In this document: in pieces, positions 1 to 64,000 of the stretch | Layout: every line of letters starts with the position of its first letter | Position numbering within the stretch: position 1 is the stretch's first letter | DNA from: Eledone cirrhosa | Lineage: Eukaryota | Length of the DNA stretch: 64,000 bases | Assembly: GCA_964016885.1 (NCBI GenBank) | Contig: OZ024742.1 | Span: forward strand, 112,468,001-112,532,000 | Direction: 5' to 3' | The notes under the pieces: generated by a model | What the model was told of the DNA's origin: nothing | Seen by the model: only the letters and a program-made list of their open reading frames with translations | Database searches by the model: none | Position numbers and translations under genes: made by a program

Positions 1-570
1 TGGACCAGGATAAGGAGCGCTCTATATTCTGTTGTTTAAGCTTTCAGACTAATTCAGAAAACGCCGTGCTATTTATTTTATCGAACCTATTAAAGGTATG
101 GCCGTGATTATACCATCTACCCTTAAATTCAGTGGCAGTTGCCCCAACATACCTGAAGGTTCTATCTAAAGTGGAGACCTTACAGTCGTAGACTATGTAT
201 TTGGTGAGACATTTCCCAGCTTGGGGCAAGTGGCGGTGTTTCTGCAATTACATTTTCTGTTATCGACCTGGGCAGTTCCAGACGAACCACGGTACCTCTG
301 GTGTCGGGTCTCAGTTCTAGTCTGCTCTATGGGTAAGTTCCCAGGGGCTGGCTTGACCCGACTCGCCTCACGCGTATGAGTCCGTTCATCCATAGAGCTG
401 CCATTAAACTGGTTATAAATATTAAAATAACGGTGGTAGACAGAAATAATTTTAATGTAACATTTATTACAACAGAAATATTTATCATTCTATATTGCTC
501 CCTTTTGGACAATTACTGCATCCACACGAGAACTAATTTTTTTCCAGCTGCCGACACCTCCGCTGATTTT
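1..570 (-). mobile_element. Penelope-like element (PLE) GIY-YIG endonuclease fragment, frameshifted, with the C-terminal piece inverted (~400-570 on +)
   Basis: Minus strand reads CNCRNTATCP../GKCLTKYIVY..YVGATATEFKGRWYNH..F..STAFSELV. Plus strand 440-570 reads TEIFIILY..HTRT../FSSCRH. These match the motifs of the PLE ORF at 55065-56130. Confidence 0.8.
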
Positions 571-599
571 GCATCTTGCTCACTCAATGGAGTCCTTCA

Positions 600-1470
600 A
601 ACTGTTGGCTCTCGAGAATGGTGAAACATTGGTCCTTGATTGAAGTACTCCCCATAAAGATTAATCGGGAAGGTTGTGATCTGGGCTATTACTGGGCCAG
701 GTGTTGGCCCTCACAAAAAATAAGACCTTCTCAGCAAGGAAAGCCAGAGGTACTTTTGACCCATGTTATGGTGAAGAATCGTGATTGAGCACCATATTGT
801 CAACCCAAACCTCTGCTCCATCTAAGGCAACATAGAGTTCTTCAGGATATCTAGATAGTTCTTTGTGCCGATCTTTAAGCCAAATGCAATGAAGTGTGGT
901 TCCATTACACATCACTCACTTACCAAGCATCAGAGGGGCAGGATTCTTAGTCTCAACCGCATACGGGGGCAGATCGATTGTATGCAATCATTCGAGAACT
1001 CCTTCTCATCCACACACACGAGAGTTTTCCCTGCATGTTGATGCTTGATGAATGACAGAAGATTTGGTCTTCTCTCGGCTCTGATTGTTTGGGTCTTGCA
1101 TGTTAGGAGGTTACAGTACTGGACACCGTGGAAAGGGACACATTGCGTTTATTTGCAAGAAATATCATAGATGTTGATGGATTTGCTTCAATCAAGTGTT
1201 TGAGGCGAACGAGAAACTTCAATCACTTGGAACTTGGAATCACTTCAAATGTTGTGTTCTTTCCTATCAATCTTTCCTTCTCCTTTAAACTGTTTATACA
1301 CACGATAAACTGTTGCTTTTGGAAGTTTAGTAAACTTCAAAACTTTATTGGCAGGATTCTGTTGTTCCATGGCTTTCTCTTGTCTAATAGGTTCGAGGAG
1401 GATTACATTTTCAAGCAAGCAAGCTTTAGTCAATAAAGGAAATGTTAAAAGCACCAGTAATGCACTGGGA
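600..1470 (-). mobile_element. Decayed Tc1/mariner-type transposase
   Basis: N-terminal HTH-like LPKATVYRVYKQFK (ORF 1245-1454). WPSNSPD at ~678-700 matches the WPxxSPDLNP motif. Many stops and frameshifts. Confidence 0.7.
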
Positions 1471-3972
1471 TAGCTGCCGGCGTTGTACCAAAAGCAGAAA
1501 CAATTATTAAACTTTTTATTTATATATATGTAAGACTTTGGATGTATTTGTGCGTTTATGTATGTATAAATATATATAACTAGTTATTTAATGAATAGTT
1601 AAGTGTATGTCTATGTTGAAATGATGTATCCATTCAATCACCGACGTATTTTATTAAGCTAGGTATTGGGCAGATATCAACAGTACTGGTGTCTCTTTTA
1701 TAGTGTGAAAGCTAATCCAGAGACATTCGAGTCATGAATTCTGACGTTTCTCTTCCACATTGGCAATTCAATATCTTTTCAAATAATTCATTCTGATTTA
1801 GCCACAAGGCCAACTATTCCGAGAGAATGGAAAATCGATTAAATCGACCTCATGGTGTTACTGGGAATTTATGTCATCCTTAAGTGGTCGATAACTAAAT
1901 TTCCCATAACGTGCTTGGACCGATTTACCTGACTGTCACTTCCCACACAGCTGCATTTCCATTGTGAATGACACATGTCTGAATTAAAGACTGGAATTTA
2001 TGTATATTACATTTCGAACAGTGATGTTAAACATATGATAATACTTTGCTTTTCTTCGCGAATATATTTGTTGCCGCCATCAATTGGATCGCGGAGACAA
2101 TTACTAGATGACATTTCACTGCCAGTTTCATGAGACATTACCTAATTTGTACGTCCACAAGAGCCCTTTTCTTTACGCCATATTCTATCAACACCTATGT
2201 TATGGCTACAATTCGAGTTGAAGTAAAATTAGCACTAACTCCTAAACCTGAATCAATAGATCTGGTAATATTGAGAACATTTTTAGAATTATTCCATGGG
2301 AGCTATTTTACAAACAAATGTAGGTTATAATTTTCCATCACTTTTGAGGAACAAACCAATATTGAAACTATCAGTGAACAGGCATAAACAACTAGAAGAG
2401 TATTGGAGACATCTGAAATGATCAGCAAACTAAATGTGTTTTTAAGACGTTTTACAGAACTGGCTTGAATGATATTGTTACTGTACCAAGAACTTCCCTT
2501 TATTTCAATACATAGGTACACACTTACACACACACATATACGGACTTATACATACACACATATAGGTGTCAACGAACACACTTGACTGGTTGTATAGAGG
2601 GAGGATTTGAAATGTATGAATACTCAGAATATCTGCTGAAATCACGGCTGAAATTGTTCCGATTTTTACTATCATATATAAACAACCACATTAGAAAATA
2701 TTGATTCTATGATTCAAAAATTGATAAGCATTTAACGTAATGCGCGATTGTTGCCATATCATCTAATCCAATTTTTCTATACAATTTATCGTCTAAATCA
2801 ATGGGGGTAAGGGACGGGGTGGAGGAATAAAATTACACAGTCTCTCGAATACTCTGTGATAAAGGTGTTGTCCTTCCGTGTCCTCTGTTCTTACAACTAT
2901 ATATTTGTTTTTACATATTTTCGATTCATCTCATGATCTAGAAAAGTACGAACAAAACACAATTTTGGCAACATAATCCAGCGTACAAAACCATATTAAA
3001 TTCATTGTTTTTACCATTTGAACACCATGTATGATCTGTCTACTTAAAATAAAATATTATTAACTCAAAACGAGATGACGTTAAATGAGAAGTGTTTCAT
3101 ATTTTGCAATATTTTGTATGATTAGGACGATTAACACTTAAAATCAGCTTACTTCTCTCGCAGTCATATCTCTTCAGCATGCCGCTCCCAACGAGATCGC
3201 TAAATGTGGATTGCAGGCTTCCACACTCCTGTTCAATCTAAAGTATTAGAACGGTGGGTTAGCAAAAACCTGGAAAATATTCGAATATTCATGATTTGAT
3301 GTGATATGATCCTTATCTCTAATGCGACCTCGAACGAAATTCATTTCGAGCCCACCTGCTGAAATCTGGTTCCGTTTCAAGAAAAGCTGAGGATCTGATG
3401 GTGTCAATATTACCGATTGCACTCTGGTAGGTGTGGTCTCGAAACAATAGCCGTCCAACCTCCATAATAAAAGTGATCGGCATGATCGAGACCTAGGAAT
3501 TCGAATTGACTATTTCATTGAATCTCCCTGAACATCCTCCATGTTAATGGACTCACCCTTCTCCACACCGGCTCGAAATCATTGAAGGCGGTGAGTTTAG
3601 ACATTTACAGAAGAAAAATTCCTGTTCATATAAAAAATAGGATAAATGTATTAATATGTGTTAATGTTATATCGCATCACCTGCGTATTTTTAAAATGTG
3701 AACTTGTATTTGTCGATATACGTTACAGAAGATGGAAGAGAAAAAAGTTAAGAAATAGTGTTGATAGTACACTCTATATAACATATATATTACATTTCAT
3801 CTGCATTTCTAATATCTGCTCATACGTTTACCTCAAATCGCCAGTCTTAATAACTTAATATATAAATACACGTATCTATTCATTAAATAGGTAGGTATAT
3901 CTATAAATAAGTAAACACATACATAAATCCAAACATCCCAAAACACACACATCTCTCTCTATATATACATAT

Positions 3973-4012
<40 letters not shown>

Positions 4013-4939
4013 GTGTGTGTATGTGTGTTTATGTGTGTGTGTATTTATGTATGCATATGTATATATCAAACGTTTAATAATGTGTGCAAGTAAAAGGATC
4101 ACATGATCTCTGATAATCACCCACTCATCTATGCATAAAATATATCATACATACAAAAACCCACGCAATTGTATGTAAATGTGTTCGTAAATGCTGTTAT
4201 ATGGACCTACTTAGCTTTATCTATGCAAAGCTTCCAGAACAATGACAGCTATATAATGGACGCACAGGAGTTACAAAGAAAATTATCTCTCAGTAATTGC
4301 CAATTAAACTCGTGGCCATGATTTAAATCAGTAATCAATTATCCTGTTCTCCAAAGTATTCTAGAAGAATTATTCTACCTTCTGTCTTTAGGATAATTGA
4401 ATTCAGGCGGCATATTTGAAACCTAAGTATTCTTTATTTGACTATTATACAAAAGACATAAAGAAGAGGATGAAGAAAATAACAACCTCAAATAATGTCT
4501 TGCGAAATTTAATAGAGGCCGAGAATTAATATAATAGTTCGGAACTGCTAAATTGTCAAATGTGTTAGATGTTACACTCTTCTCGGAATCTTGAGATTTC
4601 GCGGTGTATATATGTAAAGCGTAAAGTAATACATCAATATCATTGTTTCTATTAGGTATCGATACATCTATTCAAATAAAGGAGTCCACATTTACATCTA
4701 TTTACGCATATTATAGAACTTTTGAAACCTATTATTTAGTATTTAGTCTGATGCGTTTTCGACATTGAGGTTATTACAAAGAAGGATTACGTTATATTAT
4801 TTCAATGAATTGTAATTTCAACAAAATGGGGATTTGCACATAAATACATACACAAACATATATCCGAACAACACCCAAATACACACACACGCACACACAT
4901 ATATATACATATATATATGTTATACACAAATATACACAC

Positions 4940-5319
<380 letters not shown>

Positions 5320-5334
5320 CACATATATATATAC

Positions 5335-5433
<99 letters not shown>

Positions 5434-5470
5434 TACATATATACATATATATGTTTATATGTATATATAC

Positions 5471-5526
<56 letters not shown>

Positions 5527-5845
5527 CTAGGGGTAATCAAGGATAATGGAATATACAATGTGAAATCAACCATTTAATTCATATGACTACATTCAATATG
5601 ATCATTTTGATCCTTCGCTGAAAATAGTATCATGTTTTGGAAATCCCTTTTACCTTCGTTATATTCATTGGTTATTGGAAATAATAACATGATAAATATA
5701 GCAGAAGGTGCACTATTATAACCTAATGACAGTTTCCATTATCTAATAAGTACACTTATGCGCACTGGAAAATAAATTTTTATGAGAGCTCAGGACATTT
5801 GAATGGTACTTGCAGTTTAGCGCCTACTTGCATGTATTGTAACCT

Positions 5846-6029
5846 AATAATTGTTTCTACTTTAGGCACAAGGCCAGCGATTACCCATAACATTACTGGT
5901 ACTTTATTTTATCGACCCCGTATGGATGAAAGGCAAAGTTAACCTCGGCGGGATTTGAACTCAGATTGTAAAGGGACGTAACTATGCTAGAAAGCATGGC
6001 GTCCAACCCTCTACCGATACTGCCAATTC
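5846..6029 (-). mobile_element. tRNA-derived SINE (Meta/MESC-core-like)
   Basis: Reverse complement of the copy at 15866-16052. A-box-like TGGCAGTATCGG, B-box GAGTTCAAATCC, core TTTGCCTTTCATCC..GGGGTCGATAAAATAAAGTACCAG. Confidence 0.85.
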
Positions 6030-6189
6030 AAATGGTTGGTAGTCATTACAATTACCTAGCTGTAGTAATTATTGCTAACTGGCAGTCGAATATTTGGAGA
6101 AAATGGAAATTGTCGTGAAATGTATTCATATATGTATATGCATATCGAGATCTCGCTTTTTCTCTCTCTTTCTCTCTCTCTCTGTATAT

Positions 6190-6850
6190 ATATATATCAT
6201 AAAACATGTCTATAGAATCACCAGATAAAACATATACCGTTTCCTCTCTCAATTAGTATAATTAACCATATAAAAAATCCATTAGATCAACTTATTTGCT
6301 AGAAAGCGCAGCCAAATACAGCCAAAATTGTATCTCAACCAAACGGGAGATTATTACATAAAGCCTACCAGCCGTAAGCACCTAACCACATCCTTTGTAA
6401 CTTGACCGCTGCCACGTCATGATTCTTAGCCATTTTTGAATGTATTCTTGGCGCGATAACTTTGGAAAATTAATTGTCTAAATTTGAGCTAACTCCTGAA
6501 GAGTCCGGTGCTCTAGATTCCAATGTTATCGGATATCTCAAAATGCGGACGAAACCATGGTAGAGGTAACTAAATATGTTCACTTTCCTTCTAGTTTATT
6601 TTACACCTAATTATGTTTAGTTGACGGTATATCTGGTCGATTTAAACACGCTGTCGAAATACTCGATAAATACTCCGACGCAACCGCCGCGAAGGGCTGC
6701 TTTCGGTTATTTATCGGAAATTTCTTCATAGGAGCCTTTTTTCTTATAGCTTGGTCTAATTGATTTTTTATATGGTTAATTATGCTAATTGGGAGAGGAA
6801 ACTGTATATATTTTATCTGGTGTTTCTATAGACATGTTTTATGATATATA
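6190..6850 (+). mobile_element. PLE-like 3' end with ~100-bp terminal inverted repeat and hammerhead ribozyme
   Basis: 6190-6290 is an imperfect reverse complement of 6750-6850. Hammerhead at 6490-6568. Flanks are TA-rich. Confidence 0.65.
6490..6568 (+). ncRNA. Type I hammerhead ribozyme, canonical core
   Basis: taactc-CTGAAGA-gtccg..(38 nt)..cggac-GAAA-CCATGG-TA^-gaggta. Palindromic stem III ACCATGGT. Predicted GUA cleavage after 6562. Confidence 0.8.
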
Positions 6851-6955
6851 GCTCTGATTATTTAATTCATTAACTCTTCATTGAGCCACAAAGTGACCCG
6901 TTGCAAAGCACATGTATACCTATGACTTCATATGTATATATATATATATATAAAC

Positions 6956-7038
<83 letters not shown>

Positions 7039-7859
7039 AGTGTGATGAGTTTATACATATTTACATTTAAAACACACGTGTATAGCACCCAACAGGCATA
7101 TACCTCTGCGATTCCTTGTTTATGCACGCCTACACCAACCACCGACACTCACATTCGACGTCTCATGCCTGAGGTTGCATGTGTGTTTGTATTTCTTGAG
7201 CACACACCTTCGTTCGAGTCGTAAGCAGACGTGTAGCAGCGGTGCCATTGGTTTTGAATGTTTCCCACCATTTATTCCGCACCAGCGCTCCTCGCCTATA
7301 TCATCCACTCACAAGTTGTGACTTCGTAGGTTAAACGATTGCGGTTTTACTACATATCGTTTTACCTGAGGGATCGTAGCTTCTCTTATCTCTATACCAA
7401 GAAATGAAATATAGGCTCGACGTTAAACTGTGAGAAGCTGGCTACTGTGAGATTGTGGATGTATGAGTGAGGGTGCGTACGTGATATGAATAAGTTATGG
7501 AGATGTACATATATGCAAAAGTATTTCTGCGCTTACATAAACCCACATATAGACATAGCCGAAAGGGGTGTATAAAAATAGGAGCCTGTAGCGTAGATGA
7601 CCTTTGTCATTATATTTCATTTCATGTCACTCCATATTCTTTCCTTTTCTGTTTGTAAAGTTCCTCTTGAAATCGGATGCTAGGTGAAACGTGTTAATTG
7701 GCCTCAGGTTACTCCTGTCTCCGACGCTCAATATATCGTGTAAGATTATGTCAGTGCTAGTGATGGTAGGGAGGTCGGGTACTGCCTATGACGTCGGAGA
7801 TCACAAGGCTTTTGAAAGACGTAAGACGTTTAAGGACTGTGTCTCACTTATGTCGCTAC

Positions 7860-8290
7860 AACGTGATCAGTTCTGATGTCGCCTTGCAAGGTCTGCATAC
7901 TTTTTGATCTTTACCCTTTCCTTTTCAGCCATGTAATGAGAGGTCGCAATATCAATTAGGGTCCATTTTGCGGTGTGTGTGTTTTTGTTTTTATGTGTAG
8001 TACAATATCAGTGTGGTTGTGTTGAACTTTGTAATGTTGATCTCAAAATAAGAACATAGAAATAATTCTACTCCCTCACCTGAAATGCAGTATTCAAGAG
8101 GAGTATATTCGTACACCCAATAGACTCTTTATGCTACAACATCATGACATAATTCATAATAATTTTTTTTTCTAATTGCTCACATTCACTAGCCAAAGAT
8201 TGGTCTGTTTTATGTCATATTCTGTAGATTGCGGAGCAATATTGACAATCGATGTTACCTTTAACCCAATTGGTTTTGAATGCCTGCTTT
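7860..8290 (-). mobile_element. Decayed non-LTR retrotransposon C-terminus with restriction-like endonuclease (R4/Dong-like)
   Basis: Minus-strand fragments HDVVA, HNHTDIV, TLIDIA and KIKKYADL match the RHD..VA / PDIV / LIDIA / K..KY.DL RLE signature. Confidence 0.55.
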
Positions 8291-9439
8291 TGTGCGGCAG
8301 TAATTATTTTGAAAGAGTGGAAAGTTTATTAAATTAACCGCAGTGCATTAATGGTACTTTATTATATCAACTTCGTAAGAATGAAAGGCAAAGCTAACCT
8401 CAACGGGATTTGAACTTAGAACGTAAGGAATAATGATGTTGATGAAGCCACACATGGCTGACGTCAAAACATATTGAAAACGGCATGGAACAGCATGGTA
8501 CAGCACATGATAGAACAATACGGCACAGGGCGATGTAATATATGTTCGTTTTTATGAAATTGTATTTTTCAAAGCAAAAAACGTGGTAGATTTCAAAAAA
8601 AAAAATCTCCCCAATAATCGGGTCATTTTCATAGTGTCCCAAAGAAATAGCCCCAAAAACTCACGGACACCCTTCCCACGAAAACAAGTTCCCTCTACCA
8701 GCCGGATTGTTACAATCTTCAGACACATACTTCGCTCAGGCACTCGTATCTTGTTCGCTAAACTAATCCACCTTTAAATATATTTCCATATCCATCCTGG
8801 TTTACAAGTGAAATTTCTAAACCTTAACCAGGGCTTCGCTTAAAAGTAAAATGCATATACTCAACATTTTGAAGCAAGTCGACTACATACACTATTATCC
8901 TATGACTGCCAAAACGTATCTGGAACAAGCTCGATTGGCGGAACTTCAGTGCCTGAAAGATTTATATGAAACATGTAATACCTCCTGATAAAAGTGCCAG
9001 CCAAGAAAATGTGTGAAAATTATCCAATGTCCTGCGGAGCAGAGCAGCAAAATCTTTTTTGTGAACATCTATCAATTCCTAAATAATGTCATATCGCTTC
9101 CCCGCCACATACACTTTTAATGTTGAAGACCACCGATCACAATGTCCGACTGGTTGAATCCATTCTAGAAAACAGGCAACCTGCCTTGATCACTTCTTCA
9201 TGACTGGCTACAGCTCCATCAGAAAGGTGAGCTGCGGAAAATTGCATCTGGTAAAATGTAATCGCCGAAGTTCCCGTCGAAGAATATCTTCTGGAACAAC
9301 TAATACAAAAGAGGTCTCAAAAAAAATCTCTGCTGAACCGACTGGCTTGATGCAAAACGGCTCTGAGAAGTTCCCGTTTATTTGATCACCATGCTGTTGC
9401 TGCTACTCTTCGTTGAAACTGAAAACTGTCACATTATAG

Positions 9440-9800
9440 ATGATAATAATGATAATAATAATGATGATGATTCTGTTGGTGGTAATTATAATGGATGAGG
9501 ATATGGATGACAATCCTTATGATCAGGATGGAAGTAGTGGCTGTGATGATGACGATTAGAATGTGTAGGTGTTGAAGCTGGCGTAGAAGATTGGTGATAA
9601 TTATGATTTTATTGGGAGGATGTGGATGTTCATGATGATAACTGCTTTGATGATGTACAACACTGAGCACAATGGTGACGATGATGATGATGATGATGAT
9701 GATGATGAAAATAACGTCTATGCTCGTCACGATTATCATACCAATGATGATGGCAGTAATGGTGGAGAATATGTTGACGATGGTGACAGTGATGATTGTT
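9440..9800. repeat. Degenerate (GAT/ATG)n trinucleotide low-complexity tract
   Basis: Visible runs of gatgatgat and ataata. Confidence 0.85.
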
Positions 9801-10080
9801 CTACGTGAAAGAAGAAATGAAAATAATGAAAAACCAGCACATAAATTCGACACTGTGAACCACATTCTGCTGTATGTATGTAGTAAGGGAGGGAGAGGGG
9901 TGGATGAGAGATACAGTGAGAGAGAGACAGAAGAGAGAGGTAGAGAGAGAGAAGAGAGATAGGGAAGATATATAGATAGAGAATGAGAGTGAGAGAGAGT
10001 GAGAAAGGAAAGTAACGGGAGAAAAGGAAATGGGGAGAAAAGAAGTCGCAGAATGTGTGTGAGATGAGAGGCACTGACAA

Positions 10081-10594
10081 TAAATAATTGTTTCTATTTT
10101 TGGCTCAAGGCCAGGAATTATCCCAGTGTATTACTGGTACTTTATTTTATCGACCAATTAAGGATGAAAGGCAAAGTTAACCTTGGCGGGATTTGAACTA
10201 AGAACATAACGAGTCGTAGCTCTTTGCTGCAAAGCATGGGGTCCGACCCTCTACTGATACTGCCAATGATAATAAATAATTGTTTCAATTTTTGGCACAA
10301 GGCCATCAATTACTCAGTACATTACTGGTACTTTATTTTATCGACCCCGTAAGGATGAAAGGGAAAGTTAACCTAGGTGGGATTTGAACTCAGATCATAA
10401 AGGGACGTAACGCTATGCTTCAAAGCATAGGGTCCGACCCTCTACCGATACTGCCAATCCACCACCAATGATAATAAATAATTGTTTCTATGTTAGGCAC
10501 AAGGCCAGCAATTATCCAGTGCATTACTGGTACTTTATTTTGTCGACCCAGTAAGGATGAAAGGCAAAGTCAACCGCGGCGGGATTTGAACTCA
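10081..10594 (-). mobile_element. Three head-to-tail SINE copies (10081-10266, 10272-10467, 5'-truncated 10475-10594)
   Basis: Same SINE consensus repeated three times, each joined by atgataataaataat. Confidence 0.9.
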
Positions 10595-10784
10595 TGATAA
10601 TAAATAATGTTGAATAGACTGTTTTGTCAGCTATTGACTAGACCAACGGTCATGCACTCTCACATATAACAAAAGCGAACGCACAAATCCGTTCATACAT
10701 ATTTGCTCATGCAAGCTCATAAACACATACAATATACATTTACAGACACACACACACACATATATACACACACGCACATACACT

Positions 10785-10815
<31 letters not shown>

Positions 10816-10827
10816 ATACACAAACAC

Positions 10828-10863
<36 letters not shown>

Positions 10864-11993
10864 CATATTTTAGGATTGTGTTAACTGTTGCTAGATTCAT
10901 ATGTCTTATTAATAGCTATCTAACTGTATACTGAATAACTATAGCTAAACCACATGGTGTTCATAATCTTGCGTATTTATTTTAGCTGTAATGGTTGTCC
11001 TGTCTAGACGGTATTTCCAACATGAGAAAATTCATTAGAGGTTTGCTCGAAATAGCTGTTAATTAGTATATCTTAAGATGTGTACGCTAAAGATCCATGT
11101 GAGTCTTGATTGATTAATCAATTAGCTAATATTCGTAAGCATGTTCAAAGCGCAGTATGGATAATTATGTAGATCAAATTAGAGTGTTTCCTTAAATATC
11201 ATTTTTTTCCTTGCTATGTTCTTAATCTTAATAGTAATATAGTTAGGCAGTGTGCCGAAACAAAATTTTGAATAAACAATGCTCTACTAAATATGGATTT
11301 TAGCCTGTATAAAGTATATTTAAGCTGATTTATGGTATATGATTAAAATGAATTTTATTTTAATCCACTTATAAATATATATATACATATATATATATAT
11401 ATATTGTTAGACTCCCGAGTCTAACAATTAACCAGTTAATTTTTTTAGATAATTCTATTGACTGCTTAATTGCTTAAGTTTATTTTAAAATCTACCCGGT
11501 CGAGAGCTTAATTCGATTGTGTTATTTTTGCAATTTTTTCAACGATTACACATACTGAATTCATTTCCCCAAATTTGGGGTTTTCACCCCATTAGATTTA
11601 CAGATGTGCTTTCAAAACACTGTGGGATTCAAAACGCTGGCGCAGAACAAAATACCTGTTGAGTGATATCCTTGTGCAATCATTATACTAAAGGCTTATT
11701 TGTTTAGTAGACAGTATTATTGAATTAGGTGTCGCAGAAACCCTGTATTCGCTTATACCATCATTTCCAAAGGGGTCCGGGTACATTTTTCTTTCCTATT
11801 TTGTATGACCCGTTTTGCTTGCTTCGTTTTTTCTGCTTAGTTGGTTGATAGCTTTTTAACCGATGTCTCAGTTTGTATGGCATTTATAACATATGTGTCT
11901 TGCTCTGGTCTCTTTTGCTCCATGGAGCGCTTGCCACACACATCGGTAATTGAGTTTTGCTTATTCTACCTGCCGAAATACGATTCTTGCTGA

Positions 11994-12059
<66 letters not shown>

Positions 12060-12465
12060 TGGTAAAAGGAAAAGAAAATGCTGACAAATTGTTCCCAGTA
12101 AAAGATAGTTTAATTAGGAAGAAGTAAAAATCAGTAATAAGTATTGGTTAGTATTCAGTTTTAGTTTTAAGTTTTTACCGGTTGCGCATTTCTAATGCTT
12201 TTCAAAAATAATTTTGAGATAGAACGCCCGTGACGTTTGCTCTAATCTGATTAGTTTTGGAAATTCTACCTGTTTTATGTGAAAAAAGTGGCTCCAAAAT
12301 AACTTTCGCGCCAATTCGTGTTGCAAAAATTCTTGTGGTCAAAACAATTTTGATTGGTCGGTAGAGGTCACGTGAATGTTAAAAATTGATTTTGCGCCAA
12401 ATGTAGGTTTGTCGAAGAGTGACCCTTTTCGCCTGATTGAGAAGTCACTGAAAAACAAGTCTTTT

Positions 12466-15385
<2,920 letters not shown>

Positions 15386-15865
15386 TTATATGTATATATT
15401 TATACATATGAAATGTGGGTAATATTAAATATTATCCAATTACAAGTATGAGAATAGCTCAATGTAAACTGGCAAGTATATTACAGAGCCGTAATTCTTT
15501 ATAAACAACAATCAAAGATTGTTTAGAATATTTACTCACTTACTATCGTGTCATTCTACTACACGGCCGAGGTCATCGGAGTATATAATAAAGGTTAAAA
15601 CACAAATATAAGATCAGAATGTTGTCATAAGCGCAGTTTGAGGATAACATAATGTGGGATGTAAGCATAGGTATCACAATTTTTATAAGAAGAGATAGCA
15701 AATGTAGAGGAAGCATAAGCATTTTTTTTTATTTGCTGTTATAGGGAAACCTGCTGCTATAAAGAAGTTAAGTATAGTGCAATACATATATTATTAGTAA
15801 ATAATCTTTATATCATAAGTATTTGATTTATGCTTTATTAGTAGACATTATTTAATCAATTAATG

Positions 15866-16052
15866 GCCGTGGATTGGCAGTATCGGTAGAGGGTCGGACG
15901 GCATGCTTTCCAGCATAGTTACGTCCCTTTACGATCTGAGTTCAAATCCCGCCGAGGTTGACTTTGCCTTTCATCCTTACGGGGTCGATAAAATAAAGTA
16001 CCAGTAATGAACTGGTGATTGCTGGCCTTGTGCCTAAAGTAGAAACAATTAT
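15866..16052 (+). mobile_element. Full-length tRNA-derived SINE (Meta/MESC-core-like)
   Basis: A and B boxes, core CTTTGCCTTTCATCCTTACGGGGTCGATAAAATAAAGTACCAG, AT-rich tail. The direct repeat attatttaatcaattaa on both sides (~15848 and ~16048) is a probable TSD. Confidence 0.9.
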
Positions 16053-17867
16053 TTAATCAATTAAAAACCTTTCGTCACACATTCTGTGACTAGTTGTGTT
16101 TTTTTTTCTTTTTCTGTATATCGTATTGGTTTTCTTCACTATTAGTGTATATATATTTAATGGCTAAATTGGCAAAAAAATCAACCCCAAATATAACAAT
16201 GTATGTTTCAGCACAATTTCACATTAAGAAATTTGCTGTACAAATACATAAACTTAAATAAACATTGGGTCTTTGGAAAATTATTGAGACCAAGAAAGAT
16301 CATGTTTAGAATTTGTTGAAAAACGTTTCGAAACTCGAACACGAGAAACCGCTGTTAAGGCAGCCAAATAACGTGACATGTATATTGGGTAAACATACCA
16401 CTAGGGACAGCGAACAATGGCCCATGATCACTATGTAGAGACAGAAAGATGTGAGATGGGTGAAAGGAAGATGATTGAGTGAGTAGTATTTGGAAATAGT
16501 GGTGTGATAAGTGAACGAGAAAAGGAAGAAAGTGGAGACTAATGTTACAATAAGTGTCAGGAATAAAGCCACAATATTTTCAAGACAATCGAAAATTACA
16601 GCTGTAACAACTTAAACCCCATCAGATAAGACGAACTGATAGACGAATCAAGGAGCGAGGAAATATACACACACCATCACATCGCCCGTACAAAGGAAAG
16701 GCAAAGCCCTATGCTGGAAGTGACAGGGAACATAATTGACATATAGGAGCAGCAAACCTTACCTGAAAAGGAGCACTCGAAGATATGGAAAACAAAAGAA
16801 TGTAGCCTGTCCCAGACCGTGCTATACCTGTATGTATATATATATATACAGAGAGAGAGAGAGAAAGAGAGAGAGAGCGAGATGTGTGTTTGTGTGGTGG
16901 AGGGGTGACCCTGGTGTATCTAAAATGATTCATAAATATTATGCAAATAATTTGTGATAATAAATGTCACAAGACTGTTTATGTGATGACAAAAAAATGT
17001 AACGCGGATATTATAGATATCAAGATATAGCTATACATACCTACAGATTGTGCTGCTGTAAAGTTATGTACCAATCCTGTAGGCTTGTTTATGTTGTTGA
17101 AACAATAAAAGAACTACAAATTTCGCCAATAATTCTTTGAAAGTAATGTTATTTTCCTTGCGAAGAAATGCCAATATGCCTGATTCTTCTCAAGTTTAAA
17201 GAAATGTATTTAATACTGAATATTTTGCTATTCATAAGCAATCACAAACCTCAAGTTTAATCGATATTCCATGACTATACAAGCCTTCAGCTTTTCCGTT
17301 ATGTGTCTCTATATATTTTTCTATTTTCTTGTCTCTTACCTTTCAAATGGTCTTATACATAACCGAATTTCTATGTTAGAGAAAATGATAAACAAATCTA
17401 CAATCTGTGGCTGGAGTTCTAGACTTTCAACAATGTTGTTCAGGTTTGCTTTCACGTGGCTTCAGATAAATGTGCTATAGAAAAAAAGGGGACACGTCGG
17501 CAATACATTATATAATGGCACACATTTTTTCATTATAGCTAGCCAATTCATGAAAGTATCAATGCATTAAAAAACATATTTGCGACTACAACAACGATGA
17601 GATTTACTTGTGTGATTGATATCGGGTGCGACTCTTATTGTAACATTATTTTCTACACAAACACACACATCACATGCATGTACGCACACACGTTGATACA
17701 GACGAGTGTGCACATGCACCCACACAGCCTTATGCATATATACTTATATTATTATAGAATTTTAAGCATAGAATATATATGTATGATATTATGTTGTACA
17801 CATTCATAGCCATATTGTTAACAATAAAAGTATATACATATACATACATATACATATACATATACAT

Positions 17868-17985
<118 letters not shown>

Positions 17986-17987
17986 AT

Positions 17988-18210
17988 ATAAGGTGTCCCC
18001 CCAAAATGTATAACACTTCAACGGCAAGAAAAAGTGTATTAAAATAAATTATGTTTCATTTAAATCATGCATTATTTAAATTATGTAAACATGGTGGGGT
18101 GTTTAGAAACAATAGAATTATATCTGTAGATATTGGTAACTTCTTTTTGGGGGGAGGCTGTGCATTTTAATTAATATTGTCTGTACAGGTAATCACAATT
18201 GTGGACACCC

Positions 18211-18212
<2 letters not shown>
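17988..18212. mobile_element. Tc1/mariner-type MITE
   Basis: Termini AGGTGTCC..GGACACCCTG resemble CAGGGTGTCC-type TIRs. Embedded in TA repeats. Confidence 0.45.
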
Positions 18213-18251
<39 letters not shown>

Positions 18252-18254
<3 letters not shown>

Positions 18255-18410
18255 TTATCCCGGGTTCAATCAGGGGTAACCACAGTAGGTAAGGTACTCA
18301 ATATTGTCTGCAGGCCTAGAACTGTTTCATTCGTGAGAAATCATCAGGAAGCTTCCTGATGATTTCTCACGAATGATGATTTCTCACGAATGAAACAGTT
18401 CTATTCCTGT
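18252..18410 (-). mobile_element. PLE-tail fragment folded back on itself, with degenerate hammerhead
   Basis: Palindrome centred on ggaagcttcc (~18348-18357). CTGATGA-tttc tcac gaat-GAAA-cagttcta on both arms. The + arm has a 17-bp internal duplication. Confidence 0.6.
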
Positions 18411-18440
18411 AAAAACTTTTCTATATTAAATATATATATA

Positions 18441-18830
18441 TAGTAATAATAATAAATTTGGAGACTAAAGTCCACATAGGGCTCGAAAGGGATACATATA
18501 TATCAAATATATAAGAACCCTGGAGCAAATATTTATTAAGATAACAGATTAAAGTTTAAGCAAAGAATCGCTGCTTTCACCCTTAACGGGATCTTCTGAA
18601 ACCAAATATAAAGTGTCGCCCTTTCTTCCAGCCGCGTCGGGTAACATGTTACCAGCCAGGTACTGGTGAAGTTCTCGCACATACAAGAGTCGTATTGTGG
18701 ATGATCCACTGGATCAAAAGAAGTTGGGATGTGTGGGATGATGAGATATATTTGGTTTCAAAAGATCCCGTTAAGAGTGAAAGCAGCGATTCTTTGCTTA
18801 AACTTTAATCTGTTATTTTAATAAATATAT
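18441..18830 (-). mobile_element. PLE-like tail (family A) with ~80-bp inversion, in (TA)n
   Basis: 18528-18610 is the reverse complement of 18747-18828. The same terminal module occurs at 44813-44912 and 52975-53135. Confidence 0.7.
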
Positions 18831-19679
18831 ATATATATATATATTACATTTAACATTCGCAAACTAGCTTGATTGGTACTATTTACTCTTCAGTGGCGAG
18901 CAGACACAAACAACCACACATCCCACCTTCTTTTGATCCAGTGGGTCATCTACAATACGACGCTTGTATGTGCGAGAATTTCATCAGTACCTGTCTCGTA
19001 ACATGTTACCCCACAAGGTTTGAACAAAATGCGACACTTTATATTTGGTTATACACTATAGAACAATAAGTTGGACCTCAGAATAAAACCGCTATATATT
19101 CTATAAGATATGCAAGCCACTGCTTGATTTCCTACCCAATAATTTGAAAGCTGAATGATTTCAAGAAATTCATTCAGAAATCTAATTTTGAACATAGTAA
19201 AATATTATTCTAATTTATACTGAATCTATATATGCAAGAAAGTTGTTTCAAATAGAAAATTGTATTTAGCGTTATTTTAAATATTCGTCTGAAAATTTCG
19301 TTTATTGATAAGATTTTTCATTTGTTTAATTTATTGATGTCTACATTTTTGTTTATTAAATCAAATTTTTAACATTTATTATTATTATTGGCTATTTGTT
19401 TGTATAGACGTTACATTGTAGGGTCCTTTGAGTTTTTTGTTTTCAAATATTTAAATCATTATTTTATTAATTTATTTGGAACAAAGGAACAAAATACATC
19501 AGTTTTTTTCCCGATTATTTAAACTGTGTAAGACGAATTAAAACCCACAACATTCTTTTCAATAGCGAGAATATAATTTCACATGACAGCACTTCGGACT
19601 GGTGTCCAAATGTTGACAATAACGTCGACACCACCCAGGCTCACCATCACCATATAGACATCACTACCAGGTCCTCCGT

Positions 19680-20330
19680 AATTAACAACAACACTAACTT
19701 CAGCAATAACAATAGCAATAACAATAGCAACAACACCAGCAGCAGTAGCAACAATAGTAAAAACAAGAGAAACATAGAATTAGTAACAACAATAAACGCA
19801 ACAGCGACAGCAGCAATATCAAGTACAAAATCATGTTTACAGCTAAGGCTGTGATACTATACAATTGTTCCATATAGACGTGAACAGGACATAAGAATGT
19901 CCCAGATAGCCATTGTTGTACTTGTTGTCGACTGTTGTTATCGCTGCTGTTGTTATTGACGTTGATGTTACCATTATTGCTGCTGTTAAAGTTGTTGCAG
20001 ACGTTACCATTATTGCTACTGTTAAAGTTGTTGCAGATATTGCTGCTGCTATTGTAGCTCTAGTGTCTTTGCCGATGCTGTTGCTTCTGCTGTTGCTTTT
20101 GCTTTTGTTGTTGGAGGTAGTAATAATGTCTAAAGTGGATAATAACGGCATAAGCACTACTGGTGAACAGCGAGAGCGGGAGCAACATAGATAGAGGCAG
20201 CAACATCACCGACAACGATAGCAACAATCGCAGGTGCAGCACCAGCACCAGAAGCAGCAGAAACATCAGCACTGCCACCAACAGCAACAATAGAAGCGTC
20301 ACCAAAAACACCAACATAAGACAATATAGA
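19680..20330. repeat. Cryptic (CAA/CAG)n and (TTG/CTG)n trinucleotide low-complexity region
   Basis: Alternating blocks of agcaacaat and gttgctgct. Confidence 0.75.
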
Positions 20331-20559
20331 AAACACCAAGGGTGTCTTCCAACAAAACTCTCCGTTTACTTCTCTCTCTCAACCTCCTCTAAACCAGTCA
20401 AACCACACACACTCTCACAAACACAAACACATTCTCATCCTTATCAGAGAATTCGCCGACAGGGGAACCGTCTCATATCGAAGTGGAGATGATGGTGACC
20501 CCTCCTAAAAACATCAATTTAGAAGACATACACGAAAAACATATCGTGCTTCACAAAAA

Positions 20560-21460
20560 TCACACATCAGATAACACACCCACAACAAATATTGATTAGA
20601 TTAGAATTTATATCATTTAGTAAAGCGGTAGCGATAAGAAATATATAGAAAGGCGTGGCAGCTAGTAGCTCCATGAGGAAAGATGATTTGGATTCGCATT
20701 GCAAAGATATGCTAGCTCCGAAAGACGAACTGGGCAACTTATTCAATGCAAAACAGGAAGGTTGCATTCGTCGGCGTCGGAGATAAGGCTGGTGAACTAA
20801 TAAATGGGGAAATGGAATCAGTTCGATACTCCTTAGTGGTTGAGTTGGAACGTGGCAAACGGCACAATTGGTCGTTGATTACCAAGTCAAGCGCGTGCTA
20901 CTTCATCCAAGCCAAGCATAATTGTGCAGCGTTTTGTCAGTAGATTGCGACAGTTCGTGACGAGCCGCAATTGAGAGACGGTGGATGACTACATTTACTA
21001 TCTTGGTGGCCTTTCGTGACTCTCGGCTACTAATGCGCTGTGCTACAGAAGGATAACGGTAGCCGAGATAAATGAAATCCTGGCTGATGTTACGCGAGGT
21101 AAATTGCCCGGTTTCGATGGACCCCACGTTGAGATTTATGTAATCATGCCAGGCATGTTTTCCGATCTCATTGAAGCTGTCTACGGAAACAATTTTCCTC
21201 ATCCAGTCATCTGTTGTTTTAAGTTAATACTCGAGTCCAATGATCGATATCTTGTATAATAGCTCGTGCTGGATTATTTTTCTACCAGAGTTTTGCCTAG
21301 GGATATAGACGCGATCCACCGTTGCTTTTGGGTGATGCATTTTATATCAAGTCAAACGTTTCCTGATTTTCGTGACCTTTCTCTTAATTTCGCTACCGTT
21401 CCAATTCACGATAGTGAAACTCTAGTTGTCAACTAGGATTGCAAGCGCATTTATAGCATA
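20560..21460 (-). mobile_element. Decayed APE-type LINE endonuclease region
   Basis: Minus strand IVNWNG.. near 21400-21415 (APE motif I-like), VYIP and LDLVI fragments. Heavily interrupted; GC higher than the flanks. Confidence 0.45.
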
Positions 21461-23164
21461 TAGCTTATTCTTCGATAGTACGTACCCTCCGGTACTGATC
21501 CTCCTTGCTGATCCTCTCTTTCATGCTAGCGTGTGGAGTACCTTGGTATTCATTGATCCTTAGATATATGTATTCTTGTTTCTATTCTAGTTCCTTAATT
21601 ATTGTATTTAAATATATTTCAATTTAGTACGTGCCTGTCGTTCTACCTTTCTTGAATGATCCTTTGACGCATAGTTTCAATGAAAATTCCATTCCTAAAT
21701 CATTGCTAAATTATTTGTCTTCAGTTGTCCATCAAATTCGCTGTTTTATTTGGCTTACAGTTTTACGTCATCCATATAAGACAGGTGATTGATGGTTTTG
21801 CTTTCTATTTCATAGCCATATATCATTTTGTTCAGTGGTAAAGATAGTGGCGTGTGTGTGTGCTATTTAATATATGAGAGGAGAAAACGAATCACTTTGA
21901 AAATACCACAGCTAATACTTATGCTTCTGGAATGTATAGATCCATCACTGTGTGACAATAATGTATTTCTAATCCAAATAGACATCTTTTATTTCAGGAT
22001 GTTTGATACTAGGCAAGTTTCGAAATCCATGAGTGGGGAGCACTCTCAAATGCTTTCTCATAGTCAATCCGAGCAATCCTCAGATTTATATATATTTTCA
22101 TGATAGTTTTTCTGAATCATCCGGTTAATGAGGTGTTGGTATTTGCACCCATAAGATCCAAGGCGACATCCTTCCTTCTCAATAAGAAACAAACAGGCAT
22201 TACATTTTCATACTTGGATACCATGGGATATGCATAGTTTAGCAACGCCACACGATTTTTATTAAAGATTAACAAGTCGAGTGAAGTCTCGCTTGTCTGT
22301 AAATTACAAAGTTCTTGATACAGGATCCGAAAGACATAGCCTGTGGATTATGAACGTAGTGGGCGTAATACACATTTACATTTAGAAATGCAGTGGTAAA
22401 AATAAAGCATTGATAACAAAATAAATTTCAGATTATGAAAATTATATATAAATATATGTATACATGTAAACACACACCCACACACACAAACACAGTCACA
22501 CACACTTACATACACATACATACAGATACATACACAAACATACAGACAGACACACACATAAACACACACGCACCCATGCACACACACACACACACACACA
22601 GACTCACATACACACACGCCGCACACATATATATATATAATTTTCCCCTCTTTTTCTTTAATCGTTTTTCGTTTTTCCTTTATTCTATTACGTCATCAAC
22701 AAATGAAAACCGACGCACATATATCACCTCAACTGAATGTGATATGTTAATGCCGCTATATATCTAAAGCTGTGCGTGGATATCTCCTGTTATTAAGGAA
22801 TAGGGATTTTAATGAGCTATCGATTCCGAAGTCTGGTACGATCGACACTGATTGTAATTTAATCTGATCAATCACGAAACGGGCGTCACACGTGAATAAA
22901 CATACTACTTTCGCAGATTTCTTAACCCTGGTTGCGTCTAAACGAGAGCAGTTGAAAATAGCAAGGGGAGTCTTGATATGGATATAGTTCTTCGCGTTCC
23001 TTTTATTCTAAGTCCAATATACTGAGGCAAGTCGCTCTCAAAGAATATCATGGAATGGGCCTTGATGATAGCCATATTCTGTATAAAATAGAATACTGTA
23101 ATATATGTATGACATTGAGTGTGTGTGTTTGTATGTCTTTAAGCATCTACACGATGTGACAGAC

Positions 23165-23214
<50 letters not shown>

Positions 23215-23218
<4 letters not shown>

Positions 23219-24320
23219 TAAGTTAAAAATGTACATCTACATATGCATACTGAAATACTAGTGTGTATATGAATACACACACGTATACATATGTAGGTGT
23301 ACCAAGTCTTTCACTGGTCGCTTTGCAGTGAGCGGCCAGCTATTCTGTATGTAAACACACAGACAAACCGGTTTTTAGAGTCATACTGGTTTTTCGGGGG
23401 AACACCTTCCCCCTTTTCTTCAGAAAGCCAGACAAGGAATATTGAACTAGTTTCGTTGTTGTTACAACTCATCAGCAATATTTACCTATCTACCGGCCTT
23501 TCTGGAGAATTGTAAAAGCACATATCGTTATATGCTTTTTCTATGAAAATTAGTAGTGGGCAGACTAATTTGCATAGAGTGTGAGTACGCACCGGTTCAG
23601 CGGAGACGATAAAAACAAATAACGAAACGAAATTAAATTTCGTTTCGTTTGTAACTCACTTTTGTATGACTGACGCTTAAACAATTAAGTGAAAGACTTG
23701 GTACACCTACATATGTATACGTGTGTGTATTCATATACACACTAGTATTTCAGTATGCATATGTAGGTGTACATTTTTAACTTAATTGTTTAAGCGTCAG
23801 TCATACAAAAGTGAGTTACAAACGAAACGAAATTTAATTTCGTTTCGTTATTTGTTTTTATCGTCTCCGCTGAACCGGTGCGTACTCACACTCTATGCAA
23901 ATTAGTCTGCCCACTACTAATTTTCATAGAAAAAGCATATAACGATATGTGCTTTTACAATTCTCCAGAAAGGCCGGTAGATAGGTAAATATTGCTGATG
24001 AGTTGTAACAACAACGAAACTAGTTCAATATTCCTTGTCTGGCTTTCTGTAGAATAGGGGGAAGGTATTCCCCCGAAAAACCAGTATGACTCTAAAAACC
24101 GGTTTGTCTGTGTGTTTACATACAGAATAGCTGGCCGCTCACTGCAAAGCGACCAGTGAAAGACTTGGTACACCTACATATGTATACGTGTGTGTATTCA
24201 TATACACACTAGTATTTCAGTATGCATATGTAGATGTACATTTTTAACTTAATTGTTTAAGCGTCAGTCATACAAAAGTGAGTTACAAACGAAACGAAAT
24301 TTAATTTCGTTTCGTTATTT

Positions 24321-24325
<5 letters not shown>
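23215..24325 (+). mobile_element. Retrozyme-like insertion of a 468-bp unit: one inverted unit (23215-23690) plus ~1.36 tandem units (23688-24325), flanked by (TA)n
   Basis: tgaaagacttggtacacc recurs at ~23689 and ~24157 (468-bp period). The left part is a near-perfect reverse complement. Each unit contains a hammerhead and no credible ORF. Confidence 0.8.
23988..24032 (+). ncRNA. Type I hammerhead ribozyme, canonical core (inverted copy at 23438-23482 on -)
   Basis: aatattg-CTGATGA-gttg taacaa caac-GAAA-CTAG-TT^-caatatt. 7-bp stem I, 4-bp stem II, palindromic stem III AACTAGTT. Confidence 0.9.
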
Positions 24326-24360
<35 letters not shown>

Positions 24361-24362
<2 letters not shown>

Positions 24363-24702
24363 ACATACGTTAACCTTGGTCTTCCTCTTCTAGTGTGTCC
24401 ATATAGGGGCTCTCACAGGAGCACTGGGTGCAATGTCAACTCTGGATGTCGGTGAGCATGTCCAGCTAATCTCAGTCTCTTCTGTGTCACTTTTGAGCTG
24501 ACTTTTGGGATGCTCCAATACAGCTCTGAGTTTTTCATCGTCAGTGTATACTGATTAATATTCAGAGCCATCCTCAGCATTCTCGTGTAGCACTCATCCA
24601 CCATCTTAGTCTGTTGAAGACCCAGGAGATGGCAGCGATAATGAATGCCATAAACCGCTGGAGAGAACTAGTCCATGGATCTCGGGAATTTTACCCGCCT
24701 TA
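24361..24702 (-). mobile_element. RTE-clade LINE 3' fragment with inversion
   Basis: Minus strand: YTRMLRMALNI..RLRLAGHAHRHPE..GHTRRGRPRLTYVD. Plus strand 24612-24702: EMAAIMN..RWRELV, the expected continuation in the opposite orientation. Confidence 0.8.
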
Positions 24703-24703
24703 G

Positions 24704-24746
<43 letters not shown>

Positions 24747-27011
24747 TCACTCGAAATCTGCTAATAGCAATGGACGGTAACGCTTGAAAAAGTGATAAGA
24801 CATTCAGACACTATTTACCGTGTTCATCCTCATATTGGTCAGTTGTATGTATTTGCTTTTCCGAATCACTTAGATTTACATTGTCTGTCATTAATTATTA
24901 TTGACGTTTAAAGCAACGTAAAGCCTCATGAGTGTCGCGTTAAATCAATATCAGTTTCAGCGGATGTGGAGGCATACATAAACATCACAGTTAGTAGTGT
25001 ATTAACAGATTTGCTTCATCTTTCATTTTCTCTATATATCTTTCATTCATAGTCTGGAGCCGACATATGTTTCGTATTTGAAATTTTCTAAAATAAAAGT
25101 GTGCATACATTCATCCAAGGTACATTAATATTCCTTCATGGAAGACTTAATCAGTTGGTAGTTATCAGACCACAAGCCGTTCGACGCAGGTTTCCCTTCA
25201 GAGGGAAACATTTGCTGATATTCCTGCTGTAGTTCCCTGACTGATAAAAGCAAATAGGAAATACAAACATCAAACTAAACTGAAGGTTGTCGTATATAAA
25301 GACATGTCCATTAATCTTAATCCTCTATAACAGTAAAATAAACTGCGTCGCTATATACCAAGTATTAATTTATTTCTTCAAGTGAGATGAAACTTAGTTT
25401 GCTTATTAGATTGCGATGACGGTTGATCTTGAGCAGAATGCATTAACAGATTTGAATAAAAAACCGACTATACGTGTACACGCTGTAATATTATGATTTC
25501 AGGCTTCTCTATGCAACTTACCACGAAAAGAACAAACCAAATTGTTGATGTGGCAAAGTTTCAATGATTGATTTGCTTCTTGGTTAATGCTGATATCGAC
25601 ATACATCATGTCAAGAAAATATTGTTAATTTCGAATAAGTGGTTAAATCTGGCTCAATTGTCCAGGTGAATGCATCATTGAAATCACACATAAATCACCT
25701 TACTGTCTTAGAAATTAAAAGACATATTTTATAATGTGATTGCAGATATTTGCAACTTCATAAAATAGACGAGGTGCGTATATTTGGAACGCCTTAGATC
25801 ATAGATGTTCACAATTATCATGGATTTCGGGCGAAGAAACTTCGGGCGAAGATTCAGTAATGTCTATTATTAAATCGGATGAACAACTATACACATGACC
25901 TGTGCTCCACAGCACATCTCCAAGCAGTACAGGGATCTTCCAACTTGGTTATAAATTCAATACAGCAAAACAAATTGCGAGATCAGTTAGCAGTTTCAAT
26001 GGATCTTTTCCCACATGTCTGGGTAGCGCATTTGACGTTCTGCCCAATGGAGCAAGTTGCTATCATAAGAATTCATTTCAAAGATACATTTAATTATCAC
26101 AATTAACGTATTTATTTTTAATCTGAATTAAATTACTAATTTAAAATAATTATGATTTTTTTTTTACATTCATTACAATTGAATCTATATCAAATACGAA
26201 AAGTAAATGTCAATGAAACCGAAGACAGAGCATTCGCATGGTCACACAGACATTCATTCCTAAATTTACGTAAAATATATTCGTTCATACATACATTCAT
26301 ACATACATACGGACATACATACACACATACATATATACATTTGGATTTAATGCTCTGAAAGAGCGATATATATGTGAAGACAAACATAGAATATTCGAAA
26401 ATATTCTGTATGTTTATAATAAACATTTTGAAGACCTAATCGCTATAGAATAGAATACGTCACGTATTACAATTTGAGATTCTCGATAAAAGCAAGGGAA
26501 GTAACCTACGCGTTTCATTCTTATTTGAAATCATCAGGATTACATATCCAATGCTTTTATCGAGAATGACGCAGCTAGAGACTTATAGAATACTTAGCTG
26601 TGTACAGAAACTGGTTTGAAAGAGCGGTTGCCGGTCCGGCAGAAATTAGAATTTGGATTTAATGCTCTGAAATAGCGATATATATGTGAAGACAAACATA
26701 GAATATTCGAAAATATTCTGTATGTTGATAATAAACATTTTGAAGACCTAATCGCTATAGAATAGAATACGTCACGTATTACAATTTGAGATTCTCGATA
26801 AAAGCAGGTCTTCAAAATGTTTATTATAAACATACAGAATATTTTCGAATATTCTATGTTTGTCTTCACATATATATCGCTATTTCAGAGCATTAAATCC
26901 AAATTCTAATTTCTGCCGGACCGGCAACCGCTCTTTCAAACCAGTTCCTCTACACAGCTAAGTATTCTATAAGTCTCTAGCTGTGTCATTCTCGATAAAA
27001 GCATTGGATAT

Positions 27012-27054
27012 GTAATCCTGATGATTTCAAATAAGAATGAAACGCGTAGGTTAC
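27012..27054 (+). ncRNA. Type I hammerhead ribozyme, copy 1
   Basis: gtaatc-CTGATGA-tttc aaataa gaat-GAAA-CGCG-TA^-ggttac. Palindromic stem III ACGCGT. Enclosed by the 16-bp helix attctcgataaaagca/tgcttttatcgagaat. Confidence 0.9.
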
Positions 27055-27323
27055 TTCCCTTGCTTTTATCGAGAATCTCAAATTGTAATACGTGACGTAT
27101 TCTATTCTATAGCGATTAGGTCTTCAAAATGTTTATTATAAACATACAGAATATTTTCGAATATTCTATGTTTGTCTTCACATATATATCGCTATTTCAG
27201 AGCATTAAATCCAAATTCTAATTTCTGCCGGACCGGCAACCGCTCTTTCAAACCAGTTCCTGTACACAGCTAAGTATTCTATAAGTCTCTAGCTGCGTCA
27301 TTCTCGATAAAAGCATTGGATAT

Positions 27324-27366
27324 GTAATCCTGATGATTTCAAATAAGAATGAAACGCGTAGGTTAC
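27324..27366 (+). ncRNA. Type I hammerhead ribozyme, copy 2 (third copy at 26501-26543 on -)
   Basis: Identical to 27012-27054 and 312 bp downstream. Confidence 0.9.
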
Positions 27367-28928
27367 TTCCCTTGCTTTTATCGAGAATCTCAAATTGTAA
27401 TACGTGACGTATTCTATTCTATAGCGAGTAGGTCTTCAAAATGTTTATTATAAACATACAGAATATTTTCGAATATTCTATGTTTGTCTTCACATATATA
27501 CATTTGTATTAACCGCACACCTACATTCGAATGAGTCGATATTGTTCAATCGAGGAAGGCAGTGAATTTGGATTGAACCTGTCACTGAGTAGTTTCAGTT
27601 TAAATTCCCTCATCACACAACTAAACCAACATTCTTTCTTATGTTGACTCCCTTCCCATTTCATATTCTCATTGGTTCTATGAAACAATTATCAAGTGTA
27701 AGTGTTTACAATAGTCGATTCAATCAACTAAACCAGATCTATATCAATATACTGTGTGTATTGCTAATGTTGGAAACTAATACGTTTTATACAACTGATG
27801 AAGAAGAGGAAAAAAAAAATAACAAAAAACTGAAGATAAAAATTAGAAACATTAGGGCAAATGATATCGTTCTAACTTAGACTGAAGAGGTTGCTACTTT
27901 AATCTATCTATATAAGCAATTACATTTGTCAGTCTAGTGTTTGTTACATTTACACGTACAGAAACCAAGATAGGATGTATCACATCTTTAGTACCATCAC
28001 ATATTTATGTGAAAGTCAATAAATGAGGTGAAATGAGAAAATAATTCTTAAGGCTAGTACTCACATGCGTGTAGCAAATACTATCTTTTTACTCTCCCTT
28101 AACGTATACAATATGACTTTTGTAAGAAGCAATGCTGTAGAGATAATATCATTGAACAGCGAAATACGAATTAAGTAATACCATAGAAAAGGACAGCAGC
28201 TTAATTGTCTTGGTCGCTTTTACAACGCGACACAATAATATCTAGACATGTGAGTTGTCACACCTGCACTGTGCTAAATGTCGAAATGAGTATCAGATAT
28301 TTTTTTCAACCAATTCATTACTAGAGAAGCGGGTGAGTGAAAAGATAATCTAGAGTATATACAATGTAATGTTTACCTGTTTCTGTATTTAGTTCAGTTC
28401 CACACGTTTCTCTTTTTAAATAATAATGTTCGTGTGTCCTATTTACATTTACTTTGCTGCAGCACTTGTTATTGTTCGATTTCGTTCTTCATTCATTTAA
28501 ATCAAATGTAATAATTTTAATCATAAAAAAAGTGAATTATTCTCAAATTGCCTTCATAAAGCTTCCTCTACATTCCAAGCCAAGACAAATGTCAGGAAAA
28601 AACACTAAATAAATAGGTTCTAAATTTTTACGTCTCTTATCAACTGAGTGCGTAAAACGTTATAACAGATTATAAAACCTTATAATACTTTTTTTTTTAA
28701 ATTCTTTTACGATAAGATTAATGTTAGATTAATGGGTTCTATATAGGTATATACACATATAGATTGTTAACATGATCTCTTGATGAATATGCATATCATT
28801 TGATTGTGTAGATACATTTAATTTGATTGAGATTCTTGTATATTTTTTTTTAATATATAGCTTATATGGTTAACAGTTCTAATGAACTGTAAATCATTCA
28901 TGCATTTATGTTTTTGTGTATTTATTCT

Positions 28929-29930
28929 TTTGGAGTATGTTAGTTTTATGATTCAGGATGTTTGATATATATATTTATATTTATTTATATATATATTTAT
29001 GGTATATGCGTCGCACACGATCCTAGTCGACAAACTTTTTCCACTTAACTTGATGTAACACTTCGATTATAACTTTATTACCAATGATTGTATTTATTAT
29101 TTATTATATGTATATGGATCACTAATATCGTTTTGACTTCCGAACAGAATACTCTATGTATATTTGGACAAATGTGTATATCTAGCTACATTTATAAGTA
29201 CTTTAGAAACTTAAGGACATTCTAGTGTTATAATTGTTAAATATTTTCTAAATTATATAACGATTATTATTTTTTTAATTTAATTAAATTCGAATTACCT
29301 TCGGGTCAATGAAAATCTGAAGTTTTATCTTTCTCATGTTTGATTATACTTTAAATATGATATTGTACTACAATATAGATCCTTAAAAATGTTTTCTTGT
29401 ATTTTTAAATCATATAGATTAGATATTTGACACTTTTATGATCGCAAGCAATTTACTTTTTTACTTTGAATCTGGTTCGTATCCTTATGATTCATGAAGT
29501 TTGATTTGTATATTTATAGTATATATATATTACATGATCCTAATATAATAACCTTAATTTTTAACAATATTAACAGTAACTTATTTACTATATTATATTA
29601 TATTATGTTATGTATAACTTACTAATATCGTCTTAAACTTTAGACAATATGCTCTTTGTATATATTTAGACAAATGCATATATCTAATTTAATAATACCC
29701 TTTTTTAAGTTTAATTATAAGGCCTTTAGATACTTTAAGGCATTCTATTGTTAATTTTAAATTTGTTAAAGTTATAACTGTAATTATTTTCTAAATTATA
29801 TAATGTCTATTATTTTAATATAAACATTTTTTTTAAATGTAATATAAGATAATATAATTTAATATGGTTTACCTTCGTGAAGATGAAAATATATCCTTCT
29901 CATGTTTGCAAATACTTCAAATATGATTTT
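28929..29930. repeat. Old diverged tandem duplication (~530-570-bp period), very AT-rich
   Basis: Colinear matching blocks: actaatatcgt (29121/29621), gacaaatg..tatatcta, ttaccttcg..atgaaaat, ttctcatgtttg..aaatatgat. Confidence 0.65.
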
Positions 29931-30521
29931 ATGAATTAAATATGATAGTATACTTTAATATTAATATAGATATTTATATTAATATAGATATCTATATTTT
30001 GAGTAATTCATTATTCTGAACTAACATAAATAAAGGATTTGAAACTTAACGTTCAGCCGGATACGTTTGGATATATATAGTGTATATAATTAATTATTAG
30101 TATATTTCTAATTAACTAAGGATTCGAAATTTAAACACAGATATATTTAATATTTAGATTGATGGATACCTCTACATAATTCAATAATTAAAAAATTCTA
30201 GTTTACTCCTACACAAAGCTATGCCTAAATGTATATTCATGTGTTTGTATATATATATATAATTTTTGCATTATTTAATCACACCCTATTCATCCACGAC
30301 AATACAAACCTCCCTCCCTATGCTTTACACTATAACATTTATTACTCCTTGTCTCTCTATCCTTGATCAATTCTCTTTTGCTTTCTATACTTCTAGTAAC
30401 TATATTTTCTCCTCATCTGTTTCTCTCTGTCTATCTTCTTTCTTCTTTCTTCTTTCTTCAATAAATTAAATTATTTGAATCTCTAAGAGTTATGTAATTA
30501 GCTACTATGTATTATTAAGGT

Positions 30522-30682
30522 TTGGCCATGCTTTGCAGCAAAGAGTTACGTCCCTTTATGGTCTGAGTTCAAATCCCGCCGAGGTTAACTTTGCCTTTCA
30601 CCCTCACGGGGTCGATACAATATAGTACCAGTTATGTACTGGGATAATTGCTGGCATAGTGCCAAAAGTAGAAATAATTATT
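30522..30682 (+). mobile_element. SINE copy, 5'-truncated
   Basis: B box and core match the family consensus. Confidence 0.85.
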
Positions 30683-30966
30683 AAGGTTTCTCACACGCAC
30701 CCTCTGTATTATATGTACATTTGTTCATGTCTCAATCTTAAGGTATATAAATATTGAGTTTTTGGCATATCTTATTCACTACCATGACTGAATCGTAACC
30801 ATCAACTATGTCAGGATATGTCATGCATCATCTTATTTTATCTGATGAGGACGTACTGTTGAAGTTAGCTCAGTACCTCTGAAATATGTATAATAAAATA
30901 TATTTGAGCACACGAATGTCTATTTTTGTTAATATTTGAATTAATATATATATATATATATATACT

Positions 30967-31007
<41 letters not shown>

Positions 31008-31012
31008 TGAGA

Positions 31013-31064
<52 letters not shown>

Positions 31065-31369
31065 CAAATGCTGAGTTGCTCACAAATATTCTACGCGTTG
31101 GTTCGGTTCATTGTTGTTGTAGTCAAAGAATATCATAGGTGTTTTCTGCAGCGCGCGTGAGGCAAGTTATAAATAGTATTATTTATATGTATAAGAATGC
31201 GATAAATAAAGAATGGGAGCTAGTGTGAGGAAGGGAAACAGTATTATTGAGATTAGAATAGTGTGAATAGAATTGGGCACCTCTGTGCACACTTTAACCT
31301 ATTATCTCTCTTTCTTTCACTCACATCATTCTATTTCTCGCGACGCATCGGTAGTGACGTACATTTTAA

Positions 31370-31745
31370 AATAAGTGTTTCTACTTTTGGCACAAGGCCA
31401 GCAATTACCCAGTACAATACTGGTACTTTATTTTATCGTCCCCGTAAGGATGAAAAGCAAAGTTAACGTCGGCGGGATTTGAATTCAGATCGTAAAGCGA
31501 AGTAACTATGCTGGAAAGCATGTCCGACTCTCTACCGATACTACCAATAATTGTTTCTACTTTTGGCACAAGGCCAGCAATTACCCAGTGTATTACTGGT
31601 ACTTTATTTTATCGACCCCATAAGGATGAAAGGCAAATTTAACCTCGGCGGGATTTGAATTCAGAATGGCAAGGGCCGTAACTCTATGCGTCAAAGCATG
31701 GCGTCCGACCCTCTACCGATACTGCCAATCCACTGCCAATCCACT
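31370..31745 (-). mobile_element. Two tandem SINE copies
   Basis: Consensus repeated at ~31370-31548 and ~31549-31740. Confidence 0.9.
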
Positions 31746-32454
31746 ACCGATACTACCAATAATGGAAACAAGTTGCAGCTACACCTATGAGGTAAGGATA
31801 CACATCCTATCGATGTGATTCTCTTCTTCACGCAGGCGATCCTGTTTATTGTTTTAAGTCTCAAATGTTTACATTTCCGATATTATTCAGCTATATTATC
31901 GGTGATATTTCAACATTAGCAAAGAAAAAAATGTTAAAACTCTGCTTTATTACAAAAAACATAACGTTTTCATTATTATCATTCTAATATTGTAGCTGAA
32001 AAATATAAAGTTAAATTATATAATACGATAGACCGCTTCATTAAGTATATGTATGTGTGTGTGTAAGTATGCGTGTCCATGCCCGTGTGACTATATATAC
32101 TAGACCACCCGTGACCCGTTGGGTCATGTTCACTTAAAAATAATTTTAAATAATTAAAATATACACAAAATGTATATAATGTAAAATGACATTGGAAAGC
32201 CAATACGTGTATGTGTGTGTGTATATGTACGTGTGTATATATATATATGTGTGTTTGTGTGTGTGGCTGTCTGTGGCCTATATACACTGGTTACAGACAC
32301 ACACATCCTGTCCTAATACAAGTTATAAGATACATATAACTTAATATTCAGTGACCAAATTCAAGCTAGATACAGTAATGCTGTATTCAATTCTTTGCAG
32401 TCACCTGTCATAATTTCATTCAACACCACCACCAGCTGTCTCCCTCTCTCTCTC

Positions 32455-32582
<128 letters not shown>

Positions 32583-32999
32583 CCACTATCTGCGTTTGTA
32601 TTCACATTTAAATGGTACCTTATTTTCAAAGAATTTTCCCATTATGCGCTGTTTTGGCTACTTATAAAGGTACGCGGAAAAACCCACGTATCTCGGGAAC
32701 CCGTGGTCCGATTTACGCGAAACTTGTCTTTTCACTGTATTATTCACAAGTATTTTCACAAAGAAAATATCACATAATTTTTCACTAATAGCTATCCAAT
32801 CACTCCACTTCAAAATTCTTTTTTCTATATCTCTATGGATGCTTGACTGTTTGTTCTGAAAGATTTTTCTGCTTAAAAAGTCGCAATGTTAATGTAAATA
32901 AGCTGGTTTTATTTACAAAAATTTGAAAGAAAATATTCTTACTTGTCTTAATTTTTCCTTTTCCTTTCATTTTCTGACGTCGGAATCAACATTTTCTCA

Positions 33000-35900
33000 T
33001 ATTTACGCTGTTACAGTTTGTTCAAAAGAATGCTGTTGATGACAACAGTCTTAGTAGACTGGGTTTCCTTCAGAAACACTCAGACATTTTCTTTTCGTAT
33101 TCCGCGGCTAAGGGCTACAACAGTTAACCGTGTTGGAATACAGGTCATTCCAGATAAACCAAGACGTTTTCCATAGTTTGTCCTTGTGCTTTATGAATAG
33201 TCATAGCGAAGCACGATTGAACTTGGAATTGGCTTCGGGGCAAAGGGATATCCTCAACTTCGGATAGATTAATTCTTATTCTAGGTATCATAACGATCTC
33301 ATTTCTGAAAGCATCAGTGTTGATTCTTGTTACTATGAGATTGTCGTGCAGTTCTTCCACGATCATGCGCGTTCCATAACAAAGCCTTTGAGGATTCAAG
33401 TTTCTCATGAGAATTATTGGCGATCCTTTTTTCAATTTAAGGTTATGTGGTGGCAGTTCTGATAGTTCAACCAAATCAAGGAATTCAGTCGGGAAATGAG
33501 TGGCACTGGCACCATCACTCACAGAAGTATAGGATCCGTACTCTTTTATGGTTCCAGGGAAGCGTGTGGTACATGTGGAATTGATGCTTCTCATCATTTC
33601 ATTGACAGGTACTAAGATGCAATTGTTCGAAAACACTTCAGCTGCATTGTCGAATGAGGGGTAGATGAAATCAATACATTCTTCAATAGTTGTTGCTTGG
33701 AGAACCATTTCTTTCGCAAACTAATTTCCCCATTTTCAGTTTTTGTTACCTTATCTTCTCTAATATCCAATAGGAACTGTGAATAGTCTCCTGCTCCCCA
33801 CCCAATCGCATGTTTGTCTTCAACTGAAATCTTTTGAAGATTCGCCATAAGTAGGATTTTTTAATGCAGGCGTTTTCCACGTCCGCTTCATTTTCCCTTT
33901 TTACTACCGAAGGAAGCTGACGTAAATCGCCACAGCAAATTGACACAATTCTACCGAATGCCTCATTGTTGTCGCATATGTCACCCAGAGTGAGGTCAAC
34001 AGCTTCGAAGCTTTCCCTCCGAATCATCGGACAATCATTCCAAACAATGAGGCTTGAATGCTGGAAGAGGTTTCCCGTCTTTCAGTGTTTATCAATGTTG
34101 CACAGACCATTTTCTTTCTTTCACTACTATCGGTATTTTGAACCTAGAATGCGCTGTTCTTTCACCAGGCATCAGTGTTGCGGAAATGCCAGATGCTGCA
34201 ACAGCAATAGCCACGTCAAAGATTCCCCTGACTTTTGAAAATAATTAAGTTAATCAGGAGTGTCTTTCTTGTTCCACCTGGAGCGTCAATGAAAATCAAT
34301 GCAGATGTGTTCGTCTCTAAACTGTTAAAAACGAAGTCGTACACGTGTTTTTCACTATTCGTCTCTACTCTTCTCTGCTGTATTGCAATTCATGCAATAA
34401 CTCCAAATTGCCAATATCCTGATCAATATTATTTGGCCTTGGCAAGTTAAAGTCACTAAGACTTTTGCTCAGGTCGTTAAGTTTGTCTTCAAAATACAGA
34501 ATACATTGATCAACATGTCTCTCGCTAATCAAAATGTTAGAGTTTCTGGTAGCCCTTTTTTCTATTTGATGGTAATCCTCAGACAGCGAATGCTTAAATC
34601 GAATACATAAATCACTGGAATTGTCAATTTCCGTATTTCTGAGGAGCACGATGAATAGATCCCTCACAGCTTTGGTAAGCCTTGTTCGCTCAGCATCTTC
34701 CAGAGTCTGCTGCCAATGATCATCCATTGAAGCAAACCTTTCTCTCTGTAGACGTCTTTGAATAATGGCAGGAGTTCTCCATCACACATTTTCAAAGAGT
34801 TGAAGGATACTGGCCCTTTGACGTGTTGCAGAAGGAGTCTTAAATAATACAGGTCACAACTTCGTGGAGAAACAGTGTATACTCGTCCCAAAACGTTCGC
34901 CTCAAAAATCATGGATACTGCTCAACTGTTTCCCCAACCTTTCTCCTTCGGCATAATACAATGTTTTTGCAAACGGATCGCGATCGCAAGGATCCATGAA
35001 CTCAGTCAGAGTCGTCTTAGCCATGTTATTGTTTACTTTAACAGCAGCATTGACCCGAAAGAAGATTTGATTTTCCTCAGGTAGATGAAGTTGAAGGCGA
35101 ACTACGGGCGGTTCTTTCTGACGAATTGGAAATCCAAGTACCAAGTCAACAGCTTCTGAAGGACCGATATATCTTCCTGTTAAATACTGTATTATCTCAT
35201 CTTCCCTGTTCACTCCAAACATTGCCCGATCACTGCCCTTCATGGTATATTTGATAATGTATTTGATCGATTTCACGGAAGAGCACATATCTACGTTTAG
35301 GTGGCAGTTGAACAGTTTCAATAGATACATATTTTAGGGAACCACCCATTCCGAAGTTATAATTCGGCTTCCCCTTTCTTCTTGGTGCACCTCAAATCCT
35401 CCCATTCCCGGAGACCGTCTTCTGTACACAGGATAAGAGTCCTCTCCACACAATGTATATTCATTGAAATGCTTAGGGTACCGCTTACTGCACGTTCCAT
35501 CTTTCTAACACGGCGAATTGTTAGAGCAATTCGGACCGTGGATAATGTGCTTCAGCACCACTTCATAACCCTCTGGATCTTTGATTGGATCTGGTATTTC
35601 GGCTTGAACAAATTTATCATATTCTTGCGGTCTGGGCTTGGAGGATTCATTGAGCCATAGCAAACAGTGCACATGAGGAAGACCTCGATTTTGATATTCG
35701 ACTGACAGCACATAAGCAATGCACTTGCCAAATAGGCCATCTACTCCAGTAATATACTTTCTTAACAGTTTCCGGTTCAGGTCAAATACTCTGGCAATTA
35801 AATCTGGCCTGTCATGTGGCTTCTGATTCAGGAATAGGTTTTGCCGGATTTCAGGTCAGTTTGGGTTGCATGTCATTGTGATGAAGACAAAGGATTACCG

Positions 35901-37400
35901 TATTTCAGTATGTAAATCATGGTATCCTGGCATCGCTCCATCATATATCTCGGTCCACCGACAAATATCATTCGCCAATATTGCGAAAATCGTCATCATC
36001 ATTCAATGCGTCAGTAAGGCCCTTGTATGTTGTAGATCGAAATGATGTTTGATTCATTTGGATGTATTGCAGCCTATCTCCTTCAATCTTCGCAGCCATG
36101 TCAACCAAATATTGCTGAAACAAACTACCGCCTCTGAGGAGTTAGTTAAATTCATCGTCATGGTTCATTATTCGATAGCCATAGTAGCGCATTGGAGTCA
36201 ACTTCTTGTTGTTGGTCATTAACAGCTCATGATGCAATCCGTCATCGCCAAAAGGAAACAACTAGAACATACTGCAAACTGTCATAGGACCGATGGAAAT
36301 CTGAGATTATTTGCAATTGTCCGCCTTTTTCTCTCAACACAATGTGCCGTGATGTTCCTTGAAGTTCGGTGCTGTTTTGTATAATAACGGCAACTTCGTT
36401 TGCAATTTGTGCATTGAATCTTCTCTCATGTTCCATTGCTGGTCTCCCATCAGGATCAATAATAGTCGAAGTTTCGGTAATATTTTTAATTTCTTCTTTT
36501 GCCTTTCGAAATGAAGCAACGTAAGGGTTATATTGTCTGAGTATTATTTCCAATAGTTCGACTATGTCGCGCTGAAATGCCATCGTTATGGAGTATCCTG
36601 ATCCTCACATCAACACTATCCTGAAGATCCAAGAAGTAAATTTGAAGAAATTTGGGTTGTTGGTTGGGATTAGGGATTAAGGAACCGATGTAATGGTGAA
36701 TTTGACCATGAATAACGATAGAAGGATTCCATCCACTCCTTGAGGAACGAACTTCTTCGGTCCCAAAAGATGTCATTTGGAACAGGCAGTTGTATTGTCT
36801 GAGGTTCCTCCTGAACTCGTTTGCCCTAGCTGGATCAGTACTAAATAAACTGTGAAGTTCCTGGGGTAAAGGCTGCAGATTACCCAACCTGACTATTCCA
36901 TTCATACAGCAACAGTTAGTAGTTTCACCATGAAAAAGCATTGCATGACAACAGACACATATCTTATTCGTCTGTCAGCAGAGAGGTCACGTCGTTGAAC
37001 TGTCCTTGCTCTATCCCTAATGGTTTGTTGGCAAATACTTTCAGTTCTCTGAGCGTCCGATTCATGATCTCTCCTTCTTCTGTCTCTCTCCCTCTGTTCC
37101 GCCTGACGCTCAGCTCTCCGACCATCCGATTCATGATCTCTCCTTCTTATGTCTCTTTGCATCTGTTCCGCCTGACGCTCAGCTCTCCGACCATCCGATT
37201 CATGATCTCTCCTGCTTCTGACTCTTTTCCCCTGTTCCGCCTGACGCGCAGCCCTTGCTTTATCAGTCTCATCGATCCTTCTGTTTGTATGCCTGTCCCG
37301 AACTTGTTGGCGTTGACCACTATCTTGCTCACCTTCTTCGGCTCTACTTAGCCGTGCTTTCTTTCCACTATCGATAGCCCAGCCATATTGTTTCTTTCTT
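33000..37400 (-). pseudogene. Helitron RepHel (HUH/Y2 Rep plus PIF1-like SF1 helicase), multiple stops and frameshifts
   Basis: FRRNLRQYNCLFQMTSFG, GQIHHYIGSL, RSYDSLQYVL, FITMTCNP, DRPDLIARVF, VEYQNRGLPHVHCLLW (HUH), IKYIIKY..KGSD (Y2), LYYLRLLL, FIDAPGGTRKT, GDLRQLP, CFAMTIHKAQGQT, VALSR. Confidence 0.95.
37055..37255 (-). repeat. 66-bp coding tandem repeat (~3 copies) in the RepHel N-terminus
   Basis: ccgattcatgatctctcct recurs every 66 bp. Encodes RRRDHESDGRRAERQAEQ-type repeats. Confidence 0.85.
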
Positions 37401-38214
37401 TATCGTCGAGTCATTATTTAAGAATCTAAAATCGTATTCACCTTAGAAAAAATTCCTATTACCTCAACAAATATTTTTGTTTAAATCATCATTTAGAAAT
37501 ATTTCTAAAAAATGAAAATATTGTCTGTTTAAACAAGTCGTATTTTTCAAATCAAATTTTCTTAAAAAATACTTATTAATAATTAAAATATTCTGTTTAA
37601 AGAGAGCTGAAATATATATACTCAGTGTACAAATAATTTGTATTTTTTAAGTCATTTTCACTTAAGAATAATTTTTAAATATGCCAAGAAATATTTTTTC
37701 CATCGTATTCATTTGAAAATAATAAAAAAAAAATTAAGGTATTGTGTATGTAAATAAAGTTATTTGTAAAATCAAATTCTCTTTAAAATATTTCTAAAAT
37801 AATTGAATTATTCTTTTTAACAAAAGCAAAAATATAAACACCTACTGATTAACACCAACTGGTATTTTTGAGTGATATTCACTTAATGCTTTTCTGATAG
37901 TTAAAATATCGTGTATTTAAAGAAAGTTCAAATATAGATACTTGAAGTACAAACAACTTGTAGTTTTAAAATCTTATTCACTGAGAAATCACTGCAAAAT
38001 CTTTTGTTAATAATTATTTAAAATATTTCTCGAATGATGAAAATAGTTTATGTCGATTTACGTCAAATTGTTTTATACCCATTTCAGGGTTATATCTCTT
38101 ACAGGGCTATTTTTCCATTCTGCACCGTTTTGGCTATTTACGAAGGTATCCTACACACACACACACACACACACGTGCACACACACATATACCCCCCCCC
38201 CCCCTACACACACG

Positions 38215-38291
<77 letters not shown>

Positions 38292-39054
38292 ACACAAATA
38301 TATATATATATATGTCTCTAATATAAATACTGTTACACACACATACACACATGTCTCTAAGTACGTAAACACATGCACTGGCTCACATACACATACAGAT
38401 ACACACGGTGGCAGTAGAACTGTGAAAGAGAGAGAAAGAAATAACGTTATGGATAAGGGGGAGAGTTAAAATAAATAAAAGTTAAGGACGCTGTCTATTT
38501 CCCTATCTGTCATCCCCCCTCTTTCTCTCATCCCCTCACTCTCTTACTTTCTCCTCTCGCGCTCACTATTTCTTTCTCTCTATCTCACCCCCCTCTCTGT
38601 CTCTCTTACCTACAGAACGGACAAACAAAAAACAAATAGATTATTTCTTTCGCTATTCATTATAAAATAAGATAAATTAAATTTAGATGAAATCCTTTAT
38701 ATTTTTGGAAAATTGAAAATATTGTCCATGTGCGAATTAAGTCAAACATTTTTTATTCAGAGTATTTTCTCATTATGTAATGTTTTGGCTATTTACGAAG
38801 TTTTGCTGGATTATGTTAATTTCGAGGTATTTTCCCAGCATGCACCGTTGTGGCTATTTACGAAGGTACCACCAATACCTGCGAATCTTGGGAACCCGTT
38901 GTCAGATTTTCGCGAAACTTGTTTTATTCAATTTGTATTCGCATTTCAGAGGCAACTTGCTTTCAAAGTACTTACTCATTATGCGCCCTTTTGGCTGTAC
39001 TACATAACAGACAAGCAAGCACGCAAGCAAGCACTCAAGATCAGAGTTTTAGTA

Positions 39055-39137
<83 letters not shown>

Positions 39138-39336
39138 ACGGAGAAAATGTGGTAAGCAACAAGTGGACCATAAAGCACCAAAGTACTCAATACTTAGTGT
39201 AGTAGAGAGGGTAACGGGAACGAGTAGGACCCCGACGGGTGAGCTCAAGCCGTTTGGACGGCTAATTCTGGACTAATTGAGTCCAGAATTAGCCGTCTAA
39301 ACGGCTTGAGGCTCAGCCGTCGGGGTCCTGCTCGTT

Positions 39337-39340
<4 letters not shown>
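39138..39340 (-). mobile_element. PLE 3'-tail fragment (family B) with ~60-bp inversion, in (TA)n
   Basis: Reverse-orientation relative of 5052-5260. Palindrome centred at ~39277. Confidence 0.75.
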
Positions 39341-39385
<45 letters not shown>

Positions 39386-39519
39386 ATACACAAACATATC
39401 CACGGTTAATTGGGGTGTCTAGTCTGCATGAAGAACTGAATGTAATCCATATGTTGAAAATGTTGTAGGTTAAAATAAATCCCGGAAAATAATAAAACAT
39501 CAACAGGAAAACAGTCATG

Positions 39520-40385
39520 CTATAAGTTAAAACAATTAAATAAACATTCAAGTCATTAGAAATATACTTCACTGCTTTACGATCGTTTCTAGTTGATAAT
39601 AATACATTGAACGCATATTTCGTTATCGATATATGTAGGGTTAGTTACAAAATATCAAATAGGGAATATATTTACCTACATTGATATCATCAGCCGTTGT
39701 CAAAAGCAATGAACATTTTATTCAAAATCAATAGTAAATTGAGTACTATGACCTTATTTGGAGGTAGCTGAAGAACAAACCAATCAAATGTTTTTTTTTT
39801 TGGAATATCATATTAAGATGAAATATAACTCACTTTAGTTGATGACATGACCCTTTGAAAGGAATGGTTGAATGGTGTTAAAAATAGAATTACTATAAAG
39901 AACCTATGAATAAAAAGGAATTGTTATATTGATAGTGGAATGTAGATGGTGGAGTGAAGTTTAAAATGGAATGTAAATATAAAATATACAGAAATAACTA
40001 GGATAAATAAAGATAGGTAAACTAATGGTCATAACTAGGAAGGATAGTATATTAAAAGATGAAAATTAAAATAAGATAATAAAATATAATAATATAATAA
40101 TATAATATACTGTAATATAATATAGTACAGTATGGTACATTCTATATAGTATAATATAGCGTATGATGCATCATAAAATATAAAATACTAAATATGTTCA
40201 AGTATATAAATAATCAAACTCAGATAAATGCATGTTGACATATAGTCAAAACGCATAATTTTCTTAGACCAAAAAAGTACATATATTCACATATATAGAT
40301 AAATGTACAATTGATACTCCTTTAAAAACACACATACGCATGCATAGATATAAACATATACTAATACATACATACACGCACTCAA

Positions 40386-40449
<64 letters not shown>

Positions 40450-40484
40450 ATATCTATATATATATTTTGAGTATATGTTGGTTG

Positions 40485-40515
<31 letters not shown>

Positions 40516-42088
40516 TTATACATACATATATACATGTACACACACATACATGTACATACACATTATACACACACATACACATATACACACATATATATAT
40601 ACATATATATATAGACATATGCTCCTACCCAGGCATTACAGGTGGTTATGAACCATAATGCCCTTAGTCAGTAACGCATGAATCTATGGATGCTAAAAAA
40701 TTAAAAGGTTAAAAAATAAAAAAAATAAACAGAAAGGCGTATAATTAGGGGAAGGTGATACTAACAAATCGTACGTCACATAGAACTATAGTGAGTTGCT
40801 ATTTAGAATGTTTAATTAGGTTTATAGTACTTAAATGTTCTTCGTATACGGTGATTACAAGCTATAATCAGTCCTGTCTTTTATTCAAAACATCGTCCTT
40901 AGATTTATTATTTCCAAGATCTTCCCGGAACATAATCTGCATTCTCTCCTGTTCCCAAGATATGGAGTTCTTTGCAGAATGGTATTCCATGATAGCTTGG
41001 AATCTATTTTTTTTCTTTTTATAGTTATTTACTGCTTCAGCTAATGATGTGGTGTTAGCTAGTTTAGTAATGTTAAAGCTACTGGAATGTGCGTAATATA
41101 TTTTCTTAAATGTGTTCGTTCGATGTAGATCCTATATATGATTTGTTGGATTCCGCAGTAGACACAGTGCATTTATATATTACATTGTTAATCAAACAGT
41201 TGCCAGTTAAGGGGCAAACATTTCTATTTCTGCAATTACAACCATACGTAAGATGGTTGTTGGTGTACCTACATAATTCTCATTAATCCTTGAGTTATTC
41301 TTATTGTAATTAATGTTAGAGAGAGAATGAGTGCTGCTTTGTGGGTGATTTAGTGCTGGGGTTGTATTTTGATTTTGTGTTATGTTGTTTTTGTGTTGGT
41401 GATTTGGGTTGTTGTGTTTTCCAGGTTGAAGGATTGTATTATTTGTCCTTTTAAAAGGTGCAGTCTTATTTAAATTATATTGTGGTGGTGTGGTCATATT
41501 ATCCTTAAATGTATAAATGTTGTAGTTGCATTGTGTGATCTAGAGTATGAGAATTTAACAGTATACCTGTTAAATATTTGTTGGCATCTGTGGTTTAGTG
41601 GAAAATATTTATGTAGAAATACTAAACTAGCTAACACCACATCTTTAGCTGAAACAGTAAATAATTATAAAAAGAAAAAAATAGATTTCAAGCTATCGTG
41701 GAATACCATTCTGCAAAGAACTCCATGCCTTGGGAACAGGAGAGAATGCAGATTATGTTCCGGGGAGATCTTGGAAATTACTAAATCTAAGGACGATTTA
41801 TTGAATAAAAGACAGGAAATGATTATAGCTTGTAATCACCGTATACGAAAAATATTTAAGTACTATAAACCTAATTAAACATTCTAAATAGCAACTCACT
41901 ATAGTTCTATGTGACGTACGATTTTTTAGTATCCCCTTCCCCTAATTATACGCCTTCCTGTTTATTTTGTTTTATTTTTTAACCTTTTACATTTTTAGCT
42001 TCCATGCTTTACTGACTAATGGCATCAAGGTACATAACCACCTGTAATTGCATGGGTATATATGTATCTATGTATGTATGATAGGAGA

Positions 42089-42125
<37 letters not shown>

Positions 42126-43128
42126 CGTATATGTGTATGTGTGTGTGTATATGTGTATGTACATGTATATGTGTATGTACATGTATATATGATTCTATAA
42201 GTGTGTGTATATATATATTTATATATTTGAGTGCGTGTAGGTATGTATTAATATATGTTTATATCTATGTGTGCGTATGTATGCTTTTAATGGAGTATCA
42301 ATATAATTAAACCTCTATCTATATATGTGAATATATGTACTTTTGTGGTCTAAGAAAATGATGCGTTTTGACTATCTGTCACATGCATTTATCTGAGTTT
42401 GTTTACTCATACGCTTGAAAATATTTACTATTTTATATTTTATGATGCATCAAACACTATATTATACTATATACAATGTACCATACTGTAATACATTATA
42501 TTACAGTATATTATATTATTATATTATTATATTTTATTTCATCTTTTAATATACTATCATTATTAGTTATGCCTATTAGTTTACCTATCTATATTTATCC
42601 TAGTTATTTCTGTATATTTTATATTTACTTATTTATGTTCACCTAAAAATTCCATACAACACAACTCAACATTTAATTGTTACATTCCTTTTTACACTTC
42701 ACTCCACCATCTACATTCCACTATCAATATAACAATTCCTTTTTATTCATTGGTTCTTTATAGGATCTCTATTTTTAACACCATTCAACCAATCCTTTCA
42801 AAGGGCCATGACCTCAACTAAAGTGAGTTATATTTCATCTTAACATCATACGGCAAAAAACCATTTGATTGGTTTGTTCTTCAGCTACCTCCTAATAAGG
42901 TCATATAACTCAATTTACTATTGATTTTGAATACAATGTTCATTGCTTTTGACAACGGTTGATGATATACATGTAGGTCAATTATTCCTTATTTGATATT
43001 TTGTAACTAACCCTACATAGATCGATAACGAAATATGCATACGATGTATTATTATCACATAGAAACGATCGTAAATCGGTGAACTATATTTCTAATGACT
43101 TAAATTTTTATATCATTGTTTTAACTTA
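39520..43128. mobile_element. PLE arranged as a long inverted repeat (arms ~39520-41070 and ~41620-43128) with GIY-YIG remnants
   Basis: Arms are diverged reverse complements. Plus strand: TTSLAETV..KLSWN..CRLCSGE..LLNKRQEMIIACNHR. Minus strand spacer: IFNRYTVKFSYS and CNCRNRNVCPLTGNCL..VIYKCTV..YIGST. Confidence 0.9.
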
Positions 43129-43349
43129 TATATATATATACAATGATATTAAATAAATGGAAACTATATTTATAAAACCATATTTATTCTATTATATATA
43201 TTTCAAGGGTACCAAAACCCTGGTGTGTTTTATAAATTTTGACATAACCAACGAAAATAACTTAACGGTTCAAGTTTTCCTTGAATTATATATAATAGAA
43301 TAAATATAGTTTCCATTTATTTAATATCATTATGAATCCGTATTTAATA

Positions 43350-44702
43350 TCAGTATGAACCCGACGGCAGAGCTCAAGCAGTATTCATTTTCGGCCCATA
43401 TCTGGGACCTCAGATGTAATAATATAACATACAATCTCACTTGGATCTTACTGTCCAGACCTAACTCTTACACGGGAGGACGCTCGATGAAAACATTACA
43501 AATGTTGTTTTCGAAGGACCAACTCCTAAACAGGAAGACGAACTGGTAACCACATGCAAACACAGATTGCATAGGACTTACCTCGCCCTCAGACCCGATA
43601 AGGACCTGGGTGGGTAGACAAGGGCTGATACCCGCCACTTGCCGATTTTGTCAGGGGAAACCCCTGCTTACATAGGTAGACGTACCTTTTTCTTTTCCTC
43701 TACGTTTCCTTCTTCCCCATCTCATCCTATCACTTCCTTCCACCCCCGATTTCTCTCTCGTCTGTTTTTCACCTTTCGCCTACCCCGATGCAGCCCATCG
43801 GTTTTTTGTAGCCTCAGTACCCGCACCCCCGTAAGTTTAAGATAGAATTGGCCGATTACGCTTTATTAATAGCAGATGTGTTAGACACCTGTAATTTCTT
43901 CTTTTTTGTTACTACTCAATTTCTACAATCTCTAAATTTCTTATTTAGTATTATTTTTTTCTCAACTTATTAACCTGTAATTGTAAGATAGCATCGGCTG
44001 ATTACGCTTTACTATTTATAGAAGCTGTGTTCGACCCCCTATAAAGCCTGCTTTAAACATGTTTTCACTACCAACTACAATCTCTTACTTAGTATTTTCC
44101 CATTCTCTACCTATTATACTTTTCTATAGCTTAGCAATCCCTTCTTATAGCAGATGTTTCTAAACTCTACTGTTTTTATATTTTTATTCATTTCTCACTA
44201 TCTAAACATTTTTTTTAGACATTTATTATTTCTTTATTCTTATTTTAATTTTACTCCCTTTCGACTTACCTATACTTTCAACCCCCCTCCTCCTTTTTTC
44301 CATTACAATTTTTCGACTTTTCATATTTTATCCTTAGAATCTGCTGTATAGATTTCTCTTTCAACGCCTGACTGGCTTTCTTCACTCCCTCTTTGTTCTA
44401 CCGGCAAGTTCTGCCACCCTACCTCCCACCAAATGCCATGATAGAATTATTTGTCTTTATAACAAATTTTGACCAGTCCTATTGACAATTACTATCTTCA
44501 TATATAAAGAATTACCCCTTGATAAGTTTCGCTATTTATTTACCAGGCTATATATTCTTACTTAGTCCAGAAATAGCCGTCGAAACGGCCTGAGCTCTGC
44601 CGTCGGGGTCATACTTGTACTTATTACCCACTCTACTACACTAAGTATTGAGCACTTTGGTGCGTTATGGCCCATCTGGTTCCTTACCACAATTCCTTCA
44701 TT
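43350..44702 (+). mobile_element. PLE 3' portion (family B): GIY-YIG C-terminus, ~1-kb 3' UTR and terminal ribozyme-like fold
   Basis: FSAHIWDLRCNNITYNLTWILL..LLNRK../CKHR. Ends with the same tail as 5121-5260 followed by (TA)n. 43352-43379 is a short inverted copy of the tail. Confidence 0.8.
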
Positions 44703-44712
44703 ATATATATAC

Positions 44713-44766
<54 letters not shown>

Positions 44767-44911
44767 GTATATATATATATATATATATACATAATATATA
44801 TATATATATATATAGTAATAATAATAAATTTGAAGACTAAAATCCAAAGAGGGCTCGATAAGGATAAATATATATCAAATATATAAGAACCGTAGAGCAA
44901 ATATTTAATAA

Positions 44912-44981
<70 letters not shown>

Positions 44982-44986
<5 letters not shown>

Positions 44987-45513
44987 TATGTACACGTACA
45001 TACATATATGTATACAGACGTACAGTAGTATGTATATATATATATATACATACATGCATTATAATAAATGTTCGGTAAATCAATAAGTACATATATATAT
45101 ATACGTGTGCATGTATGTATATATATATACATACTACTGTACGTTTGTATACATATATGTATGTACGTGTACATACTTATATTTAAGTAACAGCCGTACT
45201 AAGTGTGGGAAATGAAATTTCGTTTCATTTTTCCGTTTATCGTTTTTGGTGCACCCGGCCGATTAACCGACTCGATATGCAAATTGGGCTACTCAGCCGT
45301 TAACATGCATAAGGTAAGTATATGCGTTCAATAATCTGGCAGGAAGGTATACGTTGCTGACGATAGCTAATAAGCTTGAAAGTAGTACAGCGTTCCTTTG
45401 TCAGTGTTGAACAAACGAGCAACGATGGTTGCTGGACACTACGGCTTAATACGGGATGTATGTTTACAAACACACCGATCATTATAATAAATGTTCGGTG
45501 AATCCATACGTAC

Positions 45514-45544
<31 letters not shown>

Positions 45545-45677
45545 CATGTATGTATATATATACATATACATACTACTGTACGTCTGTACACATACATGTA
45601 TGTACGTGTACATACTTATATTTAAGTAACAGCCGTACTAAGAGTGGGAAATGAAATTTCGTTTCACTTTTTCCGTT

Positions 45678-45680
<3 letters not shown>
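44982..45680 (+). mobile_element. Retrozyme-like insertion of a ~423-bp unit (~1.45 tandem units) with ~75-bp 5' inversion, flanked by (TA)n
   Basis: attataataaatgttcggt at ~45058 and 45481. 44982-45058 is the reverse complement of 45108-45181. Shares motifs with the 468-bp unit. Confidence 0.75.
45351..45393 (+). ncRNA. Type I hammerhead ribozyme with one stem III mismatch
   Basis: acgttg-CTGACGA-tagc taataa gctt-GAAA-gTAG-TA^-cagcgt. A G-to-C change at 45382 would restore the ACTAGT palindrome. Confidence 0.75.
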
Positions 45681-45708
<28 letters not shown>

Positions 45709-46249
45709 TGTTACTCTTGGTTCAATAACTCGAGCAGTCGATAAGTAGGTGGGACTGTTTATGTATAGTATATGTTGTTATATATATGGTGTTATACCAT
45801 GGTCGGTTTCCCCCACAAGCAGAATATAATGTTAATAAGATGTGGTATATTATCATCATTCATTTTATTCTGGTGTGGCTTGCTTTTAACTATTCTTCAT
45901 CTGAAGGTTCGTTCTGTATAGATCGGGCTCGGCTCTGAAGTCAAAAGGTCATCAGTTATGTTGGTTCAAAAAATGATTGGAAGTACCGTGTACAGCTTTA
46001 AGAAAAAGAAAGTATATATATATATAAAAAAAATATATATATATATATACAGATAGAGGGAGAAATATCATCGACATCGGGTTAATCTGCCGTTGTTTGC
46101 TTTGATCGATTGTATTGTTTCGGGGAGAATGAAGACAATATTTTTTTTTCATTCTAATAAGAAACGGGTATATTAACAGTGAGATAAAGAAGGAAAAGAA
46201 TTAGAATTTAAATGATAAAAAAACACGCGTGTGTATTCAGTCAGACGTG

Positions 46250-48170
46250 AAGGATTGACATGGTTCTCTGTAACCTGAGATTCCACCAGCCGTCAGTTAG
46301 TGATCTCTATAATGCCAACTGGTATGCAATCATAAATGAGCTATCACATGGTGACTGGTCTTTTACACACGCAAATATCTACATTAACATCAAAACATCT
46401 GGGCAGATTTGTGTAGGCACTGCCAGAAACATTGAGCAAAACACACCGCACCCAAATAATAATGCTCTGTTTTCAGCAATACTGATATGGCCCATCAGGG
46501 TCGTATCAGTGATGTTAATCACCAACACACTAAATTGGACAGAACGTGTGGCGCCCCTGATGTCTTAGCGGCAATAAACGAAATTAAAATAATTCAGCAG
46601 TAGGCCTCAATATGTTCCCTTCTTGTGTCTTGGAGGCATGTCGACACCAACTTGCTAATATGCGGAGGAACTCACTGGATGCTGGCTACATTTCTGAAAA
46701 TGTTGTGCCCCAGTTTTCAAAAAGTGAAGCGAGCCTCTTGCAGTGAACTAGCGTCCAATCTCACTCACCTCTCACATCAACTTATTTGAAAGAGTGGTGA
46801 GATCACGAATAACTGACATTCTTGAAAGCAACACACTGCTGGACTCCAACCAACAAGGGTTCCGTAATGGAAGGGGTTACCTTATGCAGCTCCTTCATCA
46901 ATTTTATGATATTTTATGAGCTTTGGGAGAGTGCTGCAACACTGATGTCAACTACCTTGATTTCAGAAAGGCGTTTGAGAAGATTGATCACAACATTCTA
47001 CTGAACACACTATGCAACAATGGTATCTCTGGAAATGTATTGCAATGAATCAAGTGTTTTCTGAGAAACAGAGCTCAACATGTTTTAGTCTAAGGAGTAA
47101 AATCAAGCCCAGCCAAAGCTAGTAGTGGTGTACCGCAAGGCATGTGTTGGGTCCTTCTTTTAATTATGAATATAAATGATATTACTGACATCAAGCACAG
47201 CAGCATAATAATCTTTGCTGATGATTCCAAGCTCCAAACGCCATCAACGGAGTGGGCATGGGCATGCCTTCACTCAGAGCTACTCAGCGTTATCCAATGG
47301 GCGGAAAAGAACATGCCGCTGAGCGAGGATAAATTTGTGTTAAACAACTTTAAAAAGAAGAGTCAATGAAACTCTCATACTCCTTTCCTTCGGGAGAAGC
47401 TCTCTTGGCATCAAACAACATGACTTGGGATTAATTGTGGACAACAACATAAGCTGAGGAACTCATATAAACAGCAATGTTTCCATGGTCCGCAGTATGT
47501 ATTCCTCGATTCACAGAAGTTTCCAGTCGAGAGATATCCCCACCACTATCCTTCTCTTCTCTACCTTTGCCGACCCCACCTTGAATACTGTTGTCCATGG
47601 TGGTCTCCCGACGCGACAAGAGTATCATGACAATTGAAGCACCTCAAAGGTCAATTACAAAAAAGGAAAGATGACATGACAGGCATTGACTATTGGGTTC
47701 GACTAGAAAAGCTCAAACTTTATTCTCTCCATTGCTGCCGTGTATGCTACATCGTGTGAATGATCTGGAAAATATCCACCAGCATTGCGCAAAGGATTTT
47801 CGCATCCAGTTTAATGTACAGCCAAGGCCTCGGATTCGTTCTATGCTCCAACAACAACTGTCAAACTCGCATCTCATAACAACGATACGACACAATTATT
47901 TCACCGAAGTTGGCCCCTCTCTCTTTAACATTACAGCAAAACCCATTAAAACAGAAACACACCACATACATTTAGAGAAGTCTTTGGACAAATTCCTTCA
48001 AGCAATACCGGATAAACCTCGACCACTCTGATATGTCTCCGTAAACAATAACTCTCTACTTCAGTGGGCCATGTTGTCCAAATCACAATTGAAAGACTTT
48101 GCCAGATGGTGCTATTAGGTTAGACATGGCCTGGGCCAATACTGGCCGAAACCTATCAGAGTTATCAAAG
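46250..48170 (+). mobile_element. Decayed CR1-group LINE ORF2 (RT and C-terminus)
   Basis: RPISLTSH, QQGFRNGR, YLDFRKAFEKIDHNIL, SGVPQG, IFADDSKL, LGLIVDN, RPHLEYCCPWWSP, LDKFLQAIPDKP, spread across frameshifts. Confidence 0.9.
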
Positions 48171-48300
48171 TCATGCACACACACACGCACACTCAAACAC
48201 ACAAACACACATACACATATACACACACATATACACACACACTCACACACACATATACACACACGCACCCACATACACACACACACATACACACACGCAT

Positions 48301-48348
<48 letters not shown>

Positions 48349-48350
48349 CC

Positions 48351-48429
<79 letters not shown>

Positions 48430-48434
<5 letters not shown>

Positions 48435-49286
48435 AATCGATAAAACTAAATACATGACGCTTTACCCCTCTAATACAATCAGTTTACCTCTCTCTACTCT
48501 TAAAGTTCAATTAAACTACATACATGCTGCAACTTTCTCTGATATACGATTAAACTTACTAACTTTAAGAGAAAGAGAGTGAGAGGGAGAGAGAGAGAGG
48601 TAAGTTTGTTTTTGAGTGTGGAACGGTCAAACATTTATTTACTTCAATGACAAAGAGAACTAATTACATTTCATAAGAAACAACAATTATTCAAAAGCAA
48701 CAGATAACATTATTCAACAACAAAACAAATAGCGATAAATCTTTTTTAAAACATATATCAACGAACTTGGAAGAAAGAAGTATCAGTTCATTTACTATAC
48801 ACAATAATATCCTCTATGAGGTCACTAAACCTGCTAGAAACAGCAACTAACTCTCCCCCATATCACACCACTCCCTACTGTCTTAAATTTAGAAAACATA
48901 TCCTCTATGAGGTCACTAAACCTGCTAGAAATAGCAGCTAACTCTCCCCCATATCACACCCCTCCCTACTGTCTTAAATTTAGAAAACACACATTAGACA
49001 ACCATGCAGAACAACTCCATCGCAGCTCTGTTATTCGGCTGGCATCGTCTACGCGCGTGTTGCGCAAGCACTGTGAAACAATACATTTCAACACTTCTTT
49101 GTACAGAGATAATATCCATAGGCGAAATTACAATTGTCACTGCTGGTACAGCTCATGCTCCGGCAGTCCAGGTCTGCAATTCATTCACCCAGTGCCTGGC
49201 AGACAAAAAGAGCTGGCATAAAATGGGTGGTGCAACCTAACTTTGGTAACTTACTGACCCCGAGCAACGCCGGGTTTTAATGCTAG
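48430..49286 (+). mobile_element. Non-autonomous Helitron (3' end firm, 5' end uncertain) with a 91-bp internal tandem duplication
   Basis: CCCG-agcaacgc-CGGG hairpin then CTAG|T at 49283-49286, nearly identical to the reverse complement of 59557-59585. Duplication at 48808-48989. Confidence 0.65.
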
Positions 49287-50012
49287 TTATAGATAACGAG
49301 GAATCAATGATGAAATAACTATATATATATATATATATATTGGCGTGCTGCAGATTACACATATATGTATGCTGGAGAATGACATATGGACGCAATTCCT
49401 CACAAAATACTTGACGAATAATGCCTTCATATATTTAAAATTATAATTGTTGAGAAAATATGATTGTGTATCTTTCAAATCAAAATATTATTGCTAGATC
49501 TGCCTTGTTATTTTCTGTATAAGTATGATATTAATTTTCTCCTGAGTTTCTACTCTTTCTATTTAAAACATTTCCATATATTACAAGAAAATCATTCCTT
49601 TCATTCAACATCTAAATTGTTCGATATTATGTCCACGATACCCCTCTTATCCATATAATATCTTACGATCTCATTCATTGTTGCCATTCTCATAAATCTG
49701 GATAATATCGATTTATATTCCATATTATCTCCAATCCTGATATCAATACACTAAATATCTATTTATGCATTTGCTGCACTTAACTTTATAATATTTTCTT
49801 TGCTATTTTCAACAGTTATCAGTTGAGCCAGTGGCTTTGCCTTAAACTATGGCGAAGACACAAGACAATCGAGTAGTAGAACAGACACATCTTTTAGCTC
49901 CTTCAAAATTAACACACGCACGCGCATACTCGCAAATGTATCACAAACACGCAAACAAACGCGAGCACACACGCCGGGAATCATACACACATACACACAT
50001 ACGCAGACACAG

Positions 50013-50076
<64 letters not shown>

Positions 50077-51511
50077 GTGCGTGTGTGTGTGTGTGTGGTA
50101 TAAGGTACACCGAATGAGTTGTGCTATTTATTCCAGGTTTCTGCATACTCTTTTCAAATTTCGTCGTATCATCCTGGGTTGTAGTATTCCTGATCACCGG
50201 ATTAACGCCAACATCTGTCACTGAAATATCCAGGTCATGTATTTGATACTACCGTTTCACATTCCCCCATCCCGTCTCGCAAGCCGTTAAAATGTCGCTC
50301 ATCGCCTCCTTTTTTCCAACATAACCAATAATTCATATGTTCGTATTTGTGTGTACGTATGTATCCATATGGTAAACAATGTAACAGTAATCGCAGAGGA
50401 AATGCAAATATCTGTATTAATAAAACTGAATATACATTGTGTATCATATAATCGAAATATATTAAAATGCCTCGATTTCAATTCGGCTTAGGTAAGAAAA
50501 TTATTTAACAAAAAATACATCAATGGATACAATATTTATTAAAATAAATTTGCCGTAAAATACAGTATTTCACGTTGTAAATAAATGCCATGATTTTACA
50601 TGACTTTTCCCTAGACAACAGAAAACTATAAAGAAAATACAAAATAGAAAAGACAAGTAATCTAAATGTACAGATACCACCATGCATTACAAAAATATTA
50701 ACACTTCATAATTTCAATATTTGTTTTATTTTTCATATTCATTTTCATTTCAGAATTTAATAAAATTTTATAAATAAAATAAATTATCTTCACACTAAAG
50801 ATATTTAAACCAATATATTTGGTATATTAAAGAAGGATTCCAAATAATTTATATATGACCGTTCGCTGAAAGAATCAATATTATGTTGCAGTGAGTCATT
50901 CAGATTCAGAGATCACGTGCTTAAAGTGAAATATCTGTAGAATATTAAATAATCTTTATCGAAATACTCTGTGCTAAACAACAATAGACACAATGTATAT
51001 GTTGTATTTTGCACGCTGCATCACTTTTGAAAATTATTAAACATTTTATATCCCCCGATCAGAAAAATCCTGGTAAATATTCTGTTTGGTTCAGACATAT
51101 TTTGCATTGATTATGAAACACAACGTATGCATTTTCCATAAGAAAATTCATTTATATAAAAAAATGACATTTGTGATTAATCGACCACATTTGTCTCATT
51201 ATTATAATATTAGGTACGTGTCATGACTGCAACAGGCAAATGATTCTTTGTATTTAAATGTCATTATTGATTTTATGAAAAAGATTCATGAATGATAGAA
51301 GGCTTTGAGCTTCATAAACATGATAATACATTGGGCATAATACTGAACCTAATTATCAAGCACTCTGTTGCGTTTCTTTCAACATTTTTCATTCCATATA
51401 TTTAGAGTCGGCGTAATAAACCTTTACAAGAAACGCGTGTGTAAGCATCAGCAACTAATACGTTCCCTCTTTATAGAAATAATTTTTTATACATACATAC
51501 ATACATAATTG

Positions 51512-51578
<67 letters not shown>

Positions 51579-51582
51579 CCCC

Positions 51583-51636
<54 letters not shown>

Positions 51637-51846
51637 TAAATGGGAATTTCAACTTTGTCTGATTTACTCGTTTTATTTACAATCCTTTAACATGTATAAT
51701 GGTATTAGAATGAAATAGTATGGTAGAATATTAGATGTTAAGTGTTAATTGAACAAGTACTTTCATGCTTTCGCAATCTTCAGGTTCATGTTGTGTGGTG
51801 ACAGTCAAGTTTCCAATTTTCAACACAGTTGACAATTGGAAACTTA

Positions 51847-51878
<32 letters not shown>

Positions 51879-52087
51879 GAGAGAGTATATGTTGAATGTG
51901 ATATGAATTCCTATTTGTGTCTCTGCCTATATATAATCTATCAAAATATTATATTTAACGTTAACCGTTAAAATAATCAAATTAAATTAATTCAGCAAAT
52001 AAACACACATAGCAATAATAGGACGTTACCAAAGAGCCAGGAGATTGACAAGTCGACACTGAATATGACTAATAGCTCTAGGAAAGC

Positions 52088-52459
52088 CATGAACGACACC
52101 ACATTTTTTAAACTTTGATTTTGAAAGCAAGTTTATGATTATTAATTTTCATTTTACTTTCGTATTTGTCTTGGGGGAGTAGTTGGAGGAATCATAGATG
52201 GTGGTGATGCTGGTATAATGTTCGATCCTGGTCGGGAGTAGGGTTCCCGCCAAACCTTTTAAGATTTTTTCGATGCAAATTAAATACTGAAAAAGATTAC
52301 ATGTACCTCTTCGGTGGGATTGAACCCAAAGACAGGACCTCCACCATCTCTAGTACGTACGGGGAGTCCACTGTCACAGCTACGAAAATCCTATGAAAAT
52401 TCATACTTATGAACCTCCTTTCAAAGTTTTCAAAACAAAATGTAGTGGTGTCGTTCATG
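52088..52459. mobile_element. MITE-like element with ~65-bp imperfect terminal inverted repeats and an internal tRNA-like B box
   Basis: catgaacgacaccacatttt.. versus ..aaaatgtagtggtgtcgttcatg. GGGTTCAATCCCACC on the minus strand at ~52312-52327. Confidence 0.55.
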
Positions 52460-52743
52460 TCATTCTTAATGGTAGTGCTCCTACTTAAGGACGACTTCTA
52501 AATCATTTGGGTGTTCCATAAACTATATCCTCGTTTTGTTTCTGATCTATCTAGACTATATTTTAACCTGTAATCAATGTTCCATTTCTGGTGTCCCTCA
52601 TTTCTCCATCTCCCTCTCGCTCTCTCTCTCTCTCTTTCTCAATGTAATATTTAAATCTACCATGATTTGGGCTTATCTTATTCATATATACATGTTTTTT
52701 GCCTGTCAGTTAGATTCAAACTTACTATGGTCGGTATTATATC

Positions 52744-52822
<79 letters not shown>

Positions 52823-52916
52823 GAGTGCATTTATACGTGTCCATGTAAATGTGTATATCTTATTCATATATATATGTTATTGCCTGTCAGTTAGATTCAA
52901 ACTTACTTTGGTTGCC

Positions 52917-52974
<58 letters not shown>

Positions 52975-52979
<5 letters not shown>

Positions 52980-53695
52980 ATAATAATAAAATTGAAGACT
53001 AAAATCCAAAGAGGGCTCGATAAGGAAAATATATATCAAATATATAAGAACCGTAAAGCAAATATTTATTAAAATAACAGATTAAAGTTTAAGCAAAGAA
53101 TCGCTGCTTTCACCCATAACGGGATCTTCTGAAACTAACAAAGTCAATCTGTAAACGCAGAACTGGATATTTAAAAAAACATTGCAACCGGAGGAAGACA
53201 GGAAGACGATACTTTGGTTCGTGGTAACGTTCGCTGCCATTCATAAAGTAGCGGAGATTCATTTGGTCTCCTAGTTAGAATTTTAGTCTACGACTTCTGC
53301 TATACCATTTACGTAGTTTTTCTTTGCGTGCTATTGTTCCCCACGCTCCACATATGACTTACTATCTTCGTTTTTTTGATTCATTGCCAGAGAACGTCTC
53401 TATGCACCACCTAAGAGAACATTAGTCTACGACCTCTTTTATACCATAAACGTGGTTCTGTCTTTGCGCGTAAATGTTTTTCACCGCTCCTATTAATGAC
53501 GTATTATTCGTTTTTTCCCGTTCTTTGCCAGCGAACGTTACCACGAACCAAAGTATCGTTGTTCTGTCTTCCTCCGGTTGCAACGTTTTTTGAAATATCC
53601 AGTTCTGCGTTTACAGATTGACTTTGTTAGTTTCAGAAAAACCGGTTAAGGGTGAAAGCAGCGATTCTTTGCTTAAACTTTAATCTGTTATTTTA

Positions 53696-53702
<7 letters not shown>
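52975..53702 (-). mobile_element. PLE-like tail (family A) with ~175-bp inversion, in (TA)n
   Basis: 53061-53238 is the reverse complement of 53527-53702. Terminal module shared with 18441-18605. The spacer has a diverged ~138-bp direct repeat. Confidence 0.75.
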
Positions 53703-53732
<30 letters not shown>

Positions 53733-53839
53733 GTATTTTCCGTTGTGTTGTAATATAAATATTACACACAGTAGATTAACAGCTCACGTAGAGTTTGCTC
53801 GACGGTTCCAGTTGAAATTCCAAAAGTAATCCGGAGAAA

Positions 53840-56434
53840 AATAGAAAGATTTGAATGGATACAGTTTAGTTGAAAGGAATTTATTGACACGTGTTTCTAT
53901 AACAGTTACATAACCTGAAAACAGCTGCTATCTACAAAGTATTAGTGATGCAGACAAGCAATATTTCAATGTTATTATTTACTGTCATTTCATCAGAATA
54001 ATATTACTGAGGACCTGTTTGGTTTTTATAGAAAATATTAGGAGAGAGGGGTGAAGTTGTTAGAATAATAGTTGAGGGAGTGGTTTTTTGATACCAGTGA
54101 GAATTTTTGGTGGCAGTGAGTAATTAGATTCCCATCTGTTGTTTTGACATTTTTATAGAATATATTATTGGTTATTTTTCTAAATCTATAGAGGGATTAG
54201 AGATAGTAAAGATATGCGTGGTTGGTTTTGTGTTTGCACTTAATTAACATTCAGACTTAAATTTTTTTTTTCTTTTCAGTGTACGTATCCTTTCACCCAC
54301 GCATTCTCACACAAACATATTTGCACCCCTCTACAAAATACATATACTCACATTCACATAGTAACATGTTCATACTTACATACATATACACATGCATACA
54401 TATATATATACACACATGTATTCATGTACATACATACGCGTTCATGTGTGTACATTTTCATACTCAACATATCTTTATATACACACGTATAGACACACAC
54501 ATATATACATACTCTAGTCTATGTGTATATATATACATATACATATATATCTATCTATATATATATATATATATATATATATAAGCACTTTAATACATGA
54601 ATACACTTACATCTAACTATACACATCAAACATATATATATAATTACATATTTATATACATTTTCACATATATATACATACTTATGGTCGCTTTTAGACA
54701 CATTCATTATCGCATTTTTGCACCTATTCTCATCAGCATACCTTTCCATTATTAGTGTGGTAATTTGAGGTTATTAATATACATATATATGTTGAGAAGA
54801 AATTGTTTTTATATTTTTCTAACTAGATTGAGGTCTATATAGTTGGGGGGATGTCCCTCTTTTATGTAATATTCGGCTTGTAGTGGGAAAAAAGGGTTTT
54901 AGTTCGGTGACGGCAAAATAATGTTCGTTCAATTCTGTTATTCAGCAATTTCTTCTTGTGTGTGATTAGGACTAACTATAACATATGAATACAACCTTAA
55001 AGTAGTTAACTTCCTGGATGTCACACTCAATTTAAACTCTGGTCTGATTAAACCGTCTCATAAATTGAATGAAAATCTCAAATACGTAAATGTTGGGTCT
55101 AACCACCCCATCTCTATAATTAAATCTATCCCTAAAAATATTTCCATTAGAATCTCGGGTCTATCTTCTAACATACAAGTATTTAAGGAACACGCCGAAT
55201 ACTACGATAACGCCCTTAGTAAAGCAGGCCACCTCAACAAAATAGAGTATATAGATGGGAACAATCAAAACACCCAAAATAAATCCCACATAGGTAGATA
55301 TAATAACACAACACCAAACCACACTTACTACCATAGTATGCACACCAGTAAACCAACAAACAAAACTAATAGAAAGCGATGCAAAAAGTACTTATGGTAT
55401 AACCCCGAATACAATAGTTCCATTAGTACAAATTTACCAGTACTCTTCTTTAAAATAATTAAGAGGCATTTTCCTACATCACACACATACCACAAAATCC
55501 TAAACCCTACCACTATAAGACTGTCATACTCTACAGCGTTAAACCTTAAACAACACATACAAAAGATCAATACTAGAAGGTTAAACGAAAACACTAAAAA
55601 CTTAAGTACAAAGAACACAAAAAAAGCAGTAGACAATACACTACAGAACATAAATAAACCACACCTAAGTTCGTCCGCAATACTACTCCAGAGAAAACTC
55701 AACGTACACAACTGTAACTGCACCTATCCTGACAACTGCCCCCTCGGCAATAACTGCCTGGAAAAAAATATTATTTATAAGTGTACCATTAAATCCGGAG
55801 GCAACGAGTGGTATTACGTGGGATCAACGGCAACATCGTTTAAATCTCGATTATATAGGCATTCTTACTCAATAAAACACCAGAGCCAAAGAAATGTAAC
55901 AACTTTAGCAGAAAAAGCTTGGACGCTCAGGGATAGCGATCAAAATTTACCCTAAAATGGGAGAAATTAGCTAAAACCCAAAGCTTTTCCAGGAGCCAAC
56001 ATTTCTGCAAATTGTGTAATCTTGAGATTTATTACATAATCACACACAAGAAGAAATTGCTGAATAACAGAATTGAACGAACATTATTTTGCCGTCACCG
56101 AACTAAAACCCTTTTTTTCCCACTACAAGCCGAATAATACATAAAAGAGGGACATCCCCCCCAACTATATAAACCTCAATCTAGTTAGAAAAATATAAAA
56201 ACAATTTCTTCTCAACATATATATGTATATTAATAACCTCAAATTACCACACTAATAATGGAAAGATATGCTGATGAGAATAGGTACAAAAATGCGATAA
56301 TGAATGTGTCTAAAAGCGACCATAAGTATGTATACATATGTGGAAATGTATATAAATAAGTACATATATATATATGTTTGATGTGTATAGTTAGATGTAA
56401 GTGTATTCATGTATTAAAGCGCTTATATATATAT

Positions 56435-56522
<88 letters not shown>

Positions 56523-57215
56523 GTATATATATATACACATAGACTAGAGTATGTATATATGTGTGTGTCTATACGTGTGTATATAAAGATATGTTGAGTA
56601 TGAAAATGTAAACACATGAACGCGTATGTATGTACATGAATACATGTGTGTATATATATATGTATGCATGTGTATATGTATGTAAGTATGAACATGTTAC
56701 TATGTGAATGTGAGTATATGTACTTTGTAGAGGGGTGCAAATATGTTTGTGTGAGAATGCGTGGGTGAAAGGATACGTACACTGAAAAAAAAAAAAAAAA
56801 ATGTAAGTCTGAATGTTAATTAAGTGCAAATACAAAACCAACCACGCATATCTTTACTATCTCTAATCCCTCTATAGATTTAGAAAAATAACCAATAATA
56901 TATTCTATAAAAATGTCAAAACAACAGATGGGAATCTAATTACTCACTGCCACCAAAAATTCTCACTGCTATCAAAAAACCACTCCCTCAACTATTCTTC
57001 TAACAACTTCACCCCTCTCTCCTAATATTCTCTATAAAAACCAAACAGGTCCTCAGTAATATTATTCTGATGAAATGACAGTAAATAATAACATTGAAAT
57101 ATTGATTGTCTGCATAACTAATACTTTGTAGATAGCAGCTGTTTTCAGGTATGTAACTGTTATAGAAACACGTGTCAATAAATTCCTTTCAACTAAACTG
57201 TATCTATTCAAATCT

Positions 57216-57222
<7 letters not shown>
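53840..57222 (+). mobile_element. Young 5'-truncated PLE with ~1.13-kb near-perfect inverted arms (53840-54975 and 56030-57222)
   Basis: Arms match almost base for base except for microsatellite length. The spacer encodes the RT thumb, linker and GIY-YIG. Confidence 0.92.
54980..56135 (+). pseudogene. PLE ORF 3' part: RT C-terminus, Cys-rich linker, GIY-YIG endonuclease (tentatively Naiad-like), frameshifted after 55955
   Basis: VNFLDVTLNL, YVNVGSNHP, WYNPEY, HKILNPTTIRLSYS, CNC..CPLGNNCL..IIY..YYVGST..FKSRLYRH, then KWEKL..CKLCNLE and LLNNRIE..CRHR in shifted frames. Confidence 0.9.
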
Positions 57223-57285
<63 letters not shown>

Positions 57286-57369
57286 GAGTGCGTTTATATG
57301 TGTGCATGTAAATGAGTATATACATATATATATATAACATGTTTTCAACTTGTACAAAAACCCCTAAGG

Positions 57370-58800
57370 ATCTAATTGTCATTGTTTATATATGACTAGT
57401 TGGTGCACCTCTTCACAGTCATGCACTCAACAAGAGTTATCCCGAAGAACTGGAATGAAGCGAATGTTAGCGCCATCGTGAAACCCGGGAAACCAACAAG
57501 CTCCTGGCTAATTTCTCGACTCTGTACATCCTACAAACTATTTGAAAGGCTTGTATTGGTTAGAATTGGTTAGCCTGGCGCCTAATGAGACAATCTGAGC
57601 CTAAGGCTCAACAAGTCATCAAATCATAAAGGAGCTGCACTGATCAAGTCCTCGCCCTCACTACCTTCATCGAGTCTGGCTACTAGCGTGGTCTTAATAC
57701 AGGGTTTGCTCTGCTCGACCGCTTTTCTGCATAATATACTGTAGAGAGACACGGCCTCCTGAAGGCCTGTCATATCATCAAGTCACAGACAGCTGTCAAC
57801 ATCCTTCCTTCAATATTCAGTAACACAAGATGCACAGTGTCACTAGGAGGGAAATAAGTTCATCCCGGACCATGAATGATGGCTTACCTCGAGATTGCGG
57901 CCTGGAAATTATGTTCTTTATCCTCTACTTGAGTAATATGCCTAGGACAATTTCGAGGAAATTTGCATAGGCTGATGACATTGCCTTGACTACCCAATCT
58001 ACTGATTTTGATGAACTCAAATTTACACCCACAGAAGACCTGCATAAGATGGAGCATGATTATTCCTACTGACACTTTCGGCCCAACCCAAACATGACCA
58101 ATTCAACAACCTTCTATCTCACCACCAAAGAAGCTAGGATGGGACTAGAGGTCTCCGTCTGTCGTAGACCTGTAAAGAATGAACCACACCCCAGATATAT
58201 TGGTGTAATATTGGATCGCAACCTGACCAAACAAGAATACTTAAAGTGGGATGCTGGAAGTATTAATATCATCCGCAAGTTAGCAGTAAAGAGTTGGTTG
58301 TCTAATGCACACATACTCCGAACTCATGCTTAGCATTTGCATACTCAGCTGCAAAATAGTGTTCACTCATATCGACAGGGAGCTACCACGCCAAACAAGT
58401 TGACACGATCCACAACGCACTAATGAGAATAATATCTGTTACACTGAAATCTACACCTACTTAGTGGCTGCCTACATTTCTTCATATAGTTTCGTCTCTC
58501 ATGCGGCGCCAGGAGATGCTCCACTAAACAGCTCTGCTTAACAAGTATAAAGGAGACCTTCCCATCCATGAAACCCTTGAAAACCTTCCCAACATGCGCT
58601 TCAAATCAATTAAACCCTTCTGAGATTCAATGAAGAACCTTCAAGAAAACATCTTAGATCTGAAGGGAGAGTGGCGGAGATTATCGAATGAGTCTAAATT
58701 TGGGAACAAGTTCTCTTTCAAGACCCCACTCCCTTTTGTAAAGATCCTTTGAACTCTGCATGTTTGATGAGTTTGCCTCAAACTTCTCGCAACCATTTTT
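57370..58800 (+). mobile_element. Decayed Ingi/Vingi-like LINE RT
   Basis: AIVKPGKP, LCTSYKLFERLVL, SCTDQVLALTTFIESG, RKFA*ADDIAL, PRYIGVILDRNLT, NIIRKLA..W..LRT, TLKSTPT*WLP. Confidence 0.8.
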
Positions 58801-59235
58801 ACTCAGGCTACGCCAACATATTCTATTCTTTGGTAAGGATTCTTAATTTCTAATATCCATATCGAGAATTTTAATATGTTCCCTAACCACATCTTTGAAT
58901 CGTTTCTTAGGTTTATGATTTGGCTTCCTTTTATTTTAAAGCCCCTCCCTCACACCCCAAATAACAACCTATTTGGCAAGTTGCCGTCGTACATCCTGAT
59001 AACATGACCAGTCCAACTCATCTGACTGTAAATAATCAACTTTTCAATATTTCACAATTATCTTTCGTCAGTATTGTGACAAGGACATCCACATAATTAA
59101 TAAAATATGTCGAAGACAGTTTGAGGCGACGCCCTAGCCATTTCATGTGCCGCCTTAGATTGTCCATACCACAGATGCATGCAACAGATTGTACTGGGTT
59201 AGATGGAACTAGTAGCGCTTTAGAGTCAACTGACA

Positions 59236-59276
<41 letters not shown>

Positions 59277-59556
59277 AGTATGTGTGTGTGTGTGTGAGAG
59301 AGTATGTGCGTATGTGTGTGTGTGTGTGTATGTGTGTGCGTATGTGCGAGTGTGTGTATGTGCGCCTGTGGGTGAGTGTTAGTGCGTGCGCGCGCGCGTG
59401 TGTTTGTATGAATGAATATACACCTGTGTATGTGTCTCAGTACGTATATGGAAAATATTGATCTATGTTTAATTTGATTGCGTATATGTCAATGAGAATG
59501 ACAAACAGTTTTAAAAGTTTTCCAACGTACATAAACTCTGTGACATATATTATATA

Positions 59557-60506
59557 CTAGCAGTAAAGCCCGGCGTTGCTCGGGGTCGCTCAGTAGCTGT
59601 GTTATAGTTACAATGTTAAGTTTCTTTCTTGGCTTAAAAACTGTAGTGTCTACTGTGCAGACTTGCATGTGGTGTTTTTGATTAATATTCCCTCAACCAA
59701 CAATATGCCTTATGAAGTTAAGAAAACATAACGATAACCCGAATGTTATAACAAAAGAGGATGCTGGGGATAGAAACTGCACTGGTTATTTATTAACAAA
59801 GATCGAACATGTAAACACTGCAACGCAGAGAAAAACATTAGCGTAACCAAATTATCAGTTATGTCTGTCTGCACGCCTATATCACCTCTCTGCACGACTA
59901 TCTGTCTGCACGCCTATATCACCTCTCTGCACGACTGTCTGTCTGCACGCCTATATCACCTCTCTGCACGACTGTCTGTCTGCACGCCTATATCACCTCT
60001 CTGCACGACTGTCTGTCTGCACGCGTATATCACCTCTCTGCACGGCTGTCTGTCTGCACGACTGTCTGTCTGCACGCCTAACGACGAAATATTTGCTTGT
60101 TTTACGTAGTCTTTAAATAGACTTGTTTTCAAGTAAAAATATTGTTTTAAAATGCTTTTAAATGGAAATGAAGCAAAACGGAAGCCTAGTGTTCGAACTG
60201 ATGAATTTTGCAGGTCAATATTTTGCTGGCTCGACAACTGTTAAAGCCAGCGTAATTTTTTACGTAAGACGCTCAATCTAAACAGAACAAAGGGAAATAA
60301 CTGATAACTTACGCTCAAAAATCGATACATTATATTCGATTTCGTCACATAGGGTGGGTCAATTTGAAATTTTTTTTTCCGATGTCTTCGCTAGGGCTCA
60401 ATGTACAAGTATAGCAATTTCGGTGCAATTCCGTGAGCGATTCTAAGAGGAGATGTGTGCCAAAAATCGATAGACAGACAGACAACCACAGTTTTATATA
60501 TATAGA
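59557..60506 (-). mobile_element. Complete non-autonomous Helitron (950 bp)
   Basis: Minus strand A|TCTATATATATAAAAC...CCCG-agcaacgc-CGGG-ctttactg-CTAG|T: TC start, subterminal hairpin, CTAG end, A-T target, no TSD. Confidence 0.9.
59863..60080. repeat. 37-bp minisatellite (~5.5 copies) inside the Helitron
   Basis: Unit ctgcacgcctatatcacctctctgcacgactgtctgt; period 37 (59871 to 59908). Confidence 0.9.
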
Positions 60507-60759
60507 TTAAATGCATTACTCTCTGATTTACTAACTGTAAATGATTGCACCAGTTACATCGTTATAGCAAAATCACAATATTTATTGACGGAGCTAAATT
60601 ACATTAAAAATATTTTCACAAATATTGCTCATATAAAAACGGAAGTTAATTTAACTCACACACGCACACATACCTGCATATAGAGAGACACAGGCCCAGA
60701 CACACACACACCTATATAGATTTGCATACACACTAATATATATCTATATGTGTGTGTGT

Positions 60760-60817
<58 letters not shown>

Positions 60818-61540
60818 GTATACACTTACTTATATATATATATAGAGAGAGAGAGAGACACATGTATAATCACGCCAAATTCACCCCACCCCCACCACCA
60901 GTTAGAGCATTGCAATATGGTTTGCGTGACATCGTGTGATATAACCTATATTATAATAAATTATGAGGATCATGCCACCAATGAAATCACAGGAGACAAA
61001 TGAGTTTTTCTATGGTCGTATTATTGGTGAGATACCTAATCCAATTTACGTTTGCCTGCATAATCTAATGTTTATGTAACTATCAAAGCAATTCCATGAG
61101 ACATTCTGTGACCTACTCAATGATTATTTTGGACCTCTGTTTCAACTCTTTCTTTTGATTGTGTTCTAATCAATCCATCACCTTTTGTTTTATTTCGCAT
61201 TTATGTGTGATATGTGCATGCCTCCGTGTGTGTGAATGCATTAATAAAAACGTAGACACCTCTAACATCAATCAAAGGAAGAAATAAGTATTATACATAT
61301 AGACCACTTCTCTTTGAGACAGAAATATGGCTTGAACCTAAACATCTTAGGGTCAAACCTCCTTTCACATTATGCTAAACCCATGTTCAATAACTACTTG
61401 ATTTCCTGGAACTCAGCATATTTAGACAGCAAGTCAACAGCTGCTATAATATGGGTGGTGAAGAACGTGTCCCAAAATTTTGTTGAATAGGATTTCACTG
61501 AAGAGAAGGGAAATTAAGAGGTGGATGAACAAAATTAATG

Positions 61541-61712
61541 CAGGTGAAATTCCGTTATAACGAATACCATTATAACGAATATTTCAGTAAAACGGGTATT
61601 TTTCAATCCCCCGCCATCGCTCGATGTGTTAGGTTGAAATCGTTATAAAGAATGTTTTCATTACTATGATTTGTTTTTAAACCCTGTGAATTTTGCTATA
61701 AATGAATTATCT
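61541..61712. mobile_element. Possible pogo/Tigger-like MITE remnant
   Basis: Repeated (cg)ttataacgaa motifs typical of such TIR regions; degenerate. Confidence 0.35.
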
Positions 61713-61889
61713 AAATTTAGGATGATCACAAGATAAAACTAGCAAATGTGTATAGTCTTTGTTTCCGTAAGCGGAACAGAGTGAAAAATAGGTATGTTAG
61801 TATTTTAGATATGGTATTAGTTCTCAACTGCGTCGGTTCAATTAAGAATATTACCTTTCTTCATGCGTTGCCACTTATCATTTATTATG

Positions 61890-62073
61890 AATTGGCAGTA
61901 TTGGTAGAGGGTTGGACGCCATGCTTTCTAGCATAATTACGTCCATTTACTGTCTTAGTTCAAATCACGTGGAGGTTAACTTTGCCTTTCATCCTTACGG
62001 GGTCGATGAAATAAAGTACCAGTAATATACTGGGTTATTTTCTTGGCCTTGTGCCAAATGTAGAAACAATTAT
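61890..62073 (+). mobile_element. SINE copy
   Basis: Matches the family consensus. Confidence 0.85.
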
Positions 62074-62292
62074 TTTTACCCCCAAATCGGGTATGTAATA
62101 CATTTTGTTGGGTTTAGGATTTTAGATACATGACAAGATCTTTAACGAGTATAGAGTGGGAGCCTAGATTTGAATGACGAAAATCACCAATTTGATTGGA
62201 CAAGCATTCGATACAGATTACTTTTTGGTGTATATATATTACTGTTATTCTATCAAATCCATTATAAAATATATTATTATTTAAGTGGAAGT

Positions 62293-62590
62293 ATGGCAGT
62301 GGATTGGCTGTATCGGTAGAGGATCGGACACCATTATTTGAAGCATAGAGTTATGGTCCTTTAGGATCTGAGTTTAACTTTGGTTAACTTTGCCTTTCAT
62401 ACTTACGGGGTCCATCAAATAAAGCATCAGTAATGCACTCGGGTCGATTTAATTGATTGTTACCTTCCCGTCAAAATTACAGGCCCTGTACCTAAAGTGG
62501 GAATCATTATTTAAGCGGAAGTAGAGTGGTGGATTGGCAGTGTCGGTAGATCATCGGATTCATGCTTTGTGCTCTGAGTTCGAATCCTGT
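62293..62590 (+). mobile_element. Older SINE copy (longer 3' subfamily) plus a partial second head
   Basis: Head ggattggctgtatcggtagagg, core, extra gggtcgatttaattgattg segment. Second head at ~62525-62590. Confidence 0.75.
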
Positions 62591-63949
62591 ATATCTTATG
62601 TATGCATGTATGTATTAGTGGGTCAGTGTGTGAACTTTATGTATTGAGCCTATGTAATTCAGCGGAGGATGTCAACTTTGGCTGATAAGCAGCTATTATC
62701 GATGGACGTCCATAAAACCGCCTAGGAGACATTTTCCTTGATACTCATCTCGAGAAAATACAGAAAACCAGTGTTGAGATTATTTAGAATGTGTAATTAA
62801 AACGCAATATATCCCTGTTTGCATTATGAAATAACAGGAAAATCAATAATTAATTTTGGACACCATCACTTACCTCCATATATATTAATTAAAAGTAAAC
62901 TGTGGCATTTGGCGTATGTGATAGTTATACTTCACGATATATTCAATCATTATAGTTTAGTACTTGATTTTAATATTTTTCTTAAAATAATATGCTAAAC
63001 TCACGCACATCATGGCAAGCACAATATGTTTGGTGAAATGATAAAGCGTAACGTTTCTCGTGTATGAGGTCATATATAGTTAAGTACGAGAATGGATAAT
63101 GCTTGCCATTCTTACTTTTATAAATCATCAAAATACAATGCAGGTGTGTGGTTGTGAAAATGTTGATGTCTATATACGAGTGTGTGTCTTGGTTTATGTA
63201 CACCTGAATATTGTTATATGTGTGATTATAATCATGCATTCATATATTTGTATATTGTAAACATGAGAAATGTGCATCGCACAGAATTGGATTTACTATT
63301 GATGTTTTCGTTCATAGAATCTGTTCTATTGTATTATATTTCTGATCCCGAAATATTATTCATATACGTCATGCCGTCTCTTATGAATTAAACAAGAGAT
63401 TTGGAAGTTTGATTTTATTTCAGACATCGTGCTATTGTGAGACGTAAGTTTTATATCTTCTAAATCAACAAGCAGTAATCAAACCGATGCATATAAAGTT
63501 AATAACGTGATCATGTCAAGCAAGTTAATTTTAATTTACATCAAATATAGGACAAGGCATAGCAATTTCAATTTTGGATTTGTTTTTTATCATTTTGAGA
63601 TTACTTGCATAATCACATTAAAATTTTAATCATTTTCTTCAATGAATTCTATTGTCATGCTTATTATATTTTTAGAGTAATTGCATCCAACTAACGCCGA
63701 AAGCAGTAGATATCGTTGTTGTTGATGATTATTATGATGATGTGCTTGCTGTTGTTACTGTTTCTGTCGTGGATATTGTTGCTGGTGTTGATCTTATTTG
63801 TCCCATATTACCCCTGACTAAGGACACCAATTAGTAAAGTAACTAATCCGTAGAGGTAGCTAAAGAATGCTATATATATATATATGTATGTATGTATGTA
63901 AAAGTTTAACAGAAATAAGAACATAGTCGGCTTGAAATAGCAGGAATAG

Positions 63950-63987
63950 GGTCTTAATGTTTCGGGCGCAAGTCCTTCTTCAGAAGA
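63950..63987 (-). ncRNA. Degenerate minimal hammerhead motif in a probable PLE tail running off the window
   Basis: Minus strand ctt-CTGAAGA-a-ggac ttgc gccc-GAAAC-att-aag, adjacent to (TA)n/(TATG)n. Confidence 0.5.
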
Positions 63988-64000
63988 AAGAATGATAAAT

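Follow-up and report, generated by a model that had tools for sequence, protein, structure and literature searches.

The locus at positions 26329..27506 of the window, by which is meant the whole stretch of 64,000 nucleotides of Eledone cirrhosa DNA that was analysed, is a single insertion of a dispersed, non-coding repeat family with a hammerhead motif, and the element is a young mobile element present in many copies. By sequence criteria it would be placed among the non-LTR retrozymes, and it appears to behave as a non-autonomous Penelope-like element (PLE); it is a retrozyme of this class with an insertion architecture that was not found described for the class. We think it rather probable that a single TA-rich site was cut and that a 312-nt circular RNA was copied there, in both directions, by the enzyme of a PLE.

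Anatomy of the locus and its hammerhead motif

The original prediction described a non-coding 312-bp unit, repeated about 3.7 times and nearly identical between copies. Sequence comparison within the window agrees with this: the locus holds 3.7 units of 312 bp that are 99% alike, with 34% GC and no ATG frame longer than 34 codons. The tandem arrangement that had been claimed holds within arms, but the array as a whole consists of a minus arm and a plus arm placed head to head (table 1). The two arms are joined at their 5′ ends with one base in common, and without the tail they match each other as 26367-26806 against 27061-27500. Both consist of unit sequence only, with a longest ATG frame of 34 codons, and are non-coding and without LTR structure; an ORF for RT and GIY-YIG endonuclease, as expected of an autonomous EN+ PLE, is absent from the unit and from the arms. 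Base 248 is mosaic in the window, being C in two of the three units. The original prediction had missed that the arms are inverted head to head, that a target duplication flanks them, that insertion is targeted to (TA)n and that the two outer ends are fixed.

Table 1. Features of the insertion, in window coordinates
Feature	Position	Strand	Remark
Left target-site duplication, 15 bp	26329..26343	.	last 5 bases also belong to the element's long end
Inverted arm, 468 bp, 1.5 units	26339..26806	-	unit base 13 (inner) to 168 (outer, 'long' end)
Tail, unit bases 141-168	26339..26366	-	outer end of minus arm only
Type I hammerhead motif	26501..26543	-	predicted cut between 26507 and 26506
Head-to-head junction, 1 shared base	26806..26806	.
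Direct arm, 695 bp, 2.2 units	26806..27500	+	unit base 70 (inner) to 140 (outer, 'short' end)
Type I hammerhead motif	27012..27054	+	predicted cut after 27048
Predicted 312-nt monomer, cut site to cut site	27049..27360	+	unit numbering begins at 27049
16-bp ribozyme-closing helix, one strand	27061..27076	+	partner 26988-27003 (multimer) or 27300-27315 (monomer/circle)
Stem-loop module, unit 61-168	27109..27216	+	common to 310-330-bp sister families; contains both fixed end points
Type I hammerhead motif	27324..27366	+	predicted cut after 27360
Right target-site duplication, 15 bp	27492..27506	.	first 9 bases also belong to the element's short end

Each complete unit carries a type I hammerhead motif, as had been claimed, which gives three motifs with plus-strand cuts predicted after 27048 and 27360. 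The motif is composed of a 6-bp stem I, an intact CUGAUGA core, a stem II with U.U at its base and three further pairs only, the palindromic stem III ACGCGT and a GUA site. This palindrome and the 16-bp enclosing helix (unit 13-28 with unit 252-267) are both present as originally described. The computed fold of the monomer includes the 16-bp helix and beats 100 of 100 shuffles (z -4.07), and the self-duplex of stem III is computed at -7.5 kcal/mol. In the isolated motif the active fold is not the computed fold of lowest energy, and a double hammerhead was not obtained when two motifs were co-folded. The Infernal scan that had been proposed, with the Rfam family Hammerhead_1, gave weak support: a hammerhead family, Hammerhead_HH9, was matched by each of the three copies (20.1 bits against a gathering score of 52, E 0.25), whereas Hammerhead_1 is absent from the Rfam matches at the locus and all hammerhead matches there are below threshold.

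A palindromic stem III occurs in 321 of the 334 motif calls upstream of the stem-loop module, some motifs having been parsed twice. In sister families stems I and II are altered with their pairs kept, the stem III palindrome is kept with another sequence, and the distant sisters replace C3-G8 by U3-A8. This covariation of core and stems, together with the retained palindromes, suggests that the ribozyme is under selection, and that the selection is for dimeric cleavage. For axolotl HHR_Amex2, cleavage of the monomer is described as weak and that of the dimer as good (PMC7229834), and in the Xenopus account eight of nine dimers failed to cleave in vitro (bioRxiv 10.64898/2026.07.22.740005). G17 is described as strongly impairing minimal hammerheads and not those stabilised by tertiary contacts (PMC3884650).

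The family in the genome and the ends of its insertions

The genome-wide copy search that had been proposed revealed a dispersed family, with 124 exact copies of the 33-nt ribozyme motif and none for the reversed control. Querying the 3.0-Gb genome of the same species with the unit gave 429 candidates, 40 scored and 248 matches; the exact pattern of the cut-site context has 1,656 copies, and the tail pattern with at most two mismatches has 1,777 matches, the reversed control being 0 in both cases. The stem-loop module, which is common to sister units of 310, 311, 316 and 320 bp, has 21,997 matches (reversed control 0). The size of the family is thus put at about 1,700 motif copies, or about 22,000 when sister families are included, dispersed over many contigs. 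A more distant and older family yielded 2,851 candidates, and contigs of three other organisms contain pieces of 162-342 nt with 6-9 differences.

Two sets of loci were compared. The first, a non-random choice, consists of 72 loci: the window, 39 top hits and 32 from pattern lists. The second consists of 49 further loci that include sister units, six of them fetched for 312G, one for T311C and several for their length. In the first set 62 loci are head to head and 10 single-armed. Of the 62, 56 combine a short with a long end, six have one odd end, and none is short-short or long-long. The short ends of these 56 loci lie at unit 128-151 (mode 141) and the long ends at 160-176 (mode 168). The second set contains 35 head-to-head loci, one complex locus and 13 single-armed ones; of the 35, 30 are short and long, one is long-long, none is short-short and four have an odd end. 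Taken together, 97 of 121 loci are head to head and 86 of the 97 are short and long, so that, where both ends are standard, 86 of 87 loci have one of each. The exceptions are a non-standard end in 10 of the 97 head-to-head loci and the 23 of 121 loci that are single-armed. That an insertion has a short end and a long end suggests a separate start site for each target strand.

The flank is TA-rich at 71 of the 72 loci, and in run X1 TA loose ends stand at both end points. Target duplications measure 15 bp in the window and 11-17 bp at three other loci (L037, L034 and L058), and are mostly hidden in (TA)n; a joint across an empty target site was not seen in the contigs of four runs. At the short ends, unit base 133 is the target-like T (CATA) in 57 of 94 terminal passes and C (CACA) in 31, whereas internal passes read CACA in 332 of 337. 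The target-like base indicates that the primer likely pairs with the AUAUAUAU box and that copying starts at about 132-133. The modal ends lie 27 nt apart, or about 35 nt if counted from base 133. The geometry of the duplication in the window leads us to infer from sequence that both cDNAs are copies of the hammerhead-sense strand, and the module at unit 61-168 would be the signal at which reverse transcription starts.

The inner ends of the arms, by contrast with the outer, lie at random positions in the unit. Among 59 two-segment loci, the inner junction has an overlap of 1-5 bases in 31, is blunt in 12, has a longer overlap in two and contains extra bases in 14. In L1 twin priming both target strands prime on the RNA, which results in head-to-head inversion and microhomology at the junction. 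Unlike in L1 twin priming, the 312-bp family has fixed priming sites, separated by about 27-35 nt, and both of its arms can be longer than the monomer. Two loci are chimeric: L109 combines the short end of the 312-bp unit with the long end of a 467-bp family, and L087 combines it with the long end of a coding PLE. Both might be taken, weakly, to fit the rule of one short and one long end; a deletion between neighbouring inserts is possible.

These ends also bear on whether the array is a minisatellite that was amplified and inverted at the DNA level by slippage, unequal crossover or fold-back repair. Tandem units would be expected of such a process, and a few changes common to adjacent units suggest later local duplication, but it leaves the target duplications, the dispersal over many contigs and the (TA)n targeting unexplained, and it does not account for the combination of a short with a long end in 86 of 87 loci whose ends are both standard. 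The fixed, asymmetric ends largely refute it, and we give it hardly any credence.

Relation to PLEs and to known retrozymes

Copies of PLEs are described as having an inverted, 5′-truncated copy, a tail of 30-40 bp at one end and a preference for microsatellites (PMC8557442, PMC3846280). What is found here corresponds to an insertion of PLE type: an inverted copy joined at the 5′ end, a tail at one end only and a TA-rich target. The inverted arms, the one-end tail and the (TA)n bias together form the inverted-plus-tail footprint of PLEs, and the insertion anatomy across the genome supports the earlier proposal that the unit is a retrozyme, that PLEs mobilise it and that the array is a rolling reverse transcript of a monomer. 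The copying of animal retrozymes into genomes has so far been a hypothesis, with circular RNA as the template and PLEs as the likely engine, in the account of PMC7229834. The present family shows directly, in genomic sequence, the footprint expected where a retrozyme is integrated in the PLE manner. It also bears on the question of how the inverted copies and tails of PLEs form. In vitro, the purified anole PLE acts on both strands, cutting and extending them, and its tail is bounded by two internal RT start sites that are used on both cut strands (PMC11167929).

A coding family with many uninterrupted 785-codon frames is present in the same genome. It follows the same two-end rule, with ends, and thus a tail, 108 nt apart, and lies in (TA)n. 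RT and GIY-YIG/CCHH motifs recognised by eye, together with homologues, suggest that this family is a PLE that coexists with the retrozyme units; PF00078 was found in two of 108 homologues, while the 785-aa protein itself had no Pfam hits and a PDB sequence search gave it no name. In both coding families that were examined the hammerhead differs from that of the unit, and their tails measure about 108 and about 60 nt.

It might be asked whether a longer coding PLE has the unit as its pseudo-LTR, the loci being its heavily 5′-truncated insertions, a reservation already entered in the original prediction. The tail, the inversion and the (TA)n targeting are PLE traits, Xenopus retrozymes are described as matching PLE pseudo-LTRs (bioRxiv 10.64898/2026.07.22.740005), and PLE coding pieces adjoin the unit in L033 and L087. 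Yet the PLE at these two loci has its own, different hammerhead and ends, and arms run unit after unit, for up to 11 turns, without an ORF. When a profile of the module was run over the 900 nt that follow each of 68 endonuclease ends, its only hits were to the inserted unit (L033 and L066), and an ORF joined to the module was found at none of 20 and none of 29 loci of sister families. A tblastn search with two PLE proteins and the module profile, which sampled the genome, likewise gave no coding element joined to the module. Among the loci examined the reservation was not borne out, and no pseudo-LTR or 3′ sequence shared with a coding partner was found in them; we regard this origin of the unit as quite improbable.

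The preferred reading, a non-autonomous element copied by a PLE enzyme, places the family between several known systems. Like the metazoan non-LTR retrozymes described by Cervera and de la Pena 2020 (PMC7229834), it is a short, non-coding tandem unit of low GC with one type I hammerhead in each, and its 312 bp lie within the non-LTR retrozyme range of 150-450 bp. It shares with axolotl HHR_Amex2 / Rtz353 the U.U at the base of helix II and a 2-bp helix III, and with metazoan retrozymes in general target duplications of more than 4 bp, coexisting PLEs and a proposed circle-templated tandem cDNA, as far as these are set out in PMC7229834. Unlike the retrozymes presented there, it has head-to-head insertions of two arms with fixed, asymmetric ends, in (TA)n. 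The word 'Inverted' does not occur in the main text of that paper. Expression and cleavage are reported for those retrozymes, whereas for the 312-bp family they are predictions.

The likeness to EN+ PLEs (Penelope/Poseidon, Neptune, Nematis and Naiad, as treated in PMC8557442, PMC3846280 and PMC11167929) extends to the inverted 5′-truncated copy, the one-end tail, microsatellite targets, a target duplication of variable size, a hammerhead upstream of the ends and two start sites. The 312-bp element is unlike them in having no ORF and in forming whole-unit multimers in both arms. Its short end probably forms about 8 nt of pairing with the target; the anole PLE, by contrast, is described as priming without any need for homology (PMC11167929).

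Two further groups are comparable. The Xenopus non-LTR retrozymes (bioRxiv 10.64898/2026.07.22.740005) are also non-autonomous hammerhead tandem units linked to PLEs, but the link is presented there as co-occurrence and pseudo-LTR similarity, and here it is the insertion footprint, a similar pseudo-LTR not having been found in the loci examined. Non-autonomous Chlamys elements such as MRC1 (PMC8557442) are likewise non-coding dependants of PLEs with multicopy insertions. As described there, they differ from the 312-bp family in being often head to tail, in resembling autonomous 3′ ends and in belonging to a clade without canonical hammerheads. Retrozyme papers propose circle-templated mobilisation by PLEs and, in the accounts cited, do not report this footprint (PMC7229834, bioRxiv 10.64898/2026.07.22.740005). 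No report of a two-arm architecture in retrozymes, or of such a family, was found in the literature searched, where supplements may list related families.

The template and possible editing

Arms longer than one unit make up 85 of 118, and the longest has 10.9 units. The predicted cut site is crossed 268 times, in arms of up to 11 units, with no indel there, and inner ends lie within 5 nt of it in three of 118 cases against 3.8 expected (KS p 0.09). A cleaved linear monomer as template is thus ruled out by cut-site ends that are not enriched and by crossings that are clean, which leaves a circle or an uncleaved multimer.

Bases private to a locus bear on the choice between these two templates. 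Such bases are present in every unit of the two arms: in L045, 19 of 19 passes across both arms have 116G, and the exact pattern of 116G has 18 matches, all in one locus of the assembly. Similarly, 312G is locus-wide at three loci of different haplotypes (5/5, 5/6 and 4/4 passes), and the four other loci of the 108C/126T type that were compared beside them do not have it. Since a change that arises in one unit must pass through a monomer bottleneck to occupy a whole daughter locus, private bases favour a single monomer as template. On the one hand, an insertion by two-sided PLE copying of an uncleaved, linear read-through transcript, with the ribozyme dispensable or acting at another step, would agree with the dominant use of uncleaved RNA by the anole PLE (PMC11167929), with the weak hammerhead motif, with the existence of arrays that have GUG at the cut site and of some that are mosaic, and equally well as a circle with the lack of 5′ ends at the cut site. 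On the other hand, in a linear transcript a new base would mark one unit, yet private bases span every unit on either side of the junction. Outside L045 the assembly offers no donor for 116G, the nearest relatives of the three haplotypes with locus-wide 312G carry A, young loci include arms of 8-11 units, and core and palindrome covary across sister families. We consider this linear template unlikely.

The template was thus likely one monomer, and likely a circle, as judged from these sequences. The donor of 116G is possibly missing from the haploid assembly. The mosaic loci, of which L034 has two changes in three units of one arm and L064 has 190T in three of six, are unexplained by a single circle unless later duplication or template switching is assumed.

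With a circle as template, the following course of events can be proposed. The array would be transcribed by read-through, and hammerhead cleavage, probably as a dimer via the palindromic stem III, followed by ligation, would give a monomer circle. A PLE GIY-YIG endonuclease acting in trans would then make a staggered cut in AT-rich DNA, and both target 3′ ends would prime reverse transcription on hammerhead-sense RNA at two fixed sites, one by pairing over about 8 nt to the AUAUAUAU box (unit 134-141) and the other at about 168. Each enzyme would go round the circle 0.1-11 times, and the two cDNAs would finally meet via microhomology of 1-5 nt and complete each other. Since the start sites and the cis module have been mapped, the target is defined and the genome also contains young PLE frames that are intact, a reconstitution test is straightforward. 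A 312-nt circle written many times into TA repeats would, if true, be of interest to the field of RNA-templated DNA insertion.

The change of the cut-site A to G (312G) occurs at seven places with 17 matches, besides 1,656 unchanged copies. The same base is C or T at one place, and T311C occurs at one place. G therefore accounts for seven of eight changes of base 312 (p ~0.01 given the spectrum of single-unit A changes, in which A>C and A>T together number 25 against 18 A>G). Locus-wide private changes number 24, in 88 of the 121 loci, and A>G makes up nine of the 24; among single-unit changes it makes up 18 of 194 (p 0.0007). With the two loci that were fetched for 312G left out, it makes up six of 19 locus-wide changes (p 0.011). 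Six of seven such A>G sites lie in the ribozyme-closing duplex, which has 17 of the 95 adenosines (p 0.0002, the region having been chosen post hoc). Strand asymmetry, used as a test of editing, is not significant with nine A>G against four T>C (p 0.16), nor with six against four (p 0.53) once five rows of the two loci fetched for 312G are removed. A>G in the helix is tolerated as G.U, and selection alone could favour it. We advance only tentatively the more extensive reading in which each insertion records how a PLE enzyme reverse-transcribed a single retrozyme circle, in rolling-circle fashion and from two sides, and in which A-to-I edits made on those circles, including that of the cut-site adenosine, have been fossilised. 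Editing of this adenosine would, if true, lock the circle against re-cleavage. The cut-site A stands in UAG, which is a context preferred by ADAR.

Possible long arrays and a sister family of the 312-bp unit

The matches of the 312-bp hammerhead-motif unit in the Eledone cirrhosa assembly are split unevenly between the strands, with 736 vs 1,041 in one pattern search and 669 vs 987 in another, and this imbalance hints at at least one very long one-way array outside the loci that were read. Long arms, of up to 10.5 units, are present in a 310-311-bp sister family (loci L129, L142, L143, L144, L199, L200 and L219), in some members of which the base of stem II is a standard A-U pair. This sister family is perhaps a better candidate for bench tests. 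A 342-nt contig, which consists of the unit plus 30 nt and spans window positions 26969-27310, was found as record 10 of run X4, one of the four contig sets compared with the window; its shape is as would be expected from a tandem array or a circle.

Chimeric and unusual loci

Two head-to-head inserts, L109:3642-4794 and L087:4191-~5500, are chimeric and combine the short end of the 312-bp unit (the outer arm end near unit base 141) with the long end of another family. These chimeras may have arisen in one event using two RNAs. At L039:5813-6600, a long degenerate GGGTTA tract adjoins a short minus arm.

Other hammerhead-motif families, Penelope-like elements and repeats in the window

The second hammerhead-motif family, which has 69 nt between its outer ends in the window, was found again at other loci read. 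The motif at 30842 recurs in locus L095, 3' of the endonuclease end of a Penelope-like element (PLE).

Other features of the window
Feature	Position (strand)	Remarks
467-bp-unit family	23211-24328	arms head to head, inside (TA)n
its hammerhead motifs	23475 (-), 23995 (+)	sequence motif
hammerhead-like motif	30842 (+)	
hammerhead-like motif	51783 (-)	
PLE	53731-57221	5'-truncated, with inverted arm
its frame	54966-55955	C-terminal GIY-YIG/CCHH-like domain
its hammerhead-like motifs	53996 (-), 57067 (+)	
PLE-like coding fragment	13691-14077	motifs judged by eye
PLE-like coding fragment	41474-41878	motifs judged by eye; tblastn match
~190-bp repeat	10075-10604, 5846-6030, 15864-16055, 31369-31738, 61888-62442	abundant, partly tandem

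The tail of the truncated PLE, the stretch between the two fixed outer ends, is ~108-110 nt long, and a protein search with its product gave 70,890 candidates, among which intact 785-codon frames are numerous. Broken frames at 33145-37399 (-) resemble a Helitron Rep/Pif1 helicase in their motifs. The abundant ~190-bp repeat bears no relation to the finding on the 312-bp unit.

Follow-up and report, generated by a model that had tools for sequence, protein, structure and literature searches.

Non-LTR retrozymes of metazoans have been described as short, non-coding tandem units that carry a type I hammerhead ribozyme (PMC7229834) and co-occur with Penelope-like elements (PLEs; PMC7229834; bioRxiv 10.64898/2026.07.22.740005), and in the accessible text of the latter two sources animal retrozymes are proposed to be non-autonomous derivatives of PLEs. 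So far, mobilisation by PLEs has been argued from shared ribozymes, co-occurrence and the phylogeny of pLTRs. Insertions of PLEs themselves have been characterized in some detail: an inverted 5' copy, a partial tandem and a tail at either end are given as hallmarks in the available parts of PMC8557442 and PMC3846280, and Hydra, Neptune and Naiad PLEs target (TA)n or microsatellites, as far as the accessible portions of the respective papers go (PMC8557442, PMC11167929, PMC3846280). According to the available text of PMC11167929, the PLE tail is, in vitro, the distance between two sites in a stem-loop at which the reverse transcriptase (RT) starts; both strands of AT-rich DNA are cut, and the main substrate is RNA that has not been cut.

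A hammerhead repeat with an internal promoter is also known from the newt, where the ~330-bp satellite 2 (PMC2220036) uses an snRNA-type promoter (PMC2220036, citing Coats 1994), and Penelope pLTRs contain an internal promoter as well (PMC2377424), both statements following the accessible parts of the sources. The Octopus repeat annotation lists Penelope-like families, and hammerheads go unmentioned in the available portion of its main text (PMC13282606).

The locus analysed here, called B, lies in a stretch of 64,000 nucleotides ("the window"), AT-rich eukaryotic DNA that is dense in microsatellites according to a tandem repeat finder and contains Helitron and Penelope-like fragments. We conclude, with a probability of roughly 0.85, that B is a protein-less, 423-bp non-LTR retrozyme inserted into (TA)n, and that it was likely copied in by the RT/GIY-YIG protein of a (TA)n-targeting PLE. 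The conclusion is drawn in large part from a comparison of B with a second locus, A, which covers one locus per family and two families only, both from this window.

Layout of the two loci

The unit of B, for which the sequence-only reading had given about 423 bp, is exactly that long (45058-45480, 36.6% GC), and the locus is located inside (TA)n at 44982-45678. The unit of A is one base pair shorter than the 468 bp previously given, with a period of 467 (23836 to 24303). The following features were found at the two loci:

44916..44981, no strand: left side of the (TA)n target (from the sequence and the tandem repeat finder)
44982..45059, minus strand: inverted 5' arm of B, 78 nt, reverse complement of unit positions ending at ACTTATAT
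45058..45678, plus strand: direct arm of B, 621 nt or 1.45 units, head-to-tail
45174..45189, plus strand: small hairpin TACTTA/TAAGTA, with terminus 1 in its loop; second copy at about 45613-45628; in A at 23781-23794
45207..45233, plus strand: large 12-bp hairpin in the tail, with a GAAAYGAAAT arm and a 3-nt loop (z=-2.8)
45339..45401, plus strand: type I hammerhead of B (descriptor scan and covariance model)
45622..45678, plus strand: terminal tail, 57 nt, which the direct arm has and the inverted arm lacks
45678..45703, no strand: right side of the (TA)n target (tandem repeat finder)
23215..23690, minus strand: inverted arm of A, 476 nt, one 467-bp unit plus about 9 nt
23688..24324, plus strand: direct arm of A, 637 nt or 1.36 units, with a 68-nt tail at 24257-24324
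23977-24048, plus strand: hammerhead of A (Rfam HH9, 38.6 bits, below the gathering score of 52)

The two arms meet through an overlap of 2 nt (CA) in B and of 3 nt (AGT) in A. In B, the period changes from 423 at the left edge to 439 at the right edge, the second copy having a longer TA run. Its duplicated parts differ in 9 of 180 columns, and the inverted arm matches the two direct copies in 82 of 90 and 78 of 82 columns, respectively. The copies within B have thus diverged by 5%, in contrast to 0.6% within A and 0.6-0.8% within A and a third family, C.

The unit of B has no protein-coding capacity. The longest ATG frame is 64 amino acids, at a locus that takes in long TA-rich stretches (20 amino acids in A), and the frames of at least 100 amino acids in the vicinity are microsatellite read-throughs. 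An ORF for an RT and a GIY-YIG endonuclease was looked for in the B locus and is absent, and B is therefore not an autonomous PLE. Two candidates for remnants of a coding element were rejected, namely ATGCAAATT as a start codon, the frames of which stop after 15 (A) and 8 (B) codons, and a Penelope-type intron in B, because its AAG/GTAAGT at 45310-45318, which A lacks, has the nearest acceptor-like CAG only some 30 nt away.

B has the attributes by which non-LTR retrozymes are structurally defined, i.e. a type I hammerhead, a short head-to-tail repeat, a GC content below 45% and no coding function. The similarity of A and B to the retrozymes in the accessible text of PMC7229834 extends to the short (423 and 467 bp), non-coding tandem units with 37-38% GC and to the 6-bp stem I, 4-bp stem II and minimal stem III of the type I hammerhead, and they share the co-occurrence with PLEs. 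With 467 and 423 bp they are at the upper end of the 170-400 nt that the available text reports for invertebrate retrozymes. B carries one hammerhead, whereas two consecutive units define an "active" retrozyme in the accessible part of Li et al. 2026; it should be noted that this criterion applies to active copies, not to family membership.

At the same time, B has the features of a PLE-type insertion: a partial tandem plus an inverted 5'-truncated copy, a one-sided tail and a (TA)n target. The adjacent position of the inverted copy, the partial tandem and the one-sided tail resemble PLEs as described in the accessible portions of PMC8557442, PMC11167929 and PMC3846280, and the available descriptions also include the microhomology junction, the (TA)n target and a hammerhead in the repeat. 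Autonomous PLEs differ in having an RT/GIY-YIG ORF, which B lacks, and no sequence link to an autonomous PLE was found in the window; when the non-repetitive cores of both units were compared with its four PLE-protein loci, the best match (E 0.04, 30 nt) was not a real one.

Homology of A and B

The earlier description of the two units as having little overall identity was an understatement, as 270 of 490 columns match over the whole unit. In the non-repetitive core, 199 of 295 aligned columns are identical (67%), the homology has a z-score of 10.4, and not one of 1000 dinucleotide shuffles reached the score; the part upstream of the ribozyme alone has a z-score of 8.3. Thus, A and B are homologous along their length, and the following shared motifs, all of which are present and collinear as had been read from the sequence, are islands in one homologous sequence:

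AATTTCGTTTC, an 11-mer: 23836 and 24303 in A; 45216 and 45655 in B
TTTATCGT: 23857 in A; 45236 in B (45236..45243, plus strand)
octamer ATGCAAAT, within the shared decamer TATGCAAATT: 23895-23902 in A; 45277-45284 in B; plus strand
hammerhead core CTGANGA: 23995 in A; 45357 in B
TGTTTACA, at a hairpin apex in both families: 24113 in A; 45461 in B (45461..45468, plus strand)

The distance from the octamer to the hammerhead, previously given as 73-92 nt, is indeed 92 nt in A, but 72 nt in B when measured to the core. A and B share four exact collinear words of at least 8 nt, two of which have at least 10 nt. Neutral divergence to 67% identity gives a mean of 3.7 such words, and the probability of at least two runs of 10 is 0.36. 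The number of shared words is therefore what neutrality predicts, and the motif list alone is no evidence of selection. RNAalifold, applied to these two sequences only, found double changes in 20 of 62 pairs.

A profile of A and B used with nhmmer against the window matched only A, B and, weakly, C. An Rfam scan of the whole window at the gathering score gave no matches, an exact 27-nt scan against a collection of bacterial and archaeal genomes gave none, blastn against phage records was likewise without a match, and no tRNA head was found in the window. The window also contains a SINE-like repeat of about 190 bp, both dispersed and in tandem (5846-6030, 10072-10604, 15870-16055, 30525-31738 and 61888-62442), which may resemble octopus SINEs, and a decayed Helitron-like Rep/Pif1 helicase element at 33145-37400 (Pfam Pif1_2B_dom).

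The hammerhead ribozymes

The presence of a ribozyme motif in the unit was supported by a covariance model built from A and C without B, which found the motif of B with 41.6 bits and an E-value of ~2e-8, a roughly calibrated figure. Its parts are the core CUGACGA at 45357, a 4-bp stem II, GAAA at 45378, a loop 3 GUAG, UA, and a stem I of 6 bp followed by an internal loop and a long extension (45326-45412); the cut is predicted to occur after A45387. Between A and B the stems have changed in a compensatory manner, with two double changes in the six pairs of stem I and three in the four pairs of stem II. Rfam E-value scans of B revealed no hammerhead, but only sub-threshold look-alikes, mostly of microRNA families, which were rejected.

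Hammerheads usually have a G-C at positions 10.1/11.1, a pair described as highly conserved (PMC4209133), whereas B has U.U. The same is true for C and D, and thus U.U looks like a lineage variant and not like decay. Across the window, U.U at 10.1/11.1 occurs in four unrelated or distantly related motifs (45357; 27018/27330/26537; 51783 on the minus strand; 18356), and the usual G-C only in family A, so that U.U is possibly a lineage-wide variant. A literature search on U-U at 10.1/11.1 retrieved nothing on point, which does not show that it is unreported.

Helix III of B is AGUAGU and non-palindromic, in contrast to the palindromic helices of A and C, and such hammerheads have been reported to work as dimers through the helix III palindrome. 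The hammerhead of this B copy is predicted to be weak, and likely is, because it is a single copy with a non-palindromic loop 3 in the most diverged locus (5%). While B has one motif and A has two in opposite orientation, C alone has two in tandem. At 18311-18409 of the window, a fold-back fragment contains two head-to-head minimal hammerhead-like cores.

Two shared ends and a model of insertion

Two end points are shared by the arms of A and B. At terminus 1, which the sequence-only reading had not contained, the last matching base of both inverted arms is the one that precedes TTAAG in the unit, inside the loop of the small hairpin; this terminus forms the outer end of the inverted 5' arm that B, like A, possesses, and in A both the start and the end of the inverted arm lie at this hairpin. 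At terminus 2, both direct arms stop at GTTT before (TA)n, 3' of the large hairpin; in B this is between GTTT and AT, at the start of TTTATCGT. That the insertions end just after a hairpin and directly into (TA)n had been noticed before, and it holds for both direct arms, 11-13 nt past the 11-mer AATTTCGTTTC. The two termini are 57 nt (B) and 68 nt (A) apart, with the large hairpin between them, the exact ends being uncertain by as much as 4 nt at places where TA is part of the unit. No target-site duplication is readable in (TA)n. Tails of PLEs have been described as 30-40 nt long, and those of A and B are longer. Inverted arms and a two-site tail are not described for the retrozymes in the accessible text of Cervera and de la Peña 2020 and Li et al. 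2026. Staggered ends were also found in three other element types of the window (C, E and J, see below).

The 11-mer AATTTCGTTTC is located on the 3' arm of the large hairpin in A, but across its apex in B. When the hairpins are aligned apex to apex, 12 of 12 pairs are kept, with three double and two single changes. The exact 11-mer may thus be a coincidence of register, and the structure of the large hairpin is the better-supported conserved feature; a one-gap alignment of A and B on the 11-mer may also apply. The proposal of an RT-recognition hairpin gains support from these 12 pairs and from the position between homologous ends, and the hairpin remains a candidate for this role. It has an analogue in the stem-loop at which the PLE reverse transcriptase starts in vitro, according to the available text of PMC11167929. 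The start site in the Poseidon element of Frangieh et al. is an AC-rich stem-loop, whereas the hairpins of A and B are AU-rich. The two ends likely mark where a borrowed Penelope reverse transcriptase starts copying.

We propose that a PLE protein would bind the tail region and nick both strands of the (TA)n tract, and that reverse transcription would start at two adjacent RNA sites in the tail. The two cDNAs would grow towards each other and join via the 2-3 nt overlap, and the product would be an inverted arm, a direct arm and a one-sided tail. Because three of the arms, both direct ones and the inverted one of A, continue across the predicted cleavage site, the RNA template would have been a circle or a multimer that had not been cleaved, and not a cut linear monomer. 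At one unit and some 9 nt, the length of A's inverted arm would suit a single round of a circle, but also a multimer. The unit would not be self-sufficient, but would need the PLE enzyme in trans. To call it a self-contained module, as had been suggested, goes too far, since it encodes no protein.

PLE copies and other families in the window

The layout of an inverted arm, a direct arm and staggered ends is also found in ORF-bearing PLE copies of the window, for example in element E at 53720-57220. This is a 5'-truncated Hydra-like PLE with an ORF at 54966-55955, frameshifted near its end; its product corresponds to the C-terminal portion of a PLE protein and includes a GIY-YIG motif and a CxCX5C linker. 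DKT is present in all seven and RWK in four of the seven database relatives of this protein, and both are marks of the Hydra clade, which inserts into (TA)n (PMC8557442, in its accessible part). These features of element E match the Hydra clade. Element E further has an inverted pLTR, a TA microsatellite within the pLTR, a roughly 110-nt tail and, at 57067, a doubtful hammerhead-like core.

Further decayed PLE copies are located at 12490-14770, 39525-43126, 1-330 and ~43330-43570; one has a DKG motif and (CA)n flanks, one is a large fold-back with Hydra-like endonuclease remnants, and two are short fragments. The PLE fragments of the window were not recognised with Pfam. A family of small, TA-flanked fold-backs with staggered ends, J, is present at 5053-5259, 39138-39338 and 44562-44699. 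One J copy has an end that is similar to terminus 2 of B for about 14 nt; a copy is also found some 280 nt upstream of B, where (TA)n insertions are clustered.

Family C (26339-27500) has a 312-bp unit, an inverted arm of 468 nt with a 28-nt tail, and a direct arm of 2.2 units. It contains three type I hammerheads, two of them in tandem, with a palindromic ACGCGU and U10.1.U11.1, and its copies have diverged by 0.8%. C is the best candidate in the window for an active retrozyme.

The octamer

Coats and colleagues reportedly described the newt satellite 2 promoter, in 1994, as an octamer plus a PSE. In a literature search for an octamer in promoters of retrozymes or hammerhead satellites, the citation of Coats 1994 was the only result. 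Satellite 2 belongs to a different lineage, and its likeness to A and B is one of description.

The exact octamer recurred at the homologous place in 63 of ~60000 neutral simulations (null ~1e-3), a value that is post hoc, the motif having been picked after the fact. Elsewhere in the window octamers are as frequent as expected by chance (6 observed, 6.2 expected). In B, the octamer is the 5' arm of an imperfect hairpin with 45302-45311. The hairpin has 9 of 10 pairs in A (z=-5.2) and 8 of 10 in B (z=-0.8), and all three differences between the families lie on the partner arm (chance 1 in 8). The element TGTTTACA agrees with the human snRNA 3' box consensus at 10 of 12 positions in both units (null 0.06); it is the best match in both, tied in B, to a consensus that is human and not the host's. 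Scans of both units with human U6, H1 and consensus PSE motifs yielded nothing above background, the best matches (9/12 in A, 8/12 in B) being at non-homologous places, and the PSE of the host may differ.

Downstream of the octamer, the direct arm starts after 260 nt in A and after 204 nt in B. In A, B and C (23688, 45058 and 26806), the start of this arm falls -12 to +42 nt from a TGTTTA motif and its length is 621-695 nt, which would fit a defined 5' end of the template or a length limit of the enzyme. The exact octamer is absent from family C, which has only ATCCAAAT. By chance, about one in three stretches of 312 nt should contain an octamer with one mismatch, and ATCCAAAT was rejected as an octamer homologue because C is unrelated to A and B upstream of the ribozyme (z 0.4-0.5).

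By analogy with pLTRs, the family is likely transcribed from an internal, pLTR-type promoter, and the octamer is a plausible candidate for a part of it.

Discussion

Several other explanations of these loci have to be considered. Some Tc1/mariner-derived elements likewise have long inverted repeats and are flanked by TA, and the region is rich in microsatellites, so that MITE-like DNA transposons, or DNA-level events such as fold-back, slippage or an assembly artefact, might have generated the repeats. This is very improbable: the arms are head-to-head, unequal and staggered by the tail, there are real substitutions between the copies (0.6-5%), the hammerhead stems covary, and the identical layout recurs with PLE ORFs. 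It is also quite unlikely, albeit less far-fetched, that A and B are 5'-truncated pLTR pieces of two autonomous PLE families with ORFs elsewhere in the genome. PLE insertions are often 5'-truncated, this window contains many truncated PLE copies, and hammerheads and tails are found in pLTRs. However, both loci return to the unit after the tail (467 and 423 bp) with no start or remnant of an ORF in between, and in A the inverted arm makes one full turn of that 467-bp unit.

The role of the octamer is a separate question within the retrozyme reading. The sequence-only reading had envisaged a self-contained promoter-ribozyme-priming module, and this can be extended to a self-transcribing snRNA-type Pol II cassette in which the octamer would be the distal element, transcription would start 200-260 nt downstream, and TGTTTACA would serve as a 3' box. 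The exact collinear octamer, the confinement of the hairpin differences to the partner arm, the top 3'-box score in both units and the spacing to the starts of the direct arms would agree with such a cassette, for which there are precedents in newt satellite 2 (PMC2220036) and in the internal promoters of PLE pLTRs (PMC2377424), as far as the accessible texts describe them. Nevertheless, we regard it as rather unlikely. The octamer was selected post hoc and is paired in both folds, octamers in the window and shared words do not exceed expectation, neither A nor B has a match to human-type PSEs above background, and family C, which is also recent, lacks the exact octamer. In addition, a functional 3' box should terminate transcription after about one unit, whereas the insertions comprise 1.4 units; the starts of the direct arms may simply reflect cDNA lengths of 620-700 nt (637, 621 and 695); and the octamer-type distal element has been described for vertebrates (PMC5493778) and is not established for this lineage. 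On balance, the octamer has probably been kept as RNA, i.e. as a stem-loop arm or a protein-contact site with no promoter role, or it is just an unmutated stretch. The octamer is base-paired in both families, the fold of the whole unit consists of conserved hairpins, and exact runs of this length are expected at 67% identity, although the hairpin in B is no more stable than shuffled sequences, is missing from the two-sequence consensus fold and shows no compensatory change.

Mobilisation of retrozymes by PLEs had already been proposed; new here is a conserved two-site end signature on protein-less units. The promoter candidate on such units is a second addition from this window, and related families could be listed in the supplements of Li et al. 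The conserved octamer offers a cheap and specific hypothesis for the transcription of retrozymes, one that rests on two sequences. We consider it doubtful that these invertebrate retrozymes are complete minimal retroelements that combine an snRNA-type Pol II promoter with its TGTTTACA 3' box, a hammerhead and a conserved two-site PLE priming cassette; if this were true, a distant invertebrate lineage would share the promoter strategy of newt satellite 2, and there would be an explanation for why retrozymes are strongly expressed in all tissues. For the mobilisation itself, two protein-less families that have diverged by about one-third and share the same two structural landmarks provide direct sequence support for the involvement of PLEs, and the cis element of about 70 nt with its two hairpins could be the minimal priming signal of a PLE.
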